A DNA stretch of 64,000 bases, taken from sequence record PQ671644.1. The stretch is one strand, 5' to 3'. Under the pieces are notes generated by a model. That model was given only the letters and a program-made list of their open reading frames with translations. It was not told the DNA's origin and made no database searches. How positions within the stretch are numbered: position 1 is the stretch's first letter; the number at the start of each line of letters is the position of its first letter. Both the position numbers and the translations under genes were made by a program. Origin of the DNA: Escherichia phage DCP80. Below, piece by piece: positions 1 to 64,000 of this stretch.

Positions 1-173
1 GCACAAATGATTTCGGTTACATAATCATAGCCGTCTGCACTTGATATTGATTTAACTTCAAACCAACCGCCATTTTCTTGGATGATGTCGACCATACTAG
101 CATTCGATGAACTAATATCAATGAAAGATTTAATACGATGTGGATTGAACTCATATTTTTTGCCGATTTCCAT
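1..173 (-). CDS. hypothetical protein, N-terminal part only (gene runs off the window start)
   Basis: Minus-strand ATG at 171-173 preceded by GAGGAA RBS; open frame to position 1 (MEIGKKYEFNPHRIKSF...). Lies downstream of gene 32 in transcription, where T4 has small frd-side ORFs. Confidence 0.45.
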   Translation of the reverse strand, partial: MEIGKKYEFNPHRIKSFIDISSSNASMVDIIQENGGWFEVKSISSADGYDYVTEIIC

Positions 174-211
174 TTTTATTTCCTCAGTTGTTATCAGTAG
201 TTGATGGAACC

Positions 212-241
212 ATTATGCCTTAGCTCAAGGGACTTGTACAC
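212..241 (-). promoter_or_regulatory. T4-type early promoter (-35 GTGTAC, 18-nt spacer, -10 CATAAT)
   Basis: Minus strand reads GTGTAC-18nt-CATAAT followed by conserved CATCAACTACTGA leader and GAGGA RBS; same architecture recurs at more than 12 sites in the window. Confidence 0.5.
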
Positions 242-250
242 TACTTTTTG

Positions 251-280
251 AAAATAAAAAAGGGACCCGAAGGTCCCCTT
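251..280 (-). terminator. rho-independent terminator after gene 32
   Basis: GGGACC-CGAA-GGTCCC hairpin (CUUCGG loop on the minus strand) followed by a U-run on the minus strand, directly after the gene 32 stop. Confidence 0.6.
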
Positions 281-283
281 ATA

Positions 284-1195
284 TTAAAGGCCAGCCAGAA
301 GGTCGTCAAGACCATCATCAGAAGGCTCTGGAGTGCTTGGAGCAGTCGCAGTGCGTTCAGACTTAGCAGGTTTGCTGGAAGTGAAGTCTTCCATATCTTT
401 ATCAAAATCGTCCAGGTCAGCACCCAGTTTATCGGCTTGCGCAGCAGCTTTAGAAGCAGCACCACCGAGAGCAGCTGTACCCATTACTTTAGAGAATTTC
501 TTCTGATTCTCTTCAAGAGATTTAAATACCAGCAATTCATTCAGGTCAGACATTTCGTCCCAAAGTTTTTTCTGGAATGCTTCATCATTGATGCCAGCGA
601 TTTCAGACTGGTTCATGAATTTGGAATCATCGTAGTTTTTATAACCGGAAACCATTTTAGATTTCAGTACGAAGTTCGCACCTTCAAAAGGACAGGTTAC
701 ATCAATAGCTGTTTCGCCCATGTCAACATCGACTTCAACCATCTGGTTGATTTTGTCCATGATTTTCTTACCAAAGCGATATTTGAATACTTGGCCTTCG
801 TTAGACGGAACAGCAGGGTCTTTAATGACCAGGATGTTAGCCCAGTAAGAAGTATTACGCTTCAGTTTACGATATTCGGATTCGTTTGTGTTGTACAGGT
901 CATTCTTGTTCATGTACGCACACACAGGGCAGTTTTCATAATCGCCGTGGGTAGAAGTACAGTTTTCAATATACCATTGACCGCCATTTTTAAAGCCGTG
1001 GTTAACGAGCTTGATGAACGGAGATGGATTTTCTTCATTCTTAGAAGGTAGGAAACGAATAACCGCAGAGCCGACGCCATCAGTATCTTTCAGTTTCCAT
1101 TCTTTTTTATCGTCAGAAGAGAAACCAGCACCACCTTTAAGAGCGTTAAGGGAAGCGGCGAGGTCAGCTGGGTTTTTACGTTTAAACATAGACAT
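284..1195 (-). CDS. 32: single-stranded DNA-binding protein gp32
   Basis: 303-aa ORF; translation matches T4 gp32 from memory (MFKRK..., [22 protein letters not shown], acidic C-terminus); AAGGA RBS 7 nt upstream; canonical 59-32 order. Confidence 0.92.
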
Positions 1196-1255
1196 ATGAT
1201 TTTCCTTAGATTATTTGATTTTTAGCAGTTGTTTTGATTACGTATTAATTATACT

Positions 1256-1924
1256 TCAAAGTGTTTGAAGCGTTATTTGACAGTTTTTAACGGTCTCGAT
1301 GAACAATTTACGAGCTTCAAGAGAATCTATATTTAAGATTTTCTTATAGGCATTTAGTTTGGTTGAATACTTTTCCCAAACCAAGTCGTTAGTCTGTTCA
1401 TCATGTTTATTTATAATACCTAAAAATGAATCAAGCAAACAAAACGTTTCAAATGAGATAACATTCGATTGGAGAAGTTTGAAAATATAACTTGTATTCA
1501 CTTTAGTATTATATTCGAAAATCTCTTGGAGCGATTTGACTTCGACTTTCTTACTGAAGTAATAGATGTTCTTTATATCATCTTCGTATACTTGTCTAAT
1601 TCTTTTAAGTCTGCCAATGTATTCTCTATAAAATATCAGAGCATCAGCATCACTTATATCGCCTATCCATGCATCCTGGTTTGCGACCAGGTTTGACATG
1701 AATATTAACGTTAATTCTTTAAGAGTGTACTTATCGCTAAGCTTTTCGAAAAAATACTTATCGCGACGTTTTTGATAAGCACTATCGGAGATTCGCATGG
1801 TCCAGTTATATTTGATAATATCATAACGACCCGAAAAATGCTGTTTGATGGATAAGTACAGTTGGTATACTGATTTACCATTTATATATCGGTTGTTATT
1901 TGGAGGCATGCGAATCGTAATCAT
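1256..1924 (-). CDS. 59: helicase loader gp59
   Basis: 222-aa ORF; strong match to T4 gp59 (KSVYKLYL, YNWCMR, FISNLVANQDAWIGDISDADAL, IFKLLQSN); lies between 33 and 32. Confidence 0.9.
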   Translation of the reverse strand: MITIRMPPNNNRYINGKSVYQLYLSIKQHFSGRYDIIKYNWTMRISDSAYQKRRDKYFFEKLSDKYTLKELTLIFMSNLVANQDAWIGDISDADALIFYREYIGRLKRIRQVYEDDIKNIYYFSKKVEVKSLQEIFEYNTKVNTSYIFKLLQSNVISFETFCLLDSFLGIINKHDEQTNDLVWEKYSTKLNAYKKILNIDSLEARKLFIETVKNCQITLQTL

Positions 1925-2214
1925 AACAAAAAGTCCAGCGTATTAGTTTTCTGTGTACGAGACATACTCGGACGAAGCAGGTTATCATCATATGCTTCAT
2001 TCATAATCTTATCGACGATTCCCGCAGGGATATATCGCGCAAAATTGCCCTCAGGAATTCCACGTTCTTCCAACCAGGCAGTTGTAGCTTCCAGATAAGA
2101 CATTTCAGTTGACTCAACCATGGCTTCAATATCAAGCCCGTTTTGCTGCTTACTAATCGCCCCGGAAGGCGATTCAGTTTTCTGTGTATCAAAATTAACT
2201 AAAGAGGACATCAT
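1921..2214 (-). CDS. 33: late transcription coactivator gp33 (start uncertain; ORF extends to 2307)
   Basis: C-terminus ...MSYLEATTAWLEE...NLLRP...KTNTLDFLL matches T4 gp33; ATG at 2214 has GGAG 4 nt upstream; alternative ATGs at 2241 and 2307 would overlap dsbA more. Confidence 0.7.
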   Translation of the reverse strand: MMSSLVNFDTQKTESPSGAISKQQNGLDIEAMVESTEMSYLEATTAWLEERGIPEGNFARYIPAGIVDKIMNEAYDDNLLRPSMSRTQKTNTLDFLL

Positions 2215-2464
2215 AGAGCTCCACAGCTTCGGTTTTTTCATCTTCAAAACGCTCACGGGTGCCTTTATGATACAGGCCGAGCTGTGTATTGAACATCTTA
2301 CCGTCAACGCCTAATTCGGTTTTTGCCTTGTCTTTAAGGTCTTTAATTTCGTCTGCATATGCTTCCATTTTTAATTTGGTATCGGAAGCAGCTTTAATCA
2401 GCTTGGCTAGTTCAGCGCCATGAGTATCAGGACAAAATTCAACTTTCACTTTTTTCTCTTTCAT
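2195..2464 (-). CDS. dsbA: dsDNA-binding protein DsbA
   Basis: 89-aa ORF (T4 DsbA is 89 aa) in the conserved position between rnh and 33; identification mainly by position and size. Confidence 0.75.
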   Translation of the reverse strand: MKEKKVKVEFCPDTHGAELAKLIKAASDTKLKMEAYADEIKDLKDKAKTELGVDGKMFNTQLGLYHKGTRERFEDEKTEAVELYDVLFS

Positions 2465-2472
2465 AATATACC

Positions 2473-3417
2473 TTAATAAAATTCAGCAATGTTTGCAGTT
2501 AGTTTAGACAGACCAGACTTAACAAAGTAAGGATAAACTTTACTTTTGGCTGGGATAACGTAGTTATTATATCGTTCTAAGATTGAAGCAGATATTTCCG
2601 TTGGGATAAAGTCCATATCAATCAACAATTGGTTTTCACAGAATCTATTATATTGCTCTTCTGTTAAAAGCGTTTTCAGCACGTCATGGTCGTAATAGTT
2701 GAGCGCAATTTGTTCAAGCTCGGCGGCACGTGTCGGTGGAGTACGTTCACCTTCTTCGTGAGTGTAATAAAAATCACCACGAACCTTGATGCTCGACACG
2801 TTATCTTTTTTGTCACCTTTAACAACCTTTGTCACGCAATCCATAAGGGCATCGCCTGATTTGGTTTTGACATATTTTTTCTGCATCGGGGACCATTGTT
2901 TCACCCCAGGGAATTTATGTAACTGGGTAAAGTCACCATCTGAAGAAACAACCATAACCGGATGGCCGAGACCAGTGAGCAATTTTGTTAATACCGCAAT
3001 ATGGTCATCAGCCTCGACTTTATCTATATTCATCACGATGTAAGGCATATGTTTTTCCATTTCATCGATGATGATGTGCATGGCAGCATGTAGACCTTCC
3101 CAATCGAATTGAGACTCTTCACGAGCTTTCGCACGGTTTTTCTTATAATAATAAGATTTAGTCCGCCGCCAATAGCCATTCTTCGAGTTATCAACACAAA
3201 TAATTGGAATCGTATAACCGAGCTTCTTGAACTGCACAATATTTTTTCTGATGGAGTTCAGAACCAGGTGTCTGGTCATTGCAGTTGTTACCTTCGGAAA
3301 GCCTGCGTCTTTGCCGAATTCCTGGAAGGCTGCAGCCATGATGAGCTGACTAAAATCGAGTAACTGAAAACCATCTTTTTGACGGTCTTCTTCAGGGAGT
3401 AAAAAATCTAAATTCAT
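2473..3417 (-). CDS. rnh: RNase H (5'-3' exonuclease / flap endonuclease)
   Basis: 314-aa ORF; matches T4 RNase H (GYWRR, YYKKNR.KAREES, DWEG, ADDHIAVL, SSDGDFTQLHK, KGDKKDNV, AGLSKLT). Confidence 0.9.
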   Translation of the reverse strand: MNLDFLLPEEDRQKDGFQLLDFSQLIMAAAFQEFGKDAGFPKVTTAMTRHLVLNSIRKNIVQFKKLGYTIPIICVDNSKNGYWRRTKSYYYKKNRAKAREESQFDWEGLHAAMHIIIDEMEKHMPYIVMNIDKVEADDHIAVLTKLLTGLGHPVMVVSSDGDFTQLHKFPGVKQWSPMQKKYVKTKSGDALMDCVTKVVKGDKKDNVSSIKVRGDFYYTHEEGERTPPTRAAELEQIALNYYDHDVLKTLLTEEQYNRFCENQLLIDMDFIPTEISASILERYNNYVIPAKSKVYPYFVKSGLSKLTANIAEFY

Positions 3418-3474
3418 ATGAACCTCTGTTCAATTAGTTGACTCGATTATATTAGCATAAAATTTTTAAAGCAA

Positions 3475-3482
3475 TATAAATA
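3475..3482 (+). promoter_or_regulatory. late promoter TATAAATA for gene 34
   Basis: Exact TATAAATA about 30 nt upstream of the gene 34 ATG. Confidence 0.6.
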
Positions 3483-3512
3483 CACGTATACCAATCAATA
3501 AGGATAAAGCAC

Positions 3513-4510
3513 ATGGCCGATATTTTAAAACCAGCATTCAGAGCAACATCCGGTCTCGATGCTGCTGGTGAGAAAGTCATTAATGTCGCGAAAGCTGATT
3601 ACTCAGTTTTATCAGACGGCGTTAACGTAGATTTCTTTATAGAAGAAAACACAGTTCAACAATATGATGCGACACGAGGATACAAAAAGAACTTTGCAGT
3701 TATTAACGATAACCGTATTTGGGTTGCTCAACGTGATATCGCGGCTCCGGCAGGAGCATTTACCCCTCAGTATTGGTTAGCAACCCGTACTGACCCGAAA
3801 TGGGAAACTGTTGCATCTCCAACTCGTCAGCTTAGCTCGGGTGAATTTATCGCGGTCGACTCAGCTGCAAGCTTTACCACATTTACATTGCCTCCGAACC
3901 CGACTGATGGTGATACCATCGTTATTAAAGATATCGGTGGCAATACCGGTTATAATGAAATCAAAGTTCAATCGAGCAATGTACCTGGTCAAGGTAACCA
4001 AAAGATTGTTCGTTTCGGTAACCAATTTACTGAAATATTAATCAGTAAGCCGTTCTCTTATAATATGCTTATTTTCTCTAACCGCTTATGGCAGTTCTGG
4101 GAAGCAGGTAACGAAGAACGCGGAATAAGAATTGAACCAAGCTCTGGCAAATATCGTGCACAGGCAGCAGACTTTATTATGCGCCATTACACGACCGCAG
4201 AGAAGATTACATTTGTTCTTCCTAAGTATGCTAACCAAGGCGATATTGTCAAATCAGTAGATATAGATGGATTAGGGCCATTATACCACCTGGATGTTGA
4301 AACGTTTGACGAGTCAAGTTCTCTGGGTAAACAAGGCCAACACAGTATGGAATTCCGTACTACTGGTGATGGTTTCTTCGTTTATAATGCCACCGAAAAA
4401 TTGTGGGTGACCTGGGACGGTGATAATAAAACTCGTTTGCGTGTAATTCGTGACAATGTAAAATTGTTACCAAACGAAAGTATCATCGTGTTCGGTAATG
4501 ATAACAACAC
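3513..4510 (+). CDS. 34: long tail fiber proximal subunit gp34, N-terminal 332 aa (truncated by N-run)
   Basis: Translation matches T4 gp34 N-terminus (DGVNVD, ENTVQQYD.TRGY, PAGAF, IFSNRLWQ, PLYH); AAGGA RBS; divergent to rnh as in T4. Confidence 0.9.
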
Positions 4511-4520
4511 NNNNNNNNNN
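4511..4520. other. N-run (scaffold junction)
   Basis: 10 n; flanking genes (34 fragment vs unrelated minus-strand gene) are not adjacent in T4. Confidence 0.95.
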
Positions 4521-4632
4521 TTAGAAACACGTACAATATCACCAGCTTCAACTTTCATAATTTTCTCTCTTGGTTAATAAGTTTATTCTCCAGCAGGGTC
4601 ATTATACTCTGACCCCAAGAGTTTGTACACAC

Positions 4633-5388
4633 TTAATTAAAAATTTCAACAACCATGGAACGTGGGACGACAGTAAATTCACCAGCATGGACAACGTTCA
4701 GGAGTTCAACACCATCTTCAATCCACTGATCTGTTACCCAACCACAAATGGAACTGTTAAATGGGCGTTTGATTTGAACTGGTTTACATAGCAAGTCAAT
4801 AGGGTCACCCAGTTCGCTAACTTCTTTCAGCAGTACAGATTCACGCGGATAAAGGATAGCTTCAAGATTGTCACCTGATTCATTAACCGCAGTAAATTCA
4901 AAGATGCTTTGGTGATTGTGGTACTTAACTGTTTTAACGGTAAATGGAGCAAATCCAAAAATACCTTTTAGTACACGCCAACCAGCATGCATTGCAACGG
5001 TCTTTCCAAACTGACTGGCATCTTCAATAAGCTGATAGGTTTTACCAACTTTGATAGGAGTTTCTTCAACTTCTTTGAAGAGTTCAATCTCAGCTTCATA
5101 AACCATAATTTTTTCTACTTCATTTGTATCAAGGCGACGTGCATGTAGAATATATGCTTTATCAAACCAGTTACTTTTTACAAAAGTTTCAACAATAAAT
5201 TCACCTTCGCCTAAAGCATCAGTCAGAGTATTATACCCAGAAACCATAGCTGCGTTTTGAATAATAGGTTCAATCAGTTGATAAGTTTTGTTAATTTCAA
5301 TAGTCATATTTTGTTTCTCAAGTTTTAATGGTTTAATTGGACGAACATACATACTTACAATATCAAAGTCAATAAATTCTGGTTTCAT
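4633..5388 (-). CDS. hypothetical protein (251 aa) with internal duplication
   Basis: Long ORF downstream of dexA in the early operon; contains repeated KTYQLIE segments; no family recognised. Confidence 0.5.
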   Translation of the reverse strand: MKPEFIDFDIVSMYVRPIKPLKLEKQNMTIEINKTYQLIEPIIQNAAMVSGYNTLTDALGEGEFIVETFVKSNWFDKAYILHARRLDTNEVEKIMVYEAEIELFKEVEETPIKVGKTYQLIEDASQFGKTVAMHAGWRVLKGIFGFAPFTVKTVKYHNHQSIFEFTAVNESGDNLEAILYPRESVLLKEVSELGDPIDLLCKPVQIKRPFNSSICGWVTDQWIEDGVELLNVVHAGEFTVVPRSMVVEIFN

Positions 5389-5645
5389 TATGCAACCTTA
5401 TTGAACATCGCCAGTTGATTAGGTTGTACAACCATAATTTCACGACGACCTTTTGCGTTTGACACGTTTAGGTAGATGCCTTTGTTCATGTCTGTTTCTT
5501 TATCATATACCGCAATTTTATTGACAGTAAAGATTTTACCACGAATATTTGCAAATGCACATTCAAACGCTTTAGTCAGACCTGCTTCAGCAGCTTGAAG
5601 AGCAGACATTTCATATTGTTGGCCAATTTCAAAAGAAGTAATCAT
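5388..5645 (-). CDS. hypothetical protein (85 aa)
   Basis: ATG at 5645 with GAGGA RBS inside the conserved leader; track ORF starts further upstream at 5693 within the promoter region. Confidence 0.5.
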   Translation of the reverse strand: MITSFEIGQQYEMSALQAAEAGLTKAFECAFANIRGKIFTVNKIAVYDKETDMNKGIYLNVSNAKGRREIMVVQPNQLAMFNKVA

Positions 5646-5676
5646 TTTGTTGTCCTCATCAGTAGTTGATGAGATG

Positions 5677-5706
5677 ATTATGTCTCTTTCCATTGACCTT
5701 GTACAC
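5677..5706 (-). promoter_or_regulatory. T4-type early promoter
   Basis: Minus strand GTGTAC-18nt-CATAAT followed by CATCAACTACTGATGAGGA. Confidence 0.5.
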
Positions 5707-5712
5707 TACTTT

Positions 5713-6396
5713 TTATCGTTTTTTCGGTAAAGATAACGGGTCTGCATCTTCTTCGGAAGGAACTTCATCCAAACCAAGGGCATAGCGCTGGGCATACTTC
5801 AACATCAAAATATCTTTCGCGCAGTCATGTACCGAATCGTGCGCCACGAATCCATCTAAAGCCCCTTTCGGTAATGGGGTTTCACACATCTTACGGACGA
5901 GTGACAAGGCTTCGATTGCCGTCCTGATATCACGCTGGTTCCAGAATACAACCGGCTCCAGGCCATAAGTGTTCAATTCACGCTCAGGAATCCCCTCATT
6001 GCGCTGTAGGTCGCGGATAAGGTCGACAAACAACGGGAAGTCAAAAGACATTCCACGGCACCACATAAGGCTTTCGTATTTGTTAATTCCATTACCGTTC
6101 AGATAGTCAATCGCCTGTTGGATACCGGTCAGAGTATCAACATCATGTGCAGAAGGAGCCAGGTTAACACGAGCTTCTGCTGATTGCTTTTTCCACCAAC
6201 CCATGGTTGTTGTGTCGAACAGACGCTTACCTTTTTGATATTCGAGACTGAACTTAATACGTTTGCCGCGATTAACCAGGGTTTCGAATGATTCCACAAT
6301 AGCAGGGTCAGATTCGAATGTAATCAGAGCCAGGTCAATAACGGCTCCCTTCGAGCCGTTTCCCAGAGTTTCAAAGTCAATAATAGCATCAATCAT
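5713..6396 (-). CDS. dexA: exonuclease A (DexA, DEDD-type)
   Basis: 227 aa (same length as T4 DexA); IIDFETLG motif near N-terminus; position immediately downstream of dda. Confidence 0.75.
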   Translation of the reverse strand: MIDAIIDFETLGNGSKGAVIDLALITFESDPAIVESFETLVNRGKRIKFSLEYQKGKRLFDTTTMGWWKKQSAEARVNLAPSAHDVDTLTGIQQAIDYLNGNGINKYESLMWCRGMSFDFPLFVDLIRDLQRNEGIPERELNTYGLEPVVFWNQRDIRTAIEALSLVRKMCETPLPKGALDGFVAHDSVHDCAKDILMLKYAQRYALGLDEVPSEEDADPLSLPKKR

Positions 6397-6628
6397 CGCA
6401 CATCTCTTTTAATTTCTGAATTTCGCCAGCAACATAGTCGGAGATAAAAATCCCTGGCTCTTCATTGTTAAAATATTCAATCGCGGCCATACGTTTCCGA
6501 ATAAGGTCCAGTTCCAGTAAAACGTAATTGCCCTGTTGGACGATAGTCGGATTATCTTCGAAAAATTCAACGGCATCTTTAATACCGTAGATGAGATTAT
6601 CTAAATCTTCTTTATGTACCTTATACAT
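6389..6628 (-). CDS. hypothetical protein (79 aa; dexA.2 position)
   Basis: Start chosen at the Met shared with the duplicate copy (52561..52800); 8-nt overlap with dda. Confidence 0.5.
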   Translation of the reverse strand: MYKVHKEDLDNLIYGIKDAVEFFEDNPTIVQQGNYVLLELDLIRKRMAAIEYFNNEEPGIFISDYVAGEIQKLKEMCDD

Positions 6629-7949
6629 AATATGCGTCGTACCTCGCTCGTGTGATTCCAACATAAGCCAACTGGCTCGCTAATGAAGCTTCGGCCATAT
6701 GGATGCATGGAGTATAGATGAATGCTTTGTCCACTGAAACGCCCTGGGCCTTGTGGATTGTACTAACCGGAAGAGCACGAACTTTCAAGAAGGTCCGGCG
6801 AGCTTTCCAGAAGTCTTTCCACTCTGGACGTTTACCAGCGGCTTTCATCTGTTTGTATGTGTCAGCAACTTTAGCCAGATATGCCTGGAATTTCGGTTGC
6901 TGGTCTTCTGGTAAAACTTTGATGCGGTCAACCTGATATTCTTCATCTTCATCAATTGACTCAACTTCCAGGTCCCAGTAATTAATCACTAACTGGTGCG
7001 ATTCACCTTTACAACGGAGAATTGTGGAAGTGTATTTGCAATCCTTGATGCGAACCAACTGACCATTATTAAAAATGGTTTCGCTGAATTTCTTGCCTTC
7101 AAATTCCAGCTCTTTCATGTGTGGCTCTTGCATAACCAGGACTTCATACGGTAAAAATGCTTTATCCGTTTCATAGAGCTTGCGACGAATAATATTGTTC
7201 AGTTTTTCAACTGATTTATTCGTGTACGCATACATCCTGTTTTCCATCAACATATCAGCATCTTTTACAATACCGAAATAGTTTACCATGAAATCCTTTA
7301 AAGCGGTTTGTGAGGTAAAACCCTGCACACCATGACCATCATACATACAGTCGCGGAACCAACCACCATTGCGAATTTCTGTCGCCACTTCAATGATAGG
7401 AGCATTGCTTCGCATGACTTCAGTCAGATGAATCTGTTTGAACTTAGGATGCGTAAAGAATGGGCTTATCTTTTGTTGTGTGCTTCCTGGGTCAACTGGC
7501 TGCAGCTGGTGCATATCACCAATCCCAAGAATAGTACACCATTCAGGAACAGAGTTAAGAATAATCTTAAACAGAGCCCCGTCATACATACTTGCTTCAT
7601 CACAAACCAGAACATTGCATTTTGACATGTCAGGCATTTCGCGCTGTTCAAAAACGTTTTGGTCTTCATATGTGGTCGGGTTAATCTTCAGAATACTATG
7701 GATTGTATTCGCCGTTTGACCAGACAATTTAGATAAAACTTTTTTCGCCTGGTGAGTTGGTGCAGCAAGTACAATTCCCATAACTCCATTACGCACTAAA
7801 TGGTCAATGACAAATTTTGTCAGAGTAGTTTTACCTGTACCAGCTGGACCATTCAGAGTGATACATTCCCCTGAACGTCGCTGAATAGCTTCAGTGATAT
7901 AATCAAAAGCTTCTTTTTGTCCTGTGTTCAAGTCTTCAAATTTAATCAT
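6621..7949 (-). CDS. dda: Dda DNA helicase (SF1)
   Basis: 442 aa; matches T4 Dda (GPAGTGKTTLTKF, LAAPTH.AKK.LSKLSG, CDE.SMYD, PFFTH, FNNGQLVRI, TPCIH, YVG.TR.RYD). Confidence 0.92.
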   Translation of the reverse strand: MIKFEDLNTGQKEAFDYITEAIQRRSGECITLNGPAGTGKTTLTKFVIDHLVRNGVMGIVLAAPTHQAKKVLSKLSGQTANTIHSILKINPTTYEDQNVFEQREMPDMSKCNVLVCDEASMYDGALFKIILNSVPEWCTILGIGDMHQLQPVDPGSTQQKISPFFTHPKFKQIHLTEVMRSNAPIIEVATEIRNGGWFRDCMYDGHGVQGFTSQTALKDFMVNYFGIVKDADMLMENRMYAYTNKSVEKLNNIIRRKLYETDKAFLPYEVLVMQEPHMKELEFEGKKFSETIFNNGQLVRIKDCKYTSTILRCKGESHQLVINYWDLEVESIDEDEEYQVDRIKVLPEDQQPKFQAYLAKVADTYKQMKAAGKRPEWKDFWKARRTFLKVRALPVSTIHKAQGVSVDKAFIYTPCIHMAEASLASQLAYVGITRARYDAYYV

Positions 7950-8245
7950 GCCAATTTTACTCGCTTAACATATAAAGTATCTAAAACTAATTTCAATTCT
8001 CGTGCGTGTTCTTCAGTAGGAAAAACAGTTTTTGTTTCCCGCTTATCAAACCACCATTTTCTGGGAATATACCGTGTTTCAATACGTCCCATGCGTAAAT
8101 AGCGGTTTGTAGTATATGAATAGTTGGCAAGTTCATACTCTGCGCCCGGTTTTGTGGTGTATAAGGTAACCTTTCCATCATACTCCAATGGGCGTTCAAA
8201 ACCATCTTTATCTTTGTGGACCAGCACATATGCGTAGTACATCAC
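7946..8245 (-). CDS. hypothetical protein (99 aa; dda.1 position)
   Basis: ORF overlapping dda start by 4 nt; 93% identical to duplicate at 50944..51243. Confidence 0.5.
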   Translation of the reverse strand: MMYYAYVLVHKDKDGFERPLEYDGKVTLYTTKPGAEYELANYSYTTNRYLRMGRIETRYIPRKWWFDKRETKTVFPTEEHARELKLVLDTLYVKRVKLA

Positions 8246-8246
8246 A

Positions 8247-8990
8247 TTAACCTCTAATCAGTTTAAAAATTGACGCGTTCAAAGGTAGACCTTTTTTCAG
8301 TTTAAGGCGGTCAATGAATGACAACTTATCTAAACGCTCCAGACCTTGAATAATTTTATCATACATATCGTAACGCGTTTCAGCGTCAGATGATTTCATT
8401 TTCAGACGCCAGTCAGGACCACCCATAACCATTTTCAGCCCGCGTTGACTAGTTCCGATGGAAGCCATTTGTCCATGGATACGAGCCTTGACTGCAATCA
8501 CAGAAGGGGTGGTATCTTTAGCGCCACTTTTATAAAGCTCTTTTAAATGTTTTTGACGCTTCTTGATTCCACGTTCGGTATCTTTAATATTTTTAACAAT
8601 TTTGCGAATTTTATAATAGTCAGCAGGAGTTACTTTAAAACTATTGGGCATCTTAGAACCGCCATTAATACGCACCGCCAAACGAGTCTGCGCACGTTTA
8701 AGTTCATCAAGAGATAAATCAGCACGTAAACCGTTGTACTTAGTTTTGACAGGGATAACATTGCCTTCAATATAACCTATATCATTGTTAAAGCGTTCAA
8801 AGGAAACTTTATCTTGAGTTGAATTTTCATCAAAACGTTCACCAGAATACGCACAGAATTCTTGTTTCAAAAGATTGGCGATATACTTACTAGACAGATT
8901 GAAATCCTTGTTACGACGTTTTGCAGACGTTTTGGTATGCTCGCGACGTTTGTAAACTTTCAATTCAAACTCTTCTTTTGACATATTCAT
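8247..8990 (-). CDS. hypothetical protein (247 aa) at the srd position
   Basis: ORF with own early promoter; conserved N-terminal block (AKRR.KDFNL, CAYSGE, ERFNNDIGYI.GNVIPV) and C-terminus shared with the diverged copy at 50196..50942. Confidence 0.55.
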   Translation of the reverse strand: MNMSKEEFELKVYKRREHTKTSAKRRNKDFNLSSKYIANLLKQEFCAYSGERFDENSTQDKVSFERFNNDIGYIEGNVIPVKTKYNGLRADLSLDELKRAQTRLAVRINGGSKMPNSFKVTPADYYKIRKIVKNIKDTERGIKKRQKHLKELYKSGAKDTTPSVIAVKARIHGQMASIGTSQRGLKMVMGGPDWRLKMKSSDAETRYDMYDKIIQGLERLDKLSFIDRLKLKKGLPLNASIFKLIRG

Positions 8991-9036
8991 GATATTTTTC
9001 TCATCTTACGGACGATTGAAAACTCAGTATGGATTC

Positions 9037-9065
9037 ATTATACACTATACATCTTTTATGTACAC
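9037..9065 (-). promoter_or_regulatory. T4-type early promoter
   Basis: Minus strand GTGTAC-17nt-TATAAT followed by GATTCATACTGAGTT leader. Confidence 0.5.
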
Positions 9066-9146
9066 TACTTTTTAGCCTTTAACGCTTTTATTTTTACTGT
9101 GTATAATGGTTCTAAGGTCTTTGGCCTTTTGTTAACCCAGAATACT

Positions 9147-9659
9147 TCAGTAAGAAAGAACGGAAAGATTCCATAATTTATAGTCTTCCCATCTATAAAT
9201 GCTCTCAATAGAGTCCACGCGTAGCGTAGTTCCCGCAGGGAACATCATCTCATCTTCATCATTTACTAATTGTAAGTTTGAAGAACGAGTTATTTCAGGA
9301 TATAGTCCGTTGAACTCTTCAGGAGGTGCCGCACAAATCATTTTAAAAATCGCTTCCTGATAATCAAATGCGAATGGTGCATCATTAATACAGAAAATAT
9401 TTTTGGTTCCATAGAAGCTAAAGGAAGCAAAGTTACGCGCAACACTGAAATCTTTGGAGAAACTCATTACACGGTCAAACTCAATCGTAGCACCAACACA
9501 TCCTACGGTTTCAAGATATGCCAAAGTTTTCTTAGAAATCCCGCGATATAACTTACCAGGCACAGCAGAAGTCAAATTCTTACGAATAATTTTGTTCAAA
9601 GTTTCCTGGATAGTGTCTGGCTTATTTTCCATGCACTGCCAGAGTGTACTCTGTTCCAA
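9147..9659 (-). CDS. ADP-ribosyltransferase-like protein (ModA/ModB-like, R-S-E class)
   Basis: 170 aa; candidate catalytic triad pattern: Arg in LYRGISKK, SFSKDFS (S-x-S), and EDE (ExE) near the C-terminus; position upstream of srd/dda as modA/modB in T4. Confidence 0.5.
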   Translation of the reverse strand: MEQSTLWQCMENKPDTIQETLNKIIRKNLTSAVPGKLYRGISKKTLAYLETVGCVGATIEFDRVMSFSKDFSVARNFASFSFYGTKNIFCINDAPFAFDYQEAIFKMICAAPPEEFNGLYPEITRSSNLQLVNDEDEMMFPAGTTLRVDSIESIYRWEDYKLWNLSVLSY

Positions 9660-9759
9660 CTCAGAGTAAATTTCATCAATTTCAATCTGGGTATTTTCGC
9701 GAAAATATTCACATTTAACTGCATTGATGTACTCTGCTAATTGGTGACTTGCGTACAGC

Positions 9760-9800
9760 NNNNNNNNNNNNNNNNNNNNNNNNNNNNNNNNNNNNNNNNN
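9760..9800. other. N-run (scaffold junction)
   Basis: 41 n. Confidence 0.95.
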
Positions 9801-9818
9801 TGGGTCAAAACAAACATA

Positions 9819-10178
9819 TTAACCTCGCTTCATGAAGGCATTAAAAATCTGGTCATCAATATCAGTAGGCGGTTCTTGAGCTTTGACCCAAGCCCCTTCC
9901 AGAATGTCATTTGCTTCAGTAGATATCATGACCCCAATTTCAGGGTTTCCGGTTATCCATACTGCACAATCGCGGACATTCTTTTTATCAAATGGATAAC
10001 CACGATTATCTTCACAAGGCCCATTCATTGTCATAAATGAACGAGCCTTTATGATAACATCATCTTTAACGATAATATAACCAATCGCCTGATTATAACG
10101 AGGCTCACGAAATTCATAGTGAGCATTACCATTATTATTGCTCACCAGTTCAAAATTCAGAAAATTATAATAACTCAT
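9819..10178 (-). CDS. hypothetical protein (119 aa)
   Basis: ORF ending ...DDQIFNAFMKRG; C-terminal 11 aa shared with the upstream neighbour. Confidence 0.5.
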   Translation of the reverse strand: MSYYNFLNFELVSNNNGNAHYEFREPRYNQAIGYIIVKDDVIIKARSFMTMNGPCEDNRGYPFDKKNVRDCAVWITGNPEIGVMISTEANDILEGAWVKAQEPPTDIDDQIFNAFMKRG

Positions 10179-10179
10179 A

Positions 10180-10620
10180 TTAATCTCGCTTCATGAAGGC
10201 ATTAAAAATTTGGTCGTCAACTGAATATACAGGGGTTTCCAGAAGTTTCAAAAGACTGTTTTTAATGTACTTACCCGGGATACCCATATTAACAATACTG
10301 TCATTCAATTCATTATCAGGGTTGATGTCTTTAAATTCAAACCCATCAAATTCAACCTTGTCAGGAATACCATCAGCGAAAAAATAAACCAATTGGTGCA
10401 TTGTATTGCGCGAAAATAATTTAGACTTGACCGCAATAAGTTCTTGCCAATGGTTTAATTCTTTGTTAAGAAGTTTATGAGCAAACGTAATTCTATTATC
10501 ACTATCAACAAGAAAATAACCCAGGTATTGAATGGGTTCGTCGCTCCAAAACATCCTGTATGCTTGTGCATTTTGATTTTTACAACGAAGTTTTTTGATA
10601 ACTAGAGTTCTGTTAATCAT
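10180..10620 (-). CDS. hypothetical protein (147 aa; 61.2 position)
   Basis: ATG at 10620 lies 1 nt after the sp stop (TAAAATG coupling); ends ...DDQIFNAFMKRD. Confidence 0.5.
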   Translation of the reverse strand: MINRTLVIKKLRCKNQNAQAYRMFWSDEPIQYLGYFLVDSDNRITFAHKLLNKELNHWQELIAVKSKLFSRNTMHQLVYFFADGIPDKVEFDGFEFKDINPDNELNDSIVNMGIPGKYIKNSLLKLLETPVYSVDDQIFNAFMKRD

Positions 10621-10621
10621 T

Positions 10622-10915
10622 TTATTCACCTGTAACCCATTGAACAATCTTGCTGTTGTCAAATGAAGCATCGCAATACAGAACATAGTTATACTGCATA
10701 ACATCACCAGAAGTCAATTGGTCAGATACTTCTTTAACCATATCAGGACGGTCACGTTTAGTAATATTCATGATGTCAGCATAAATCTGATGTTCAACAT
10801 CAGCCTGGTCAGCAGTCATGGACCACTCGCAAAGGTCTTTATCAAGTCCAGCAGTAACTGGAGCTGTGCCACATGATGCTACGGTAAGAATTGCTGCGAT
10901 TAATAACTTTTTCAT
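10622..10915 (-). CDS. sp: spackle periplasmic protein (Sp)
   Basis: 97 aa (as T4 Sp) with signal peptide MKKLLIAAILTVASC and DKDLCEWSMTADQ, DIMNI.KRDRP, VMQYNYVLYCD motifs. Confidence 0.85.
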   Translation of the reverse strand: MKKLLIAAILTVASCGTAPVTAGLDKDLCEWSMTADQADVEHQIYADIMNITKRDRPDMVKEVSDQLTSGDVMQYNYVLYCDASFDNSKIVQWVTGE

Positions 10916-10943
10916 TTCAATCTCCTCAGTAGTTGATAGGGAT

Positions 10944-10973
10944 AATATACTGCATTATCCCTATGTTGTACAC
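10944..10973 (-). promoter_or_regulatory. T4-type early promoter
   Basis: Minus strand GTGTAC-18nt-GATAAT, then CTATCAACTACTGAGGAG leader. Confidence 0.45.
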
Positions 10974-11177
10974 TTATTTTTCGTTAGAACGATAATCATA
11001 TTCAAAAACTTTATTGTCATTAACAAAGGCTTTAACCAGTGCATTATTCACTTCTGCATACTGCACTGTAATCCATTCAATCATATTTTTGTCACTGACA
11101 TCTAGCGCGGTTTCTTTGGTAAACATATTACCATTTTCAAACCAACCAATAAACACTACGTTCTCTAATTTATACAT
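10974..11177 (-). CDS. dmd: Dmd (discriminator of mRNA degradation; antitoxin of RnlA/LsoA)
   Basis: 67 aa; matches T4 Dmd (VVFMGWF.N..MFTKE, QYAEVN.ALVKAF.DD.KV). Confidence 0.8.
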   Translation of the reverse strand: MYKLENVVFIGWFENGNMFTKETALDVSDKNMIEWITVQYAEVNNALVKAFVNDNKVFEYDYRSNEK

Positions 11178-11495
11178 TTAGATTTCCTCACAAAACGCCC
11201 AGGCGGCGTGATAAACTGTTGCACCTTTAGTGTCATTTAAACAAACCACGTCAACAGGTGCAATCACACGATAAAGACGGGGTTCTCCTCCATATGAGCG
11301 AGCTGCTCTTCCTGCATAGATACGCGCCAAACCAATATCTTCAGTAAAAAACACACGCCCTAAATTTTTCTTACGCCCAACTTCTGACAGAACACCAGTT
11401 GCATCAGGAGGACAAAGCATATTTTGGATTCCAGCATTAGAGCTTGAGCCATGATAATAAACTTTGTATTCTGCCTTGCAATCAATGGTTTTCAT
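11178..11495 (-). CDS. hypothetical protein (105 aa) with H-G-S / Y / E pattern
   Basis: Stop abuts the dmd start (co-transcribed); GGAG RBS; contains VYYHGSSS, RVFFTED, RLYRV segments loosely reminiscent of H-Y-E-type NAD-binding folds (speculative). Confidence 0.5.
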   Translation of the reverse strand: MKTIDCKAEYKVYYHGSSSNAGIQNMLCPPDATGVLSEVGRKKNLGRVFFTEDIGLARIYAGRAARSYGGEPRLYRVIAPVDVVCLNDTKGATVYHAAWAFCEEI

Positions 11496-11530
11496 TTTAT
11501 TCTCCAGTAGTTGATAGGGTCATTATAACA

Positions 11531-11558
11531 TAAGAAAAAGGGGCTTACAGCCCCTTTG
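11531..11558 (-). terminator. hairpin terminator after the 100-aa gene
   Basis: GGGGC-TTACA-GCCCC hairpin followed by U-run on the minus strand. Confidence 0.5.
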
Positions 11559-11563
11559 TTCAC

Positions 11564-11866
11564 TTACGCCAACTCATAGTTGTGCATAGTCAGACAACGA
11601 ATTTTCCCAGTAGTTGGGTGCATAACAGTCACACTAATTGTGTAATCATCACACACGTTAACAAAAGGTTCGGCGATAACATATACTGCCCCACCTGCCA
11701 ACAGGTACTCACGAAGAGAGCTGCGAACAGATGAAGGTTGAACATCGCTTTTGAGCTTTATTAATTTACCAGTTTGAATGCCTGATGCGATAAGAGCAGC
11801 ACAGTTTTCATCACGGCGAGCGAACTGACCAAAATAGTAACGGTTCATATCGGTTTGATTAAACAT
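11564..11866 (-). CDS. hypothetical protein (100 aa)
   Basis: ORF with early promoter upstream and terminator downstream; no family recognised. Confidence 0.5.
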   Translation of the reverse strand: MFNQTDMNRYYFGQFARRDENCAALIASGIQTGKLIKLKSDVQPSSVRSSLREYLLAGGAVYVIAEPFVNVCDDYTISVTVMHPTTGKIRCLTMHNYELA

Positions 11867-11915
11867 ATGGTTTTCCTTTTAACAGTTGGTTTATTGTGTA
11901 ACTCAGTATGGAATC

Positions 11916-11945
11916 ATTATGTCCTAAGACAAGGGGCTTGTACAC
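11916..11945 (-). promoter_or_regulatory. T4-type early promoter
   Basis: Minus strand GTGTAC-18nt-CATAAT then GATTCCATACTGAGTTAC leader. Confidence 0.5.
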
Positions 11946-12193
11946 TATTTTAATTCATTAATTAAATGAAAATCTTGTGCATTGAAAGTAATGAAAAAAT
12001 AATCATTCCCTTCAACTGAAGCATGACAGGCAACACTACACCAGCGCCTTGCTCTGTTCAAGGAGCAATCCAAAATTTTAAAAGGCTTCAGACCAACAAT
12101 GGCAGCTGTTCTTTTATTATGCTCACAAATATCAGCATACTTTTGGAGAGCTTCTTCAGATTTGAACTGGTAATGCACATTAACTAATAACAT
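11945..12193 (-). CDS. hypothetical protein (82 aa)
   Basis: ORF with GAGGA RBS and own early promoter between gene 41 and dmd. Confidence 0.5.
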   Translation of the reverse strand: MLLVNVHYQFKSEEALQKYADICEHNKRTAAIVGLKPFKILDCSLNRARRWCSVACHASVEGNDYFFITFNAQDFHLINELK

Positions 12194-12224
12194 TTTATTA
12201 TCCTCATCAGTAGTTGATGGGATA

Positions 12225-12254
12225 ATAGTACACCCTTTTTATGGTGATGTAAAC
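12225..12254 (-). promoter_or_regulatory. T4-type early promoter (GTTTAC / TACTAT)
   Basis: Minus strand GTTTAC-18nt-TACTAT then CATCAACTACTGATGAGGA leader. Confidence 0.4.
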
Positions 12255-12261
12255 CTCTAAA

Positions 12262-12286
12262 TGAAAAAGACCCGAAGGTCTTTAGA
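12262..12286 (-). terminator. terminator after gene 41
   Basis: AAGACC-CGAA-GGTCTT hairpin with U-run on the minus strand just past the gene 41 stop. Confidence 0.5.
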
Positions 12287-13721
12287 ATTTCATTTGAGCA
12301 GCAAGGTCGTCCAGGTCGCTCCTGTTGACCCTGGTTTGTCTATTCATTTCAGCCTGACGATTCATCTCACCGGTGGCTTCTTTAACCGTAGGGCCTTGTT
12401 TAGGAGCTGAATCATCATCAACCTCGTACCAGCGCTGATTACCTTTCTTAACACCCATCTTGAATTTATTATAGTAGTTCTTATCGCCATAACGAGACTT
12501 AAGCTGTTTGATTAACTGTAGTCCCATTTGAGCGAATTCTTCGGTCTCAACAACACCCAACATAAAGTCGGCCGTGTGAGCAATACCAAAGGATTCTGCG
12601 ATGTCAGCCATATCAATCTCAGCTGCAACGTTCGCACCCCTGGTTGTCTGCGCTGCAGTCCACAGGACTACATTTTTCTCAACAGCCAGACCACGAAGTT
12701 CTTCTGCAACCATCTTAATCAGGCCGTAACTGTTTTCGGTAAACGTTTTCAGTCTTGAGCTTGCACAGATTGCCAGGTAGTCAACAATAATCACATCCGG
12801 CACAAACCCTTGCTTCAGTTTGTATTCATTCAATAATGCACGGAAGGTATCTGCATGAGCGCCGCCAGTTGGATATTGTTTTATCTTCAGAGTCCCAAGA
12901 GTCCCGGAAGCACGCCACTTTTCCATCTTAGCTTTATATTCCGCCCATGATATATGACCTTCATCAATATCATCCAGAGATACATCCAGCAAGTTGGCAT
13001 CAATACGTTTGGCACATACTTCTTCAGCCATTTCCATGCTTATATAAAGAACATTATGACCAGTCTGAAGATAGTCAGCAGCTAACGAACAAAGTCCAAG
13101 AGATTTACCGACGTTTGTCCCGGCCAGTAAAACGTTCTCTGTACCGTACTCAACCCCACCCTTTGTGATTTTATTCAGGATGTTAATACGGAACGGAACC
13201 TTCTTCGATTTGTTCAGATAAGTCTGGAATCGAGCTTCGTAATCGTTTAACCAGTCATGGCCCAGAGCAGAGTCAAAACAGATAGACAATGCATCGCGCA
13301 TGATGTCGGGGATAGCACCAATATCCGGGATTCGTTTATCACGTTTATCTTTCGGAAGTTCGGCATTACTCTGGATTTCGATAATCCTGGATGTGGCATT
13401 GAACATCGCAGACTTCTGCACATACTTCTCGGTTTCTTTAACCAACCATTCCTGGTCTTCTGGAGTATCGGCCAGGACTCCTAAGAGTTTCTTTGTGCCT
13501 TCATATTCGACTTCAGAAAGGTCAGAACTGTCGAGCGCGATATCAAGTGCAGTCTTAGTTGGTACCGCTTGATATTCTTTTACGTGTTCGTTAATCGTAT
13601 TAAAAAGAGTCTTCGCGGGACCCTTTTCAAAATATGTGTTATTCAGATACGGCCAGACTTTAACAAAATATTCCTTGTTAAAGAGTAGCTGGGATAAAAT
13701 AGTTTCTACCACTTCCACCAC
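12282..13721 (-). CDS. 41: replicative DNA helicase gp41 (DnaB-like)
   Basis: 479 aa; matches T4 gp41 length and motifs (Walker A GTNVGKS, ISMEMAEE); uvsX-40-41 order. Confidence 0.92.
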   Translation of the reverse strand: MVEVVETILSQLLFNKEYFVKVWPYLNNTYFEKGPAKTLFNTINEHVKEYQAVPTKTALDIALDSSDLSEVEYEGTKKLLGVLADTPEDQEWLVKETEKYVQKSAMFNATSRIIEIQSNAELPKDKRDKRIPDIGAIPDIMRDALSICFDSALGHDWLNDYEARFQTYLNKSKKVPFRINILNKITKGGVEYGTENVLLAGTNVGKSLGLCSLAADYLQTGHNVLYISMEMAEEVCAKRIDANLLDVSLDDIDEGHISWAEYKAKMEKWRASGTLGTLKIKQYPTGGAHADTFRALLNEYKLKQGFVPDVIIVDYLAICASSRLKTFTENSYGLIKMVAEELRGLAVEKNVVLWTAAQTTRGANVAAEIDMADIAESFGIAHTADFMLGVVETEEFAQMGLQLIKQLKSRYGDKNYYNKFKMGVKKGNQRWYEVDDDSAPKQGPTVKEATGEMNRQAEMNRQTRVNRSDLDDLAAQMKF

Positions 13722-14050
13722 CTCTTTTTCATTTTAATTTTATCAATTTCATCTTGTATTTGCATTGTAACACACTTTTCTACATGCACAGCAAGCTCCG
13801 CTTTGCGGTCTTCAGAAGGGGTGCCGAAATCAACTGAAACTTTTCCAGATGGTTCAATTTTAATTCCGGTTACGTACACAATGTGACTGGACCCATCAGG
13901 GAGTGATAACAGAATTTCCTGTCGTACGGTTCCCATGGATTGCCGGATAATCTCCAAACTTTTTTCGTAGTAAGGTACAGAAGGAGCCTTAGCTCCCTCC
14001 GCATCTTTCTCGAAATTATCTAAATCAGATAAATCGATATCATTCATCAA
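13706..14050 (-). CDS. 40: gp40-position protein (head vertex assembly factor in T4)
   Basis: 114-aa ORF between uvsX and 41 as in T4; identification by position and size only. Confidence 0.55.
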   Translation of the reverse strand: MMNDIDLSDLDNFEKDAEGAKAPSVPYYEKSLEIIRQSMGTVRQEILLSLPDGSSHIVYVTGIKIEPSGKVSVDFGTPSEDRKAELAVHVEKCVTMQIQDEIDKIKMKKRWWKW

Positions 14051-15030
14051 GGTCTTCCATCATATCTAAATCGTTTTCGATATCTGCCGCAGACGGTTTT
14101 GTCTTACCTTCAGGAGCAGTGTATTTTTCAACCTTGGAGGCAATAAGCGCATCAACTTCGGCATCAACAACAGCATTGCTATCGATTGCACCCAGCTGGT
14201 AATGGCGTTTGATTGCGTCACGGAAAGGTTCGTGCTTGAACAACGGGCCCCAGAATTCGGTGCAGTTAGTATCTTTTGCGCGCCATGATTTTTCTTCGCG
14301 GACCATTTCACCGGTCTCAACATCAAGATATTCACGGTTATACCAACCAACTTTCGGTTTCACCACAAATCCGATTTCCATTGCCATATCAAGCAGGCCA
14401 GAATACGGGTCAATACCGCCATCGAATTTTACATCAATGAAGAATTTACTTTTCTCTTTGACCATACGAGATTTTTCGGCGTTCAGAACAAATTGGAAAC
14501 CTTCAAGTTCTTTACCAGTTTCTTTAATCTGGCGTTTGCCGATAATGAATACGGTGTCTGCGGAATACATAACACCTGTACCACCGGTCATAACGGTTTT
14601 GCTATACATCTCAATCGTCTCGATTGTATGGTTAACCGCGACACAAGGAATATCCTTGATGCTAAAATATGGAGTAACAATACGGAACAGAGATTTCAGG
14701 GATTTGGCACGAGTCATATCGCCAACAACTTTTTCGTTCATCGCATCTTCTGTTTCTTTTTTCGACGCCATGTTACCGATTGAGTCAATAAAGATAATGA
14801 CTTTTTCACCACGCTCAATTGCTTCAAGCTGGTTAACCATATCAACTTTCAATTGTTCAACCGACTGGATTGGTGTGTGGATAACACGTTCCGGGTCAAC
14901 TTTCATTGCACGAAGATAGGCTTCTGTGATACCAAATTCTGAATCATAGAACAAACAGATTGCATCGGGGTATTTGTTCATATATGCAGAGACCATCGTT
15001 AAACCCATATTGGATTTAAAGTGTTTTGAC
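14040..15030 (-). CDS. uvsX: UvsX recombinase (RecA-like), N-terminus lost in N-run
   Basis: RecA-fold core (FIDSIGNMASKKE) and C-terminal acidic tail; frame runs into the gap. Confidence 0.9.
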
Positions 15031-15080
15031 NNNNNNNNNNNNNNNNNNNNNNNNNNNNNNNNNNNNNNNNNNNNNNNNNN
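15031..15080. other. N-run (scaffold junction)
   Basis: 50 n; gene 62 and regA expected after 44 in T4 are absent, so the flanks are not contiguous. Confidence 0.95.
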
Positions 15081-15125
15081 ACGCAACCTCATGTTCGTTT
15101 AATTGAACGTCATCATCAAAGAGAC

Positions 15126-16085
15126 TTACAGCCATTTCATTTCCCCAGCCAGTTGAGCAAACAGATAAGTCAAGTGAACTTCGGTATTGGCCGCAATGCC
15201 ATGATACTGATTGTTCTCACCTACAATCTCATACATGCGGATGATACTTGCACCAGTCAGTTTGCCATACATTTCATCAGCCAGCTTTGCAATGAAGCTT
15301 GAATAATCATTTGCATGTTTAGGAGCCAGACCACGAAGAACTTTAAAGTTACGGTCTTTAAGGGCATCAATCACATCATCAATTGGCGTGCGATTGTTTG
15401 TCACGATACTCAGAATACCAGAATCGATAACACCCTTTGCAGAGTAACGGTCAAGCTCGTTAATTGTCTTACGCAGGTCCGGGAAGTTATGCTTAACCAG
15501 AGCAGCAACAACTTTCAGGTCTTCGATTTCAACGCCTTCGTTTTTACATACCGCAACTGCACGATGAATCATCTCTTTCATCATGGTAGTCTGGTCAGCC
15601 GGAGTTGCTTCACCGAACTTAATGACGCGACAACGAGACTGCAACGGAGTGATAATGCCATCGATATTGTTCGCGGTCATAATGATTGAACAGTTGCTCG
15701 AATAAGCTTCCATAAAGCTACGAAGATGCCGTTGTGATTCGGCCAGACCTGCACGGTCAAACTCATCGATAACGATTACCTTACGGCGACCTTCGATTGA
15801 TTTGGATGATGCAAAGCGAGTCAATTCATTACGCACAAAGTCAATTCGACAATCGGAGCCGTTAACAAACAGCATATCAGAATTCGTATCTGCGCACATA
15901 GCTTTTGCAACTGTTGTCTTACCAGTACCAGGGGAACTACTGACCAGAATCAAGTTAGGAATCAAACCTTTTTTAACAATCGCCTCTAATGTTTCTTTAT
16001 CATGAGCCGGGAGAATACACTCTGATAATGTACCTGGGCGGTATTTTTGTTCCCACATGAATTCTTTGTCATTAACCGTTAACAT
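15126..16085 (-). CDS. 44: clamp loader large subunit gp44 (AAA+)
   Basis: 319 aa (same as T4 gp44); N-terminus EQKYRP..L.ECILPA.DKET and Walker A SPGTGKTTVAKA. Confidence 0.92.
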   Translation of the reverse strand: MLTVNDKEFMWEQKYRPGTLSECILPAHDKETLEAIVKKGLIPNLILVSSSPGTGKTTVAKAMCADTNSDMLFVNGSDCRIDFVRNELTRFASSKSIEGRRKVIVIDEFDRAGLAESQRHLRSFMEAYSSNCSIIMTANNIDGIITPLQSRCRVIKFGEATPADQTTMMKEMIHRAVAVCKNEGVEIEDLKVVAALVKHNFPDLRKTINELDRYSAKGVIDSGILSIVTNNRTPIDDVIDALKDRNFKVLRGLAPKHANDYSSFIAKLADEMYGKLTGASIIRMYEIVGENNQYHGIAANTEVHLTYLFAQLAGEMKWL

Positions 16086-16119
16086 ATATTTTCCTCATAT
16101 TAGTTTCTACTTTGTACTC

Positions 16120-16137
16120 CATGGGGCCGAAGCCCCA
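16120..16137 (-). other. intercistronic C(UUCG)G RNA hairpin between genes 45 and 44
   Basis: GGGGC-UUCG-GCCCC on the minus strand; no following U-run. Confidence 0.5.
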
Positions 16138-16141
16138 TTTA

Positions 16142-16837
16142 TTAATCTTGGAATTCGTGGCTAGAGCCTTGTTCCATTGCAATCACATAGCTTGCTTGTG
16201 TGCCTTCAAACTTCGTAGCAAATTTATCATCTTTCGCCCAAAGCATAACACGGTAATCAGCCGGAATCATTTTCATGTTCAGTTTGTTAATGATAAATTT
16301 AAACGCTGCATCACCTTCGTAATCGCCACACACCAGGGAATACAATGGACGCGCCAATTCTTTATCTTCGAGCTGGTTATAACCATGGATAACAATCTTA
16401 CCGTCTTTGTTGGTGATTGCAAAAGTATCCAGAGACAAACCACCAGCCACACGCAGAAGCTGCTGCAGGTCACTGCCTTTCAGGTCGAAGATAACCTTAG
16501 CTACCGGGAAAGGAATCTTCTTAGCAGGGAACACGATAGTGCTCGGGTCAGCCGCAGGCCAGTGAATCGTTGAACGTTGGTCTTTGATAATGATATTTGA
16601 TGCGTCTTCAGCCAGAGATACTTCAGCTTGGTCAGTTACCAGGCCCAGGATACTTAAGAAGCCGTTCAGGTCATAAATCGCAGCTTCAAAGTCAATTGTA
16701 TCATTGATTTCGGATTCGCCATATGACGCTCCAGTTACAGAACGAGTCAGGATGGTATTACCCGGCTTAAGCATAATGCCAGAGTAAATGGAGGTGAAAT
16801 TTTTCAATACCGCGATTGTGTCCTTTGAGAATTTCAT
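16142..16837 (-). CDS. 45: sliding clamp gp45
   Basis: 231 aa; matches T4 gp45 nearly end to end (SGIMLK, IDF..AIYDLNGFL, WPAADPST, FINMKM.P..Y...LWAK, KFEG). Confidence 0.93.
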   Translation of the reverse strand: MKFSKDTIAVLKNFTSIYSGIMLKPGNTILTRSVTGASYGESEINDTIDFEAAIYDLNGFLSILGLVTDQAEVSLAEDASNIIIKDQRSTIHWPAADPSTIVFPAKKIPFPVAKVIFDLKGSDLQQLLRVAGGLSLDTFAITNKDGKIVIHGYNQLEDKELARPLYSLVCGDYEGDAAFKFIINKLNMKMIPADYRVMLWAKDDKFATKFEGTQASYVIAMEQGSSHEFQD

Positions 16838-16876
16838 GTAATTACCTTTTATTCAATATTCAGTTAATGAGAATTA

Positions 16877-16901
16877 ATTATACAACGTTTGTTAACAAGC
16901 A
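16877..16901 (-). promoter_or_regulatory. middle promoter (MotA box TGCTTGT + -10 TATAAT) for gene 45
   Basis: MotA-box-like TGCTTGT 12 nt upstream of TATAAT on the minus strand; T4 gene 45 is known to have a middle promoter. Confidence 0.5.
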
Positions 16902-16902
16902 G

Positions 16903-17310
16903 TTAAGCAACAACTACCATTTGTTTGCGGATAGCTTCCGGAAGAGATTCAATATACTCTGGAAGTTGCGCAGCAATAATAGAACCAGCTTGCACCAGAT
17001 GGTCGTCCGAGTTAACACAATAATCATCTTCAAGACGTTCGGAACCATCACGGTCGATAACCAGTTTAGCACCAGCGGCCAGTGAATCATTGTAGTGATT
17101 ACGCATCAGTTCAATCCACTTATCAGATACATCAGTATCAATCACACCGTACAGCATGAATTTAATTTCTTGTGGCAGAGACTGCAGACGGGTAGCAGAT
17201 GCTTCATCACATGCCAGGACCCAGGATTTGCGAACACGGTTTTGGTTATGTGGGTTAGCGTCGGTGCGGATGGTTTTAACTTGGATATCTTTAGCAGTTA
17301 CGTTGTTCAT
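16903..17310 (-). CDS. rpbA: RNA polymerase-binding protein RpbA-like (by position)
   Basis: ORF between 46-side genes and 45; start set to ATG 17310 (GAGAG RBS); track ORF starts at TTG 17334. Confidence 0.45.
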   Translation of the reverse strand: MNNVTAKDIQVKTIRTDANPHNQNRVRKSWVLACDEASATRLQSLPQEIKFMLYGVIDTDVSDKWIELMRNHYNDSLAAGAKLVIDRDGSERLEDDYCVNSDDHLVQAGSIIAAQLPEYIESLPEAIRKQMVVVA

Positions 17311-17334
17311 AATATTCTCTCTATTCATTATCAA

Positions 17335-17586
17335 TTAATCAAAGTATTCATATGCGAACCAGGCATTGTGTCTGTTCGCGATTATTTTAACATATTCTTC
17401 GCCGAAAGCGTTTTGTAAGTCACGTTCAGTAACAAGGTGTTCATCTTTCGAAAAGGTATTAACTAACACATACCGTTTAATTTCAGGGACAGCCAGTAAA
17501 TGCTGCCCGGTTAAGAAGTCAGCCATAATAGCCTCTATTATAACATCCTTGTTTAAAGCATTATTCCATAACAGTGAATCGACCAA
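17335..17586 (-). CDS. hypothetical protein (83 aa)
   Basis: ORF overlapping gene 46 3' end; small conserved-position ORF. Confidence 0.45.
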   Translation of the reverse strand: MVDSLLWNNALNKDVIIEAIMADFLTGQHLLAVPEIKRYVLVNTFSKDEHLVTERDLQNAFGEEYVKIIANRHNAWFAYEYFD

Positions 17587-19255
17587 CTTTTTTCATCTGG
17601 AGATGTTGCCCGTATGCTTCCGGGTCATGGTCTCGGTGACTGATAATAAAGATGTTGGTGTCTTCCAATTTGTTCAGGATGGTAGCAATTGCTTTAACAC
17701 CCTCTACATCCGTAGCCGAGTCAAAAACTTCGTCCAGAATCAAGGTGTTAATATTAACACCAGATACTTTCGCAGCAATATCACGCCATGTAAACAGCAA
17801 TGCAATATCGATACGAGCTTTTTCACCCTGGCTAAATGATGCATAGCTGAAGTCTTCACGTCCACGAGATTTAATCGTTTCGTTGAACTCTTCATCTAAC
17901 GTAAAACTATAATCAGCTTCCATAACTTTAAGATAAGCGTTTATCTGCTTATTAAAGATAGGAATATATTTCTTAATAATCGCACCCTTGATACCAGAAT
18001 CTTTCAACATATCCGTTAGGATACCACGTTGATATTTTTCCATCACAAGGTCAGATTTCTGTTTGACTATTTTATCAAGCTGGTCTTGAAGCATTTTAAT
18101 GTCTGCAGCATGGTCAATGAATTCTGACTTGGCTTGCTCGATTAATGCTTTAACCTTTTTAGCTTTTTCGACAGTCTGGACTAAGGTTTGTTTCTTGGTT
18201 TGAATGTCTTGAGCTATTGTACGCTGGTTTTGTCTTGCCTTGGTATACGCATCAAATTGCTCCTGAACAGCGTTCTGGCGAGCTTTATGGTTATCAGCTG
18301 ATACATTACATTCTTCAATCTTTGACTCAATCCTGGCGACAATAGGGTCTCCTGGATGCAACTGACTGGCACAAGTCTGACAGCAACCACCTTTCTCGTA
18401 CAGACCAACAACCTTTCGGTAATCGTCTATCTTCGATTTAATCAGGAATGATTCCTGCTTTAACTTCGTGAGTTCATGCTCAGGGTCTTCTCCCAAGATT
18501 ATCTCGGTCAGTCTTGTCGTTGCTTCTTCGATAGTCGTCTTGATTCCACGTGCTTCTGTGGCAAGTTCATCATACATCGTTTGCAGCCGCAACAGATTAT
18601 CACCTGATAATTTTCTTTGGCGGTCTTCGTTGTCCTGATAGATTTTAATCTGTTGAACAATACCATCATGCTGCACATCCATCACCTGGATTTGACTATT
18701 GACTTCGCGGATAAGAGATTTGTTCAGCTTATCCATATCGGCCAGTACAGAAACCTCTAAAAGGTCTTCGACAAGTTTTCTTCTTGCAGGAGTGGATAGG
18801 CCCATAAAAGGGGTATATCCAGCTGTGCCGAGTACGACAATCTGTTTGAAGCTTGCATAGGACATTCCGATAAGCTGTTCAAATTCCGCTTGGAAGTCTT
18901 TACTGCTGGCAGATTCATCAAGACGTTTACCGCCACAAGAGATTTCAAAAACATTGGGTTTTTGCCCGCGTTTGATATAGTATTCTTTTCCATCATATTC
19001 CATCCACAATTCAACGAGCATATCTTTTTTATTGCTCGAGTTAATCAGCTGGCCTTTCTTTACATCACGGAAAGGCTTACCGAACATAGCAAAGGTAACC
19101 GCTTCAAGGAACGTAGATTTCCCCGCGCCGTTCTTACCGGTGACCAGAGTTTTCTGGACTTTATCCAGTTCAACAGTAATCGGTTTGGCGCCAACCGACA
19201 TAATATTTTTATAGATAACTTTCTTAAGCTTAAAAGTCTTCATCGTAATAAGCAT
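17561..19255 (-). CDS. 46: recombination endonuclease subunit gp46 (Rad50/SbcC-like)
   Basis: 564 aa; Walker A GKNGAGKST at N-terminus, coiled-coil middle with CxxC zinc hook, ABC signature and Walker B (LILDE) at C-terminus. Confidence 0.92.
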   Translation of the reverse strand: MLITMKTFKLKKVIYKNIMSVGAKPITVELDKVQKTLVTGKNGAGKSTFLEAVTFAMFGKPFRDVKKGQLINSSNKKDMLVELWMEYDGKEYYIKRGQKPNVFEISCGGKRLDESASSKDFQAEFEQLIGMSYASFKQIVVLGTAGYTPFMGLSTPARRKLVEDLLEVSVLADMDKLNKSLIREVNSQIQVMDVQHDGIVQQIKIYQDNEDRQRKLSGDNLLRLQTMYDELATEARGIKTTIEEATTRLTEIILGEDPEHELTKLKQESFLIKSKIDDYRKVVGLYEKGGCCQTCASQLHPGDPIVARIESKIEECNVSADNHKARQNAVQEQFDAYTKARQNQRTIAQDIQTKKQTLVQTVEKAKKVKALIEQAKSEFIDHAADIKMLQDQLDKIVKQKSDLVMEKYQRGILTDMLKDSGIKGAIIKKYIPIFNKQINAYLKVMEADYSFTLDEEFNETIKSRGREDFSYASFSQGEKARIDIALLFTWRDIAAKVSGVNINTLILDEVFDSATDVEGVKAIATILNKLEDTNIFIISHRDHDPEAYGQHLQMKKVGRFTVME

Positions 19256-19493
19256 CCTTGATACATGATTCAGCCATATGGATTAATGCCTCTGGGGTAT
19301 CATCTTCCATTACATTAAAGCTAAATTCTACGGCCCAATCGGTGACTACATAGACTTTGATAAGTTGACCAGTTTCCCGGTCAGTGATAGCTTCAAACCA
19401 ATACTTAATAGTATTCGGTTGATTATCGTCGTCAACCACATCACATTCGCGGATATGCTCAAGCCCCGCTTCATTAAAATCATAAAGTCTCAT
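19230..19493 (-). CDS. hypothetical protein (87 aa)
   Basis: ORF between 47 and 46, overlapping both ends. Confidence 0.45.
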   Translation of the reverse strand: MRLYDFNEAGLEHIRECDVVDDDNQPNTIKYWFEAITDRETGQLIKVYVVTDWAVEFSFNVMEDDTPEALIHMAESCIKDAYYDEDF

Positions 19494-20285
19494 GGTTGCA
19501 CCTCAAGATATAATTTGTTGGCCAATGCTTTGAGAGCTTTTGATTCTTTCTCATTGGCGTCAGGTAATGCATCGATATATTCTGCCATCATATCTGTTAA
19601 GCGTTTTATGTCTAACTCTTCATCAGAGTCTGACGTATCAACACTGTTATCAACCTTATTGACAACACGCAATTCGTGCACACGCTTTTCTAATTCAGAT
19701 TCGAACTTGGTCAGGTCTTTATCGACTTTTTCTACAATAACACGGACTGATAAGTCTTTGAAGTCGTCGTAGTTAATAGTTTCGTTTGGATAAAAAATCT
19801 TCCGATGCCAGGTGGTTTCATTCGGAATAAATTTCATCTCTTCGGTTTCTGTATCAAATTCCCAGAATCCGCGCGGGTCATTCTCATCACCTGCTGTTAA
19901 TGTCCATGGCGTTCCTATGTACTTAACGTTCGCAGCTTCTGAAATGGTATGGAAGTGCCCAGACCAAACTTGCTTGTACTTCTTAAGGAAATCAGGCTCA
20001 AGTCCGTGGGATTTCAATCCTTTATAGAAATAAAACCCGGTTAATTCCCAGTGACCGATGCAATATTCGGCACCAGAAGTTTTGATGTGTTGATGAATGT
20101 CAGTCGCGTTCTCGTCACACATCCATGGAATCATATCAATCTGACAACCGTCAAAATCAACAGTCGTTGGCTTATCGTAGATTTTAACATGGTCATACTT
20201 ATTCAGGAGTTCAGTGATAGCATTAGGATGAATCTTATTCTTCAGATTCATGTCATGGTTCCCGACTATCGTGTGCATAGTAATT
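19490..20285 (-). CDS. 47: recombination endonuclease subunit gp47 (Mre11/SbcD-like), N-terminal ~75 aa missing at N-run
   Basis: Matches T4 gp47 (HTIVGNHD, FDGC.ID.IPWMC, GHWEL.GFYFYKG, SGHFHT, GTPWTLTAGDENDPRGFW). Confidence 0.9.
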
Positions 20286-20300
20286 NNNNNNNNNNNNNNN
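20286..20300. other. N-run (scaffold junction)
   Basis: 15 n; gp47 N-terminus is replaced by an unrelated holin fragment after the gap. Confidence 0.95.
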
Positions 20301-20383
20301 TTCCCGGTCGCATTATCTTTAAAAATTCTATCAAGAAGTCCAAAAAGTAGGTCTGATAATGAAAATCCTACTTTTGGTTCCAT
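20301..20383 (-). CDS. t: holin t, N-terminal 27 codons (truncated by N-run)
   Basis: MEPKVGFSLSDLLFGLLDRIFKDNATG matches T4 holin N-terminus (..SFSPSDILFGVLDRLFKDNATG); AAGGAG RBS. Confidence 0.75.
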
Positions 20384-20402
20384 ACTTTTCTCCTTTAAAG
20401 AT

Positions 20403-20410
20403 ATTTATAA
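20403..20410 (-). promoter_or_regulatory. late promoter TATAAATA for gene t
   Basis: Exact TATAAATA on the minus strand 20 nt upstream of the t ATG. Confidence 0.6.
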
Positions 20411-20419
20411 TATGGGGTA

Positions 20420-21220
20420 TTATACTCTGCTTCCGTATATCGTACCAACGTTTTGCCAGTTAGGAGCATTACCGGCGACTGCTGCCCCAGCATTACCACC
20501 AGCACCAACTTTAAGCACTTTACCTCCATCATTCCAAGCGTTTTGGCCTTTAGCACCGACATTCCCACCAGCACCTGAATGCGCGTTACCATAATTATAA
20601 CCACCACCTGCTCCGGTAAGAGATGCCGCCCCACCGGAGTATCCTCCGCCACCAGCTGCACCAAATGGTCTACCGCCGCCAGCGCCTATATCTTGCCAGT
20701 TAGCACCTGAATGGGGTCTATACGCGATGCCACCACCACCGCCACCACCACCGGCTATAGCGCCATTATTACGGATACGAAGTTTAGTTCCGGCATTGTT
20801 TTGTATGGCTATTCCGCCGGCCTCACCATTACCATTGCCGTCGCTATGGGTCCAGCCTCCTCGGCCTCCTCGACCATAAACGGTAACACCGCTATTAATA
20901 TTAAGTTGTATATAAGCATTAGGTAAGTTGCTAGGGAATTCCAGACATGGGTTTCCGCGGTTGTTAGATACCAAGTCACCAGTAATTGTAATAACAACAG
21001 GCGCACTGCCTTGTGCTCTCATCCAGTTTATAAGGGTGTTTTTATCATAGTTATGATTAGCCCCTATAGATAAGTAAATTTCTTTTGATTGGTTAGCCAT
21101 CGAACCCATCCAACCCGGGACAGCTACACGAACATCTCGCATTGCTGCATCCATCCAACGTTGGCCAGTTTCGTCAACTGCAGATTGTCCGACCCAACCA
21201 GGTAATCCTACAATTGCCAT
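20420..21220 (-). CDS. 38: gp38 tail-fiber adhesin, T2/T6 type (glycine-rich motifs)
   Basis: 266 aa; conserved N-terminal attachment domain (VG.PGW.G.SAV.ETGQRWM) and C-terminal polyglycine stretches (GGGGGGGG) separating variable segments, as in T2-type gp38 adhesins. Confidence 0.8.
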   Translation of the reverse strand: MAIVGLPGWVGQSAVDETGQRWMDAAMRDVRVAVPGWMGSMANQSKEIYLSIGANHNYDKNTLINWMRAQGSAPVVITITGDLVSNNRGNPCLEFPSNLPNAYIQLNINSGVTVYGRGGRGGWTHSDGNGNGEAGGIAIQNNAGTKLRIRNNGAIAGGGGGGGGIAYRPHSGANWQDIGAGGGRPFGAAGGGGYSGGAASLTGAGGGYNYGNAHSGAGGNVGAKGQNAWNDGGKVLKVGAGGNAGAAVAGNAPNWQNVGTIYGSRV

Positions 21221-21251
21221 AATAAATCCTTAGGGCCCGAAGGCCCTTTTC

Positions 21252-24200
21252 TTAATTTAATTTAGCTTCAAGTTCTCTAACTTTAGCCGACAGGGTTTTA
21301 ACTGCTTCAATTAACAGAGCAACTTGTGCCTGAGTCGAAACTGTCAGAACCATATTTTCCTGCGAATCTAAAGACTCATGCACCGCTTCAGGTAATACTT
21401 CTTTAAGATTCTGAGCAATAACACCTGCTTCAGTTTGAACCGCTTCACCACCGATATATTCAGCTTTATCATAGATTAAACCGTCGAGCTGTTCAACCTT
21501 TTCAAGAGCATTTTCAATAGGCCTGAAGTTTGATTTCAAACGAATGTCAGAACGAATATAAACGTTTGGAGCATTTATATTTTTATATGAGTACAAATCA
21601 CCGTTTTGGAAACGGAAAGTCTGTACGCCATTCGCATATATGTCTAATAATCCATCGCCATTTTGCTTAATACCGGTATCACTATCGCCAATTGTTATAC
21701 TACTTCCACCGAGTGAGTTAGTTGTATTAACACCAAAGGCACTTGTTTGTGGCATCTGTACTTTACCCGGGCAATCTAAAATGCCATCCATTGTAAATCG
21801 CCATCTTGCTTGTTGGCCGTTAGCGTTATCTCCGCGAATACGAATAATACCTTCTCGCCAACCAGCTGTGGTACCAGAGCCGACCCATCCAAATTCAAAG
21901 GTTTGACGATATCCAGAGGAACCATAGTTGCTGTATGCACCTACAATAGGATAATAACTACCTGAATTAGATAAATCACCATGGTCTGCCATAAAGGTGA
22001 TTTTAGATTTCATTGTATCTGAGGTATCTCCCCAACCAGAGGCACCGCGCCAACCTGCAACCACACGAGACGAGATATTGCCTAAACTAGTATTACCACT
22101 GGTGACATTAAGGCCGCCCGCCACGTTCAGACCACCACCAGTAATATTCAGACCACTGCCCATGCCTACACGACCATCAGCCATGTTGATAGAGAAAGGT
22201 CTTAAGCCATTCCACAACCCGTCAGTTGCATTCGGGTTTTCTTCCGTGTTTTTATCCGTAACTAAAATATGAAAATTTTCACCGTCGTTTCTAATCAAAG
22301 CGGCATTAGAACCTATATCATTACCGCTGGATTTGATACGCATACCTTTTTGGTTATTGGTAACGTATTCACCACGTGTAACAATATCCGATTCGCCGGC
22401 AGCAAACATTCCGTCAATGTTGTTCAGCATTCTTACAGATTTACCTACAACATGACCTTCAGGTAATGTTTCTACCAAAGGCTGGACACCGCTATTAATA
22501 CCCACTACGGTTACTTTACTATTGCTACTGCATGTATATTCTACCGCCAAAGAATTAGAATACCCACCTAAGTAAACGTAAATATCATAGGTATCTTCGC
22601 TTGTATTAACAGAAGCAATCTGAGAAATAGCTTCAGAAGTTCTATTCCACAGCGTAGCATTAAGGCCTTTAGGGTTATTATTGCCGGTTCTAAGGACTAT
22701 TTCGGCTATTGAAGCCTGACCATAACTTTTAAAATTAAATCCAGAACCACCTGATATTTTAAAGGATGCTGTACCCGTCGCTTGTGGAATTTCTACAGTA
22801 GCAAATTTATACCAACCTGTAGTAGCGCCGCCAGCCCAACCGCCTGTGTTAACTTTACGGTCTAACGTTGTGTTCAGGTTTTTAAAGTTATCTAATGCAG
22901 TGCTGCCTGTAATATTACCGTCAGGACCAATACGAACATCGGAACCAATTTTAAGTGCCTTGGTTATATCAACAGTATCAGAGTTTAATGCAATACCATG
23001 GGAGTATGTATAGTTATGTAAACGAACAACGTTGCCGCCGTCGCCAATACCGAGATACCATTTTGTAACATCTGCTTTACGTCCTTGGATAAAGTTGGAT
23101 GATGCCTGGGATGAAGCATTTACCACAATGGCATCAGAATCCATATTAACACGCAGTCTACAGTCGGTCTGGACAAATTTACTTACGTTGTCTACTGTAA
23201 AAAGTGGACCATACCCGGCACTTTTATTCCCCATTATAACCGTGCCGGTGGCTAAATTGATAGATAGCGGACGAAGGTCACTTATTCCACCATTTTCTCC
23301 AGCGTTCTGAAGAGTAGGAATAAGATGGAATGAAGCAGAAGAACCTGTTTCTGAACGACGGAAAATCATACCATATTCGGCATTCCAAATTCTTAATGCA
23401 TCAGCGGTACCGCCTATTTTAACTTGACCGTTAAAAGTGGCGCCACCATTTATATTCAATCCGTTTGCTGAAGTGATACTACCTTCCGATGAAATACTAC
23501 CAGCAGTAGTCAATCCACCATTTACACGGAATTGAATAGAACCTACGGTTTGGGAACTTGTGGGAGCAACGCGTTGTGAATAAAAATGCCAACCCTGTCC
23601 ATCGCCTAATTCAAATACAGTTTCTCTGCTTTTATTAGTGTCATCCTCAAATGCGTTACCCCATACTTTCATGGTCACATAGCTTTTGTTCTGACCCGGG
23701 CGGGTGCCTGCGTTCCAAACAATCGTTTTTGTGCCATTGATAGTGGAAGAAGCGCCGAACTTTATACCTTTATTGTTGTTGTTAGTATTAAAAAATAATT
23801 CGTTATCTAATTTAACTGGTTGGGTCGAGGAAACTGTGCCATCGGCTCTAAGATTCAGTTCATTAACCCCGGTTTTAATATTCAAAATACCTGGTTCAAT
23901 AATCATGCCTTCTGCCATAGAAATGGCTACACGACCTGTACCACGGAAATAATGATAAAGTTTACCATTAGAATTATAACCTAAATGGGTTTGGCCATCC
24001 CCAGAGTTATTACCGTCTATTTCGGTTCTAATAGAAACCATAGAAGAGTTCTGGCCAGGCAGAAGCCAAGTAAGACCTTGGTCATTACTACGGCCAAATA
24101 TGGTTTTACTAGTCCCACGGAAGCCGTCGGAAGTAATAGATGCAACGGAATAACCTCCACCAACTAAATCATAAACACCTTGCTTAATATATTTCAGACC

Positions 24201-25004
24201 GGTTACAGTGTCACCGAGAACAAGATACTTATCGCCCATTACACCGACGTTACCATAATCACTAGACGGGAAACCCGTAGTGAATGTACCTAATGCAAGG
24301 CTATTACGGCCTGCCATTCGTCCGTCATTACGAATGCCATATTGTTTAGATGATGGAGTATTACCTGTCCACCATGACATTTCATCAGCTTGACCTGTCT
24401 GGGCGGTGCAAAGCTCATGCCACATAGTGCCACCAGACTTGGCGCGAACTTTACGAAGATAGTTTACACCATTCGTTTCGCCTGTGCCTGGGTATACATA
24501 ATTAACTAATGAATCTGTATCATATACACCAAAGGCTTTGCCACCGTGGATAACTGTATCGACTGCAATGCGTTTAGTTACTAATGAATCTGATGCTAAA
24601 ATACGGTTGGCCTGAAATTCACCACCATTTATAGAACGGAAATAGAATTCACTATTAGCAGTACCTTCTGTCCCCTGTTTAATCCTAATGCGTAATTCAC
24701 CAGCATTTGTAGTTTGAGGACGTGCATATATAACACCGCGTTCACTGCCATCAGCATTTTCAAACCATAAATGGGCATTTGATGTTGTATCGTTTGAAGC
24801 TCTTGAATAAAACGAGCCTTGCAACGCTCTAAAAGTTTGAGCCGAAATACTAGTGCCTGCTGTAATCGACCCGCTTGTAGAAAAGTTTCCAAAATTGTTT
24901 AATGGGCCGTTAATGCGTAAAGTTCCATTAATAGTTACATCCCCGTCAACCTGCCCACCTTTAGCAAAGCCCAAATCAATAATCTGTCCCTGGTCTGACT
25001 TAGT
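21252..25004 (-). CDS. 37: long tail fiber distal subunit gp37, T2-type with C-terminal intramolecular chaperone domain; N-terminal ~40 aa lost in N-run
   Basis: N-terminal region near-identical to T4 gp37 ([24 protein letters not shown]); C-terminus ...[19 protein letters not shown]...[15 protein letters not shown]... resembles self-cleaving intramolecular chaperone domains of tail fibres. Confidence 0.85.
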
Positions 25005-25040
25005 NNNNNNNNNNNNNNNNNNNNNNNNNNNNNNNNNNNN
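25005..25040. other. N-run (scaffold junction)
   Basis: 36 n. Confidence 0.95.
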
Positions 25041-25056
25041 GCGGAAAGGGGGTGTT

Positions 25057-25224
25057 ATGAAAACATTCAAAGATTTTATCAACGAAGATATGGTTGCAGG
25101 TGATGCAGGTGGAAACCCAACTAATATCACAACAGGTACCACTTCCGGGGCAGTTGTCAATAAAGGCCCTGAACAAATCCCATCAAAAAAGCGTAAGAAC
25201 AAAGACGATAAACCTACAGTATAA
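25057..25224 (+). CDS. hypothetical protein (55 aa)
   Basis: ATG at 25057; short ORF upstream of primase followed by a UUCG hairpin at 25228-25241. Confidence 0.4.
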   Translation: MKTFKDFINEDMVAGDAGGNPTNITTGTTSGAVVNKGPEQIPSKKRKNKDDKPTV

Positions 25225-25256
25225 TGGTCCTTCGGGGCCATTGAAATGAGGAAACT

Positions 25257-26285
25257 ATGTCATATATTGATAAAGAATTTGCAGTCAGAGCTTTATCGTA
25301 TCAACCACGTTATAGAGAAGTCACCGGGAGCACATTTAAAGCAAACTGCAGATGTAAAGTTTGTGGCGACTCCCAGAAAGATTCACATAAAGCCAGATTC
25401 TGGGCGTATACTAATCCGGCTGATGGCGCGGTTTACGTGAAATGTTTTAACTGTGACTACTCCACGCATATAAGCAAATACATAAAAGAGTTTGAGCCGG
25501 ATTTGCACCGGGAATATATGGTTGAGAAGTACAAGGAGAACGCCTTCGGGCGACAACGCACTGAAGTTGTCGAAACTCCGAAAGAACCAGAAAAAACTCC
25601 GGTTATCGAACAGCTTGCTTTTTGTGAAAGACTCGATACTTTACCAGAAGCACATCCGATAGTTAAGTATGTAAAAAGTCGATGTATTCCAAGCAATGTT
25701 TGGAACCGGTTATGGTTTACAAACCAATGGCCCGCATTAGTTAACTCCGTCAATCCTGGGACGTATAAGAATGAAACGAATGAACCACGCTTGGTTATTC
25801 CTATCTTCAACGGCAAAAAAGAAATCGAATCTTTCCAAGGACGAGCTCTTCGCAAAGATGCACCACAAAAATATATCACAATCAAAGCTCACCCAGAAGC
25901 TTCCAAAGTCTATGGCGTAGACAAGATTGATGAGCGTAAACGCGTATGGGTAATGGAAGGTCCAATTGATAGTTTGTTTATCCCTAACAGCATTGCGATA
26001 ACTGGTGGCACATTGTCATTGGAAGCAGTTCCTTATGCTGAAACCAGAGTATGGGTAATGGACAACGAGCCAAGACATCCGGATACGATTAAACGTATGA
26101 AGAAGCTCGTTGAAGCTGGCGAAGCTGTTATGTTCTGGGACAATGCACCATGGCATACGAAAGACATAAATGAGATGGTTAAATCAGAAGGGGCAACCCC
26201 TGAACAAATCGAATCATATATGGCCGATAACGTTGCTCAAGGATTGATGGCGAGAATGCGACTTTCGAAGTACGCAAAAGTTTAG
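25257..26285 (+). CDS. 61: DNA primase gp61
   Basis: 342 aa (as T4 gp61); zinc ribbon CxxCGDS...CxNC, LKEFEPDL.REY, EPRLVIPI, FQGRAL.KDAPQKYITI, MAKMRLSKYAK. Confidence 0.93.
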   Translation: MSYIDKEFAVRALSYQPRYREVTGSTFKANCRCKVCGDSQKDSHKARFWAYTNPADGAVYVKCFNCDYSTHISKYIKEFEPDLHREYMVEKYKENAFGRQRTEVVETPKEPEKTPVIEQLAFCERLDTLPEAHPIVKYVKSRCIPSNVWNRLWFTNQWPALVNSVNPGTYKNETNEPRLVIPIFNGKKEIESFQGRALRKDAPQKYITIKAHPEASKVYGVDKIDERKRVWVMEGPIDSLFIPNSIAITGGTLSLEAVPYAETRVWVMDNEPRHPDTIKRMKKLVEAGEAVMFWDNAPWHTKDINEMVKSEGATPEQIESYMADNVAQGLMARMRLSKYAKV

Positions 26286-26393
26286 GAAGGGATTCCGGTA
26301 AAGTAACCGATGATGGAATGAATATGTTCTATTGTGACCTGGGGTAAGTGCACCCCTTGTGTTGCAGCGATAGGCACAACCAGTAAGTTCCAC

Positions 26394-26591
26394 CTATATA
26401 AGGCCGATTAATGCTAGTGAAACATCTACAACTGATTCGAGCGCGACGACTGGCAATATAACACCATGTGCCAATGCAATAGGGGCAACAATGAAATTCC
26501 AGAGTAGAACAAAACAGAGTATCGAAAGGACCAGAATCGTTCGCTTACGACTGCCTTTGATGGCTTGAATTAGACTAGATAGTTTGAGCAT
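26394..26591 (-). CDS. small membrane protein (65 aa), convergent to gene 61
   Basis: AAGGAGG RBS; hydrophobic segments predicted; conserved in duplicate at 59152..59349. Confidence 0.45.
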   Translation of the reverse strand: MLKLSSLIQAIKGSRKRTILVLSILCFVLLWNFIVAPIALAHGVILPVVALESVVDVSLALIGLI

Positions 26592-26613
26592 ACATCCTCC
26601 TTTCTTGTATTTA

Positions 26614-26637
26614 TGCTTTAAACCAATATGATATAAT
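26614..26637 (+). promoter_or_regulatory. middle promoter (MotA box TGCTTTA + -10 TATAAT) for gene 56
   Basis: ATGCTTTA then 11 nt then TATAAT upstream of the gene 56 RBS. Confidence 0.5.
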
Positions 26638-26675
26638 TAACATACAAACAATATGAATTGATAAGGAAAAATATA

Positions 26676-27194
26676 ATGGCTCATTTTAACGAGTGTTCTC
26701 AACTGATTGCTGGTGTTGATAAAGCGCAAGATGCGTATAATGATGTCCTAAAAGGCAATGATGACCCTCTGCAGATTATGCTTGATATGCAGAAATCTTT
26801 GCAGGTTCGTCTGGCTACAGAAAAACCAGAATATAACGCACATCCAGATGAATTGGCAACCGCAGGCGATGTTGTTGCATGGCTTCGTAACCAGAAAGAT
26901 TATGTCGACGACGAATTCCGTGAACTTCTGACTTCGCTCGGTGGCATGTCTAATGGTGAGAAAGCCGCATCCAGTTGCTGGAAGCCGTGGAAAGCGCAAC
27001 ATGCTGAATATCGTAATCGTCGTATTGATGAACTGTCTCCTGAAGACCAGCTCGAAATTAAATTCGAAATGATTGATATTCTGCACTTCGTTCTGAATAT
27101 GTTTCAAGGTCTGGGTCTTTCTGCTGAAGAAATCTTTAAACTGTATTACTTGAAAAATGCCGAGAACTTTGCTCGCCAAGACCGAGGTTATTAA
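26676..27194 (+). CDS. 56: dCTP pyrophosphatase gp56 (MazG-like)
   Basis: Start at MAHFNE (AAGGA RBS); matches T4 gp56 (VDKAQ, DPLQ.MLDMQ, ETAGDVV.W.R.QKD, DDEFRELLTSLG, SPEDQLEIKFE, EEIFKLYYLKN.ENFARQDRGY). Confidence 0.92.
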   Translation: MAHFNECSQLIAGVDKAQDAYNDVLKGNDDPLQIMLDMQKSLQVRLATEKPEYNAHPDELATAGDVVAWLRNQKDYVDDEFRELLTSLGGMSNGEKAASSCWKPWKAQHAEYRNRRIDELSPEDQLEIKFEMIDILHFVLNMFQGLGLSAEEIFKLYYLKNAENFARQDRGY

Positions 27195-27475
27195 TGGCTC
27201 GTTTAAATAAACGTCAACTTAAGAAAGCTCGTAAGAAGCATATTAATGCTATAATTGAAAACGCTAATGTTGAAATCTTTGTAGAACTCTTAGCCAATCA
27301 ACTAAAAAATTTATCTAAACAAGAAATTGATATGAATACTGAAAATGCTAAAAATGTAATCGAAACTCATAATGTTTTTGCTCAAGCTACAGCCGAATAC
27401 ATTGCCAATCCTACTGCTGAAAATCTAGCTAAAATGACTGAAGCCAATAAAGCAGTCCAAGCCGCCAAATTGTAA
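27194..27475 (+). CDS. hypothetical protein (93 aa)
   Basis: ORF overlapping the gene 56 stop (ATG/TAA overlap); helical, basic N-terminus. Confidence 0.5.
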   Translation: MARLNKRQLKKARKKHINAIIENANVEIFVELLANQLKNLSKQEIDMNTENAKNVIETHNVFAQATAEYIANPTAENLAKMTEANKAVQAAKL

Positions 27476-27516
27476 GTTATAAATACACCTGTAATTAAAC
27501 AACAAAGGAGTTTATT

Positions 27517-27750
27517 ATGGGTGGTTTCGTTAATATCAAAACCTTCACGCATCCAGCTGGTGAAGGTAAAGAAGTTAAAGGCGTTGAAGTATCAGTTCCG
27601 TTTGAAATCTATTCGAACGAGCACCGTATTGCTGATGCGCACTATCAGACTTTCCCTTCGGCCGTTGCAGCATATACTACTGTAGTGACTGATGCAGCCG
27701 ATTGGCGAACTAAGAACGCGGCAATGTTTACGCCTACCCCAGTAGTTTAA
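27517..27750 (+). CDS. soc: small outer capsid protein Soc
   Basis: 77 aa; matches T4 Soc (VNIKTF, AHYQTFPS, AAY.TV); AAGGAG RBS. Confidence 0.8.
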   Translation: MGGFVNIKTFTHPAGEGKEVKGVEVSVPFEIYSNEHRIADAHYQTFPSAVAAYTTVVTDAADWRTKNAAMFTPTPVV

Positions 27751-27754
27751 TTAT

Positions 27755-27780
27755 AGGGAACCTTCGGGTTCCCTTTTTTG
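27755..27780 (+). terminator. rho-independent terminator after soc
   Basis: GGGAACC-UUCG-GGUUCCC hairpin followed by UUUUUU. Confidence 0.65.
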
Positions 27781-27827
27781 CTTTTAATAGAGATGGTATA
27801 ATTATTTCAACTACAGAGGAGAATACT

Positions 27828-28025
27828 ATGTTAAACCGTTGGATTAAACCAAATAAAACTTTAGATGAAGTTATTGCCCATGATGTGCATTTTAAGTATG
27901 GTCTGGGTGTGTTTGACGAGGTTGTCGTGCACTCGTTCATGATGCACGATGATGATTCTTTAGAATTCAATATTGAAATCCGTTATGATGATGGTCAAGT
28001 TGAATTTAAACGAGGTTTCCTATGA
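27828..28025 (+). CDS. hypothetical protein (65 aa)
   Basis: ORF with GAGGAG RBS after a -10 TATAAT and CAACTAC leader. Confidence 0.45.
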   Translation: MLNRWIKPNKTLDEVIAHDVHFKYGLGVFDEVVVHSFMMHDDDSLEFNIEIRYDDGQVEFKRGFL

Positions 28026-28381
28026 TTAGTTGGCTCAAGAATTTATTCAAGACTAAACCTGGTGAAGGGGTGGTTCCTGTTAGCCTGCCAGATGTTAAAC
28101 TAAGAGAATATGTTTACATGGGCGATGGTATGATGGAAGAAGTTCGTCGCCGCCCAGAAAAAGCCGGTAATGTCGGACCAGGCGCATTGCCATTGAATTC
28201 GAAAAAGTTAAAAGAGCATCTGGATTCAAGACGTTCTACAAGCCATGTCGATACTACACCGCATATTGATATGACTCCGATTGTGGTTACTGCGGCCGCT
28301 GTCAGTTCGTGGACTGGTGATTCGTCTTATTCCTCCTATGATTCAGGAAGCTGCGATTCATCTTCCAGCTCGTGTGATTAA
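28022..28381 (+). CDS. hypothetical protein (118 aa), Ser/Cys-rich C-terminus
   Basis: ORF overlapping upstream stop; ends in S/C-rich tail. Confidence 0.5.
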   Translation: MISWLKNLFKTKPGEGVVPVSLPDVKLREYVYMGDGMMEEVRRRPEKAGNVGPGALPLNSKKLKEHLDSRRSTSHVDTTPHIDMTPIVVTAAAVSSWTGDSSYSSYDSGSCDSSSSSCD

Positions 28382-28576
28382 ATGAGAATTACAAGTTGGC
28401 TTAAAGATTGGTTGGTTACCCCGGGGATTGATGATTCCTGGGTGGCCAGAGCCGAGGAAGAAATGCAGCGCGAAGCTGAAGAATGGGCCGCCGCAAGCGT
28501 CAAAGATATGCAGGAAAAGAAGACCGAACGAGCTGTGCTTAAACTGATGCGTGATATCTACGGAGATAAATCATGA
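28382..28576 (+). CDS. hypothetical protein (64 aa)
   Basis: ATG directly after the preceding stop; acidic/helical. Confidence 0.45.
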
Positions 28577-28722
28577 CACAAGAAGAAGCTGAACGTCAGG
28601 CAAAAGAAGCACTGGATTTGCTTTTGAAAATTGGCAGTAAAATGATGGAAGAAAATGAAAAGTACATCAAGGAAAATAAAGTTCCTGATGGTCCATTAGT
28701 TGGTAAGAGGAAAACATTATGA
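28573..28722 (+). CDS. hypothetical small protein (49 aa)
   Basis: Short ORF read from sequence ([17 protein letters not shown]...); fills the gap between neighbours with start/stop overlaps; below ORF-track cutoff. Confidence 0.3.
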
Positions 28723-29207
28723 AAGTATATGAATTAGAATTCTATGTCCGTGATTCTGCTGGGCAAACACGACCTTACGATGCAACAGCCTGTCTTATCT
28801 TTGCATATAATGGCATGGATTCGGTTACTGAGTTGGAAACAAAATTAATGAACCTGACGATGCCAGAAAATGTCATGATGAAGGTATTTCATAACAAAAA
28901 CGTTAATGTGGCTGAAGGGTGTCCGTTTACTGTTTCCGAAGCTCTACACATTAAAGGCTATCGTCACCCGGACCCTTATGCAGAAGGTACTGCGGATATC
29001 TTCTATAAAGATACCGATAGAATTTCAGAAGAACGCCTTAAAGGTCGCACATATCTGATTTCCACTACCGACGACCTTGCTGAAGTTGAACGTCAGATTT
29101 GGAAGCACTTTGATATCGGTCTGCGCTTTACTTTAACAGAAGAAGCTATTCAAGATACTAAAATGCGTGCTCGTATGTATGGTTACGGTCCGATTGGTGG
29201 TTACTAA
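28719..29207 (+). CDS. hypothetical protein (162 aa; mrh position and size)
   Basis: T4 has mrh (161 aa) downstream of soc; assignment by position and length only. Confidence 0.45.
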
Positions 29208-29383
29208 TGGATTTATTTGAACTTTTTGAAGAGCCTAAAGCTCCCACAGAAGCCCGTGTGGACCTAGTTGACGAACTTGATGCGATTATACAGAAGCACG
29301 GTTTTAGTCTCCCATTGGAAGTTCTGCGCGACCTGGCCTCATATTACGACGACCCACCTCCATGGGCACCATGGAAACAGTAG
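29207..29383 (+). CDS. hypothetical small protein (58 aa)
   Basis: Short ORF ([13 protein letters not shown]...) with start overlapping upstream stop; below ORF-track cutoff. Confidence 0.3.
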   Translation: MDLFELFEEPKAPTEARVDLVDELDAIIQKHGFSLPLEVLRDLASYYDDPPPWAPWKQ

Positions 29384-29439
29384 TTTACTTACTCCCCTCC
29401 TAATGACATAATGACCTTTCTTACAACAGAGAGGTCATT

Positions 29440-29505
29440 ATGAACATCATCAAATCTGATACCGAACCCAACCAGTTAAAATTTAGTGAAATGGAGATAG
29501 CTTCA
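29440..29505 (+). CDS. hypothetical protein, N-terminal 22 codons (truncated by N-run)
   Basis: ATG 29440 with GAGAGG RBS embedded in a 10-bp inverted repeat. Confidence 0.35.
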
Positions 29506-29540
29506 NNNNNNNNNNNNNNNNNNNNNNNNNNNNNNNNNNN
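29506..29540. other. N-run (scaffold junction)
   Basis: 35 n. Confidence 0.95.
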
Positions 29541-29756
29541 ACTGAAGGCACAAGCCCCGGTGGCCAAGGTTCAAGTCAATCAGCAGGCCCTTCTAATGGT
29601 TCTGCACATGCATCACATTCTCAAGGTATAGAGAATATTAAATCCAGCTATGTAAATACCACTCACGGTAAAGCACAGGAAGCATGGGCGAAAGGTAGAG
29701 TAGTTACTGATTCTGTTTTCTGTCATATGCCAAAATATGTTGGTTGTAAGAAATAA
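29541..29756 (+). CDS. hypothetical protein, C-terminal 71 codons
   Basis: Stop-free frame from the gap to TAA at 29754 (..SAHASHSQGIENIK..CHMPKYVGCKK); may be the same gene as the 29440 fragment. Confidence 0.5.
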   Translation, partial: TEGTSPGGQGSSQSAGPSNGSAHASHSQGIENIKSSYVNTTHGKAQEAWAKGRVVTDSVFCHMPKYVGCKK

Positions 29757-29761
29757 TCTAA

Positions 29762-29783
29762 GGACCCTTCGGGGTCCTTTTTT
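29762..29783 (+). terminator. rho-independent terminator
   Basis: GGACCC-UUCG-GGGUCC followed by UUUUUU. Confidence 0.65.
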
Positions 29784-29796
29784 ATTTTAAAAAGTA

Positions 29797-29826
29797 GTGT
29801 ACAACCAGATGGTCATAAGACATAAT
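29797..29826 (+). promoter_or_regulatory. T4-type early promoter
   Basis: GTGTAC-18nt-CATAAT then GATTCCATACTGAGTTACC leader and GGAG RBS. Confidence 0.55.
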
Positions 29827-29867
29827 GATTCCATACTGAGTTACCAAATAAACAAACGGAGAATAAA

Positions 29868-30074
29868 ATGTTAGAATTAATCAAAGCTGCTGGTGAAAAA
29901 GGTCTGATGGTTAACACTCGTGACCCTGAGCAACGTCAAGCATTTGGTGAGTTAAAAGCCAAAGGTCTGGTTAAAGCATCCCTTGGTATTGGTAATGCTT
30001 TGCGTGTGACTTTGACCCCTGCAGGTAAAGCAATGTTCTTCCCTAAACCATTACCAAAACGTCGTCGCAAGTGA
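29868..30074 (+). CDS. hypothetical protein (68 aa), basic C-terminal tail
   Basis: ORF with GGAG RBS; ends KPLPKRRRK. Confidence 0.5.
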   Translation: MLELIKAAGEKGLMVNTRDPEQRQAFGELKAKGLVKASLGIGNALRVTLTPAGKAMFFPKPLPKRRRK

Positions 30075-30080
30075 GGAATT

Positions 30081-30383
30081 ATGAAGAAGTATGAACTTGA
30101 CATGATTGAGGCATGTCTGAAATCTGCTGACCATTTTAAGTTGAAAATGCACAAGTTAAGAGGAATGGTCAAAACTCCAGAAGAGAAGAAGCGATATGCT
30201 CTTAAGGAGAAATGTAAAGCTCTTATCATGATGGATAAGCTGCAAATGGTCGCCGCAGAAGCTCACAGGACACGTAAAGCCGAGGCCCTTGGTGTTTATA
30301 TGGCAGAGCAGCTTCATCGTGCACAGCAAGCCGTTAAGAGCGTCTGGTTCAGCGGTGAAAATACTGAAAGAACTTTTAATTAA
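30081..30383 (+). CDS. hypothetical protein (100 aa)
   Basis: ORF with GAGGAA RBS; helical, Lys-rich. Confidence 0.5.
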   Translation: MKKYELDMIEACLKSADHFKLKMHKLRGMVKTPEEKKRYALKEKCKALIMMDKLQMVAAEAHRTRKAEALGVYMAEQLHRAQQAVKSVWFSGENTERTFN

Positions 30384-30385
30384 AT

Positions 30386-30415
30386 GTGTACATAGTATGG
30401 GGATAGACGTATAAT
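30386..30415 (+). promoter_or_regulatory. T4-type early promoter
   Basis: GTGTAC-18nt-TATAAT then GTTCCCATACTGAGTTACC leader. Confidence 0.55.
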
Positions 30416-30451
30416 GTTCCCATACTGAGTTACCAAATACTGGAGAATAAA

Positions 30452-30976
30452 ATGGACGCAAAATCAATCTTTAATCTGATTAATTACAATAATGGTAATT
30501 TTAAATCAGAAGCGCAAAGCAAGTTCTTTAATGATGTTGCTTGTGCAGGTGAGATTACAGTATCAGGTGGTCAGACTTATAAAAACGCCTGGAACTGGAT
30601 TGTGACTGTTGATTCAGTTGGTATTGTTGATGTGTATAAAAACACCAACAAAAACCGCTCTTTGTTCTGGTCAAGAGAGACTAATGCAGAATATCAAGCG
30701 ACAAGAGCGAAGAAAAATATGCCTACTGAATCTGATGTACAAAACATCAAATCAGATATCCAATATTATGATGGTCTGATTGCTGAACAACAAGCGGTGC
30801 TTGATAAGTTCAATGAAATCAAGGCGTGTAAAGAGATTCCTGAATTCATGAGGGAATCAGTTAATGAACAATACAATCTCACTTCAGAGCGTATTGAAAC
30901 CTATACCAAACAAAGAGCAGAGCGCCAGGTACTCCTTCAGAAGTTTGAAGAGCGTTTAAAGACGGTTCTCGCATAA
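30452..30976 (+). CDS. hypothetical protein (174 aa)
   Basis: ORF with GGAG RBS; no family recognised. Confidence 0.55.
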   Translation: MDAKSIFNLINYNNGNFKSEAQSKFFNDVACAGEITVSGGQTYKNAWNWIVTVDSVGIVDVYKNTNKNRSLFWSRETNAEYQATRAKKNMPTESDVQNIKSDIQYYDGLIAEQQAVLDKFNEIKACKEIPEFMRESVNEQYNLTSERIETYTKQRAERQVLLQKFEERLKTVLA

Positions 30977-30978
30977 AC

Positions 30979-31002
30979 GCTTTATACCAAGGATGGTATA
31001 AT
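30979..31002 (+). promoter_or_regulatory. putative middle promoter (MotA-box-like GCTTTA + TATAAT)
   Basis: GCTTTA then 12 nt then TATAAT; shares CCAAGGATGG with the promoter at 32984. Confidence 0.45.
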
Positions 31003-31039
31003 GGTTCTGACCTTTGATTAATCTATTGAGGAAATTATT

Positions 31040-31882
31040 ATGTCACAAGCAATTAATGAAATTCGTTCTGAAGTTAAAAAAGTTATTAAATTTGGTCGTA
31101 TTCCAAGCACTAAAGATGTGGTTGAAAAGGTTCTATATATGATGTGGGACAAGTTCAATGTTTGTACTGTTAAAAATGACTTCACTAAAATCTTTGACAA
31201 GACTAAAGGTTCGTTTACATTAGAAGACCGAGTCATGAAAACTCTTCGTAAAACAGGTATGTTGTCTCGTGCTAATGCCAAAATTATTCTTAAAAAATAT
31301 AACAAAGGCTACGACCTTTATGGTCGTGCGATTAACACCATGACGTTTGATGAAGTGGTTAAAGACCTTCATGCCAACCAACGACGTTTACTAGCACTAG
31401 GTGCTCGCCTTGCAAAAGGTCAAGATAAACAAATGACCTTTAAAACCAATAATTCTTTAGATTATAAAGTATTCAATGTTATTAAAGGTCAAAATGAAGG
31501 CGAATACAGTATTTCTTCTTTTAGTGGTTGTCAATATGACAACTGGAAGTTCCATCTCCGATTGGCCTTGTCTGAATTAGAACAGCACGGTGTTCTTAGT
31601 TTTGGTGATGCCGAAACTGGAGCAGGTCAGCGTATTAAACTTTATAAAATTAAAGACCTGGCTGAAGACTCTTCAGAACAAGCTCCTAAAATGGAACCTG
31701 TTCCAGTGCGAAGCAATGAAAAATATTCAGAGCAAATTGAGCTTTTCACTAAACAGATTGAAGAGCTTAACATCACCATCCAGCAGCAAGATGATGAAAT
31801 TTTCCGCCTGTCAGGACTGAACGGCGCGGCAAAAGCTGAACGTCAGAAACTGATGGACGTTATTAAATTGCTTAAGGCTTAA
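31040..31882 (+). CDS. hypothetical protein (280 aa), coiled-coil C-terminus
   Basis: ORF with GAGGAA RBS; C-terminal heptad-like region. Confidence 0.55.
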   Translation: MSQAINEIRSEVKKVIKFGRIPSTKDVVEKVLYMMWDKFNVCTVKNDFTKIFDKTKGSFTLEDRVMKTLRKTGMLSRANAKIILKKYNKGYDLYGRAINTMTFDEVVKDLHANQRRLLALGARLAKGQDKQMTFKTNNSLDYKVFNVIKGQNEGEYSISSFSGCQYDNWKFHLRLALSELEQHGVLSFGDAETGAGQRIKLYKIKDLAEDSSEQAPKMEPVPVRSNEKYSEQIELFTKQIEELNITIQQQDDEIFRLSGLNGAAKAERQKLMDVIKLLKA

Positions 31883-31883
31883 T

Positions 31884-32099
31884 ATGACCATTTTGATTAT
31901 CAGTATTATTTTTGGTTATCTTGTGACGGGTTTTATTACTACCCTGTTGCTTCACAAGTTTGATAGTCCCTACGAAAGTGGGGACGAGTATGATGCGGTG
32001 TTCACAACATTTTGCTGGCCTATATTCTGGGTAGTCGCTGTTATAATGTGTGTGACCTGGCCTTTTGCTAAACTCTATGAAAAATTATTTGGACTATGA
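31884..32099 (+). CDS. small membrane protein (71 aa)
   Basis: Two hydrophobic helices (ILIISIIFGYLVTGFITTLLL; WPIFWVVAVIMCVTW). Confidence 0.5.
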   Translation: MTILIISIIFGYLVTGFITTLLLHKFDSPYESGDEYDAVFTTFCWPIFWVVAVIMCVTWPFAKLYEKLFGL

Positions 32100-32100
32100 T

Positions 32101-32982
32101 ATGAACATTAAAACACGTAAAGAATATTCTCGATTTGAACAGCGTGAAGGACGTGCAACCCGTCTTATCGCGATGAATTCTCTGGTTAACTTTGGCAAAA
32201 TCAAATCAGGTTCTGCCACCCAGGGGTATGGACAACGTATTGTAAGAATTAACTCTCTGAATGATTACTGCCGCCGCCCGGCGTTTTTGTTTGGTGCCAC
32301 AGTTCGTAAGAGCATCAAGGAAATCCTGGCCGCTGGACTTCGTATTCGTAAAGCTCCAGTTAACATCAAGAACTATAATTTTACCTCCAGTAACTTGATT
32401 ATCAATATCAAGAATGATGGTGTGCAGATTAAGTTCAAGCCAACCACCAAGGGTGATGTTGCTCTTTGTGATACCTTTAAAGAGGTTATGGGTATTGCGC
32501 TGTTTTATATGCGCCATGCTGTTGAAGCATACACGTTTGAAGAAGATACAAATTATATCCACCAAACGGAAAAATTCCTTAAAACTATAACCATTGATAT
32601 TAAATTGACTAAAGAATATCTTTTGTCTTACGCTCCTTATCAGGAGAAAAAGGAACCAGAAATGACAGAACGTATCCCTACCGCATCATATGGCCCAGCA
32701 TTTGCAGGTCAGTTTAAATCTTACGACCAGGCTAAAATTTCACCGTTGGACGTTAAAAACATGTACAAATGGAAAGTTCAACCATCCAGCTCTCTTGAAA
32801 TCTTTAACCCACCAATGAAGCCTATTGAGAGCTATCATGCTGATGCTATCCAGGAATCAGTCAACCGCTTAAATGGTCTGATTGAAGATGAGAAAAAGGG
32901 TATCCAGGATGTTCTGAATCGCATCAAGAACATGGAAACACAACGCAATAAATTGCAGGCGGCGATTTTAGCATTAAAATAA
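32101..32982 (+). CDS. hypothetical protein (293 aa)
   Basis: ATG 1 nt after upstream stop; track ORF starts earlier at 32065 in overlap. Confidence 0.55.
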   Translation: MNIKTRKEYSRFEQREGRATRLIAMNSLVNFGKIKSGSATQGYGQRIVRINSLNDYCRRPAFLFGATVRKSIKEILAAGLRIRKAPVNIKNYNFTSSNLIINIKNDGVQIKFKPTTKGDVALCDTFKEVMGIALFYMRHAVEAYTFEEDTNYIHQTEKFLKTITIDIKLTKEYLLSYAPYQEKKEPEMTERIPTASYGPAFAGQFKSYDQAKISPLDVKNMYKWKVQPSSSLEIFNPPMKPIESYHADAIQESVNRLNGLIEDEKKGIQDVLNRIKNMETQRNKLQAAILALK

Positions 32983-32983
32983 T

Positions 32984-33013
32984 GTTTACTTCCAAGGATG
33001 GAGGGAGTATAAT
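32984..33013 (+). promoter_or_regulatory. T4-type early promoter (consensus GTTTAC / TATAAT)
   Basis: GTTTAC-18nt-TATAAT followed by GAGGAG RBS. Confidence 0.55.
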
Positions 33014-33040
33014 GAATTCCTACTTTATGAGGAGAACACT

Positions 33041-33784
33041 ATGACACGTAACGAATATATCCAGGCCTTTAACGCAACTATCGACACAAAAGTAAAACCA
33101 TTGACAGGCGAATCGGCTATCCTTTTAATTATCAATTATTGGTTAAATCAGATTGATTCGACGATTGTTGCATCTGGTCGCTTCAAGAAAGACATTGCAA
33201 CTATTGCGAGTCGTGCCGGTAATGATGATATCAAGAAAACTTTTAAAGGTTCCAGAGTCCTGGCGTACCTGGTTAATAAAGACCTTCTTCATAAGTTTGG
33301 TGTTGAATCCAACCGCGGTAAAGGTACAATTGGGTATCATTGGTTTGGCGATGTTGAAAAATACTACCTTGATAAACAAGGCTATACTGTTTCTGAATTC
33401 GCACATTGCTGGGCTCGTGAATTCAGAGATAACAAAATGTCTATCATAAAATCAGCGACAAAATTGATGGGCGGTGATTTTCGCACTATCTCCCATTTGG
33501 CTGAGCACATGATAAAGGTTAAAGAGTCTGGTGAAAACCAGGTAATTATTACAGTTAAGCATGAGTTCTTTACGCCGGTGGCTACTCCAGAAAATGTCAA
33601 AAAGTATCTTGATGTTGCCTGTACGCTTTCTCATCAGCTGGTGTGTGCCCTTAACTATATGCGCACTGTTGAAAAAATTAAAGTAGACCCTATCACCAGT
33701 GCTCATGGTTGGAAAGGTTGGAAAATTGTGGTGACATTACCGACGATGAAGATGAGGACGATGAATAATGTTTATTATCCCTGA
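33041..33784 (+). CDS. hypothetical protein (247 aa) at the position of T4 genes 20/67
   Basis: ORF overlapping the gene 68 start by 17 nt; no resemblance to portal gp20 or gp67 noticed. Confidence 0.55.
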
Positions 33785-34196
33785 TGATTACGAATTAACT
33801 CTTGAAAACATTGAAAGTGTTTCCGAAGAAGCTCAGGGACAATTTGATTCATTATCTGAAGCCTTAGAAAAAGACGATATAAATATTATTGTAGAAAACA
33901 TGTTTGCAGCCGGTGAATACGAAAAAGCAACGGTTATCGGCGCTCTGAATGAAGGTGTTCAGCTTAACGAATTTATCGTTAAACATGTATCGTCTCGCGG
34001 TGAGTTAACCCGCACAAAAGACCGAGCTACTCGTAAGCGTAATGCTTTCCAAACAACTGGTCTTTCTAAAGCTAAACGTCGTCAAATTGCCCGTCTGGCT
34101 ACTAAAACGAAAAGAGCAAACCCATCTACGCAAATCAGAGCAGAGCGCAAGCGCAAAAAAGCTCGAGCTAAGCGTAAAGCATTCGGACTTGATTAA
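33768..34196 (+). CDS. 68: prohead core protein gp68
   Basis: 142 aa (T4 gp68 is 141 aa), basic C-terminal tail; immediately upstream of gene 21 as in T4. Confidence 0.7.
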
Positions 34197-34834
34197 TGGA
34201 ACAGAAACCAGAGTTACTAATCGAACACTGGGGTCAACCGGGCGAAATTAAAGATGGTGTACCGATGTTGGAATCTCATGATGGTTCCAGCAGCGGTTTA
34301 AAGCCAGGACTTTATATTGAAGGTATTTTCCTACAAGCTGAAGTTGTTAACCGTAATAAACGACTTTATCCTAAACATATTTTGGAAAAAGCCGTTGCGG
34401 ACTATATCGCCGAACAGGTTGAAACCAAGCAGTCTCTTGGAGAATTAAACCATCCACCTCGCGCAAACGTTGACCCTATGCAGGCAGCAATTATTATCGA
34501 GGAAATGTGGTGGAAAGGGAATGATGTATATGGCCGCGCGCGTATTATCGAAGGCGACCATGGCCCAGGTGATAAACTTGCTGCGAATATAAGAGCAGGT
34601 TGGATTCCTGGTGTATCTAGTCGTGGACTTGGTTCCTTGACTAAATCAGCAAAAGGTTATAGCATCGTTAATGAAGGTTTTAAATTGACGGTTGGAGTAG
34701 ATGCAGTATGGGGGCCAAGTGCTCCGGACGCTTGGGTCAAACCAAAGCAGATTACAGAATCACAAACGGCAGTTGCCGATACCAGTGCCGATGACGCCTT
34801 TATGGCTCTCGCAGAGGCTTTAAAGACGTTATAA
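34196..34834 (+). CDS. 21: prohead protease gp21
   Basis: 212 aa; matches T4 gp21 closely (GQPGEI.DGVPMLESHDG, LKPGLYIEGIF.QAEVVNRNKRLYPK, GELNHPPRANVDP, GDHGPGDKLAANIRAGWIPGVSSRGLGSL). Confidence 0.93.
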   Translation: MEQKPELLIEHWGQPGEIKDGVPMLESHDGSSSGLKPGLYIEGIFLQAEVVNRNKRLYPKHILEKAVADYIAEQVETKQSLGELNHPPRANVDPMQAAIIIEEMWWKGNDVYGRARIIEGDHGPGDKLAANIRAGWIPGVSSRGLGSLTKSAKGYSIVNEGFKLTVGVDAVWGPSAPDAWVKPKQITESQTAVADTSADDAFMALAEALKTL

Positions 34835-34837
34835 ATA
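34830..34837 (+). promoter_or_regulatory. late promoter TATAAATA for gene 22
   Basis: Exact TATAAATA overlapping the gene 21 stop, 30 nt upstream of the gene 22 ATG. Confidence 0.55.
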
Positions 34838-34866
34838 AATGTATATCTTAACAACAGGACTACAAA

Positions 34867-35685
34867 ATGCTTAAAGAACAACTCATTTCTGAAGCTCAGA
34901 ATATCGATGCTTCCGTTGCTCTTGATAGTATTTTCGAATCAGTTAATTTGTCCCCGGAAGCGAAAGCTACCTTCGGCACTGTATTCGAAGCTACCGTCAA
35001 GCAACACGCCATCAAACTGGCAGAATCTCACATTCACGCCATCGCTGAAAAAGCTGAAGAAGAAGTCGAAAAGAATAAAGAAGAAGCCGACGAAAAAGCA
35101 GAGAAAAAACTGAAAGAATCTGCAGCTAAATTCCTGGACCACGTTGCTAAAGAATGGCTCGCTGAAAATAAACTGGCTGTCGACCGCGGCATTAAAGCTG
35201 ACCTGTTCGAATCCATGTTCACCGGCATGAAAGAACTGTTCGTTGAGCACAACGTTGTTGTTCCAGAAGAATCTGTCGATGTTGTTGCAGAAATGCAGGA
35301 AGAACTGGCTGAACAGAAAGAAGAAACCGCTAATCTGTTCGAAGAAGTTGCTAAGCGTGATGCTTATATCAATTATGTCCAACGTGAAGTTGCGTTGACT
35401 GAAGCGACTAAAGACCTGACTGAATCCCAAAAAGAAAAAGTTGGTTCTCTGGTAGAAGGCATGGAATACTCTGATGCATTCGGTACCAAAATTGGCGCTA
35501 TCGTTGAAATGGTTAAAGGTCAGGTAGAACCCACCAACAAACCAATCACCGAAGCCGCTATAAATAAAAATGTAGACGATGCTGCGGCACTGAATTACAT
35601 TTCAGAAGCAGTTGAAGAAAAAGGCGCCAAGCCTACCCTGTCCTTCGCGGACTTGTCTGCTCTCGCAGCATCACGAATTTCTTAA
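34867..35685 (+). CDS. 22: prohead core scaffold protein gp22
   Basis: 272 aa, acidic helical protein between 21 and 23 (T4 gp22 269 aa). Confidence 0.85.
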   Translation: MLKEQLISEAQNIDASVALDSIFESVNLSPEAKATFGTVFEATVKQHAIKLAESHIHAIAEKAEEEVEKNKEEADEKAEKKLKESAAKFLDHVAKEWLAENKLAVDRGIKADLFESMFTGMKELFVEHNVVVPEESVDVVAEMQEELAEQKEETANLFEEVAKRDAYINYVQREVALTEATKDLTESQKEKVGSLVEGMEYSDAFGTKIGAIVEMVKGQVEPTNKPITEAAINKNVDDAAALNYISEAVEEKGAKPTLSFADLSALAASRIS

Positions 35686-35706
35686 TTTAATAAGGTTATA
35701 CAACAC

Positions 35707-37266
35707 ATGAAAAAGAATGCATTAGTTCAAAAATGGTCCGCTCTGTTGGAAAACGAAGCTCTTCCGGAAATCGTTGGTGCTTCTAAACAAGCTATCATCG
35801 CTAAAATCTTTGAAAACCAGGAACAAGATATTCTGACCGCTCCTGAATACCGTGACGAAAAAATCTCCGAGGCATTTGGTTCTTTCCTGACCGAAGCTGA
35901 AATCGGTGGTGACCATGGTTATGATGCTACCAATATCGCTGCTGGCCAGACCTCTGGTGCAGTAACTCAGATTGGGCCGGCAGTTATGGGCATGGTTCGT
36001 CGTGCTATCCCGCATCTGATTGCGTTTGATATTTGTGGCGTACAGCCTCTGAACAACCCGACTGGCCAGGTATTTGCCCTGCGTGCAGTATACGGTAAAG
36101 ACCCTGTAGCTGCTGGTGCTAAAGAAGCTTTCCACCCGATGTATGCTCCGAACGCTATGTTCTCTGGTCAGGGCGCTGCTGAAGCTTTTGAAGCACTGGC
36201 TGCAAGCAAAGTTCTGGAAGTTGGTAAAATTTATTCTCACTTCTTCGAAGCAACCGGTTCTGCACACTTCCAGGCTGTTGAAGCTGTAACTGTTGATGCT
36301 GCTGCTACTGATGCCGCTAAACTTGACGCCGAAGTTACCAAACTGCTCGAAGCTGGTAAGCTGGCCGAAATCGCTGAAGGTATGGCTACCTCTATCGCCG
36401 AATTGCAGGAAGGCTTCAACGGTTCTACTGATAACCCGTGGAACGAAATGGGCTTCCGTATCGATAAACAAGTTATCGAAGCTAAATCCCGTCAGCTGAA
36501 AGCAAGTTACTCCATCGAACTGGCACAGGACCTGCGCGCTGTTCATGGTATGGATGCTGATGCCGAATTGAGTGGTATTCTGGCTACCGAAATTATGCTG
36601 GAAATCAACCGCGAAGTTATCGATTGGATTAACTACTCCGCACAGGTTGGTAAATCTGGTATGACCAACACCGTTGGCGCTAAAGCTGGTGTGTTTGACT
36701 TCCAGGACCCGATTGATATCCGTGGCGCTCGTTGGGCTGGTGAAAGCTTCAAAGCCTTACTGTTCCAGATTGATAAAGAAGCCGCTGAAATCGCTCGTCA
36801 GACTGGCCGTGGTGCAGGTAACTTCATCATCGCTTCCCGTAACGTAGTTAACGTGCTGGCTGCTGTTGATACTTCTGTTAGTTATGCTGCTCAGGGTCTG
36901 GGTAAAGATTTCAACGTTGACACCACTAAAGCTGTGTTCGCCGGTGTTCTGGGTGGCAAATACCGTGTATACATCGACCAGTATGCTCGTGCAGACTATT
37001 TCACCATCGGTTATAAAGGCGCTAACGAAATGGATGCTGGTATCTACTACGCACCATATGTTGCACTGACCCCGCTGCGTGGCTCTGACCCGAAAAACTT
37101 CCAGCCGGTTATGGGCTTCAAAACCCGTTACGGTATCGGTATCAACCCGTTTGCTGACCCTGCTGCTCAGGCTCCGACCAAGCGCATTCAGAACGGCATG
37201 CCGGACATCGTTAACAGCCTTGGCTTGAACGGTTACTTTAGACGTGTATATGTTAAGGGAATTTAA
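35707..37266 (+). CDS. 23: major capsid protein gp23
   Basis: 519 aa; near-identical to T4 gp23 over most of its length (GASKQAIIAKIFENQE, GQTSGAVTQIGPAVMGMVRRAIP, ...FRRVYVKGI). Confidence 0.97.
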   Translation: MKKNALVQKWSALLENEALPEIVGASKQAIIAKIFENQEQDILTAPEYRDEKISEAFGSFLTEAEIGGDHGYDATNIAAGQTSGAVTQIGPAVMGMVRRAIPHLIAFDICGVQPLNNPTGQVFALRAVYGKDPVAAGAKEAFHPMYAPNAMFSGQGAAEAFEALAASKVLEVGKIYSHFFEATGSAHFQAVEAVTVDAAATDAAKLDAEVTKLLEAGKLAEIAEGMATSIAELQEGFNGSTDNPWNEMGFRIDKQVIEAKSRQLKASYSIELAQDLRAVHGMDADAELSGILATEIMLEINREVIDWINYSAQVGKSGMTNTVGAKAGVFDFQDPIDIRGARWAGESFKALLFQIDKEAAEIARQTGRGAGNFIIASRNVVNVLAAVDTSVSYAAQGLGKDFNVDTTKAVFAGVLGGKYRVYIDQYARADYFTIGYKGANEMDAGIYYAPYVALTPLRGSDPKNFQPVMGFKTRYGIGINPFADPAAQAPTKRIQNGMPDIVNSLGLNGYFRRVYVKGI

Positions 37267-37280
37267 TCCTTAATAAATTT

Positions 37281-37310
37281 AAGGGACTCTTCGGAGTCCC
37301 TTTCTTGTTT
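37281..37310. terminator. bidirectional terminator between gene 23 and convergent small gene
   Basis: GGGACUC-UUCG-GAGUCCC hairpin with U-runs on both strands. Confidence 0.6.
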
Positions 37311-37592
37311 TCATACCATACCATTTAAATGAACTTCTACCCGGCGCTTGATGAGGTCTCTGAAGTTAACATTGTTTTCTTGAAGTTTCAACCAATTACC
37401 ATTTTTATCTTTAGTGTGAGTAGAATAATTACCATTCCACCAGAAATCAGTGTCATATGCTAAGTTTTCATATTTTTTAACTAGTTTGTTCAGAGCATTA
37501 CCATTAACACCATTTGGGTATTTGTTGACCAATGCAATAACTTCAATTTCCAGATTTTTAAAGGTGTTCAGAAGGAAAGTTGATTTGTTCAT
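37311..37592 (-). CDS. hypothetical protein (93 aa), early gene antisense to the late capsid operon
   Basis: ORF with GGAG RBS and own early promoter between genes 23 and 24 (segD position in T4, but no GIY-YIG motif). Confidence 0.5.
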   Translation of the reverse strand: MNKSTFLLNTFKNLEIEVIALVNKYPNGVNGNALNKLVKKYENLAYDTDFWWNGNYSTHTKDKNGNWLKLQENNVNFRDLIKRRVEVHLNGMV

Positions 37593-37629
37593 TTTTAAAC
37601 TCCATTGTTTGGTAACTCAGTATGGAATC

Positions 37630-37659
37630 ATTATGTCTTATCTTAATCTGGTTGTAAAC
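37630..37659 (-). promoter_or_regulatory. T4-type early promoter
   Basis: Minus strand GTTTAC-18nt-CATAAT then GATTCCATACTGAGTTACC leader. Confidence 0.5.
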
Positions 37660-37665
37660 AACTTT

Positions 37666-37673
37666 TATAAATA
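37666..37673 (+). promoter_or_regulatory. late promoter TATAAATA for gene 24
   Basis: Exact TATAAATA about 27 nt upstream of the gene 24 ATG. Confidence 0.6.
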
Positions 37674-37699
37674 AAGTATATCACAAAAGGAAAGCGCAA

Positions 37700-37899
37700 A
37701 TGGCAAAGATTAACAAATTACTGCGCGAGTCAACTACCACTACCAGCAACTCCTTGGGCCGCCCGAATCTTGTTGCTTTGACCCGCGCTACAACCAAATT
37801 GATTTACCGCGATATTATCGCTGAACAACGTACAAGCCAGCCAGTTGCGGCGCTGTATGGTGTTAAATATCTTACTCCTGATAATGAATTCAGTTTCCA
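37700..37899 (+). CDS. 24: head vertex protein gp24, N-terminal 66 codons (truncated by N-run)
   Basis: MAKINKLLRESTTT.SNS.GRPNLVALTRATTKLIY.DI matches the T4 gp24 N-terminus. Confidence 0.88.
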
Positions 37900-37940
37900 N
37901 NNNNNNNNNNNNNNNNNNNNNNNNNNNNNNNNNNNNNNNN
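37900..37940. other. N-run (scaffold junction)
   Basis: 41 n. Confidence 0.95.
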
Positions 37941-38023
37941 TTCCCGGTCGCATTATCTTTAAAAATTCTATCAAGAAGTCCAAAAAGTAGGTCTGATAAT
38001 GAAAATCCTACTTTTGGTTCCAT
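37941..38023 (-). CDS. t: holin t, N-terminal 27 codons (second copy, truncated by N-run)
   Basis: Identical to 20301..20383. Confidence 0.75.
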
Positions 38024-38042
38024 ACTTTTCTCCTTTAAAGAT

Positions 38043-38050
38043 ATTTATAA
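38043..38050 (-). promoter_or_regulatory. late promoter TATAAATA for gene t
   Basis: Identical to 20403..20410. Confidence 0.6.
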
Positions 38051-38063
38051 TGCTTTTGCGCTA

Positions 38064-38615
38064 CTATTTTTTAAACCATCTTTTGAAGAATGATTTTTTC
38101 TCTTTTTCTGGCCAAGCCGGGAATTCACCACCGAGGTGTTCGTGTTTTTCTAAAAGAGCAAAGAAACGTTTAAGATTCTGGTGATAGAATTTTTCTTTCT
38201 TATCGGCGACTGAGGCTTCAACCATATTACTTAATACCTGGAATTCTTTATACAAATCGTCAATTTTTCGATTGCGAATCATTACTCGTTTATATGTTTC
38301 ATCTTCTTTCCAGCCATCATCTGTCCATATATCAAACTCGCCAGGTTTATCGAAAGTTATACCGACTGGGCTTCCTATGTCATTTATTAAGATTTCTTCT
38401 TTATTAAAAGTCCATGCACGTTTGCCTCGATGGTCTTCTTCATAAATCCAATCTTGAATGCGTTCGTCAAATACAACGGCATACCCTTCTTTAGGTTCTA
38501 AAGGTTTTTTAGCTGTTGAATGGGCCGGAAGGCCAAGGCCTTTAATGGGTTTATAATTTTCTTCTTTGTAGAATTCTTTTGTGTCAAAATAAAAATGATA
38601 AATTTTCATATTCAA
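38064..38615 (-). CDS. 38: gp38, T4 type (tail-fiber assembly chaperone, not a virion adhesin)
   Basis: 183 aa (as T4 gp38); near-identical to T4 gp38 (KIYH.YFDTKEFYKEENYKP.KGLGLPAHST.KKPLEPKEGYAVVFDER.QDWIYEEDHRGKRAWTFNKEEI). Confidence 0.9.
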   Translation of the reverse strand: MNMKIYHFYFDTKEFYKEENYKPIKGLGLPAHSTAKKPLEPKEGYAVVFDERIQDWIYEEDHRGKRAWTFNKEEILINDIGSPVGITFDKPGEFDIWTDDGWKEDETYKRVMIRNRKIDDLYKEFQVLSNMVEASVADKKEKFYHQNLKRFFALLEKHEHLGGEFPAWPEKEKKSFFKRWFKK

Positions 38616-38636
38616 AAGGGGCCGAAGCCCCTCTCC

Positions 38637-41600
38637 TTATGCTAAACGAACGATATAGTTAAAAGCAATGTTTTTAACCGTGTTTTCTGTATTACCTGTA
38701 CTATTTACGGTAATGGTATGCCCATGTGAACCAATCGCTACAGTATGAGTGTGAGCACCGATACCTACCGTATGCGTGTGAGCACCAATACCTACAGTAT
38801 GAGCGTGGTTACCTGTGGCACTTGTGGTCCCTGACCAACTATGAGTATGAGCACCGTCTGAAGAAGTTTTGGCTATATTCGACCCTGCAGTAGCACCGCT
38901 CACGGTTCCAGTGATTTTAGCGTTGGCGTTTGCACCTACACTATTATATCCGTCATAGAATATGTTATTGGGTACGCCGGCTTGCATCTGAGGGCCTGAA
39001 CGCGCGTGTTGGTGTGCTCCGGCTGAACTGGTAGTACCACTCACTGTATGGTTATGGTTACCGGTGGTATTACTGGTCTTAGTACCATAATCAAAGCTTG
39101 AAGATGTTTTAGTGCCATAATCAAAGCTTGATGTGGTTTTAGTACCCAAGTCAGTACTCGAAGCAGATGCGCCATGGTTATGAGACTTAATACCATCAGC
39201 TTCTGCACTCAACACTGCGCGGCCACTTGGTTTACCCTTGATAGTTTGTCCACGCATATCAGGAATAGTACCAGAAGGATATGCAACAGCAAGCTTAGGA
39301 TAAGCACCTGTATCAAAGGTCTGACCTTCCATCAAAGCATAACCATTAGGAGGAGTATCCGTTGGCCATGGAATTGGGGCTCCAATAGGATAACTTGAAA
39401 CAATATCAGTTTTAAGTGATTCAATTGTACTGTTTAAGTTAGCAAAGTTACCAGAGCCACCGGTGATATTACCATCAGTTCCTAAAGTTGTGTTGCCTAC
39501 AATAATTTTACCAGGTAAGCGGAAGTCACCGGTGCGGCGGAATTCCCAACTTAAATCAGTTCCGGTAGTACTATTGCCCTGGTGATAATGAACGCGGAAG
39601 TCTCCTTGAGAAATTAAGGTGCCAATAGAATAAGTGCTATCACCATTTACATACCGTTGTTTAACAATAGGAATGTATTCAGAAGTAGCAGTACGCTCTA
39701 TATTCATATAAATTGGAGCCCTGACATCTGCGTAATTCTGAGATGCAAACGAACCAGCTCCTGCTGGGCGTACCGTATCAGTACATTCGGCCTCAATATA
39801 TGTCGACTGCCCCAATTTCATTCTAAAATTGGCATTAATGCGAGAGTTACTGTTTATCGTAGTTAAAGCATTATTTTGATCTACTATAAAAGAATCTCTT
39901 CCTAATCCAACCATACCATCGTTTAATCCTATTCTCACAGGTCTCAAAGAGCTGTGAATGTCTCCACTTTCGCCTTCATTTTGATTGGTTGGAAGAATAT
40001 AAAAGTTACTTTCTGAACGACGGAAAATAGCGCCATATTCAGCATTCCAAATTCTTAATGCATCTGCTGTTCCACCAATTTTTACTTGTCCGGTAATAGA
40101 AGAACCACCTTGGACAAACAAACCGTTAGACATAGTAACATTGCCACCAAAAGAACCTGTACCGGAGGCACTTATATTTCCAAGGCCTATGATATGGTCT
40201 GTTTCAACAGCTCCGTTAAATTTAAAGTTAACTGGACCTACTGTTTGACCTGACGCAGGATTAGTACGTTGAGCGTAGAAATAATAACCTTGTGAATCTG
40301 AAACTTCGAATACAGTTTCTCTATTACCGCCACCTGTATTAAATGAATTACCCCACGCTTTAATAGATATATAGTTTTTATTCTGTCCTGCGCGAGTACC
40401 AGCGCCCCACAGTATAGTTTTAGTGCCATCTAATGATGTAGGTGCATCAAGTTGAATACCGTCAGCTCTAGCCCCGGTAAGAAGTACCCCGTTATCAAAT
40501 TTAATTCTTTGAATAGAAGAAATAGTGCCGTCAGCATAAAGCTGTACATTATTAGCGCCGGTTACCAGTTTAAGAATACCTGGGTTAAGTTCCATGCCTT
40601 CTTGGGTGTTAATATTGGTTTGACCTCTACCGCGGAAATAGTGCGACATTTTTCCGCCAGAGTTATAACCAATATGCGTCTGACCATCGCCAGCTGTATT
40701 CCCGTCAGCCTGAGTTTGAGCTGATAAAAATGCAGCATTGGTTCCAGGCATAATCCATGTGGTGCCTTGGTCTTCTGAACGACCAAATAAACCTTTACGA
40801 GTACTACGGAAACTATCTGGAGTAATAGAAGCAACTGAATTCCCTGAACCAACTAAATCATAAACACCGGTTTTTTTGTATGACAGCCCCGTCCCGTTAT
40901 CGCCTAGAGCTAAATAAACACCGAATCCTAAAGCGGCACCATTACCATAGTCGCTTGACGGGTATCCTTCAGTCACAGTACCAATGGCCAAGCTATTGCG
41001 AACAATCATTCTGCCGTCATTACGAATACCATATAGTTTATATGTTGGTGTATTACCAGACCACCAAGAAACCTCATCAGCTTGGCCTAATTGGGCCGTA
41101 CAAATTTCATGATACATTGTACCACCAGACTTGGCGCGAACTTTACGAAGATAGTTTACACCATTCGTTTCGCCTGTGCCTGGGTATGTATATTTAACTA
41201 ATGAATCAGTGTCATATACACCAAATGCTTTGGCATCGTGAATAACTGTATCAGCTGCAATGCGTTTTGTTAATAACGCATCCGAAGCTAAAATACGGTT
41301 AGCCTGAAATTCACCGCCGTTTATAGAACGGAAATAGAATTCACTATTAGCAGTGCCTTCTGTCCCCTGTTTAAGCCTAATGCGTAATTCACCAGCATTT
41401 GTAGTTTGAGGGCGAGTATATATAACACCACGTTCAGTGCCATCGGCATTTTCAAACCAAAGGTGGGCATTTGACGTATCGTTTGTTGCTCTTGAATAAA
41501 ACGAACCCTGTAATGCTCTAAAAGTTTGAGCCGAAATACTCGTGCCTGCTGTAATCGACCCGCTTGTGGAAAAGTTTCCAAAATTGTTTAATGGGCCATT

Positions 41601-41810
41601 AATGCGTAAAGTTCCAGTAATAGTTACATCGCCATCAACTTGTCCACCTTTTGCAAAGCCCAAATCAATAATCTGTCCCTGGTCGGACTTGGTAAAAATA
41701 GTGCGGTCACGCAAGTTAATAGCCAGTTCGCCTTCATCTAACTGAGCTGCAGTAGGCTTGGCTCCTGGTGTTTTACTTCTTTTAAATTGTATCGATTTTA
41801 AAGTAGCCAT
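38637..41810 (-). CDS. 37: long tail fiber distal subunit gp37, T4 type (His-x-His C-terminal tip)
   Basis: 1057 aa; matches T4 gp37 from MATLK.IQFKRSK to the [48 protein letters not shown]-terminus. Confidence 0.95.
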
Positions 41811-41818
41811 AATGCCTC

Positions 41819-42023
41819 TTAATAATATCCAAAATCTTCAGATGTACCTCTAAGAACAACCTGGTCAATACGAGGAACGTGTTCGTTCAATGTTCCTGGG
41901 TTCCTAGATATGAAATTCGGGGCTGAAAGAACACCAGCCATAGATTGTATGTTACTATTATTTATTTGGACCTGTTTTGCGTTATCCACATCACTTAATC
42001 CAACTTGTGCTTTTGTCGGGGTA
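41819..42023 (-). CDS. 36: tail fiber protein gp36, C-terminal fragment
   Basis: Stop-free frame from the N-run to a stop 8 nt upstream of the gene 37 start; assignment by position. Confidence 0.6.
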
Positions 42024-42080
42024 NNNNNNNNNNNNNNNNNNNNNNNNNNNNNNNNNNNNNNNNNNNNNNNNNNNNNNNNN
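42024..42080. other. N-run (scaffold junction)
   Basis: 57 n. Confidence 0.95.
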
Positions 42081-42254
42081 ATTAACCCAGCCAAAGACCA
42101 TCCGGTTTGGCGTGAATGTGTTGAGCAAGGGTTTATCTATGTTCACTTTATGTCTAAGTTTAAACCAGATGGGCGAATGAGATTTGTGTTCACTTATCAC
42201 AAACGCCTGGATTTGCTTTTGGAAGATGTGGCATATAATAGAGCCAACGACTAA
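42081..42254 (+). CDS. hypothetical protein, C-terminal fragment (gene upstream of ligase)
   Basis: Stop-free frame from the gap to a stop at 42254, 3 nt before the ligase ATG. Confidence 0.4.
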   Translation: MNPAKDHPVWRECVEQGFIYVHFMSKFKPDGRMRFVFTYHKRLDLLLEDVAYNRAND

Positions 42255-42257
42255 GAG

Positions 42258-43796
42258 GTGATTATGATTTTAGATATTTTAAATGAAATTGCTGCAACCG
42301 ATTCCACTAAAGAGAAACAAGCTATCCTGGAATCGTATTCTGACAATGAAACCCTTAAACGCGTGTATCGTTTGACATATTCCAAAGGCATCCAGTTCTA
42401 TATTAAGAAATGGCCTAAACCTGGGGCAACGACACAAAGCTTTGGTATGCTGAATATCGATGATATGCTTGACTTTATCGAATTCACATTGGCCTCTCGC
42501 AAATTGACAGGTAATGCTGCAATCGAGGAATTATCTGGCTATATTGCAGATGGTAAAAAGGCTGATGTTGAAGTTCTTCGCCGTGTGATGATGCGTGACC
42601 TGGAATGCGGAGCATCCGTATCAATTGCGAATAAGGTTTGGAAAGGTTTAATTCCTGAACAACCACAGATGCTCGCTTCTTCCTATGATGAAGCCGGTAT
42701 TGCCAAGAACATTAAGTTCCCGGCCTTTGCACAATTGAAAGCCGACGGCGCTCGGTGTTTTGCAGAAGTTCGTGGCGATGAGTTGGATGATGTTCGATTG
42801 TTATCCCGAGCTGGCAACGAATACCTCAAGCTTGACCTCCTTAAAAAGGAATTGATTGAAGCTACCCGTGAAGCGCGTGAGAGACATCCTGAGGGCGTTT
42901 TGATTGACGGCGAGTTAGTATACCATGAACAGAAAGTAGCTCCCCAGAATGACGGTTTGGGTTTCCTTTTTGACGATTCAGATGAGATTGCTCCTGCAAA
43001 AGAAACCGCAGAATCAAGAACATTTTCGAATGGTATGGCAAACAAATCATTAAAAGGAACCATTTCTGCAACAGAAGCTTCTTGCATGAAATTCCAGGTT
43101 TGGGATTATGTTCCGCTGATTGAAGTCTATTCTGATGTTAAGATTCTCAATCCGTTGAAATACGATGTGCGTTTTGCTGTTCTGGAAAAGATGATTGCAG
43201 ATAACGTGGTGTTGCATGGTTTCGACCGCATGATTCTGATTGAAAACCATGTTGTTAACAATCTCGATGAAGCGAAGGTTATCTATAAGAAATATGTGGA
43301 TGAAGGTCTTGAAGGTATTATCCTTAAGAACATGGCATCGATTTGGGAAAACAAGCGCTCAAAGAACTTGTATAAGTTCAAAGAAGTAATTGACATCGCA
43401 ATGGAAATCATTGGATATTACGAGCACGATAAAGACCCGAATAAGATTGGTGGTGTTGTGCTTCGTTCTTCTTGTGGTAAGATTACAAATAACTGTGGTT
43501 CTGGTTTTAAAGACACAACTCAAGTTAAAGATAAGAAAACCAAAAAATGGGTTACTATTCCGATTGAGGAGCGTCATAAACTAGACCGTGAAGCCTTGAT
43601 GGTTAAAGCCCGCAAAGGTGAATTGGTTGGAATGATTGCTGACTGTGAATGCAATGGTTGGTTGACTTCCGAGACTCGTAAAGATAATACGGTTGCATTG
43701 TTCCTGCCGATTATCAAAGGGTTCCGTTTCGATAAAGACCATGCAGACACATTCGAAGATGTATTTGGTGACTGGTCAAAGACTGGACTAAACTAA
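42258..43796 (+). CDS. 30: ATP-dependent DNA ligase gp30
   Basis: 512 aa; matches T4 ligase (STK.KQAILE, KRVYRLTYS, YIKKWPKPG, FPAFAQLKADGARCFAEVRGDELDDVRLLSRAGNEY with active-site Lys in KADG, FEDVFGD). Confidence 0.93.
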   Translation: MIMILDILNEIAATDSTKEKQAILESYSDNETLKRVYRLTYSKGIQFYIKKWPKPGATTQSFGMLNIDDMLDFIEFTLASRKLTGNAAIEELSGYIADGKKADVEVLRRVMMRDLECGASVSIANKVWKGLIPEQPQMLASSYDEAGIAKNIKFPAFAQLKADGARCFAEVRGDELDDVRLLSRAGNEYLKLDLLKKELIEATREARERHPEGVLIDGELVYHEQKVAPQNDGLGFLFDDSDEIAPAKETAESRTFSNGMANKSLKGTISATEASCMKFQVWDYVPLIEVYSDVKILNPLKYDVRFAVLEKMIADNVVLHGFDRMILIENHVVNNLDEAKVIYKKYVDEGLEGIILKNMASIWENKRSKNLYKFKEVIDIAMEIIGYYEHDKDPNKIGGVVLRSSCGKITNNCGSGFKDTTQVKDKKTKKWVTIPIEERHKLDREALMVKARKGELVGMIADCECNGWLTSETRKDNTVALFLPIIKGFRFDKDHADTFEDVFGDWSKTGLN

Positions 43797-43797
43797 T

Positions 43798-43820
43798 AAA
43801 AGGGCTTCGGCCTTTTTTTC
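43798..43820 (+). terminator. rho-independent terminator after gene 30
   Basis: AAAGGGC-UUCG-GCCUUU hairpin followed by a U-run. Confidence 0.6.
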
Positions 43821-43821
43821 G

Positions 43822-43829
43822 TATAAATA
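43822..43829 (+). promoter_or_regulatory. late promoter TATAAATA for alt
   Basis: Exact TATAAATA 25 nt upstream of the alt ATG; Alt is a late, packaged protein in T4. Confidence 0.6.
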
Positions 43830-43854
43830 CATCATATTTTATAAGGAAAACAAT

Positions 43855-45732
43855 ATGACCGAATTATTGTCAGAGGTTTTTGAAGGGGAATCTAATATCC
43901 CGGCCATTAACCTTTCAAAGTCAAAAGTTCCACAGATTTGGAATATTCAGGTCCCTGGGAACGATAATCTTATTGCTCGTATGGTTTCTTACGCATCCGA
44001 AGGCGATGCTATCAAACAGGTCAAAACTGGTGATAAGTATGCTCACGTTATTTTGATGTCGTTAAATTCAAACGGTACTCCAGCTATTCTTAAAGGGGGT
44101 CTTGGTGATAACCCGATTGGAGCAATTAAATCCATTTTTGATGTAGTTTACGAACAAGTAAAACTGATGAAAATGGATGCAATTATGTTCCGCTTCCCGA
44201 CCCGTAAAATGAAGGGGCAAGAACGAACCATTCAGCGTGTTCTTGCTCGACTTATTATGGCTCGCGCGGGTGGCCAATTCAAAGTCCTGGATGATATGTA
44301 TCAATACACAGGTAAACATACTTACGTATTGATTTATCGTAAATCCAAACCGATTGAATCTATCGCCGGAATTCCAGGCATCAACACTGAGCTATACACA
44401 AAAGTGGAATCGAAAGTTGGTGATGTTTATGTGGATAAAGCCAGCGGTGAAACTGTTACCAAAAATGAAGCTATTGCAGCATCCATTGCAAAGGTTGAAG
44501 AAAAACGTACAGACCAGGCAGTTGTTGTTAAAACCAAGTTTTCTAAACGCGCGGCTATTAATGCGTTGTATTCGGGGAACGAACCAACTGGGCTTGCTAA
44601 ATTCTCGCCAGAACATAAAGAGATTTATACAAAGCTCTCGACTACCAGCGCAGTGCATTCAACAGATGATGCCAGAGAAAGTCAGATAGCTAAAGCTTCG
44701 ATAAAAGTAATCGACCGAGCAGGTGATGAATATGCAGATTATTTTGATTTAGTCGCGCAAGGCGATGTCGGTGAAGATAAGACAAAAACTCGTGTAGCTA
44801 TGGATGTGCTTAATGCTCTTAAAGAAGTCGGCATGGAACACAAAATAAGTGAGTTTTCGAACGTCCTGCGAGCCTCAAAGAATCCTGTTGATACATTGCG
44901 CAGGATTGCGGATATGTTGCTCGACGACTCCATTGTGGGGACCTGGGCTCGCGAAGATAAGACTAAAGAAGCTATTCGTATTATTGCGGATGAAATTTAT
45001 ACCAAGGCAATCCAACCGTTATTCCATATCTCCGATAACCCTGAAATAACCGACGACCAGGCCGAAGCAATTAAGGCATATACTCGCGGAAAATATACTG
45101 CAATCAATAATTTCCTTTTAGGGAAAGCTGATGCAAAAGAAAGCGAAATCAAAATGATTTCCGATATGGATAAAGTGTTTGAAAACGGTGTTAAGCTTCC
45201 GAAAGGAACTATTATCTACCGTGCTCAAGTTATGCCAACTGACATGGCGATTAATTCCATCAAAAATAAAACGATGTATCTTCCTATGTTTGCAAGTACA
45301 TCTCTTGCGCCAAATATTTTTGGTCGTATGGGCCATACTGCAGCAAACCTTGACCCGAATGCATTATCAAGTGATATCGATGACGGGGCAATTGATGCAA
45401 CTATTAAGAGTGCAACTGGTTCAGCAAAGCCTACAATCAAGATTGGTATGATTATCAAAGGTGCAGAAAATATCAAGGTAGTTATCCCTGGTGACTTGGC
45501 AAACTGGTCCGTTGAAACCGAAGTTATTCTTCCTCGTGGAACGATGCTTAAGATTGATAAGGTCTATGGTGCTACTGCTGGCATGATGGGTTCGATGGGT
45601 AAATACATTCTTGTTGAATGCTCTATCTTAGAAAATGACCAGATAGACGAATCAAATTCGCTTTTGAAAAAATATGACAGAATCTCTTATGATTTGTCTA
45701 TGGAAAAACTTGTACACCTTCTTAATTATTAA
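43855..45732 (+). CDS. alt: Alt-like ADP-ribosyltransferase (packaged internal protein)
   Basis: 625 aa next to gene 30 as in T4; R-S-E motifs (YTRGKY, MFASTSL, ETEVILP) in the C-terminal half. Confidence 0.8.
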   Translation: MTELLSEVFEGESNIPAINLSKSKVPQIWNIQVPGNDNLIARMVSYASEGDAIKQVKTGDKYAHVILMSLNSNGTPAILKGGLGDNPIGAIKSIFDVVYEQVKLMKMDAIMFRFPTRKMKGQERTIQRVLARLIMARAGGQFKVLDDMYQYTGKHTYVLIYRKSKPIESIAGIPGINTELYTKVESKVGDVYVDKASGETVTKNEAIAASIAKVEEKRTDQAVVVKTKFSKRAAINALYSGNEPTGLAKFSPEHKEIYTKLSTTSAVHSTDDARESQIAKASIKVIDRAGDEYADYFDLVAQGDVGEDKTKTRVAMDVLNALKEVGMEHKISEFSNVLRASKNPVDTLRRIADMLLDDSIVGTWAREDKTKEAIRIIADEIYTKAIQPLFHISDNPEITDDQAEAIKAYTRGKYTAINNFLLGKADAKESEIKMISDMDKVFENGVKLPKGTIIYRAQVMPTDMAINSIKNKTMYLPMFASTSLAPNIFGRMGHTAANLDPNALSSDIDDGAIDATIKSATGSAKPTIKIGMIIKGAENIKVVIPGDLANWSVETEVILPRGTMLKIDKVYGATAGMMGSMGKYILVECSILENDQIDESNSLLKKYDRISYDLSMEKLVHLLNY

Positions 45733-45740
45733 GGGTAAAA

Positions 45741-46130
45741 ATGTCTGAACAATTAAATGAACTCTTTGACAAATATATCGAAGCCTTCGGTTATCCTGTC
45801 ATTAATATGAATCCAAAATACAAGGTCCCGCAGGTTTGGCAATTCGGTGTTCCTGGGACCAATTCTCTTATGGCCCGTTTGATGCAATTCACGGGCAAAG
45901 AAACAGTTAAACAATATAAACGTGGTGATGCAATTGCCGAGGTATTCCTGCTCTCCGGGACTTCACACGGCCACGCTGTTCCTCTGAAGGGTGGTCTAGG
46001 TGAAAAACCTCTTGATGCAATTAACCTGATTTTTGTTACAGTCTGGGAAAGCATTAAACTAGGCAAACCTGATGTAGTCTTGTTCCGTTTCCCATCCAAA
46101 AAGATGAAAGGACAAGACCAAGCTGTTATT
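45741..46130 (+). CDS. Alt-like paralog, N-terminal 130 codons (truncated by N-run)
   Basis: N-terminal region about 45% identical to Alt (KVPQ.W...VPG.N.L.AR, LKGGLG..P..AI, FRFP..KMKGQ). Confidence 0.65.
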
Positions 46131-46160
46131 NNNNNNNNNNNNNNNNNNNNNNNNNNNNNN
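46131..46160. other. N-run (scaffold junction)
   Basis: 30 n. Confidence 0.95.
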
Positions 46161-46246
46161 CAGTAAACTATTCCTGCATAATGATGACCCCGGAGATTTG
46201 AAACTTTGATGTCACGGTCTGACACATTGAAATGCTTAATCATAAT

Positions 46247-46444
46247 TTATTCACCAAAATAAGAGATACGAACTGCCAGTACATGAGCATAAGCGCCCAT
46301 CGCGTCTAGTTGTGCAATCAAAAGACCTTGTTGACGAGCATCGAGAGTTTCAAAAACACCGCCCTTAATAAATTCTTCAAGAGCATTGATTTTCAAAACC
46401 AGCTGGTCATGTTCTTCAACTGCACGTGCTTGGAAACCTAACAT
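46247..46444 (-). CDS. hypothetical protein (65 aa) downstream of rIIB
   Basis: ORF following a GGGGC-UUCG-GCCCC hairpin (46456-46469). Confidence 0.4.
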   Translation of the reverse strand: MLGFQARAVEEHDQLVLKINALEEFIKGGVFETLDARQQGLLIAQLDAMGAYAHVLAVRISYFGE

Positions 46445-46477
46445 AAAGCCTCATTAGGGGCCGAAGCCCCGATTAAT

Positions 46478-47452
46478 TTAGAATTGTTCAGTTACATCAT
46501 CAAGAACCAGGTAACCACAAACCCTCATCTTACTATCACCATAATCCACCGGGATGCTTACAACATCACGCGGGTGAACTTTACAGGATACGATGCGGCC
46601 ATCACCATGGCCAAAGCCACTTCCGATATAACCTTTAGAACAAACGTGCAGCCCAGTTGAACAGGTCTGTTCGTCATTGTCATTCACACGAGAGCGCGGC
46701 ATTTTAACATATTGGCCAGGGCTGTTGTCGAATGTGTTTGAGTGGCAATCTTTGTAGGTTGAACGAACCATTTTCCATGCGATGAAATGACCGTCTTCGG
46801 TGATTTCGATATCGTTTGCAACCAGGAAGTCAAACAAACGCTGTACAGCTTTCTCACTCGGGTTCTCAAGGAGATTCTCAAGGAACGGCAGATAGAATTC
46901 AAAGTCTTCGCCATTTTGCATTGAATCAATGATACGAGTAACCAGGCCGGAGCGCAGTTCAATTCCCTGATAGAACAGACTACCACCTTCAATACGCACA
47001 TCGCCTTTCACATATTTTTGTACTGCAGCTTTGATTGAAATAAACTCGATAGCATCTTCATAACGGAATTCAATCAATGCCTGAATAATATCATCAAAGT
47101 GTTTATGGTCTTTTGTTGCGTTCCAGACTGTACGACCTTCAGTGATGGAAACGAATTTGCTTGATGCGTTCCATACGATTTCTGGACGGCTGCCGCCGAT
47201 TGTATCTTCAACAACCGGAACTTCAACCGTTACTGTCACTGGAGCATTAATCGCCACCCCGACAGCGGCTTTCAATGATGCAGAAATGGTTTTAGCTAAT
47301 TTTGATTCTTTATCATTTTTCAAAACGCGGCGAATGGTGTCAACGGACACAGCAAAATATTCTGCCAATTCAGGCTGGGTATAATTGCCAGTTGAATACA
47401 TCTGGACCACATCAGCTTGTTCGGCTTTAGACATACATTTGATATTAAACAT
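46478..47452 (-). CDS. rIIB: rIIB protein
   Basis: 324 aa; matches T4 rIIB (NIKC..K.EQA..V..YS.GNYTQ.ELA, VSVDTIRRVLKN, DVRIEGGSLFYQ.IELRSGLV.RI.DSM, FLENLLENPS.KAV.RLFDFLVANDIEITEDG, HPRDVVSIP.DY). Confidence 0.92.
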   Translation of the reverse strand: MFNIKCMSKAEQADVVQMYSTGNYTQPELAEYFAVSVDTIRRVLKNDKESKLAKTISASLKAAVGVAINAPVTVTVEVPVVEDTIGGSRPEIVWNASSKFVSITEGRTVWNATKDHKHFDDIIQALIEFRYEDAIEFISIKAAVQKYVKGDVRIEGGSLFYQGIELRSGLVTRIIDSMQNGEDFEFYLPFLENLLENPSEKAVQRLFDFLVANDIEITEDGHFIAWKMVRSTYKDCHSNTFDNSPGQYVKMPRSRVNDNDEQTCSTGLHVCSKGYIGSGFGHGDGRIVSCKVHPRDVVSIPVDYGDSKMRVCGYLVLDDVTEQF

Positions 47453-47453
47453 A

Positions 47454-49688
47454 TTATTCCTTATTGGCCGCTTCCACGGCCTTCATGATTTGAGCAACGT
47501 TCTGTACTTGTTCAGTTGACATAGCGTTACGGTTATATAAAAAGTGTGAAACAATCGGGTGATTCTTTTCAAATTCAAAAACCATTTTATCGCTTGTTAC
47601 CGAAGCGTTTTTGGTCAGGTCGTCATAAATCTTATTACAAAGGACCAGCGTTTCCTGCATGGTCTTATCAACCGTTCCACTGTTATATGCGTTATAAGCA
47701 AAGAACTTATTGAACTGCATTAGTTCGGCATAGTCAGTATTCACATCTTTCTGAACATCTTTCGCATAAAAATACTTGAACATAAAATTCAGTTCTGCAT
47801 ATTCAGACAGGATAGGAATATAATAACGCGAACGGCTTGAAGCGGCAATGTACTGGTCCGCATCAACCGCATCAATCAATTCCACATAACGATTGACTGC
47901 AGCTTCAATCAGACAATCACATTGCGCCAGCTTGGTAACCTTTTTCTGAAGCTGTGGACGAATAACACAGAATTCATTGATTTCCAACAGGTTTGCCAGT
48001 TTACACAATGTCTGGGTCCCGAAGGTCGTGGTGCCATATTCCTGATTCAACGGGGAAATGCTACTGCGGTTAATGAATACAGCATAACCATCGATTTCCT
48101 CTGCATCAGCTGCACATGTAAATTCTTCAACAGACTGCCATTTGCCATTAGTTTTAGTCCAACGAATCAATGATGGAGTCTTTGACTTAACGCGCGCTTT
48201 CGGGTCAGCAACCGGAATCCAGTCTTTTACAAGGGCAATCAGTTCAGATGTACGATAGATATTAACCGTATCGCCTTCAAATCGTTCCTGGAGTTGAACC
48301 ATCAGACGTGTTTGAATTTCGCTGGTTGGGTCAACGAACAATAGACTACTACCTTGTACAGTCGGAACTTTACCAGATGCTTTGAGCTTTTTGGCTTTCG
48401 CGCTGGTGTCATACAGCATTGAACTGATACCACGAATCATCGCAATTCGCCCTTTAGCATCGTCAATAACAATATTCAAGGTATCATTATGAATACCAAA
48501 CATGCTTGTCAGGCTTGCAGTATTCGTGTTCGAGCTTGAGTTACGCAGACGTTTCAGACGGGTGGTGCTATAGATATCATAGACAACCCCGGCATTAATA
48601 AGGTCTTTGTCCAGCTCAAACATTTCGTACATCTGGTTAAAAGTCAATTGTGATTTTGTAAATTTCGTTTCAGCATTACGAGCTTTCAGAAAATTACGAG
48701 CTTCATAATTCAGATTCTGTAATTCGCGATACGTGTGGCGGATACATTCTGATTCCTGCCATTTCTTACAATCATCTTCCATAACTTTCTTATCAAGGGA
48801 TTCAATACGTTCAACGATATTTGCGACCGTACGTTTGTCCAGCGATAATGCTTCACGAGAAGGAGCGATATCCAGCGAACCCATCGGGAACTTAATAAAG
48901 ACAACATCATTTTTGGCAGTCATCCAGGTTTTCTTTGTATAACCGTCGGCAATTGGATAAACAATTCCACCGTAAATTGCATAAAGACCATAACGTTCTG
49001 GGCTACTATAATTAATACGCTCTGGAGCATAATAATCATCAAATTCTGGGAAGTAATTAATTTCGCCTACGCCTTGTACTTCAGCCAGTCCGGCAAATGG
49101 GCGCATGATATATGCAATCTCGTGGCGGAACTTACCAAAATCATTACTATCAACCGGGACAACAACTTCAATCCCCGTCCGGTCACCAGGTTTCATTGGT
49201 TCGCTAAAGGTTGGCTTAATCTGTGGGCCATCGCCGTCCATATAAGCGACATAACCATTAACTTGACCATCGTGATATGAAATCAGGCTAAACGTCTCTG
49301 TATAACTAAACGGAGATTTAGAACCCAGACCAAAGCCACCAATAAAATCATTGGATTCTGCCTTGGATGATGCAAAGAAACTGTTATACAGACCTGGGGT
49401 ATTTTCATCACCACGAATCTGGAAATCACTCATACCCGGACCAAAGTCACGACATACAAAACGTGGGTCCAGTTCACCAGGAGCTTGCACAATGAATTTA
49501 TCCTGACAGCCATTGAGCATATGAGCATCAATCATATTGGTAATCAGCTCACGGACAACCGCGCGCACCTTGTTTGTATAAAGGTCGCTGGTCAGAATCT
49601 TAAACACCTTCGGAGATGCCTGGATTGTGAATGCTGACGCCTTGGCACCATTACCAAGGATTGTTTCCTTTTCAGTTTCTAAAATCAT
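47454..49688 (-). CDS. rIIA: rIIA protein
   Basis: 744 aa; matches T4 rIIA (ETEKETILGNG.K..AF.I.ASPKVFKIL.SDLYTNK.RAVVRELITNMIDAH, FVCRDFGPGMSDF, GGFGLGSKSPFSYT, MGSLDIAPSREALSLD). Confidence 0.93.
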   Translation of the reverse strand: MILETEKETILGNGAKASAFTIQASPKVFKILTSDLYTNKVRAVVRELITNMIDAHMLNGCQDKFIVQAPGELDPRFVCRDFGPGMSDFQIRGDENTPGLYNSFFASSKAESNDFIGGFGLGSKSPFSYTETFSLISYHDGQVNGYVAYMDGDGPQIKPTFSEPMKPGDRTGIEVVVPVDSNDFGKFRHEIAYIMRPFAGLAEVQGVGEINYFPEFDDYYAPERINYSSPERYGLYAIYGGIVYPIADGYTKKTWMTAKNDVVFIKFPMGSLDIAPSREALSLDKRTVANIVERIESLDKKVMEDDCKKWQESECIRHTYRELQNLNYEARNFLKARNAETKFTKSQLTFNQMYEMFELDKDLINAGVVYDIYSTTRLKRLRNSSSNTNTASLTSMFGIHNDTLNIVIDDAKGRIAMIRGISSMLYDTSAKAKKLKASGKVPTVQGSSLLFVDPTSEIQTRLMVQLQERFEGDTVNIYRTSELIALVKDWIPVADPKARVKSKTPSLIRWTKTNGKWQSVEEFTCAADAEEIDGYAVFINRSSISPLNQEYGTTTFGTQTLCKLANLLEINEFCVIRPQLQKKVTKLAQCDCLIEAAVNRYVELIDAVDADQYIAASSRSRYYIPILSEYAELNFMFKYFYAKDVQKDVNTDYAELMQFNKFFAYNAYNSGTVDKTMQETLVLCNKIYDDLTKNASVTSDKMVFEFEKNHPIVSHFLYNRNAMSTEQVQNVAQIMKAVEAANKE

Positions 49689-49695
49689 GTTTTTC

Positions 49696-49905
49696 TCACT
49701 TTATGCTACGTTTGATTAATTCTGCAACTTCAAGAAGTTCATCCTTTGTTGCGGTGTCTGAAGCTATTTTATTACGGATTTCTTTGAAGCGTTCTTTAAA
49801 CTCTTCGGCTTCTCTTATATCAAAAAATCGTTGGATAACGCGGTATTCTTTATGAACAGCTTTATCAAACAGTTCCATATTAACTTTGAAGTTCGTCATT
49901 TCCAA
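49696..49905 (-). CDS. hypothetical protein (69 aa; rIIA.1 position)
   Basis: Small ORF immediately upstream of rIIA. Confidence 0.45.
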   Translation of the reverse strand: MEMTNFKVNMELFDKAVHKEYRVIQRFFDIREAEEFKERFKEIRNKIASDTATKDELLEVAELIKRSIK

Positions 49906-49972
49906 TCTCCTGTAATATTTTTCTCATACTACGCATGGTAGCTTTATGTTCTTGGTCATGGTATATCAATGC

Positions 49973-50000
49973 NNNNNNNNNNNNNNNNNNNNNNNNNNNN
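49973..50000. other. N-run (scaffold junction)
   Basis: 28 n. Confidence 0.95.
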
Positions 50001-50119
50001 GACTATAAATTATGGAATCTTTCCGTTCTTTCTTACTGAAGTATTCTGGGTTAACAAAAGGCCAAAGACCTTAGAACCATTATACACAGTAAAAATAAAA
50101 GCGTTAAAGGCAAAAAGTA

Positions 50120-50148
50120 GTGTACATAAAAGATGAATAGTATATAAT
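50120..50148 (+). promoter_or_regulatory. T4-type early promoter (second copy of 9037..9065)
   Basis: GTGTAC-17nt-TATAAT then GATTCCGTACTGAGTT leader. Confidence 0.5.
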
Positions 50149-50195
50149 GATTCCGTACTGAGTTATTCAATCGTCCGTAAGATGAGAAAAATATC

Positions 50196-50942
50196 ATGAC
50201 TTTATCAAAAACCAAAACGCTGAAAGTTAAACGTCGTCTGGAACACACTCAAGCTTCCGCTAAACGTCGCGGTAAGGACTTTAACCTGGATTTTGATTAT
50301 CTGGTTAACATTCTTGACCAAAAAGTTTGTGCTTATTCTGGTGAGACATTTAATAACTCTATTGAAGGTGAGAAGTTATCATTAGAGCGTTTTAACAATG
50401 ATATTGGTTATATCAAGGGTAATGTTATTCCTGTTAAAAAGAAATACAATACCATGCGTTCTGATTGGACCCTGGATGAGCTTAAACAACGCCGTGATGA
50501 TGTTGCTGTAAAAATTGCTCGCCCTTCTGCCAAGAAGATTGATAAGTTAAATCTGACTGCAGAGAAATGGGAACAGATTAAAAAGTCATATACTCATATC
50601 AAGAACATCCAGCATAAACGTGATAATCGCGTTAAGCATTATGCTCAAATGAGTAAATCAGAGCAGTCCAAAGAAAACCAATTAAAAATGGTTGCTCTGA
50701 AGGCTCGCATTGATGGTTCCCGTGTTGCGGAAGGTCATGAGCTTACTAAATTGAACGTTTTGCTCAAAGGCAATGACTGGAAAGTTACCAAGAAATTAAC
50801 TGATGCTGAAACGCTTTTTGATTGCTATGATAAAATCATTCAAGGTCTTGAGCGTTTTGAGAAGATTGGTTTTATTGGTAAATTAAAACTGAAACGTGGT
50901 CTGCCTTTGAACGCGTCAATTTTTAAACTGATTAGAGGTTAA
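50196..50942 (+). CDS. hypothetical protein (248 aa) at the srd position, diverged copy
   Basis: About 55% identical to 8247..8990 with identical last ~25 aa; flanks near-identical. Confidence 0.55.
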   Translation: MTLSKTKTLKVKRRLEHTQASAKRRGKDFNLDFDYLVNILDQKVCAYSGETFNNSIEGEKLSLERFNNDIGYIKGNVIPVKKKYNTMRSDWTLDELKQRRDDVAVKIARPSAKKIDKLNLTAEKWEQIKKSYTHIKNIQHKRDNRVKHYAQMSKSEQSKENQLKMVALKARIDGSRVAEGHELTKLNVLLKGNDWKVTKKLTDAETLFDCYDKIIQGLERFEKIGFIGKLKLKRGLPLNASIFKLIRG

Positions 50943-50943
50943 T

Positions 50944-51243
50944 GTGATGTACTACGCATATGTGCTAGTCTACAAAGATAAAGATGGTTTTGAACATCCA
51001 TTGGAGTATGATGGAAAGGTGACCTTATACACCACAAAAGTGGGCGCAGAATATGAACTTGCCAACTATTCATATACTACAAAACGCTATTTAAGTATGG
51101 GACGTATTGAAACACGGTATATTCCCAGAAAATGGTGGTTTGATAAGCGTGAAACAAAAACAGTTTTTCCTACTGAAGAACGTGCCCGCGAACTGAAATT
51201 AATTTTAGATACTTTATATGTTAAGCGAGTAAAATTGGCATGA
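50944..51243 (+). CDS. hypothetical protein (99 aa; dda.1 position), second copy
   Basis: 93% identical to 7946..8245. Confidence 0.5.
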   Translation: MMYYAYVLVYKDKDGFEHPLEYDGKVTLYTTKVGAEYELANYSYTTKRYLSMGRIETRYIPRKWWFDKRETKTVFPTEERARELKLILDTLYVKRVKLA

Positions 51244-52568
51244 TTAAATTTGAAGACTTGAACACAGGACAAAAAGAAGCTTTTGATTATATCACTGAAG
51301 CTATTCAGCGACGTTCGGGGGAATGTATCACTCTGAATGGCCCAGCTGGCACAGGTAAGACCACTCTGACAAAATTTGTCATTGACCACTTAGTGCGTAA
51401 TGGAGTTATGGGAATTGTGCTTGCTGCACCAACTCACCAGGCGAAAAAAGTTTTATCTAAATTGTCTGGTCAAACGGCGAATACAATCCATAGTATTCTG
51501 AAGATTAACCCGACCACATATGAAGACCAAAACGTTTTTGAACAGCGCGAAATGCCTGACATGTCAAAATGCAATGTTCTGGTTTGTGATGAAGCAAGTA
51601 TGTATGACGGGGCTCTGTTTAAGATTATTCTTAACTCTGTTCCTGAATGGTGTACTATTCTTGGGATTGGTGATATGCACCAGCTGCAACCAGTTGACCC
51701 AGGAAGTACACAACAAAAGATAAGCCCATTCTTTACGCATCCTAAGTTCAAACAGATTCATCTGACTGAGGTCATGCGAAGCAATGCTCCTATCATTGAA
51801 GTGGCGACAGAAATTCGTAATGGTGGCTGGTTCCGTGACTGTATGTATGATGGTCATGGTGTGCAGGGTTTTACCTCACAAACCGCTTTAAAGGATTTCA
51901 TGATAAACTATTTCGGTATTGTAAAAGATGCTGATATGTTGATGGAAAACCGGATGTATGCGTACACGAATAAATCAGTTGAAAAACTGAACAATATCAT
52001 TCGCCGTAAGCTCTATGAAACAGATAAAGCATTTTTACCGTATGAAGTCCTGGTTATGCAAGAGCCACACATGAAAGAGCTGGAATTTGAAGGCAAGAAA
52101 TTCAGCGAAACCATTTTTAATAATGGTCAGTTGGTTCGCATCAAGGATTGCAAATACACTTCCACAATTCTCCGTTGTAAAGGCGAATCGCACCAGTTGG
52201 TGATTAATTACTGGGACCTGGAAGTTGAGTCAATTGATGAAGATGAAGAATATCAGGTTGACCGCATCAAAGTTTTACCAGAAGACCAGCAACCAAAATT
52301 CCAGGCATACCTGGCTAAAGTTGCTGACACATACAAACAGATGAAAGCCGCTGGTAAACGTCCAGAGTGGAAAGACTTCTGGAAAGCTCGCCGGACCTTC
52401 TTGAAAGTTCGTGCTCTTCCGGTCAGTACAATCCATAAGGCACAGGGTGTTTCAGTGGACAAAGCATTCATCTATACTCCATGCATCCATATGGCCGAAG
52501 CTTCATTAGCGAGCCAGTTGGCTTATGTAGGAATCACACGAGCGAGGTACGACGCATATTATGTATAA
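51240..52568 (+). CDS. dda: Dda DNA helicase, second copy
   Basis: Differs from 6621..7949 by a single residue (V to I). Confidence 0.92.
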   Translation: MIKFEDLNTGQKEAFDYITEAIQRRSGECITLNGPAGTGKTTLTKFVIDHLVRNGVMGIVLAAPTHQAKKVLSKLSGQTANTIHSILKINPTTYEDQNVFEQREMPDMSKCNVLVCDEASMYDGALFKIILNSVPEWCTILGIGDMHQLQPVDPGSTQQKISPFFTHPKFKQIHLTEVMRSNAPIIEVATEIRNGGWFRDCMYDGHGVQGFTSQTALKDFMINYFGIVKDADMLMENRMYAYTNKSVEKLNNIIRRKLYETDKAFLPYEVLVMQEPHMKELEFEGKKFSETIFNNGQLVRIKDCKYTSTILRCKGESHQLVINYWDLEVESIDEDEEYQVDRIKVLPEDQQPKFQAYLAKVADTYKQMKAAGKRPEWKDFWKARRTFLKVRALPVSTIHKAQGVSVDKAFIYTPCIHMAEASLASQLAYVGITRARYDAYYV

Positions 52569-52800
52569 GGTACATAAAGAAGATTTAGATAATCTCATCT
52601 ATGGTATTCAGGACGCGGTTGAATTTTTCGAAGATAATCCGACTATCGTCGTGCAGGGTAATTACGTTTTACTGGAACTGAATCTTATTCGGAAACGTAT
52701 GGCCGCGATTGAATATTTTAACAATGAAGAGCCAGGGATTTTTATCTCCGACTATGTTGCTGGTGAAATTCAGAAATTAAAAGAGATGTGCGATGATTGA
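52561..52800 (+). CDS. hypothetical protein (79 aa), second copy
   Basis: Matches 6389..6628. Confidence 0.5.
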   Translation: MYKVHKEDLDNLIYGIQDAVEFFEDNPTIVVQGNYVLLELNLIRKRMAAIEYFNNEEPGIFISDYVAGEIQKLKEMCDD

Positions 52801-53476
52801 TGCTATTATTGACTTTGAAACTCTGGGAAACGGCTCGAAGGGAGCCGTTATTGACCTGGCCCTGATTACATTCGAATCTGACCCTGCTATTGTGGAATCG
52901 TTCGAAACCCTGGTTAATCGCGGCAAACGCATTAAGTTCAGCCTTGAATATCAAAAAGGTAAGCGGCTGTTCGACACAACAACTATGGGTTGGTGGAAAA
53001 AGCAATCAGCCGAAGCACGTGTTAACCTGGTCCCTTCTGCGCAAGATGTTGATACTCTGACTGGTATCCAACAAGCAATTGACTATCTGAATGACAATGG
53101 AATTAACAAATACGAAAGCCTTATGTGGTGCCGTGGAATGTCTTTTGACTTCCCGTTGTTTGTCGACCTTATCCGCGACCTGCAGCGCAATGAGGGGATT
53201 CCTGAGCGCGAATTGAATACCTATAACCTGGAGCCGGTTGTATTCTGGAACCAGCGAGATATCAGAACAGCAATCGAAGCCCTGTCACTCGTCCGTAAAA
53301 TGTGTGAAACTCCATTACCAAAGGGGACTTTAGATGGATTCGTGGCGCACGATTCGGTACATGACTGTGCGAAAGATATTTTGATGCTTAAGTACGCCCA
53401 GCGCTATGCCCTTGGTTTAGATGAAGTTCCTTCCGAAGAAGATGCAGACCCATTATCTTTGCCGAAAAAACGATAA
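52793..53476 (+). CDS. dexA: exonuclease A (DexA), second copy
   Basis: 227 aa, a few substitutions relative to 5713..6396. Confidence 0.75.
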   Translation: MIDAIIDFETLGNGSKGAVIDLALITFESDPAIVESFETLVNRGKRIKFSLEYQKGKRLFDTTTMGWWKKQSAEARVNLVPSAQDVDTLTGIQQAIDYLNDNGINKYESLMWCRGMSFDFPLFVDLIRDLQRNEGIPERELNTYNLEPVVFWNQRDIRTAIEALSLVRKMCETPLPKGTLDGFVAHDSVHDCAKDILMLKYAQRYALGLDEVPSEEDADPLSLPKKR

Positions 53477-53482
53477 AAAGTA

Positions 53483-53512
53483 GTGTACAAGGCCAATGGA
53501 AAGAGACATAAT
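53483..53512 (+). promoter_or_regulatory. T4-type early promoter (second copy of 5677..5706)
   Basis: GTGTAC-18nt-CATAAT then CATCAACTACTGATGAGGA. Confidence 0.5.
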
Positions 53513-53543
53513 CATCTCATCAACTACTGATGAGGACAACAAA

Positions 53544-53696
53544 ATGATTACTTCTTTTGAAATTGGCCAACAATATGAAATGTCCGCTCTTCAAGCTGCT
53601 GAAGCAGGTCTGACTAAAGCGTTTGAATGTGCATTTGCAAATATTCGTGGTAAAATCTTTACTGTCAATAAAATTGCGGTATATGATAAAGAAACA
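53544..53696 (+). CDS. hypothetical protein, N-terminal fragment (copy of 5388..5645)
   Basis: ATG 53544 after GAGGA RBS; truncated by N-run. Confidence 0.45.
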
Positions 53697-53720
53697 NNNN
53701 NNNNNNNNNNNNNNNNNNNN
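53697..53720. other. N-run (scaffold junction)
   Basis: 24 n. Confidence 0.95.
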
Positions 53721-53721
53721 T

Positions 53722-54180
<459 letters not shown>

Positions 54181-54209
54181 AAGTAAAGCAAACTATTAGA
54201 GGACTCAAA

Positions 54210-56189
54210 ATGGCTTTATTATCCCCGGGCATTGAGCTCAAAGAAACAACGGTCCAAAGCACTGTTGTTCGTAACGCGACGGGTCGTGCGGCGCTGGTTG
54301 GTAAATTCCAGTGGGGCCCAGCTTTCCAGGTAACTCAGATTACAAACGAAGTGGAACTTGTCGATTTGTTTGGTGGCCCGAACAATATCACGGCTGACTA
54401 CTTTATGAGTGGAATGAACTTCCTTCAATATGGTAATGACCTGCGCACTGTTCGTGTTGTTAACCGTGATTTTGCTAAAAACGCATCTCCGGTAGCAGGG
54501 AACATCGAAAGTACAATCGCTACTGCTGGTTCTAACTATGCAGTCGGTGACGCTATCCAGGTTAAATACAACCAGACTGTTGTTGAAACTTCTGGCCGTA
54601 TCACCAAGGTTGACGTTGACGGGAAAATCCTCGCGGTCTTCATTCCGTCTGACAAAATTATTTCCTTTGCAAAATCTGTAAACCAGTATCCTGCTTTAGG
54701 CCCGGCTTGGGCTGCTGAAATCCTGACCACTTCTTCAGGTGTGTCTGGCACGATTACCCTCGGGAAAATTGTTACCGATTCTGGTATCCTGTTGACCGAA
54801 GCAGAAAATAGTGAAGAAGCTATTACCTCTCTGGAATTCCAGGCTTCCCTGCAGAAATATGCAATGCCGGGTGTTGTTGCTCTTTATCCTGGTGAAATCG
54901 GTTCGACTCTCGAAGTTGAAATCGTTTCCAAAGCTGCTTATGATGCTGGCTCTTCAAAGATGCTTGACATCTATCCGAATGGCGGTTCCCGTGCTTCTGT
55001 AGCTCGTGCAGTGTTTAACTATGGCCCACAGTCTGACGACCAGTATGCAATCATCGTTCGCCGTGATGGTGCTATCGTTGAAAACGTCGTTCTGTCAACT
55101 AAAGAAGGCGATAAAGACGTTTACGGCAACAACATTTATCTGGATGACTACTTTGCAAAAGGTACTTCCAATTACATCTATGCAACTTCTCTGAACTGGC
55201 CAAAAGGTTTTGCAGGCATCATCAATCTGATGGGCGGTATTTCTGCAAACGACCAGGTGACCGCTGGTGATTTGATGCAAGGTTGGGACCTGTTTGCTGA
55301 CCGTGAAGCACTGCATATTAACCTGCTTATTGCTGGTGCTTGTGCTGGTGAAGGTGATGCGACTGCTTCCACTGTTCAGAAGCACGTAGTTTCTATCGCT
55401 GACGAACGTCAGGATTGCTTGGCATTTATCTCTCCACCGAAAGGTCTGTTGGTTAACGTTCCACTGACCCGCGCAGTGGATAACCTGATTGACTGGCGTA
55501 CAGGTAGTGGTGCATTTGATACTGATAACATGAATATCAGCACGACTTATGCAGCGATTGATGGCAACTATAAATATCAGTATGATAAATATAACGACGT
55601 TAACCGTTGGGTTCCTCTGGCAGCTGATATGGCTGGTCTGTGTGCTCGTACTGATGATGTTTCTCAGCCTTGGATGTCTCCGGCCGGCTATAACCGTGGT
55701 CAGATTCTGAACGTTCTGAAATTGGCAATCGAACCACGTCAGACTCAACGTGACCGCATGTATCAGGAAGCTATCAACCCGGTTGTTGGTTTCGCAGGTG
55801 GCGATGGTTTTGTTCTGTACGGTGATAAGACTGCAACTAAAGTTCCATCTCCGATGGACCATATCAACGTTCGCCGTCTTACGAATATGCTGAAGAAAAA
55901 TATCGGTGACGCATCCAAATATAAACTGTTTGAGCTTAACGATAACTTCACTCGTGCATCATTCCGTATGGAAACTTCTCAATACTTGGATGGTATTCGT
56001 GCGCTCGGTGGCATTTATGAAGGTCGTGTAGTTTGTGATACTACTAACAACACCCCAGCGGTCATAGACCGAAATGAGTTTGTTGCTAGTATATATTTTA
56101 AACCGGCAAGGGCGATAAATTATATCACACTTAATTTCGTAGCAACAAGCACGGGCGCTGATTTCGATGAGCTGATTGGACCACAATAA
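54210..56189 (+). CDS. 18: tail sheath protein gp18
   Basis: 659 aa (identical length to T4 gp18); N-terminus LLSPGIELKETTVQSTVV...GKFQWGPAFQ and FMS.MNFLQYGNDLR match T4. Confidence 0.95.
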   Translation: MALLSPGIELKETTVQSTVVRNATGRAALVGKFQWGPAFQVTQITNEVELVDLFGGPNNITADYFMSGMNFLQYGNDLRTVRVVNRDFAKNASPVAGNIESTIATAGSNYAVGDAIQVKYNQTVVETSGRITKVDVDGKILAVFIPSDKIISFAKSVNQYPALGPAWAAEILTTSSGVSGTITLGKIVTDSGILLTEAENSEEAITSLEFQASLQKYAMPGVVALYPGEIGSTLEVEIVSKAAYDAGSSKMLDIYPNGGSRASVARAVFNYGPQSDDQYAIIVRRDGAIVENVVLSTKEGDKDVYGNNIYLDDYFAKGTSNYIYATSLNWPKGFAGIINLMGGISANDQVTAGDLMQGWDLFADREALHINLLIAGACAGEGDATASTVQKHVVSIADERQDCLAFISPPKGLLVNVPLTRAVDNLIDWRTGSGAFDTDNMNISTTYAAIDGNYKYQYDKYNDVNRWVPLAADMAGLCARTDDVSQPWMSPAGYNRGQILNVLKLAIEPRQTQRDRMYQEAINPVVGFAGGDGFVLYGDKTATKVPSPMDHINVRRLTNMLKKNIGDASKYKLFELNDNFTRASFRMETSQYLDGIRALGGIYEGRVVCDTTNNTPAVIDRNEFVASIYFKPARAINYITLNFVATSTGADFDELIGPQ

Positions 56190-56227
56190 GGCTTTACATC
56201 TGATTTAATTTGGGCTATAATGCGCGT

Positions 56228-56878
56228 ATGTTAATAAATACGCGCAAGGATTTACAAGTGATTATAGATAAATTTGTTGAAGTTAAAATCATGTACTGTA
56301 ATTATCAGTATTTTTTGGATTTGGGATACGACTTGAAACCATTAGGTGCCGCTAAGTGGGGCTATAAATCACAAGTGATTATGGCTAAAGTTGAAGATAT
56401 GCTCCCGGGTTCAAACAAATATGTCAATTGTCAATGTGATAAATGTGGTGCTACATTTAAACAAAGAATTGCCAGGAACACAGATGTGTGCTATCCATGC
56501 CGCAAAAATTCTTTTATGAAGGGAAATAAATTAGGCGAAGCAAATAAAGGAAAGGTTATTTCCTGTATGCAAGGTGATAAACATCCAAGATGGAATCCTA
56601 ACAAAAAAGAATTTGATGCATATGGAAGACGTGTTAGATGGTTAACTCTCAAACAAAAAGATATTTGGTCAAAATGGGAAAATGCAGATAAGATAGGAAA
56701 ATGTGGTGTAGAAGGTGCATATCAACTTGACCACAAAGTTTCTATTGCATATGGATTTTATAATCACATACCAGAGACTGTTATCGCTTCGCTCAACAAT
56801 TTATCTATAGTCACTTGGGAATCTAATAGGTCCAAAGGAAAATCAAATAGTATTGACTTATGGGATATATTATCCTGA
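56228..56878 (+). CDS. HNH homing endonuclease (free-standing, inserted between genes 18 and 19)
   Basis: Zinc knuckles CQCDKCG / CYPCRK, then HNH core (GDKHPRWNPN ... YQLDHKVSIAYGF ... NLSIVTWESNRSKG); first in-frame ATG at 56228 (track ORF begins at TTG 56210); weak RBS. Confidence 0.7.
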   Translation: MLINTRKDLQVIIDKFVEVKIMYCNYQYFLDLGYDLKPLGAAKWGYKSQVIMAKVEDMLPGSNKYVNCQCDKCGATFKQRIARNTDVCYPCRKNSFMKGNKLGEANKGKVISCMQGDKHPRWNPNKKEFDAYGRRVRWLTLKQKDIWSKWENADKIGKCGVEGAYQLDHKVSIAYGFYNHIPETVIASLNNLSIVTWESNRSKGKSNSIDLWDILS

Positions 56879-56902
56879 CAGTAAATGTAATTAAGCAGTA
56901 AA

Positions 56903-56955
56903 CCGTAGAACCATTATACAATGCTATAAATAAAAGCATATCATCGGTTCTACGG
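56903..56955. repeat. 10-bp perfect inverted repeat (CCGTAGAACC / GGTTCTACGG) enclosing a late promoter
   Basis: Arms at 56903-56912 and 56946-56955; 33-nt loop contains TATAAATA at 56925-56932. Confidence 0.6.
56925..56932 (+). promoter_or_regulatory. late promoter TATAAATA (distal, upstream of gene 19)
   Basis: Exact TATAAATA inside the inverted-repeat loop. Confidence 0.45.
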
Positions 56956-57013
56956 ACTCCTCAGAGCTCCTCCAGCGACCTAAATACATTTATTGATGAA
57001 TCATATTACCTAG

Positions 57014-57021
57014 TATAAATA
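57014..57021 (+). promoter_or_regulatory. late promoter TATAAATA (proximal, for gene 19)
   Basis: Exact TATAAATA 52 nt upstream of the gene 19 ATG. Confidence 0.55.
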
Positions 57022-57073
57022 CATGCATCAGGGACGCGTTCGCGCGACCTGTGTCTATAAAGAGGATTCCTTA

Positions 57074-57104
57074 ATGGAGTTGACCGATATCACACGCGCT
57101 TTCG
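57074..57104 (+). CDS. 19: tail tube protein gp19, first 10 codons (truncated by N-run)
   Basis: MELTDITRAF resembles the T4 gp19 N-terminus (..DDVTRAFESGDF); GAGGA RBS; follows gene 18. Confidence 0.55.
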
Positions 57105-57140
57105 NNNNNNNNNNNNNNNNNNNNNNNNNNNNNNNNNNNN
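57105..57140. other. N-run (scaffold junction)
   Basis: 36 n. Confidence 0.95.
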
Positions 57141-57170
57141 CTTTTGCCTGACGTTCAGCTTCTTCTTGTG

Positions 57171-57365
57171 TCATGATTTATCTCCGTAGATATCACGCAT
57201 CAGTTTAAGCACAGCTCGTTCGGTCTTCTTTTCCTGCATATCTTTGACGCTGGCGGCGGCCCATTCTTCAGCTTCGCGCTGCATTTCTTCCTCGGCTCTG
57301 GCTACCCAGGAATCATCAATCCCTGGAGTAACCAACCAATCTTTAAGCCAACTTGTAATTCTCAT
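57171..57365 (-). CDS. hypothetical protein (64 aa), copy of 28382..28576
   Basis: Identical translation. Confidence 0.45.
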   Translation of the reverse strand: MRITSWLKDWLVTPGIDDSWVARAEEEMQREAEEWAAASVKDMQEKKTERAVLKLMRDIYGDKS

Positions 57366-57722
57366 TTAATCACACGAGCTGGAAGACGAATCGCAGCTTC
57401 CTGAATCATAGGAGGAATAAGACGAATCACCAGTCCACGAACTGACGGCAGCAGCGACTACAATCGGAGTCATATCAATATGCGGTGTAGTATCGACATG
57501 GCTTGTAGAACGTCTTGAATCCAGATGCTCTTTTAACTTTTTCGAATTCAATGGCAATGCACCTGGTCCGACATTACCGGCTTTTTCTGGTCGGCGACGA
57601 ACTTCTTCCATCATACCATCGCCCATGTAAACATATTCTCTTAGCTTGACATCTGGTAGGCTAACAGGAACCACGCCCTCGTTTGGTTTGGTCTTGAATA
57701 AATTCTTGAGCCAACTAATCAT
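57366..57722 (-). CDS. hypothetical protein (118 aa), copy of 28022..28381
   Basis: Near-identical translation (a few substitutions). Confidence 0.5.
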   Translation of the reverse strand: MISWLKNLFKTKPNEGVVPVSLPDVKLREYVYMGDGMMEEVRRRPEKAGNVGPGALPLNSKKLKEHLDSRRSTSHVDTTPHIDMTPIVVAAAVSSWTGDSSYSSYDSGSCDSSSSSCD

Positions 57723-57916
57723 AGGAAACCTCGTTTAAATTCAACTTGACCATCATCATAACGGATTTCAATATTGAATTCTAAAGAATCATCATCGTGC
57801 ATCATGAACGAGTGCACGACAACCTCATCAAACACACCCAGACCATACTTAAAATGTACATCATGGGCAATAACTTCGTCTAAAGTTTTGTTCGGTTTAA
57901 TCCAACGGTTTAACAT
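57719..57916 (-). CDS. hypothetical protein (65 aa), copy of 27828..28025
   Basis: Identical translation. Confidence 0.45.
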   Translation of the reverse strand: MLNRWIKPNKTLDEVIAHDVHFKYGLGVFDEVVVHSFMMHDDDSLEFNIEIRYDDGQVEFKRGFL

Positions 57917-57964
57917 AGTATTCTCCTCTGTAGTTGAGATAATTATACCATCTCTATTAAAAGC

Positions 57965-57987
57965 AAAAAGGGAACCCGAAGGTTCCC
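57965..57987 (-). terminator. rho-independent terminator after soc (second copy)
   Basis: GGGAACC-UUCG-GGUUCCC with U-run on the minus strand. Confidence 0.65.
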
Positions 57988-57992
57988 TATAA

Positions 57993-58226
57993 TTAAACTA
58001 CTGGGGTAGGCGTAAACATCGCCGCGTTCTTAGTTCGCCAATCGGCTGCATCAGTCACTACAGTAGTATAGGCTGCAACGGCCGAAGGGAAAGTCTGATA
58101 ATGAGCATCCGCAATACGGTGCTCGTTTGAATAGATTTCAAACGGAACAGATACTTCAACACCTTTAACTTCTTTACCTTCACCAGCTGGATGCGTAAAG
58201 GTTTTGATATTAACGAAACCACCCAT
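57993..58226 (-). CDS. soc: small outer capsid protein Soc, second copy
   Basis: Identical translation to 27517..27750. Confidence 0.8.
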   Translation of the reverse strand: MGGFVNIKTFTHPAGEGKEVKGVEVSVPFEIYSNEHRIADAHYQTFPSAVAAYTTVVTDAADWRTKNAAMFTPTPVV

Positions 58227-58267
58227 AATAAACTCCTTTGTTGTTTAATTACAGGTGTATTTATAAC

Positions 58268-58549
58268 TTACAATTTGGCGGCTTGGACTGCTTTATTGGC
58301 TTCAGTCATTTTAGCTAGATTTTCAGCAGTAGGATTGGCAATGTATTCGGCTGTAGCTTTAGCAAAAACATTATGAGTTTCGATTACATTTTTAGCATTT
58401 TCAATATTCATATCAATTTCTTGTTTAGATAAATTTTTTAGTTGATTGGCTAAGAGTTCTACAAAGATTTCAACATTAGCGTTTTCAATTATATCATTAA
58501 TATGCTTCTTACGAGCTTTCTTAAGCTGACGTTTATTTAAACGAGGCAT
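58268..58549 (-). CDS. hypothetical protein (93 aa), copy of 27194..27475
   Basis: Near-identical translation. Confidence 0.5.
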   Translation of the reverse strand: MPRLNKRQLKKARKKHINDIIENANVEIFVELLANQLKNLSKQEIDMNIENAKNVIETHNVFAKATAEYIANPTAENLAKMTEANKAVQAAKL

Positions 58550-59067
58550 TAATAACCTCGGTCCTGACGAGCAAAGTTCTCGGCATTTTTCAGGTAATAC
58601 AGTTTAAAGATTTCTTCTGCTGTCAGACCAAGACCATGGAACATGTTCAGAACGAAATGGAGAATATCAATCATTTCGAATTTAATTTCGAGCTGGTCTT
58701 CAGGAGAGAGTTCGTCAATACGACGGTTACGGAATTCGCCATGTTGAGCTTTCCAAGGCTTCCAACAACTTGATGCAGCTTTCTCGCCATTAGACATACC
58801 ACCGAGAGAAGTCAGAAGTTCACGGAATTCGTCGTCAACATAATCTTTCTGGTTGCGAAGCCATGCAACAACATCGCCTGCGGTTGCCAATTCATCTGGA
58901 TGTGCGTTATATTCTGGTTTTTCTGTAGCCAGACGAACCTGCAAAGATTTCTGCATATCAAGCATAATCTGCAGAGGGTCATCATTGCCTTTTAGGACAT
59001 CATTATACGCATCTTGCGCTTTATCAACACCAGCAATCAGTTGAGAACACTCGTTAAAATGAGCCAT
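58549..59067 (-). CDS. 56: dCTP pyrophosphatase gp56, second copy
   Basis: Near-identical to 26676..27194 (a few substitutions). Confidence 0.92.
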   Translation of the reverse strand: MAHFNECSQLIAGVDKAQDAYNDVLKGNDDPLQIMLDMQKSLQVRLATEKPEYNAHPDELATAGDVVAWLRNQKDYVDDEFRELLTSLGGMSNGEKAASSCWKPWKAQHGEFRNRRIDELSPEDQLEIKFEMIDILHFVLNMFHGLGLTAEEIFKLYYLKNAENFARQDRGY

Positions 59068-59105
59068 TATATTTTTCCTTATCAATTCATGTTGTTTGTA
59101 TGTTA

Positions 59106-59129
59106 ATTATATCATATTGGTTTAAAGCA
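59106..59129 (-). promoter_or_regulatory. middle promoter (MotA box + TATAAT) for gene 56, second copy
   Basis: Reverse complement of 26614..26637. Confidence 0.5.
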
Positions 59130-59151
59130 TAAATACAAGAAAGGAGGATGT

Positions 59152-59349
59152 ATGCTCAAACTATCTAGTCTAATTCAAGCCATCAAAGGCAGTCGTAAGC
59201 GAACGATTCTGGTCCTTTCGATACTCTGTTTTGTTCTACTCTGGAATTTCATTGTTGTCCCTATTGCATTGGCACATGGTGTTATATTGCCAGTCGTCGC
59301 GCTCGAATCAGTTGTAGATGTTTCACTAGCATTAATCGGCCTTATATAG
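59152..59349 (+). CDS. small membrane protein (65 aa), second copy
   Basis: One substitution relative to 26394..26591. Confidence 0.45.
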   Translation: MLKLSSLIQAIKGSRKRTILVLSILCFVLLWNFIVVPIALAHGVILPVVALESVVDVSLALIGLI

Positions 59350-59457
59350 GTGGAACTTACTGGTTGTGCCTATCGCTGCAACACAAGGGGTGCACTTACC
59401 CCAGGTCACAATGGAACATATTCATTCCATCATCGGTTACTTTACCGGAATCCCTTC

Positions 59458-60486
59458 CTAAACTTTTGCGTACTTCGAAAGTCGCATTCTCGCCATCAAT
59501 CCTTGAGCAACGTTATCGGCCATATATGATTCGATTTGTTCAGGGGTTGCCCCTTCTGATTTAACCATCTCATTTATGTCTTTCGTATGCCATGGTGCAT
59601 TGTCCCAGAACATAACAGCTTCGCCCGCTTCAACGAGCTTCTTCATACGTTTAATCGTATCTTTATGTCGCGGTTCATGGTCCATCACCCATACTCTGGT
59701 TTCTGGATAAGGAACAGCTTCCAATGCCAATGTGCCACCGGTTATCGCAATGCTGTTAGGGATAAACAAACTATCAATTGGACCTTCCATTACCCATACG
59801 CGTTTACGCTCATCAATCTTGTCTACGCCATAGACTTTGGAAGCTTCTGGGTGAGCTTTGATTGTGATATATTTTTGTGGTGCATCTTTGCGAAGAGCTC
59901 GTCCTTGGAAAGATTCGATTTCTTTTTTGCCGTTGAAGATAGGAATAACCAAGCGTGGTTCATTCGTTTCATTCTTATACGTCCCAGGATTGACGGAGTT
60001 AACTAATGCAGGCCATTTGTTTGTAAACCATAACCGGTTCCAAACATTGCTAGGAATACACCGACTTTTTACATACTTAATTATCGGATGTGCTTCTGGT
60101 AAAGTATCGAGTCTTTCACAAAAAGCAAGCTGCTCGATAACCGGAGTTTTTTCTGGTTCTTTCGGAGTTTCTGCAACTTCATTGCGCTGTCTGCCAAAGG
60201 CATTCTCCTTATACTTCTCAACCATATATTCCCGGTGTAAATCCGGCTCAAACTCTTTTATGTATTTGCTTATATGCGTGGAGTAGTCACAGTTAAAACA
60301 TTTCACGTAAACCGCGCCATCAGACGGATTGGTATACGCCCAGAATCGAGCTTTATGTGAATCTTTCTGGGAGTCGCCACAAACTTTACATCTGCAGTTT
60401 GCCTTAAATGTGCTCCCGGTGACTTCTCTATAACGTGGTTGATACGATAAAGCTCTGACTGCAAATTCTTTATCAATATATGACAT
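59458..60486 (-). CDS. 61: DNA primase gp61, second copy
   Basis: About 97% identical to 25257..26285. Confidence 0.93.
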   Translation of the reverse strand: MSYIDKEFAVRALSYQPRYREVTGSTFKANCRCKVCGDSQKDSHKARFWAYTNPSDGAVYVKCFNCDYSTHISKYIKEFEPDLHREYMVEKYKENAFGRQRNEVAETPKEPEKTPVIEQLAFCERLDTLPEAHPIIKYVKSRCIPSNVWNRLWFTNKWPALVNSVNPGTYKNETNEPRLVIPIFNGKKEIESFQGRALRKDAPQKYITIKAHPEASKVYGVDKIDERKRVWVMEGPIDSLFIPNSIAITGGTLALEAVPYPETRVWVMDHEPRHKDTIKRMKKLVEAGEAVMFWDNAPWHTKDINEMVKSEGATPEQIESYMADNVAQGLMARMRLSKYAKV

Positions 60487-60514
60487 AGTTTCCTCATTTC
60501 AATGGCCCCGAAGG

Positions 60515-60560
60515 NNNNNNNNNNNNNNNNNNNNNNNNNNNNNNNNNNNNNNNNNNNNNN
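60515..60560. other. N-run (scaffold junction)
   Basis: 46 n. Confidence 0.95.
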
Positions 60561-60561
60561 A

Positions 60562-60691
60562 GCGGACGAACGTTTGGAACGAGCTATCAAACAAGAAGCT
60601 ATTGCCAAACGAGCATTGATGAAGTCTCTTTATCTCTGCCTTCATGTCATTAATGCGCTGGAAGCTATTCGGTTTTATGTTTCATTTGCGT
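60562..60691 (+). CDS. nrdB: ribonucleotide reductase beta subunit NrdB, exon 1 (3' part only)
   Basis: Frame ...LYLCLHVINALEAIRFYVSFA aligns with the conserved R2 helix (E. coli ..LSLFLCGLMAEAIRFYVSFAC..); exon ends at U60691. Confidence 0.8.
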
Positions 60692-61000
60692 AAATTGCGC
60701 CTTTAAGTGGTAACACTTATCGAAAACTCCTTTAATTGCTGGAAAATCCGGAAACGGAAAACTAGCAGCCAAGGTTTTGCTTGCGCCTTTAATTAGTATC
60801 ATATTATAAATATGATTATACTTTTAAGAGGATGCACAATTGCAAAACAAGGTTCAACGACTAGTCTTCGGACGTAGGGCCAAGCGGCTCGAAATGGGGA
60901 GAATCCTTCTGGGATTGTGATATAGTCTGGTCTGCATGGTAACATGCAGCAGTTCATAAGAGAACGGGATAAGAAATAGCGAGCTTATTCGAACATAACG
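60692..61000 (+). ncRNA. group I self-splicing intron in nrdB (309 nt, no homing-endonuclease ORF)
   Basis: Interrupts the conserved FYVSFA|C..MEGNAK region exactly where a Cys codon is reconstituted (U + GU); exon U before 5' splice site, intron ends in G; P1-like pairing UUGCGU/GCGC; catalytic-core-like segments (UCAACGACUAGUC ... AUAGUCUGG); T4 nrdB is known to carry a group I intron. Confidence 0.7.
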
Positions 61001-61503
61001 GTACATTTAATTTCCATAAGAACATGGAAATCATGGAAGGTAATGCGAAGATAATGAAGTTCATCGCCCGTGATGAACAGCTCCACCTTAAGGGGACCCA
61101 ATATATTCTTCGTCAGTTGCAGACTGGTACTGACGGTGACGAATGGGTTAAAATCGCACATGAATGTGAAGCAGAAGCCGCAGCCATTTTCATGGAAGTT
61201 AATCGCCAGGAAAAAGAATGGGCCGTGCATCTGTTTAAAGATGGTGGACTCCCCGGGCTGAGCGTCGAGATTCTTAACCGGTTCATCGATTACCTGACGG
61301 TTTCTCGTATGAAGCAATGTGGTCTCCCGTGTGAAATCGTGTTAGAATCTACTAAGCACCCGATTCCATGGATTCGTGAATATCTTAACTCTGATAATGT
61401 GCAATCAGCACCACAAGAAGTTGAGTTGTCTGCTTACCTGGTAGCCCAGATTGACAATGACGTCGATGAGAATGTTCTTGCTGGTTTCCGTAAATATCTA
61501 TAA
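61001..61503 (+). CDS. nrdB: NrdB exon 2
   Basis: ..(C)TFNFHKNMEIMEGNAKIMKFIARDEQLHL...VELSAYLVAQIDNDVDENVLAGF matches the R2 C-terminal half and C-terminal tail. Confidence 0.85.
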
Positions 61504-61505
61504 GG

Positions 61506-61526
61506 AAAGGGCTTCGGCCCTTTTTG
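61506..61526 (+). terminator. rho-independent terminator after nrdB
   Basis: AAAGGGC-UUCG-GCCCUUUUU. Confidence 0.65.
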
Positions 61527-61529
61527 TCT

Positions 61530-61940
61530 ATGAAACAAATCGCTGACGAATACAGTTTTATAAAATACGCGGAGTTAGAGTTAGTCGATGGTAAAATCCC
61601 TATTCTTACTCTCGCAAACAAGAAAAATGTTATCTATGCTATTTCAGTTGATGATGAACTAGTGTATATTGGTAAGACGAACAACCTTAAGAAGCGTATC
61701 AACTATTACCGGACTGCAATTAACCGAATCGAACAGACGAGTGATTCAAACAAATCCCGGATGATACATGAAGCTTTACAAGAAGGTAAAAAGGTGGTAT
61801 TCTATGCACGACAATGTTTCAATCTGTCAATGACCAATGAACTTGGCACAATGTCAGTCGAAACGATGTCTCTAGAAGAGCCGATGTTCATCAAGCTTTT
61901 TAATCCCCCGTGGAATTACCAACATAAGGTGAAGAAATGA
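61530..61940 (+). CDS. denA: endonuclease II (DenA, GIY-YIG family)
   Basis: Start at ATG 61530 (track starts at TTG 61524); MKQIADEYSFIKY...VIYAISVDDELVYIGKTNNLKKRINYYRTAINR...FYARQCFNLSMTNELGT matches T4 EndoII. Confidence 0.9.
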   Translation: MKQIADEYSFIKYAELELVDGKIPILTLANKKNVIYAISVDDELVYIGKTNNLKKRINYYRTAINRIEQTSDSNKSRMIHEALQEGKKVVFYARQCFNLSMTNELGTMSVETMSLEEPMFIKLFNPPWNYQHKVKK

Positions 61941-63073
61941 TTGAATTATATGATAACTTAATGAAGCTTTGCGCCGAATCCGATAAAGGTAAGTTTTTCT
62001 ATACGGATTTTGTTTCTCCATTTGAAACCAAGTTCCGCATCTTTAGCTATAACTATGCTTCCTATAGTGATTGGCTTCTTGATGACGCACTGGAGTGCCG
62101 CGGCATTATGTTTGAAATGGATGACAATGGTCCAGTTCGCATTGCTGCCCGTCCTATGGAAAAATTCTTTAATCTGGGTGAGAACCCAATGACCATGGAC
62201 CTTAACCTTGATGAGGTTGTCCTGGTTACTGCAAAAGCTGATGGTAGCTTGGTTTCTACTTATATGGACCAGACTAATATTGCTTTTAAATCCAAAGGGT
62301 CAATCAAAAGCTCCCAGGCTGCTGAATCTCTGCAGGTGTTTAAACAACCGCACCGTGAAGCGTTCAGGGCTCGCGTAACTGAAATCACTGAAGCTGGTTA
62401 TACATGCAATATGGAATATGTTGCACCAACCAACCGCATTGTTTTGCCTTACCAGGAACGTGACCTGATTTTACTGAACGTTCGTCATAATGAAACTGGC
62501 GAATATATCCCATACCAGGAACTGTTCAAAGATGCTGCACTCCGTCCTTTCCTGGTTGAAGCATATGACCTGGTGAGCATTGAGAATGTTCGTGGCATGA
62601 AAGAGATTGAAGGCTTCGTCTACGAGCTGGCAAGTGGTCAGAAGTTCAAGCTGAAAACAGAATGGTATTGTGCTCTGCACCATACTAAAGACTCCATTAA
62701 TAATAATGAGCGTTTGTTTGAAGTTGTTGTTGCCGGCGGGGCTGATGATGTTATTGCCATGTTTACTGGTGATGATTATGCTCGCGAAAAAGTTAATGCC
62801 TTTACCATTGTACATCTGGATTATCTGTCCAATACGCTGGGATTGTTGCTTGACGCCCAGAAACAACTGGCAGGAAAAGACCGTCGCGAGTTTGCGATTA
62901 AAGGTCAAGAGTTGTGTAAACCGTACCCGGGATTGTTCTCCGTATTAATGAACACCTATCAACGCCCCCAGGAAACCGAACAAACGATTGCTCAAATCAA
63001 TAAAGTTTTCCTTAAAAATCATAAACTTTACATTCCGTCGGACTACCAAGCGGAAGTAATCCTTCCTGAATAA
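61937..63073 (+). CDS. rnlA: RNA ligase 1 (gp63; also tail-fiber attachment)
   Basis: 378 aa; matches T4 Rnl1 (FRIFSYNYASYSDWLL.DALECRGIMFEMD, PMEKFFNL.ENP, EDGSLVSTY with active-site Lys in TAKADG/TKEDG region, FKSKGSIKS, APTNRIVL.YQE, LLNVR.NETGEYI). Confidence 0.92.
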   Translation: MIELYDNLMKLCAESDKGKFFYTDFVSPFETKFRIFSYNYASYSDWLLDDALECRGIMFEMDDNGPVRIAARPMEKFFNLGENPMTMDLNLDEVVLVTAKADGSLVSTYMDQTNIAFKSKGSIKSSQAAESLQVFKQPHREAFRARVTEITEAGYTCNMEYVAPTNRIVLPYQERDLILLNVRHNETGEYIPYQELFKDAALRPFLVEAYDLVSIENVRGMKEIEGFVYELASGQKFKLKTEWYCALHHTKDSINNNERLFEVVVAGGADDVIAMFTGDDYAREKVNAFTIVHLDYLSNTLGLLLDAQKQLAGKDRREFAIKGQELCKPYPGLFSVLMNTYQRPQETEQTIAQINKVFLKNHKLYIPSDYQAEVILPE

Positions 63074-63082
63074 TAAAAAGGG

Positions 63083-63112
63083 GTGTACAAGCCCCTTCTT
63101 TCTATACATAAT
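63083..63112 (+). promoter_or_regulatory. T4-type early promoter
   Basis: GTGTAC-18nt-CATAAT then GGTTCCATCAACTACTGATGAGGA; -35 lies in the loop of the post-63 hairpin. Confidence 0.5.
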
Positions 63113-63143
63113 GGTTCCATCAACTACTGATGAGGACTAAAAC

Positions 63144-63377
63144 ATGTTAAACTTAATTACAAATGAAAGAGTTACACAGGCATATGGTGACAGAAATGAT
63201 GGAATCTATGTCTACAAGGGAGACCGCCGGATTGGTTTCATTACTGACCTGAAGGCCAAATTGTTAAAAGAATTGAAAGCTCAAACAGGTGATTCTGGGT
63301 TTAGAGCAAGAGCCAAAAAGAAAGATGAACGCCTGGGTGCCAACTCTTTTGGTCCTAGAGGTTACAACCGCTACTAA
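63144..63377 (+). CDS. hypothetical protein (77 aa), N-terminal paralog of the following gene
   Basis: ATG after GAGGA RBS; residues 6-42 about 65% identical to the N-terminus of 63391..63894. Confidence 0.5.
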   Translation: MLNLITNERVTQAYGDRNDGIYVYKGDRRIGFITDLKAKLLKELKAQTGDSGFRARAKKKDERLGANSFGPRGYNRY

Positions 63378-63390
63378 TGAGGAAAATATT

Positions 63391-63894
63391 ATGAATATGC
63401 AACTGATTTCAAATGAAATGATTGTTGATGTATATGGTGACCGCCATGACGGAATCTATGTTTATAAAGGTTCCAAAAATGTTGGGTTCCTTACTGACTT
63501 AAGAAAGAAACTGGCGTCTGATAATAAGTTGAAGGCGAAACAAAAAGAATATCGTGATAAGAAATCAGAAGAGCGGAAAGAAGCACTGCATGAATCTGTT
63601 CCTGAAATGGTTGACTTCTTAAAGAACCATTTGGTTAAATATGATGCAGAAGTGTTCATCAATCAGACCCAACCTAATGTGCATATCAATGGATGTGTTT
63701 GTTATGTTGTGGTTGAACCCCTGACACTTCAACACCGCCTGGGAATTAAACACCCAGTGTTAACCCAGGATGATATGGCGGATGAAGTTGGTAATCAGTT
63801 CCGCATTTCAGCATCTGACAGTACAAATCACATCCTCCTGAATGGTTTATCCCAGGATGATATTGTTGAGGTAATCATCAAGTTATGCAAATAA
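63391..63894 (+). CDS. alc: Alc-like protein (by position after gene 63 and length 167 aa)
   Basis: ATG 63391 with GAGGA RBS, 13 nt after upstream stop; T4 alc follows gene 63 and encodes 167 aa; no sequence recall to confirm. Confidence 0.5.
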   Translation: MNMQLISNEMIVDVYGDRHDGIYVYKGSKNVGFLTDLRKKLASDNKLKAKQKEYRDKKSEERKEALHESVPEMVDFLKNHLVKYDAEVFINQTQPNVHINGCVCYVVVEPLTLQHRLGIKHPVLTQDDMADEVGNQFRISASDSTNHILLNGLSQDDIVEVIIKLCK

Positions 63895-63922
63895 GTAATC
63901 TCACCACAGGGCTTATGCTCGC

Positions 63923-63980
63923 NNNNNNNNNNNNNNNNNNNNNNNNNNNNNNNNNNNNNNNNNNNNNNNNNNNNNNNNNN
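63923..63980. other. N-run (scaffold junction)
   Basis: 58 n. Confidence 0.95.
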
Positions 63981-64000
63981 AAAAATGGTTATACCTTCCT

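Follow-up and report, generated by a model that had tools for sequence, protein, structure and literature searches.

Three small genes between helicase gene 41 and dmd in Escherichia phage DCP80, one predicted to encode a minimal Arr/Tpt1-like ADP-ribosyltransferase-fold protein

Three small genes lie between helicase gene 41 and the antitoxin gene dmd in Escherichia phage DCP80 (sequence record PQ671644.1), and the last of them, ORF105, is predicted to encode a bare ADP-ribosyltransferase (ART) core of ~95 residues, kin to the rifampin ADP-ribosyltransferase Arr (Pfam PF12120) and to the NAD lobe of the RNA 2'-phosphotransferase Tpt1/KptA. In the most likely reading, ORF105 is an early ART directed at the host, and its action does not depend on Dmd. 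The whole explanation, in which the three genes are cassettes of the PeSL (promoter-early/stem-loop) type and the early ART core acts without Dmd, is one that we consider moderately probable.

The window, meaning the whole stretch of 64,000 nucleotides that was analyzed, is ~99% identical to Shigella phage SP18 (Gaprivervirus), in which ORF82, ORF100, and ORF105 are all annotated, and the part described here belongs to the variable (“hyperplastic”) region between gene 41 and gene 61 of an SP18-like Gaprivervirus. Read 5' to 3' on the minus strand, the order is gp41, ORF82, ORF100, ORF105, dmd, and sp, in agreement with an earlier note on this DNA that had placed three genes of 82, 100, and 105 amino acids between gene 41 and dmd. 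The upstream boundary is gene 41, encoding the replicative helicase gp41 (12282..13721; PHROG 19 DnaB-like helicase, 1.2e-124; Pfam DnaB_C, 2.4e-13), whose SP18 counterpart is annotated gp41, and the downstream boundary is sp, encoding Spackle (10622..10915; Pfam T4_Spackle, 2.4e-43). Between them lie ORF82 (11945..12193), ORF100 (11564..11866), ORF105 (11178..11495), and dmd (10974..11177), the last encoding a 67-amino-acid antitoxin against RnlA/LsoA that matches Pfam Dmd (PF17587; 1.2e-20, 74 bits where the cut-off is 27) and shares 56% identity with T4 Dmd. In T4, dmd directly follows gene 41 after a gap of 58 nt, as the note had also said. The further claim that the 105-amino-acid gene ends exactly at the dmd start codon is correct: the junction reads ...GAGGAAATC TAA ATG..., the ORF105 stop codon (11178–11180) abutting the dmd start codon (11175–11177). 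The Shine–Dalgarno sequence of dmd falls within the 3' end of ORF105, and scans for promoters and terminators found neither between the two genes. All three ORFs are real genes: dN/dS is low for ORF105 (~0.1) and ORF100, and ORF105 and ORF82 have homologs in other phages. An Rfam scan of positions 10500–12500 gave sub-threshold matches only.

ORF82, ORF100, and ORF105 match, at the level of consensus elements, three separate early-gene cassettes with the terminator/early-promoter boundaries of the PeSL cassettes of T4-type phages (Arbiol 2010, PMC2839356; Comeau 2014, PMC4122927). On the minus strand, which carries all of these elements, a terminator-like hairpin (AAAGACC-TTCG-GGTCTTT followed by a T-run; 12266..12283) overlaps the gp41 stop codon, and an equivalent UUCG-loop hairpin stands 3' of gp41 in VR5, JS98-type, and VR20 loci. 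Upstream of ORF82 is an early-promoter-like site (GTTTACA-17 nt-TACTAT, 12253–12225) with the leader ...CCCATCAACTACTGATGAGGA (together 12208..12253), the leader being conserved as repeat families D3 and D8. A second such site (GTGTACA-17 nt-CATAAT; 11916..11944) precedes ORF100, whose leader, AACTCAGTATGGAATCATTAT, has another copy at 9021–9041 (repeat family D6), and a terminator-like hairpin (AAAGGGGC-TGT-AAGCCCCTTT with a T-run; 11537..11557) follows the gene. Reading the sequence upstream of ORF105 gave a -10 box, TATAAT (11522–11527), and a conserved leader, CCCTATCAACTACTGGAGAA (together 11505..11527), which belongs to repeat family D5 and is common to the sp leader at 10927–10949; the weak -35 of this promoter lies in the loop of the hairpin at 11537..11557. 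Another early-promoter-like site (GTGTACA-17 nt-TATATT; 10944..10972) stands upstream of sp. The promoter scan returned 27 promoter-like sites, where 14.8 +/- 4.1 would be expected from the AT-rich composition of this DNA, and at the level of the consensus the earlier suggestion that each gene has its own early promoter is plausible for ORF82 and ORF100 and partly so for ORF105, which combines a perfect TATAAT with a weak -35. As in PeSL cassettes, a composite of terminator hairpin and early promoter recurs from one small ORF to the next in a variable region, and indel boundaries among relatives coincide with the hairpin, promoter, and leader elements at the junctions; the likeness is one of description and consensus, known here from sequence alone.

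Remote-homology searches and structure prediction, which the earlier note had proposed for all three proteins, gave an ART-core fold for ORF105 and a relationship to T4 GoF for ORF82, and yielded an unusable AF2 model of ORF100 (pLDDT 43). ORF82 is a paralog of the N-terminal part of GoF (ComC-alpha), matching PHROG 2980 “goF” at 3.6e-20 and T4 GoF with 33% identity over 63 amino acids (residues 4–64, E 1e-7). It has 82 amino acids against the 141 of T4 GoF and lacks the C-terminal half of that protein, and it lies in the 41–61 region whereas T4 goF is located between cef and gene 39.2. Homologs of ORF82 occur in 83 phage records, with 57% identity to RB3_036 of RB3-type phages, and a search of a large protein collection returned the identical cluster only. 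A match to zf-CGNR (E 0.002, below cut-off) was rejected, because neither the RB3 homolog nor T4 GoF retains the cysteines. ORF100 is an orphan gene of PHROG 17014 (unknown function), restricted to Gaprivervirus: its 21 phage records are all at least 94% identical, and it forms one cluster among 5.8 billion proteins. Its dN/dS of 0.12–0.14 against VR25/VR26-type loci indicates purifying selection. The only PADLOC match of ORF100, to LmuC at E 0.04, was dismissed as noise.

The earlier note had seen in the ORF105 motifs VYYHGSSS, RVFFTED, and RLYRV, all of which occur in the sequence, a loose resemblance to NAD-using folds of the H-Y-E type, and the fold itself is upheld by a confident AF2 model (pLDDT 85) with the split beta-sheet of an ART core and by distant homologs that reach the Pfam family Arr-ms. 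The least confident part of the model is the loop with E38 and R41–N44 (pLDDT 61–75). The link to Arr is transitive, in that only more distant homologs and a broader profile reach it. ORF105 by itself has no Pfam match at E <= 1, Arr-ms (cut-off 25 bits) included, and none in NCBIfam or PADLOC, and neither the single sequence nor the close-family profile (A1) matched any PDB sequence. A profile search with the ORF105 family collected 243 cluster representatives. The ORF105-like domain of multidomain homologs matches Arr-ms in 6 of the 10 that were scanned (20.5–29.4 bits, four of them above the 25-bit cut-off), and distant homologs, which score up to 27–29 bits, cover only positions 1–67 of the 99-position model. 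In the broader alignment (A2), 19 of 28 members match Arr-ms at E <= 1 (best 2.5e-8), and the profile built from it has Arr as its best solved-structure match (2HW2 and 9IAF, E 0.01), pairing H15 of ORF105 with H19 and F49 with Y49. Arr H19 is NAD-binding, and the enzyme has an HGT motif, Tyr49, and the catalytic Asp84 in DPN[V/L] (PMC6092378). Tpt1 is a better structural match to ORF105 than Arr is.

Across 107 distant representatives of the family, H15, G16, E38, R41, F49, T51, A57, Y60, A61, G69, and G70 are conserved in at least 95%; H15, G16, and Y60 are invariant, and F49 is present in 98% and otherwise replaced by Tyr. The residues expected of an NAD+ site are therefore in place, strand 1 supplying a His (Y-H-G-[ST]) and the core strand after it an aromatic side chain; from the sequence register, we take F49 and Y60 to correspond to Y54 and Y65 of diphtheria toxin. 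The canonical catalytic Glu, which opens the fifth core strand and on the same footing would presumably be equivalent to diphtheria toxin E148, is replaced in ORF105 by Y95, in a register taken from sequence rather than from superposed model coordinates. This position is Y, F, or L across the family, with no conserved acidic residue among the 107 representatives, and a Glu-x-Gly-Arg-Lys-Lys-Asn loop (E38, R41–N44) is near-invariant. Because the third catalytic residue is not conserved, ORF105 looks like an Arr/Tpt1-type ART rather than the classical H-Y-E toxin type, so that only the fold survives from the earlier assignment. Compared with Tpt1/KptA (9LD3 and 7KW9), ORF105 aligns with the NAD lobe only (73 of 179 residues) and does not have the two-lobe architecture, there being no room for the N-terminal RNA-binding lobe. 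In Tpt1 it is this lobe that bears most of the Arg-His-Arg-Arg catalytic tetrad. The phage anti-CRISPR ADP-ribosyltransferase AcrIF11 (6KYF) is 20% identical over the aligned residues, with no match at the level of sequence searches. The searchable literature turned up no experimental work on the ORF105 gene family.

Homologs of ORF105 were found in 609 phage records, including phages of Klebsiella (116), Acinetobacter (68), and Aeromonas (62), and are 60–90% identical across very distant T4-like phages, from coliphages to those of Aeromonas and Acinetobacter. In the Acinetobacter phages 133 and Acj61 the homologs go by the names p059 and p060. Among relatives of the window, VR5 and JS98-type loci have the order gp41-ORF105, VR20 has gp41-ORF100-ORF105, and the third arrangement, that of the window, is gp41-ORF82-ORF100-ORF105. 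The three genes differ in age and distribution and are not a single insertion. Relative to T4 the earlier description of inserted genes fits ORF82 and ORF100, which are the only lineage-specific additions; ORF105 is widespread among phages and looks ancestral and lost from T4. In its first 50 kb, T4 has dmd and no ORF105 homolog. The ORF105-like domain is also found inside a tape-measure-like protein, a portal fusion, and a CHAP-domain protein, and beside ART-PolyVal, NUDIX, GNAT, Toprim, or 2H/Acb1-like domains; these multidomain carriers are virion or “polyvalent” proteins, and it is because of this embedding that we read ORF105 as a host-directed effector.

A prediction that pairs an ART with Dmd is already in print, and GenBank carries annotation of these sequences. 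Iyer, Burroughs, Anantharaman, and Aravind (2022, Viruses 14:1977, PMC9503650) described a “p0068-like” ART, among the most frequent viral ART families, encoded like ORF105 directly upstream of dmd in T4-like phages of Escherichia and Shigella, and from this description, with 609 records of our own for comparison, we infer that ORF105 belongs to the p0068 family. These authors read the pair as a toxin–antitoxin module, whereas the distributions reported here favor two independent genes. In their reading a predicted p0068-family toxin is joined to a Dmd antitoxin in phages of Escherichia, Shigella, and Salmonella, and some Klebsiella phages have Dmd next to a Mod-like ART; ORF105 and Dmd would then form a phage-borne type II module, with Dmd doubling as the cognate antitoxin. 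The abutting TAA-ATG junction with neither promoter nor terminator inside it, and the ART-then-Dmd order kept in Gaprivervirus, Dhakavirus-like, and Mosigvirus-like loci (spacing of +1, -3, or -24 nt by ORF calls), are also what a two-gene module would give, and the domain's presence in large virion or polyvalent proteins, presumably delivered to the host, fits a harmful host-directed activity. However, co-occurrence and adjacency do not hold across lineages. Dmd has 797 records, almost all from phages of Escherichia, Shigella, Yersinia, and Salmonella; hundreds of phages with ORF105 (of Klebsiella, Acinetobacter, Aeromonas, and Enterobacter) have no detectable Dmd, and ~550 with Dmd, T4 included, appear to lack an ORF105-type ART. 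Dmd is the next gene after ORF105 in just 11 of 56 sampled loci, the others having Spackle, a Cys-rich peptide of 41–46 amino acids, a hydrophobic peptide of 55–60 amino acids, another gene, or none, and in syntenic loci it is Spackle or an unrelated small peptide that takes the 3' place. Genes in the early regions of T4-type phages are normally tightly packed and translationally coupled, and in a strictly lytic phage a toxin aimed at the host requires no antitoxin. On this balance a toxin–antitoxin module is improbable. Physical coupling to dmd, on which the earlier note had built its candidacy of these genes for anti-defense or host takeover, is thus no conserved functional unit, and the part of that argument that stands is the neighborhood: T4 dmd, tifA (61.4), and adfA (61.2), all from the 41–61 region, are proven inhibitors of host toxins and hence counter-defense genes (PMC9391042). 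It would also be possible to regard all three ORFs as passengers of regulatory-cassette shuffling, with no relation to defense and a position beside dmd that carries no information. Cassette boundaries with indel variants in close relatives, published PeSL-mediated shuffling (PMC4122927), RB3 homologs of ORF82 on the opposite side of dmd, and the many Klebsiella-type phages in which ORF105 is away from gp41 are all in accord with this, but each of the three genes either shows purifying selection or is conserved between genera, the identity of ORF105 among such distant phages would be unusual for a dispensable gene, and the region is enriched in proven counter-defense genes, which leaves the passenger reading unlikely, if a shade less so than the module.

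What the ART core does is a matter on which two other readings differ from ours. A few GenBank records call an ORF105 homolog “rifampin ADP-ribosyl transferase” and Arr is the best relative at the sequence level, so that ORF105 might be a true Arr ortholog that modifies rifamycin-type inhibitors of RNA polymerase and protects the host polymerase that the phage needs. The H-G-S at residues 15–17 corresponds to the Arr HGT motif, with Tyr49 changed to Phe. However, ORF105 has 105 residues against 143, scores below the Pfam Arr-ms threshold, and has no DPN motif, the alignment with 2HW2 ending at Arr residue 82, before Asp84; the C-terminal ~60 residues of Arr, with the rifampin contacts N86, S99, and V140 (PMC6092378), have no counterpart, and Tpt1 is structurally the closer. 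We regard orthology to Arr as very improbable. The unmatched Asp84/DPN and the lack of a conserved acidic residue at the canonical position may instead mean that ORF105 is an inactive, noncatalytic ART remnant whose NAD+/ADP-ribose pocket works by binding; it could sequester immune signals derived from NAD, or act on a host ART defense such as DarT or CmdT as its decoy or inhibitor. The very small size of the protein (96–112 amino acids in the family) places it in the company of the host-toxin binders Dmd, TifA, and AdfA (PMC9391042), and host ART defenses against T-even phages are known, namely DarTG (PMC11825919) and CmdTAC (PMC11618068). Against this, near-invariant H15, G16, F49, Y60, E38, and R41 are as expected for a working NAD+ site, the closest relatives, Arr and Tpt1, need no Glu at that canonical position to be active, and the other enzymes that accompany the domain in polyvalent proteins suggest that it too is one. 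A binding-only protein is accordingly doubtful in our view.

Under the interpretation that we prefer, an early ART working without Dmd, ORF105 would be produced in the first minutes of infection from a transcript common with dmd, bind NAD+ through the Y-H-G-[ST] strand (H15) and the aromatic residues F49 and Y60, and move ADP-ribose to a host or infection-related acceptor, to the presumed benefit of the phage. A phosphate or hydroxyl acceptor would be more likely than a classical protein side chain, because the Glu position is hydrophobic (Y95) and the E38/R41–N44 loop is conserved instead; RNA or DNA ends would be the first choice, by comparison with Tpt1, and a small molecule the second, by comparison with Arr. 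The preference for nucleic acid is the weakest step of this mechanism. Independence from Dmd is suggested by the partly overlapping distributions, by the variable next gene, and by a T4 dmd without an ART, and adjacency would reflect a common home in an early counter-defense cluster rather than a toxin–antitoxin pair. ORF105 may have an anti-defense or host-takeover role. More speculatively, and with a probability that we would put as low, though above that of the alternatives weighed above, ORF105 may be among the smallest self-sufficient ARTs, with an unconventional set of residues (His, Phe, and Tyr plus the Glu38/Arg41 loop) and a nonprotein acceptor (RNA/DNA phosphate ends or a defense-related small molecule), and serve as a broad Straboviridae counter-defense or RNA-protection enzyme overlooked since it was lost in T4; a variant has Dmd moonlighting as a regulator of ORF105 where the coliphage genes abut.

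T-even phages are known to use three NAD+-dependent ARTs, Alt, ModA, and ModB, at or just after infection. With their R-S-E motif these fall in another ART clade; they are roughly twice as large as ORF105 and have protein targets, although ModB is reported to attach RNA to proteins too. A ModA/ModB homolog is present within the window at 9147–9659; a link between it and ORF105 was considered and rejected, their closeness being artefactual, since the sequence is discontinuous at the N-run 9760–9800. Beyond the published prediction, the present work relates ORF105 to Arr and Tpt1, defines its conserved residues, shows that the domain also occurs within virion and polyvalent proteins, and gives evidence from distribution against an obligate ART–Dmd pair. 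The ORF105 gene is enzyme-like, is very strongly conserved, and lies in the region that holds Dmd, TifA, and AdfA; its absence from the model phage T4 is most likely why it has been overlooked. If ORF105 proves to be an active ART with a nucleic-acid or small-molecule target, it would be a fourth, mechanistically different ART of T-even phages beside Alt, ModA, and ModB, and, as an active enzyme, would offer a minimal scaffold on which to study ART catalysis.

The interval between gene 41 (12282-13721; DnaB-like helicase PHROG, 1.2e-124) and the antitoxin gene dmd (10974-11177; Pfam Dmd, 1.2e-20; 56% identity to T4 Dmd) holds three ORFs of 82, 100 and 105 codons: ORF82 (11945-12193; PHROG 2980 'goF'), ORF100 (11564-11866) and ORF105 (11178-11495; PHROG 2110 'unknown function', 1.3e-58). 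All lie on the minus strand, as do uvsX (14040-15092), gene 40 (13706-14050) and the Spackle gene sp (10622-10915; own Pfam family, 2.4e-43). The earlier note had this layout right, including the contiguous ORF105 stop and dmd start (TAA-ATG), and was also correct that dmd directly follows gene 41 in T4, where the gap is 58 nt. Over positions 10900-12300, identity is 98.9% to Shigella phage SP18 (Gaprivervirus, Tevenvirinae) and 97-98% to some dozen related coliphages; the window is a member of a known, already sequenced phage lineage. The three ORF sequences were already in GenBank, where the SP18 annotation labels one of them 'goF mRNA metabolism modulator' and the other two hypothetical. 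GAGGAAATC codes for the Glu-Glu-Ile at the C-terminus of ORF105 and doubles as the dmd ribosome-binding site, as GAGGAAAT does at window 11178-11186. The same ...IEEI ending, likewise GAGGAAAT-encoded, is found on Dmd C-termini in related phages (loci L005, L010 and L014), and since GAGGAAAT is also the ribosome-binding site of the following gene, translational coupling has a part in shaping the protein tails here.

Terminator-like hairpins follow gp41 (12283-12266, minus strand, UUCG loop) and ORF100 (11557-11537, minus strand). T4-early-type promoter-like sites (G-T-[TG]-T-A-C-A, 17 nt, TAnnAT) lie upstream of ORF82, ORF100 and sp; of the early promoters previously proposed for each gene, those of ORF82 and ORF100 are thus matched by such sites, but ORF105 has a perfect TATAAT with only a weak -35 within the hairpin loop. 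We infer promoter function at all four positions from sequence. A leader, CCYATCAACTACTG followed by a purine-rich ribosome site, is repeated upstream of sp, ORF105 and ORF82. Relatives carry gp41-ORF105 (VR5, JS98-type), gp41-ORF100-ORF105 (VR20) or all three genes, with the same hairpin, promoter and leader elements at the junctions. These cassettes agree with the published promoter-early/stem-loop (PeSL) cassettes through which genes are shuffled in the variable regions of T4-type phages (PMC4122927). The leader (9021-9041) of a 247-aa basic ORF lacking a Pfam match (8247-8990, minus strand) is 95% identical to the ORF100 leader (11900-11920) and is therefore another copy of the same cassette.

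Direct sequence searches with ORF105 matched no named family. Its confident AlphaFold2 model, based on 35 homologues, has one long helix and six core strands (pLDDT 85, pTM 0.76), with PARPs, cholera- and pertussis-type toxins, DarT and RES toxins among the lower-ranked structural matches; the matches in predicted viral structures include a 94-aa phage protein, labelled 'Rifampin ADP-ribosyl transferase', at 34% identity. Searching 1.84 billion cluster representatives with a profile returned 243 relatives. The rifampin ADP-ribosyltransferase (Arr) family, Pfam Arr-ms, was matched by the ORF105-like domain in six of ten multidomain homologues scanned, four above the curated cut-off, and at E <= 1 by 19 of the 28 members of a broad alignment (best 2.5e-8), whose profile had the Arr structures 2HW2 and 9IAF as top PDB matches (E 0.01). 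ORF105 is thus a minimal ADP-ribosyltransferase (ART) core resembling Arr and the RNA 2'-phosphotransferase Tpt1.

In the broad alignment H15 falls opposite Arr H19 and F49 opposite Arr Y49, two of the three residues reported to be critical in Arr (H19, Y49, D84; PMC6092378). Across 107 distant representatives, conservation reaches at least 95% at H15, G16, E38, R41, F49, T51, A57, Y60, A61, G69 and G70. The basic E-x-G-R-K-K-N loop is invariant. The F49/Y60 spacing resembles diphtheria toxin Y54/Y65, by sequence register only. A true rifamycin-inactivating Arr would account for the family matches, but Asp84 and its DPN motif have no counterpart in ORF105, which stops about 40 residues short of the end of Arr, and we rejected this reading. 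A classical H-Y-E toxin was likewise rejected: by sequence register the catalytic Glu position is Y95, a site occupied by Y, F or L throughout the family. The earlier suggestion of an H-Y-E-type NAD-utilising fold therefore survives as an ART fold, but of Arr/Tpt1-like rather than classical kind. A non-catalytic binder or decoy is a rival to be set beside both the replaced Glu and the conserved positions.

A further rival is an ART-Dmd toxin-antitoxin module. Iyer et al. (2022) described 'a novel type-II T-A system' in Escherichia, Shigella and Salmonella phages, comprising a 'p0068'-family ART with Dmd as antitoxin, and speculated on RNA targets (PMC9503650). The ORF105-dmd pair fits this account, matched by description, not accession; it appears that the ART family had been defined earlier and the Dmd pairing published in 2022. 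The name ADP-ribosyl transferase is already given to the gene in a few GenBank records, and a literature search found no experimental work on it. The earlier note's finding is a correct re-discovery of a computationally described, uncharacterised gene. Running the Dmd profile on 56 IMG/VR loci with an ORF105 homologue placed Dmd immediately downstream in 11, each of them a Gaprivervirus, Dhakavirus or Mosigvirus type. In the other loci the following gene was Spackle (Pfam 1.3e-16), an acidic 41-46-aa peptide with four conserved Cys (zinc-ribbon-like), a hydrophobic 55-60-aa peptide with ATGA overlap (Klebsiella-type phages), an unrelated larger protein, or none within 40 nt. Homologues occur in 609 of 50,697 phage records by tblastn (Escherichia 215, Klebsiella 116, Acinetobacter 68, Aeromonas 62, plus others), most at 60-90% identity, with none in the first 50 kb of T4; Dmd occurs in 797, nearly all from Escherichia, Shigella, Yersinia or Salmonella phages, about 550 of them below 60% identity to the window's Dmd, a band that includes the T4-type records listed. 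Given the 11 of 56 loci and the differing record sets, the two distributions overlap only in part; an obligate toxin-antitoxin relation appears unlikely from these comparisons, and one limited to coliphage lineages with abutting genes could still hold. The three ORFs might alternatively be functionally unlinked passengers, a reading to be weighed with their variable presence in relatives, with the dN/dS of ORF105 (~0.1), and with the purifying selection seen on ORF100 (dN/dS 0.12-0.14).

Which gene is translationally coupled to the 3' end of the ORF105 homologue varies by lineage: the Cys-rich peptide, the hydrophobic peptide or Spackle (loci L006, L016-L018; L019-L030; L008, L013). In phages UPEC01 and VR20, a 113-aa ORF directly after dmd (L002 2575-2916, minus strand; L003 3532-3873, plus strand), absent from the window, bears a weak similarity to Dmd (Pfam Dmd E 0.0017, under the cut-off; BLASTP 2e-6 to the window's Dmd) and may be a divergent second Dmd.

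ORF82 aligns with T4 GoF over the N-terminal ~63 residues of the latter (33% identity, E 1e-7) and is 57% identical to an 84-aa gene in 71 Tequatrovirus records, which in RB3 lies between 61.4 and sp, on the opposite side of dmd. ORF100 is confined to 21 Gaprivervirus records, forms a single cluster among 5.8 billion proteins and gave no usable fold model (pLDDT 43).

The argument that genes near dmd are anti-defence candidates is backed by T4, in which dmd, tifA (61.4) and adfA (61.2) of the same region inhibit RnlA, ToxN and DarT, respectively (PMC9391042). Two adjacent minus-strand genes (9819-10178 and 10180-10707; PHROGs 4122 and 8539, function not assigned) share a 45-nt direct repeat (9815-9859, 10176-10220; 93% identical) and the tail DDQIFNAFMKR[GD], a tail with matches to the final 14 residues of the Pfam family AdfA (anti-DarT factor A, E 1.5e-4) and to T4 gene 61.2 at its 3' end. 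Both genes appear to be variants of an AdfA-like module that have the C-terminus in common. A 41-nt N-run at 9760-9800, one of 14 spaced roughly every 5 kb, conceals a discontinuity of ~5.5 kb relative to SP18: window 4600-9760 corresponds to SP18 6904-12071 (dda, srd, dexA, modA) and window 9800 onward to SP18 from ~17644, and the Soc, gp56, primase gp61 and 61.1 genes just before ~17644 are not represented. The genes flanking this run are therefore not true neighbours, and proximity of a 170-aa ModA/ModB-type ART (9147-9659, minus strand; 37% identity to T4 modA and modB regions, 99% to the phage RZ 'ADP-ribosylase') to the dmd cluster was rejected as an artefact of the join.

In other phages the ORF105-like domain is a module within large proteins (P0136, P0149, P0162, P0171 and P0176 among them): a 3924-aa tape-measure-like protein, a lambda-type portal fusion also bearing a 2H/Acb1-like domain, a CHAP-domain protein, and combinations of ART-PolyVal plus NUDIX or GNAT plus Toprim. 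In Acinetobacter phage Acj61 (L064; 1890-2213, 3229-4001), the homologue Acj61p060 lies in the primase-side variable region, near Spackle and four genes from Acj61p064, a nicotinamide phosphoribosyltransferase of NAD+ salvage; no dmd is annotated within the 4-kb stretch examined.

The best-supported reading is that ORF105 would be an early NAD+-dependent ART that, independently of Dmd, modifies an acceptor from the host or related to infection. The acceptor group would preferably be a phosphate or hydroxyl, on nucleic-acid ends before a small molecule, because such acceptors serve its nearest relatives Tpt1 and Arr, ORF105 lacks the classical Glu and the basic loop is invariant; this preference is the weakest step. 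The multidomain carriers are virion-associated or 'polyvalent', a type of protein that is delivered into the host, contexts consistent with ORF105 as a host-directed effector at the very start of infection.

What the first reader, a model, noticed from the sequence alone, without database searches (positions are those of the whole stretch)
20301..20410. Identical 110-bp holin-start and late-promoter segment follows both tail-fiber cassettes
20301..20410 and 37941..38050 are identical: TATAAATA late promoter, AAGGAG RBS and the first 27 codons of holin t. In both places the segment is cut by an N-run. This is the conserved 3' flank of the fiber cassettes and a likely recombination anchor; it also shows the N-runs do not reflect true gap sizes.
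Basis: seen in the sequence. Interest (0 to 1): 0.45.

Follow-up and report, generated by a model that had tools for sequence, protein, structure and literature searches.

The report
Assembler overlap at holin gene start
The identical 111-base stretch is the real start of a phage lysis (holin) gene with its late promoter, but it appears twice and stops where it does only because an assembler split two co-sequenced, closely related T4-like phages at this point, so it is ordinary.

Summary
20301-20411 and 37941-38051 are identical over 111 bp, one more than reported. On the minus strand the segment reads TATAAATA late promoter, AAGGAG, ATG and 27 codons of holin t. It is 100% identical to the t start of Gaprivervirus phages SP18, P896 and CJ20.

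The window is not one genome. It is a length-sorted list of at least 15 separate contigs, padded with N, that map to scattered places and orientations of SP18. Two related strains (about 95-97% identical) were co-assembled.

The decisive result concerns contig ends. Every contig end that matches another contig does so for exactly 111 bp, and the match stops at the first variant base. This holds for six ends in three contig pairs. So 111 is the assembler's k-mer overlap at graph branch points, not a biological unit.

Only the inner boundary is biological. It lies 8-12 nt after the gene 38 stop, where a T2-type fibre cassette (gp37 plus gp38 adhesin) and a T4-type cassette (needle-tipped gp37 plus gp38 chaperone) join the shared t gene. 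Public genomes show the same module boundary at the same nucleotide, with one locus per genome.

This is known biology plus an assembly artefact, and interest is low.

The parts
20301..20411 (-). Copy 1 of the 111-bp shared block. It is the terminal k-mer overlap of contig 20301-25004 and holds the late promoter, RBS and first 27 codons of holin t.
   Evidence: Exact identity to 37941-38051. 100% identical to the t start of SP18, P896 and CJ20.
37941..38051 (-). Copy 2 of the 111-bp shared block. It is the terminal k-mer overlap of contig 37941-42023.
20402..20409 (-). T4-type late promoter core TATAAATA. The second copy is at 38042-38049.
   Evidence: 16 matches in the window against 4.85 expected, and no shuffle reached 16. 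The motif ends 18 nt before the ATG.
20390..20395 (-). Shine-Dalgarno AAGGAG, 6 nt upstream of the ATG at 20383. The second copy is at 38030-38035.
   Evidence: Read directly from the sequence.
20301..20383 (-). 5' fragment of holin gene t (27 codons plus 2 nt), cut by the contig end. The second copy is at 37941-38023.
   Evidence: The annotated t CDS of SP18 starts at the same ATG. The Pfam Phage_holin_T match is weak (E = 0.0049, below cutoff) because only 27 aa are present.
20420..21220 (-). Gene 38, T2/T6-type glycine-rich tail-fibre adhesin (266 aa).
   Evidence: Pfam GP38 PF05268 E = 3.6e-67 and Gp38_N E = 5.8e-16. 70% identical to the CJ20 adhesin.
21252..25004 (-). Gene 37 (N-terminus missing at the contig end), T2-type with a C-terminal Peptidase_S74 intramolecular chaperone domain.
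38064..38615 (-). Gene 38, T4-type tail-fibre assembly chaperone (181-183 aa).
   Evidence: 89% identical to SP18 gp38, annotated 'tail fiber assembly'. The DNA hit overlaps T4 gene 38.
38637..41810 (-). Gene 37, T4-type (1057 aa) with a collar domain and a His-rich HxH repeat at the C-terminal tip.
41819..42023 (-). 3' fragment of gene 36, cut by the contig end.
   Evidence: 98% identical to the SP18 gp36 region.
20286..20300 (.). N padding between two unrelated contigs. The left contig maps to the gp44-gp47 region of SP18 (28007-33196) and ends inside gene 47. The right contig maps to SP18 160890.
37900..37940 (.). N padding between two unrelated contigs. The left contig maps to the head-gene region of SP18 (gp67 to the start of gp24), ending at 106285.
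50001..53696 (.). Control case: an allelic contig whose two ends each overlap contig 4521-9759 by exactly 111 bp and then hit the first variant.
57141..60514 (.). Control case: an allelic contig whose two ends each overlap contig 25041-29505 by exactly 111 bp and then hit the first SNP.

Best explanation
The window is a concatenation of length-sorted contigs from a de Bruijn-graph assembly with an effective overlap of 111 nt. The sample contained at least two closely related Gaprivervirus (SP18-like, T4-superfamily) phages.

Both phages carry the same sequence at the start of holin gene t: a gp55-type late promoter TATAAATA, AAGGAG, ATG and the N-terminal cytoplasmic segment of holin T. Upstream of it they carry different distal long-tail-fibre cassettes. 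One is T2-type (gp37 with an S74 chaperone domain plus a gp38 adhesin). The other is T4-type (gp37 with a His-box needle tip plus a gp38 assembly chaperone).

In the assembly graph the shared t sequence is a single path that forks where the two genomes first differ, 8-12 nt after the gene 38 stop. Each cassette contig therefore ends with the last shared 111-mer. That produces two identical 111-bp copies, each 'cut' by the N padding that follows a contig end.

Shown here: the exact identity, the annotation, the contig structure, the two-strain mixture, the uniform 111-nt overlaps, and the same module boundary in public genomes. Inferred: that the identity continues further into t on an unseen contig; the assembler type and k; that TATAAATA fires as a late promoter; and that the conserved t flank serves as the right-hand homology arm when cassettes are exchanged between phages.
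For: 1. Contig structure. There are 14 N-runs of 10-58 nt, all ending at a multiple of 20. Segment lengths fall strictly from 5239 to 3362 once the N-free join at 33740/33741 is recognised. Neighbouring segments map to distant places and opposite orientations of SP18 at 92-99% identity.
2. Two genomes. 50001-53696 is 95.5% identical to part of 4521-9759. 57141-60514 is 96.6% identical to part of 25041-29505. These loci are single-copy in every listed public relative.
3. Uniform overlap. All six contig ends that match another contig do so for exactly 111 nt, and the next base is the first SNP, indel or divergence.
4. No further piece of t is in the window.
5. The 111-mer occurs once per genome in all 85 public phage records that hold it.
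6. It is 100% identical in SP18 and P896 (T4-type cassette) and in CJ20 (T2-type cassette). Homology between cassette types resumes at exactly the first base of this block.
7. The cassette types are confirmed by Pfam and by protein comparison.
Against: Neither reads nor the assembly graph are available, so k = 111 and the shared downstream contig are inferred. Internal exact matches longer than 111 nt (up to 269 nt) exist between the allelic contigs. The assembler must therefore have resolved paths through some shared nodes, as read- or pair-guided path extension does, so the contigs are not raw unitigs. The other ends of the two cassette contigs (25004 and 42023) have no partner in the window. 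111 is not a default final k of the common assemblers, as far as I know.
Confidence: 0.9

Rival explanations
1. There is one phage genome that truly carries two distal tail-fibre cassettes. Each is followed by a copy of the t promoter and start, as a segmental duplication that gives dual host range, and the assembler broke at this genuine intragenomic repeat.
For: A repeat within one genome gives the same graph topology and the same k-length terminal overlaps. Both contigs contain a gene 37 N-terminal region that is about 90% identical, not fully identical.
Against: All 85 public records with this block have it exactly once. The window also holds pairs of 95-97% identical allelic contigs for unrelated single-copy core regions: dexA-dda-srd-modA, and modA.2-to-gp61 including soc and gp56. 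That requires two genomes anyway. A second, truncated holin start would have no known function.
Confidence: 0.05
2. The 111-bp block is a discrete biological recombination element: a conserved late promoter plus gene start that acts as a defined crossover site, analogous to PeSL motifs. On this view its length reflects selection.
For: Cassette types switch at exactly the first base of the block in independent public genomes. Short conserved promoter-containing motifs are proposed to mediate module shuffling in T4-like phages (PMC4122927). Tail-fibre adhesin swapping by recombination between conserved motifs is documented (PMC3157838, citing Tetart 1998).
Against: The outer end of the block is a contig end, and its length equals the overlap seen at four unrelated contig ends. 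In public genomes the exact identity runs on for 198-213 nt and about 95-100% identity continues through the whole t gene and beyond, so no 111-bp unit exists. The 8-12 nt between the gene 38 stop and the block leave no room for a stem-loop of the kind PeSLs contain.
Confidence: 0.04
3. The identity is a data-handling artefact: the same sequence was pasted twice, or a masking step created both copies, so at least one copy is not real sequence of that contig.
For: The window was clearly processed: N pads end on a 20-nt grid, and one join has no N at all.
Against: Both copies continue seamlessly into a correct gene 38 3' end and intergenic spacer. These match public genomes of the corresponding cassette type: P896 and SP18 for the T4 type, CJ20 and IME341 for the T2 type. 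The same 111-nt rule holds at other contig ends in different sequence.
Confidence: 0.01

Closest known systems
k-mer-length terminal overlaps between contigs of a de Bruijn-graph assembly of mixed strains (bubble or branch contigs)
   Same: The overlaps are exact and of one fixed length (111 nt) at six independent contig ends. Each stops at the first variant base. The contigs are sorted by length, and allelic contigs are 95-97% identical.
   Different: 111 is not, to my knowledge, a default final k of the common assemblers. Some shared stretches longer than 111 nt lie inside contigs, which implies path resolution beyond raw unitigs. Assembler identity cannot be checked.
Gene 38 - gene t junction of Gaprivervirus phages (Shigella phage SP18, Escherichia phages P896 and CJ20)
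   Same: The block is 100% identical over all 111 nt, in the same order 37-38-t, with the same ATG for t. Both cassette types occur in this genus in front of the identical block.
   Different: The window's cassettes are not identical to any public one. The T2-type contig is at best 89-92% identical over 76-82% of its length. The T4-type contig is 96.8% identical to phage 04086.
T4 holin T with its late promoter (T4 gene t; Pfam PF11031)
   Same: It sits directly downstream of gene 38, with a TATAAATA late-promoter core, a short leader with a strong SD, and an N-terminal segment resembling holin T.
   Different: Only 27 of about 217 codons are present at each site. The transmembrane and periplasmic domains lie off the contigs, and the Pfam score is below the gathering cutoff for that reason.
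Alternative distal long-tail-fibre modules of T-even phages: T2/T6-type gp38 adhesin versus T4-type gp37 tip plus gp38 chaperone (Trojet et al. 2011, PMC3157838; Tetart et al. 1998 as cited there)
   Same: One contig has a PF05268 gp38 adhesin after a gp37 ending in an S74 chaperone domain. The other has a gp37 with a His-rich C-terminal tip followed by a T4-like gp38 chaperone.
   Different: Nothing differs in kind. Here the two forms come from two strains in one sample, which the assembly brings side by side.
PeSL promoter-terminator motifs proposed to mediate module shuffling in T4-like phages (Comeau et al. 2014, PMC4122927)
   Same: A conserved promoter-containing sequence sits exactly at a module boundary.
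   Different: PeSLs are early-promoter plus stem-loop composites in hyperplastic regions. This is a late promoter with no stem-loop, followed by a conserved coding sequence. The dispersed early-promoter-like motif seen elsewhere in the window is the better PeSL candidate.

Membership tests
De Bruijn-graph contig overlap (assembly artefact) | Terminal overlaps between contigs all have one fixed length | tested here: met
   All six matching contig ends overlap by exactly 111 nt.
De Bruijn-graph contig overlap (assembly artefact) | The overlap ends exactly at the first difference between the two sequences (the branch vertex) | tested here: met
   Base 112 is a SNP, a 1-nt indel or the start of unrelated sequence in every case.
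De Bruijn-graph contig overlap (assembly artefact) | The pieces are independent contigs, not a scaffold in genome order | tested here: met
   Lengths fall strictly. Neighbours map to distant SP18 positions and to both orientations. One join has no N.
De Bruijn-graph contig overlap (assembly artefact) | The assembly graph or reads show both contigs entering one shared node, whose coverage is the sum of the two | not testable with these tools
   The source assembly was not found in genome, viral or metagenome contig collections. No reads are available.
Holin T (T4 gene t, PF11031) | Sequence match to the family | tested here: inconclusive
   The 27-aa fragment scores 16.7 bits, E = 0.0049, below the cutoff of 22.2. 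The DNA is 100% identical to the first 83 nt of annotated t genes.
Holin T (T4 gene t, PF11031) | Position directly downstream of gene 38, on the same strand | tested here: met
Holin T (T4 gene t, PF11031) | Full-length protein of about 217 aa with one transmembrane segment and a large periplasmic domain | not testable with these tools
   The gene is cut by the contig end after codon 27. The rest is absent from the window.
T4-type late promoter | TATAAATA core at about -10, a short distance upstream of a late gene | tested here: met
   An exact TATAAATA ends 18 nt before the ATG. The motif is about 3-fold enriched in the window.
T4-type late promoter | gp55/gp33/gp45-dependent transcription start | not testable with these tools
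   This needs transcript mapping.
T2/T6-type distal fibre cassette | A gp38 adhesin with glycine-rich motifs (PF05268) follows gp37 | tested here: met
   E = 3.6e-67.
T4-type distal fibre cassette | gp37 carries its own C-terminal receptor-binding tip, and gene 38 encodes a chaperone of about 180 aa | tested here: met
   gp37 has a collar domain and HxH repeats. gp38 is 89% identical to the SP18 assembly protein, and the DNA hit overlaps T4 gene 38.
PeSL-type recombination motif | Early promoter plus stem-loop composite | tested here: not met
   The promoter is a late one. Only 8-12 nt lie between the gene 38 stop and the block, so there is no stem-loop.
Homology arm for cassette exchange (recombination anchor) | Conserved flank at the same boundary in independent genomes that carry different cassettes | tested here: met
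   Homology between CJ20 and SP18 is absent across the 3' two-thirds of gene 37 and all of gene 38 (one weak 67% patch only) and resumes at the first base of the block at 97.8%.
Homology arm for cassette exchange (recombination anchor) | Demonstrated crossovers within the flank | not tested
   This would need a recombinant breakpoint analysis across many genomes, or phage crosses.

The most novel reading that the evidence does not exclude
The two strains in the sample could be recent recombinant siblings. They would share a nearly common Gaprivervirus backbone and have exchanged a whole T2-type versus T4-type distal fibre module in situ, with the right-hand crossover in or just beyond the t promoter and gene start. 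That would give a natural snapshot of host-range cassette swapping within one community.
Probability: 0.12. Interest if true: 0.3.

Novelty: already known. Interest (0 to 1): 0.08.

Why it matters
The main value is as a caution. The window is not a contiguous genome, and the repeat says nothing about duplicated loci, gap sizes or a 110-bp element. Anyone reading synteny, repeats or 'two fibre cassettes' from this record would be misled unless they treat each N-bounded piece as a separate contig, and also split the N-free join at 33740/33741. They must also recognise a mixture of at least two strains.

Biologically, the finding only re-illustrates a known point. T-even relatives swap distal tail-fibre and adhesin modules between conserved flanks, here the gene 37 N-terminal region on one side and the t promoter and gene on the other. 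The sample evidently held two SP18-like phages with different receptor-binding modules, which is of modest interest for host-range or phage-cocktail work.

Tried and rejected
- I searched for the source assembly and for the contig carrying the rest of t, using an exact 60-mer. There were no hits in genome contigs or metagenome contigs. Viral contigs returned only IME281 and IME341. No public phage record matches either cassette contig at 100%.
- I looked in the window for the rest of t, asiA and motA. None is present.
- I expected no internal exact match of 111 nt or more between allelic contigs if the contigs were raw unitigs. Matches up to 269 nt exist. A strict 'unitig' model is therefore rejected in favour of path-resolved contigs whose unresolved ends keep the k overlap.
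- I considered that the Ns might mask real bases, making the overlap 126-127 nt. I rejected this because the other four overlaps are exactly 111 nt and are bounded by real mismatches.
- I considered a single genome with two cassettes. I rejected this because of the allelic contigs in single-copy core regions and the one-locus-per-genome pattern in 85 public records.
- The Pfam scan of the T4-type gp38 found no family. Its identity was established by comparison with SP18 gp38 and by the T4 DNA hit.

Full report
**1. The observation**

Reading both sites shows the same sequence directly after an N-run. A base-by-base comparison gives an exact run of 111 nt, 20301-20411 = 37941-38051, after which the sequences are unrelated. 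The repeat finder reports 126 nt only because it counts Ns against Ns.

On the minus strand the block reads ATTATAAATATCTTTAAAGGAGAAAAGT-ATG followed by 27 codons, MEPKVGFSLSDLLFGLLDRIFKDNATG. TATAAATA occurs 16 times in the window against 4.85 expected, and no shuffle reached 16. That fits a T4-type phage that uses late promoters.

**2. What the window is**

There are 14 N-runs of 10-58 nt, and every one ends at a multiple of 20. The N-bounded pieces are 5239, 5230, 5205, 4704 and 4465 nt, then one of 8359 nt, then 4083, 4050, 3812, 3696, 3384, 3374 and 3362 nt.

I mapped all pieces onto the complete genome of Shigella phage SP18 (Gaprivervirus), fetched. Every piece is SP18-like at 92-99% identity. 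Neighbouring pieces come from distant positions and from either orientation.

The 8359-nt piece is really two contigs of 4200 and 4159 nt. They map to SP18 48103-44156 and 102118-106285. They abut at 33740/33741 without any N, because 4200 is a multiple of 20. With that split the lengths fall strictly.

The window is therefore a length-sorted multi-contig draft assembly joined with padding. It is not a scaffold. The piece left of 20286-20300 maps to the gp44-gp47 region and ends inside gene 47. The piece left of 37900-37940 maps to the head-gene region (gp67 to the start of gp24). Neither is adjacent to t in any T4-like genome.

**3. Two genomes were co-assembled**

- Contig 50001-53696 is a 95.5% identical allele of part of contig 4521-9759 (the dexA-dda-srd-modA region).
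- Contig 57141-60514 is a 96.6% identical allele of part of 25041-29505 (the modA.2-to-gp61 region, including soc and gp56).
- In public relatives these regions occur once per genome.

**4. The decisive test**

For every contig end I asked for the longest terminal stretch that recurs exactly in any other contig. Only six ends have a partner, and all six give exactly 111 nt:

- the holin-side ends of the two fibre contigs;
- both ends of 50001-53696;
- both ends of 57141-60514.

Printing the junctions shows that base 112 is, in each case, the first SNP, a 1-nt indel or the start of unrelated sequence.

This is the signature of a de Bruijn-graph assembler with an effective overlap of 111 nt. A branch contig begins with the last k-mer it shares with the other path. 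So the length of the 'repeat' and its cut at the N-run are set by the assembler.

The shared sequence must continue on another contig. No further part of t, asiA or motA is in the window. The source assembly was not found in the contig collections.

One qualification applies. Exact matches up to 269 nt lie inside the allelic contigs. The contigs are therefore resolved paths rather than raw unitigs, and only unresolved ends keep the overlap.

**5. What is biological**

The inner boundary of the block is real. The two contigs carry the two classical forms of the T-even distal long-tail-fibre module.

- *Contig 20301-25004 (minus strand).* It carries gene 37 (N-terminus off the contig) ending in a Peptidase_S74 intramolecular chaperone domain. 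This is followed by a 266-aa glycine-rich gp38 adhesin (PF05268, E = 3.6e-67) that is 70% identical to the CJ20 adhesin.
- *Contig 37941-42023.* It carries the 3' end of gene 36 and a 1057-aa gene 37 with a collar domain and HxH repeats at the tip. This is followed by a gp38 of about 181 aa that is 89% identical to the SP18 assembly chaperone. The DNA hit overlaps T4 genes 36-38.

The two forms are described by Trojet et al. 2011 (PMC3157838). The identical block starts 8 nt (T2-type) or 12 nt (T4-type) after the gene 38 stop.

**6. Comparison with public genomes**

The 111-mer occurs in 85 phage records, once in each. It is 100% identical in SP18 and P896, which have T4-type cassettes, and in CJ20, which has a T2-type cassette.

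Aligning the junctions of seven sequences shows that unrelated gene 38 ends all join the conserved block at the same nucleotide, the A two bases before TATAAATA.

Between CJ20 and SP18, homology is 94% through gp35, gp36 and the first ~600 nt of gene 37. It is absent across the cassette apart from one weak 67% patch of about 500 nt. It resumes at exactly the first base of the block at 97.8% and continues for kilobases.

Exact identity among these public genomes runs 198-213 nt from the block start. No 111-nt unit exists in nature. What exists is a conserved t gene with its promoter, forming the right flank of a variable module. This is established knowledge for T-even phages (Tetart 1998 as cited in PMC3157838; Comeau 2014, PMC4122927, for promoter-associated shuffling).

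**7. Mechanism**

*Shown.* The block contains a perfect T4 late-promoter core, a strong SD and the t start codon used in annotated relatives.

*Inferred from established T4 biology.* gp55-RNA polymerase would start transcription a few bases after TATAAATA. The 27 residues would belong to the cytoplasmic N-terminal segment of holin T. The conserved t flank, together with the conserved gene 36 / gene 37 N-terminal flank (about 90% identical between the two contigs), would supply the homology for double crossovers that exchange the receptor-binding module.

The last point is plausible, but the identity reported here does not demonstrate it.

**8. Rivals**

- *One genome with two cassettes.* This has the same graph topology. 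It is contradicted by the allelic contigs in single-copy core regions and by the one-locus-per-genome pattern in 85 records.
- *A discrete 111-nt recombination element.* This is contradicted by the k-mer rule at unrelated ends and by the longer conservation in public genomes.
- *A pasting or masking artefact.* This is contradicted by the seamless, cassette-appropriate junctions.

**9. Verdict**

The 'repeat' is a 111-nt contig overlap from a mixed-strain assembly, laid over a well-known module boundary. Novelty: already known. Interest is low.

Noticed in passing
window 33740/33741: Two unrelated contigs abut with no N spacer. The left one maps to SP18 48103-44156 (the nrdC region, minus orientation). 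The right one maps to SP18 102118-106285 (gp67 to the start of gp24). The left contig is exactly 4200 nt, so the pad length was zero. Any ORF or synteny read across this point is chimeric.
   Followed up: yes
window 4521-9759 vs 50001-53696, and 25041-29505 vs 57141-60514: These are pairs of allelic contigs, 95.5% and 96.6% identical. They show that at least two SP18-like strains are mixed in the assembly. Neither allele is more than 98.4% identical to any public phage.
   Followed up: yes
window 29781-29851, ~204-286, ~9021-9074, ~11885-11951, ~50112-50165, ~37605-37675: A dispersed conserved motif of about 60-80 nt. On one strand it reads AAAAAGTAGTGTACAA...CATAATGATTCCATACTGAGTTAC. It looks like T4-type early (sigma-70) promoters and may be PeSL-like shuffling motifs (PMC4122927).
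   Followed up: partly
window 56210-56878 (+): A 222-aa ORF with an HNH-like motif (QLDHKVSI...NL...WESNRSKG) sits between gp18 and gp19, where SP18 has only a short spacer. It is probably a free-standing homing endonuclease insertion.
   Followed up: partly
window ~1275-1286: Relative to SP18, about 620 nt (SP18 148549-149169, the segG homing endonuclease) are absent between gp32 and gp59.
   Followed up: no
window 46161-49972: This contig runs from rIIB across the end and start of the SP18 record into rIIA, as expected for a circularly permuted genome. A stretch of about 150 nt (47305-47452), at the 3' end of rIIB, is only 70% identical to SP18.
   Followed up: no
window 21252-25004 (-): The T2-type gene 37 is a mosaic with no close public counterpart over its middle part. 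The best records cover 76-82% of the contig at 89-92% identity. The T4-type contig has a 96.8% match in Escherichia phage 04086.
   Followed up: partly
window 27473-27757 and neighbourhood (contig 25041-29505); also 57986-58270: The soc region aligns twice to SP18 (to soca and socb), consistent with the tandem soc duplication annotated in SP18.
   Followed up: no

Follow-up and report, generated by a model that had tools for sequence, protein, structure and literature searches.

Since the structure of the S16 tail fiber tip was solved, a gp37 that is processed by its intramolecular chaperone (IMC) and capped by a polyglycine adhesin has been textbook knowledge for T2-like phages. In the S16 gp37-gp38 tip complex (PDB 6F45), the C terminus of gp37 is an IMC that cleaves itself and bears an S-D-x-R-x-K motif, and gp38 combines a tryptophan-bearing attachment domain, a beta-helix, and a polyglycine sandwich. 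The locus described here resembles that complex in each of these respects; it differs in that the identity is ~42% and that the hypervariable loops (HVS) of S16, an OmpC binder, are unrelated (21%). T2, IME341, IME08, and fDHCT2 share the gene order gp36-gp37-gp38-t. The T4 type of cassette occupies the same locus between the same flanks (gp36 upstream, holin t downstream); however, its gp37, unlike the one reported here, carries a Collar/needle receptor-binding tip and lacks an IMC, and its gp38, an unrelated protein of 183 aa, acts as a chaperone and is not incorporated into the virion.

The cassette under study lies in a 64,000-nucleotide stretch of the Escherichia phage DCP80 record PQ671644.1, which is referred to as the window. 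It is very probably a T2/S16-type module that encodes the distal long tail fiber and the adhesin of a Dhakavirus-like T-even phage, and its architecture is that of established T2/S16 biology.

Organization of the locus

A single assembly contig (20301..25004) contains the tail fiber tip cassette, with gp37 (21252..25004), gp38 (20420..21220), and the beginning of holin t (27 codons, 20301..20383, up to the contig boundary at 20301), all on the minus strand. The gp38 gene is directly downstream of the IMC-ending gp37 and upstream of holin t, and the order gp37-gp38-t is also found in six reference phages (IME341, fDHCT2, T2, LHE83, RB32, and T6). Both long open reading frames (ORFs) of the preliminary description were recovered on the minus strand at the coordinates that it gave; position 25004, however, is the end of the contig and not the start of the gene. 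Bases 25005..25040 are N, and the alignment of the frame to IME341 gp37 begins only at residue 40 of the latter, so that gp37 lacks its first 39 codons; an apparent continuation of the ORF to 25241 runs across N padding and was rejected as an artifact.

Every run of N in the window stops where a 60-base line of the sequence stops, which indicates that the window is a concatenation of approximately 15 contigs and, therefore, that gp47 (19490..20383) and the primase gene (25257..26285) are not real neighbors of the cassette. The start of the "gp47" ORF at 20383 is not real, since its reading frame also crosses N padding; the assembly has joined part of gp47 in silico to the start of holin t, and holin t is the true downstream neighbor of gp38. 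The first 23 residues of holin t (MEPKVGFSLSDLLFGLLDRIFKD) are identical to those of the IME341 holin. A match to the T4 late-promoter consensus, TATAAATA (20402..20409, minus strand), is located 19 bases upstream of its start codon; the window holds 16 such matches versus 4.85 expected by chance. An RNA hairpin, AGGGCC-UUCG-GGCCCU (21232..21247, minus strand; -12.7 kcal/mol by RNAfold), lies between the gp37 stop codon and the gp38 Shine-Dalgarno sequence, and a GC-rich hairpin is present at the equivalent position in IME341, fDHCT2, T2, LHE83, and RB32. Plus-strand ORFs within the region (60 to 114 aa, Pro/Ala-rich) were treated as the antisense reading of glycine codons.

The gp37 distal subunit and its C-terminal chaperone domain

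The available part of gp37, the distal subunit of the long tail fiber, comprises 1,250 codons plus a stop codon; the 5' end of the gene is missing beyond the contig boundary. It aligns to residues 40 to 1289 of IME341 gp37 with 83.5% identity; its closest relative, from fDHCT2, is 84% identical, and T2 gp37 is 57.6% identical over the full length. Pfam matches were to gp37_trimer, Gp34_trimer, and Peptidase_S74, and searches of NCBIfam with gp37, gp38, and the T4-type gp38 gave no matches. As previously described, the N-terminal region is T4-like: the shaft region common to T4-type gp37 (23139..25004, minus strand; fragment residues 1 to 622) has 63% identity to T4 gp37 residues 40 to 662 over 622 residues. 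Beyond fragment residue 622, sequence alignment detected no significant similarity to T4 gp37. When the tip and IMC are compared with those of T2, IME341, and fDHCT2 in blocks of 50 residues, identity is 68 to 98% and reaches at least 90% in most blocks, whereas the central shaft (residues ~400 to 550) is only 40 to 68% identical to that of T2/Dhakavirus phages.

The C terminus is an IMC, or Peptidase_S74, domain (PF13884) of 99 aa (residues 1152 to 1250; 21255..21551, minus strand). Residues 1152 to 1209 of 1250 match the complete Pfam profile (positions 1 to 58 of 58; E = 1e-15; 58.2 bits, against a curated cutoff of 22 bits), and this match, together with the S-D-x-R-L-K Ser/Lys motif, supports the chaperone domain, of a type predicted to cleave itself, that had been proposed here from peptides, including SDIRLKSNF, that do fall within the 99 C-terminal residues of the long ORF. 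For the last 160 residues of gp37, the AF2 monomer model reached a pLDDT of only 54.7, too low to confirm the IMC fold by structure; the IMC domain is an obligate trimer. The SDIRLK motif can be aligned with S^SDRRIKK, the experimentally determined cleavage site of S16 gp37, and with SDLRAK of MYRF. Five positions of the motif (S, D, R, L, and K) are invariant in 41 gp37 homologues. Ser1152 and Lys1157 are five residues apart (S-D-x-x-x-K), as the catalytic dyad motif requires. The assignment of this Ser/Lys dyad is established (MEROPS S74; Schulz et al. 2010, cited in PMC7917993). By analogy with the cleavage sites of S16 and the fPS phages (PMC7917993), autocleavage is predicted to occur between R1151 and S1152, with Ser1152 and Lys1157 as the dyad; the residues that precede the site differ between the two systems (NVYIR^S here and DLNVS^S in S16). 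Other Peptidase_S74 IMCs, such as those of endosialidase tailspikes, T5 pb1, and MYRF, are alike in their Pfam match, their Ser-Lys motif, and their C-terminal position after a trimeric fiber. Unlike in those proteins, cleavage here would also create the surface on which a second protein, the adhesin, docks, as in S16 (PMC7917993).

That docking surface is predicted to be the distal tip of gp37 immediately before the cleavage site (residues 1096 to 1151; 21552..21719, minus strand), which can be aligned with chain 6f45_A, the tip of S16 gp37, and is 92 to 98% identical to the tips of T2, IME341, and fDHCT2.

Domains and fold of gp38

The gp38 gene is complete (20420..21220) and encodes 266 aa. 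Residues 1 to 42 (21095..21220, minus strand) match the Gp38_N attachment domain (PF21721; E = 5.8e-16; 58.6 bits versus a cutoff of 25), and residues 47 to 266 match the entire GP38 profile (PF05268; positions 1 to 218 of 218; E = 3.6e-67; 226.8 bits versus a cutoff of 25). All three tryptophans of the N-terminal domain (W9, W22, and W37), whose role in attachment has been described for this family (PMC7917993), align to S16 gp38; an N-terminal gp37-attachment domain is indeed present. Residues 1 to 46 are 100% identical to those of IME341, and the N-terminal domain is 80% identical to that of T2; the conservation of both this domain and the gp37 tip is consistent with a matched docking pair.

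The protein is glycine-rich, as had been noted: glycine makes up 34% of residues 116 to 266, where consecutive glycines (at least two) occur in eleven places, once as a run of eight (G8). The glycine-rich motifs (GRMs) are invariant across 48 homologues, and the HVS are variable. Sequence matches in the PDB were to S16 gp38 (6f45_D, 6e-42) and to PP01 (9v85, 1.7e-40). In an AF2 model with a pLDDT of 88.5, gp38 consists of an attachment domain, a beta-helix, and a polyglycine sandwich, and with Foldseek this model superposed on the crystal structures of PP01 gp38 (9v85; TM, 0.87; E = 1e-22) and S16 gp38 (6f45_D; TM, 0.76/0.81; E = 2.9e-22). The designation of gp38 as T2 type also holds, since it is 66% identical to T2 gp38; the closest named gp38 has ~70% identity.

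Taken in order, the proposed assembly would begin with trimerization of gp37, aided by its own C-terminal IMC, after which the Ser1152/Lys1157 dyad would cut the R1151-S1152 bond and release a 99-residue piece. The exposed hydrophobic tip of gp37 would then be capped by one gp38 (a 3:1 gp37:gp38 assembly), plugged in by way of W9, W22, and W37 in its N-terminal domain, and gp38 would display four hypervariable loops on its polyglycine sandwich to a host outer membrane protein.

Hypervariable loops and the predicted receptor

All four loops, on the minus strand like the gene itself, group with the OmpA lineage when they are compared with adhesins of known receptor, a comparison that the preliminary description had suggested. 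HVS1 (residues 120 to 134; 20819..20863; RGGWTHSDGNGNGEA) has 66% identity to OmpA-type adhesins versus 26% to T2/IME341; HVS2 (residues 165 to 180; 20681..20728; IAYRPHSGANWQDIGA) has 81 to 87% identity to RB32, FL08, AV119, and LHE83 versus 12%; HVS3 (residues 188 to 217; 20570..20659) has 73 to 80% versus 35%; and HVS4 (residues 224 to 240; 20501..20551; KGQNAWNDGGKVLKVGA) has 88% versus 23 to 29%. The HVS2 motif YR(P/V)HSGANW and the HVS4 motif GQNAW.DGGKVLKVGAGG are common to this gp38 and to RB32, FL08, AV119, and LHE83. Together, HVS1 to HVS4 are 77 to 81% identical to those of these four adhesins, which are OmpA dependent by experiment, versus only 20 to 28% to those of T6 (Tsx), T2 (FadL/OmpF), and PP01 and S16 (OmpC). 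The best matches to the receptor-binding domain (RBD) in the phage database all belonged to the OmpA "type 1" group (75 to 78%). Of nine OmpA contacts predicted previously (R165, V166, H167, S168, G169, A170, R181, D217, and R262 in FL08 numbering; PMC12032242), seven are identical here; the other two are V166, replaced by P as in RB32, and D217, replaced by N. In HVS2, R168, H170, S171, G172, and A173 match the predicted OmpA-contacting residues of FL08 and AV119 (PMC12032242).

In RB32, swapping of the HVS block transfers specificity: when the full RB32 block was moved into RB5, OmpA/LPS specificity moved with it (PMC3157838). FL08 and AV119, which carry "type 1" adhesins, need OmpA experimentally (PMC12032242), and LHE83 is OmpA dependent, yet ~50% of its adsorption is kept on BL21 without OmpA (PMC10987938). 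This residual adsorption and the LPS sensitivity of RB32 (PMC3157838) make a coreceptor likely. Based on the identity of its loops to those of OmpA-dependent adhesins rather than of other types, the primary receptor of this adhesin is probably E. coli OmpA, possibly with a contribution from LPS as in RB32.

A different receptor (Tsx, OmpC, OmpF, FadL, LPS, or a new one) is a less likely reading that nevertheless deserves weight; here, loop substitutions and the T2-type framework would have retuned binding. No adhesin with a known receptor has loops closer than ~20% divergence, D217 has changed to N, and relative to the OmpA binders the framework is 54 to 58% identical and the N-terminal domain 41 to 59% identical. 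Specificity in this family can change with only a few loop substitutions in gp38, as in the host-range mutants of Ox2. In addition, type 1 OmpA adhesins are phylogenetically near Tsx binders (PMC12032242), and in the chimeric adhesins Mi and PST (Trojet et al.) the receptor does not track the identity of a single HVS. However, all four HVS here, rather than a single one, are of the OmpA lineage, the reference adhesins for Tsx, OmpC, OmpF, and FadL have only 20 to 28% HVS identity, and the RB32 block carried its specificity into RB5.

Chimeric ancestry of gp38

The framework of gp38 is 90% identical to the T2/Dhakavirus type (T2, IME341, IME08, and fDHCT2), whereas all four HVS are replaced relative to those phages (26 to 28% identity). 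Judged from these alignments, gp38 is a natural chimera, in which a T2/Dhakavirus attachment domain and beta-helix/polyglycine framework carry loops of the RB32/FL08/AV119/LHE83 lineage. The adhesins of RB32, FL08, and AV119 pair with the differently tipped gp37 of Tequatrovirus phages.

It can be envisioned that the chimera is a natural "loop graft," in which loop sets move between scaffolds as a unit, and that it may bind an OmpA variant or an unassigned receptor, but we regard this as rather doubtful. The ~20% divergence of the graft and the D217-to-N change suggest that an OmpA variant, or a receptor new to gp38 adhesins, might be bound; the mosaic has at least four exchange points, located at glycine-rich motifs.

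That the interleaved mosaic is instead an assembly artifact, produced by misjoining of reads from two gp38 alleles at glycine-codon repeats, is very improbable. The window does mix at least two related phages, and contigs break where sequence is shared; however, a cluster at 90% identity contains nine distinct sequences with the same chimeric arrangement, 4 to 30 residues from the present gp38, including copies on contigs of 173,746 bp and 167,943 bp. An independent contig from SRR31021174 is 98 to 100% identical across all junctions and 86 to 95% identical in the 5' part, and loops could not have come from the other fiber cassette of the window, since that cassette lacks a gp38 of the adhesin type. 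The exact gp38 sequence was not found in the contig index, where a 98% relative is present on a 999-bp contig.

Alternative cassettes at one locus

A T4-type cassette is present at 38064..41810, on contig 37941..42023, with its gp37 at 38637..41810. The two cassettes had been said to differ completely; this is true of their gp38 genes and of the distal halves of gp37, which are unrelated, but the first ~600 residues of gp37 are homologous, and the first ~150 residues present are 92 to 98% identical. They had also been placed in one scaffold, which is not the case: the window consists of N-padded contigs from at least two coassembled Dhakavirus-like phages. In the second cassette, holin t has the same late-promoter motif in front of it (38042..38049), and the two contigs do not differ over the ~108 nt that extend from this shared promoter region to the end of the contig. 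Elsewhere in the window, further regions occur in duplicate with 95 to 97% identity, and both cassette versions are on Dhakavirus-like backbones. The identical holin t ends, the duplicated loci, and the shared type of backbone thus indicate that the cassettes are alternative alleles of one locus in at least two phages; two fiber cassettes in one phage genome are excluded by the same holin ends and duplications.

The idea that the gp38 under study is a T4-style assembly chaperone absent from the virion, with gp37 itself binding the receptor, can be dismissed for practical purposes, since, although several database homologues are labeled "distal long tail fiber assembly catalyst," this gp38 has no similarity to T4 gp38 (best BLASTP E, 0.58) and fully matches the adhesin family and fold, and its gp37 ends in an IMC in place of the T4 Collar/needle tip.

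Conclusions

We place high confidence in the account as a whole, namely, a T2/S16-type cassette in which gp37 is predicted to be cleaved and capped by a chimeric gp38 that would recognize OmpA. Its value is modest: it provides a sequence-based prediction of OmpA as the receptor for an adhesin allele that is seen in several metagenomic phage genomes and in none of the named phages. The separate ancestry of framework and loops represents a natural modularity of scaffold and loops, the property that is used to retarget phages by gp38 engineering. Finally, T2-type and T4-type host-range cassettes occur at one locus in co-occurring, nearly identical Dhakavirus-like backbones.

Assembly of the window and the two fiber loci

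The window contains 14 runs of N, each 10 to 58 bases long (4511-4520, 9760-9800, 15031-15080, 20286-20300, 25005-25040, 29506-29540, 37900-37940, 42024-42080, 46131-46160, 49973-50000, 53697-53720, 57105-57140, 60515-60560, and 63923-63980). For all 14, the end position minus 20 is divisible by 60, which places it at a 60-base line boundary with an offset of 20. Since all of these runs stop at FASTA line ends, we conclude that the window is not a true scaffold or continuous genome but consists of approximately 15 contigs of 3.4 to 8.4 kb that were padded to line ends and concatenated; open reading frames and gene neighborhoods that span N runs are therefore artifacts. Three frames were rejected on these grounds: an extension of gp37 to 25241, read across the padding; 19490-20383 (minus strand), in which the start of holin t is fused to a gp47 fragment without its own N terminus; and 24853-25224 (plus strand), in which antisense gp37 runs into a small gene located upstream of the primase.

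The T2-type locus lies on the minus strand of contig 20301..25004. The gp37 open frame of 1250 codons, to which gp37 residue numbers below refer, is open at the contig edge (position 25004) and terminates with a stop at 21252. Its alignment to IME341 gp37 begins at residue 40 of that protein, and 39 codons are therefore missing; the gene placed at 21252..25004 in the preliminary description is present, but 25004 is not its start. A 31-base spacer separates gp37 from gp38 (266 codons; 20420..21220). Past the gp37 stop and ahead of the gp38 ribosome-binding site lies a GC-rich hairpin whose loop is a UUCG tetraloop (21232-21247, minus strand; RNAfold, -12.7 kcal/mol), and IME341, fDHCT2, T2, LHE83, and RB32 have an equivalent GC-rich hairpin there as well. 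The lack of a T run sets the hairpin apart from typical terminators, and an effect on mRNA stability or on translational coupling is possible. Of holin t (minus strand), only the initial 27 codons are on the contig, which ends there. Directly upstream of holin t in each fiber contig is one late-promoter-like motif, TATAAATA (20402..20409 and 38042-38049, both minus strand); this T4 late-promoter consensus occurs at 16 sites across the window, compared with 4.85 expected from shuffles, and none of 100 shuffles reached 16.

The second fiber cassette, on contig 37941..42023, is of the T4 type. It encodes a gp37 of 1057 residues with a Collar domain and no C-terminal intramolecular chaperone (IMC) (38637..41810) and a gp38 chaperone of 183 residues that is 88% identical to T4 gp38 (38064..38615) and for which no Pfam or NCBIfam match was found. 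This contig further includes the last part of gp36 and the beginning of holin t; Dhakavirus phages 04086 and C6 are 96.8% and 90.9% identical to it, respectively. The two cassettes had been thought to differ completely; however, their gp37 proteins are 92 to 98% identical over the first 150 residues present, and the last ~108 nucleotides of the two contigs, a stretch that extends across the start of holin t to the contig end, are identical. Two further contig pairs duplicate the same regions (4521-9759 and 50001-53696, 95.5% nucleotide identity; 25041-29505 and 57141-60514, 96.6%), and both copies of the primase region have Dhakavirus-like phages 212, P896, and PSD2001 as their best matches (97 to 98%). 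The identical holin t ends and the duplicated pairs led us to reject a single genome with two fiber cassettes. The pattern is read most simply as an assembly bubble: two or more closely related Dhakavirus-like phages from one sample were coassembled, one carrying a T2-type and the other a T4-type host range locus. On this reading, the second cassette does not share a genome with the first but is an alternative allele of the same locus from a coassembled phage.

gp37 and its C-terminal chaperone

As had been proposed, the N-terminal region of gp37 is T4-like (63% identity between residues 1-622 and T4 gp37 residues 40-662), and beyond residue 622 sequence comparison detected no similarity to T4 gp37. 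T2 gp37 is 57.6% identical to the entire fragment, and the closest matches in a search among 5.8 billion proteins were gp37 of fDHCT2 (84%) and IME08 (82%). The predicted chaperone-type C terminus is borne out by a Pfam match to the full Peptidase_S74 profile at residues 1152-1209 (E 1e-15), accompanied by matches to gp37_trimer (626-705) and Gp34_trimer; a domain combination that includes PF13884 is common to nearly all of the best 120 gp37 homologues listed. Those defining features of Peptidase_S74 that were open to test were all found in the gp37 C terminus; the IMC fold was outside that set, the monomer model of this region being of poor quality. T2 gp37 reportedly loses about 120 C-terminal residues, a finding attributed to Drexler, Riede and Henning in 1986.

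The motif SDIRLK opens the final 99 residues of gp37. In HMMER alignments it lines up with VS^SDRRIKK of S16 and with the MYRF motif SDLRAK, and its S, D, R, L, and K are invariant across 41 aligned gp37 homologues. In S16, autocleavage between two serines removes the final 113 residues of gp37, the IMC, and exposes the docking surface for gp38 (PMC7917993). We infer that the window gp37 is autocleaved at NVYIR^SDIRLKS, compared with DVYIR^SDGRLKI at the homologous site of the fPS phages (PMC7917993).

gp38 combines a T2-type framework with OmpA-group loops

The gp38 protein carries the expected N-terminal gp37 attachment domain (Gp38_N, residues 1-42), followed by GP38 at 47-266 (Pfam, E 3.6e-67), and every defining feature of the T2/S16 adhesin family that was open to test was found in it. 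The solved relatives by sequence are gp38 of S16 (6f45_D, E 6e-42) and of PP01 (9v85, E 1.7e-40). An AlphaFold2 model (pLDDT 88.5, pTM 0.82) superposes on the PP01 receptor-binding domain (RBD) (TM 0.87, normalized to that domain) and on S16 gp38 (TM 0.76/0.81); a PDB fold search with the model returned no further fold below an E value of 3. Similarity to T4 gp38 was undetectable by sequence comparison.

Overall, gp38 is just 69 to 70% identical to gp38 of the phages with the nearest gp37 and 62 to 64% identical to Tequatrovirus adhesins such as those of RB32 and fFiEco06. Residues 1-46 are 100% identical to IME341, compared with 41 to 59% for the OmpA group (RB32, FL08, AV119, and LHE83). The framework (beta-helix strands, glycine-rich motifs, and C-terminal strand) is 90% identical to T2 and IME341, 54 to 58% to the OmpA group, and 56 to 61% to other receptor types. 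In the four hypervariable segments, HVS1-4, which are encoded at 20501..20863, identity is 77 to 81% to the OmpA group, 26 to 28% to T2 (FadL/OmpF) and IME341, 20% to T6 (Tsx), and 21 to 26% to S16 and PP01 (OmpC). Judged by sequence, the adhesin is a chimera of a T2/Dhakavirus-type framework and OmpA-group loops. In the gene, affiliation changes near nucleotides 355, 420, 480, and 720, positions at or close to the glycine-rich motifs, where Trojet et al. placed natural and experimental gp38 crossovers (PMC3157838).

Given that the window assembly mixes phages, a mis-join during assembly had to be considered as the source of this mosaic. However, the 90%-identity cluster around P0001 comprises nine distinct sequences with the same chimeric arrangement, which differ from the window gp38 at 4 to 30 positions and two of which come from contigs the size of a complete genome (167,943 and 173,746 bp). 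The relative L004 (Logan SRR31021174, 999-bp contig) is 98 to 100% identical over every junction and 86 to 95% identical at the nucleotide level in the 5' third. Among named phages in the August 2025 phage collection, RBD identity to the window gp38 does not exceed 78%. We conclude that the chimeric allele is real and recurrent.

The four closest loop donors are all OmpA dependent by experiment. RB32 requires OmpA and is LPS sensitive, and moving its four-HVS block into RB5 carried that specificity along (PMC3157838); FL08 and AV119 require OmpA (PMC12032242); and the Dhakavirus LHE83 uses OmpA but still adsorbs to some extent to the BL21 deletion strain (PMC10987938). Seven of the nine OmpA contacts named for FL08 and AV119 (PMC12032242) are identical in the window gp38, the exceptions being V166, which is P as in RB32, and D217, which is N. 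On these grounds, OmpA is the predicted primary receptor, with moderate confidence, possibly with a contribution from LPS.

Discussion

The preliminary description is supported, with two amendments, one to the gene boundary and one to what the "scaffold" stands for. The mechanism proposed for gp37 and gp38 is that already published for S16 and T2. The only new elements are the allele itself, with a gp37 that is 84% identical to its nearest relative and a gp38 that reaches at most 72% identity to proteins outside the 90% cluster to which it belongs, the interleaved scaffold/loop mosaic of gp38, and the receptor prediction.

In 50-residue blocks, identity to T2, IME341, and fDHCT2 is 68 to 98% across the gp37 tip and IMC (residues 1001-1250), reaching at least 90% in two-thirds of the blocks, and falls to 40 to 68% in the central shaft (residues 400-550). 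It is the gp38 region required to fit the gp37 tip that has remained T2/Dhakavirus-like. A conserved tip and a conserved gp38 N terminus are the pattern expected if attachment constrains the N terminus while the receptor loops are swapped. The chimeric allele recurs in several public assemblies (L004 and cluster members P0241-P0248), in which the receptor domain shows no or almost no difference and the N-terminal third is more variable, a distribution that suggests that the two halves of gp38, one bearing the loops and the other mediating attachment, recombine independently.
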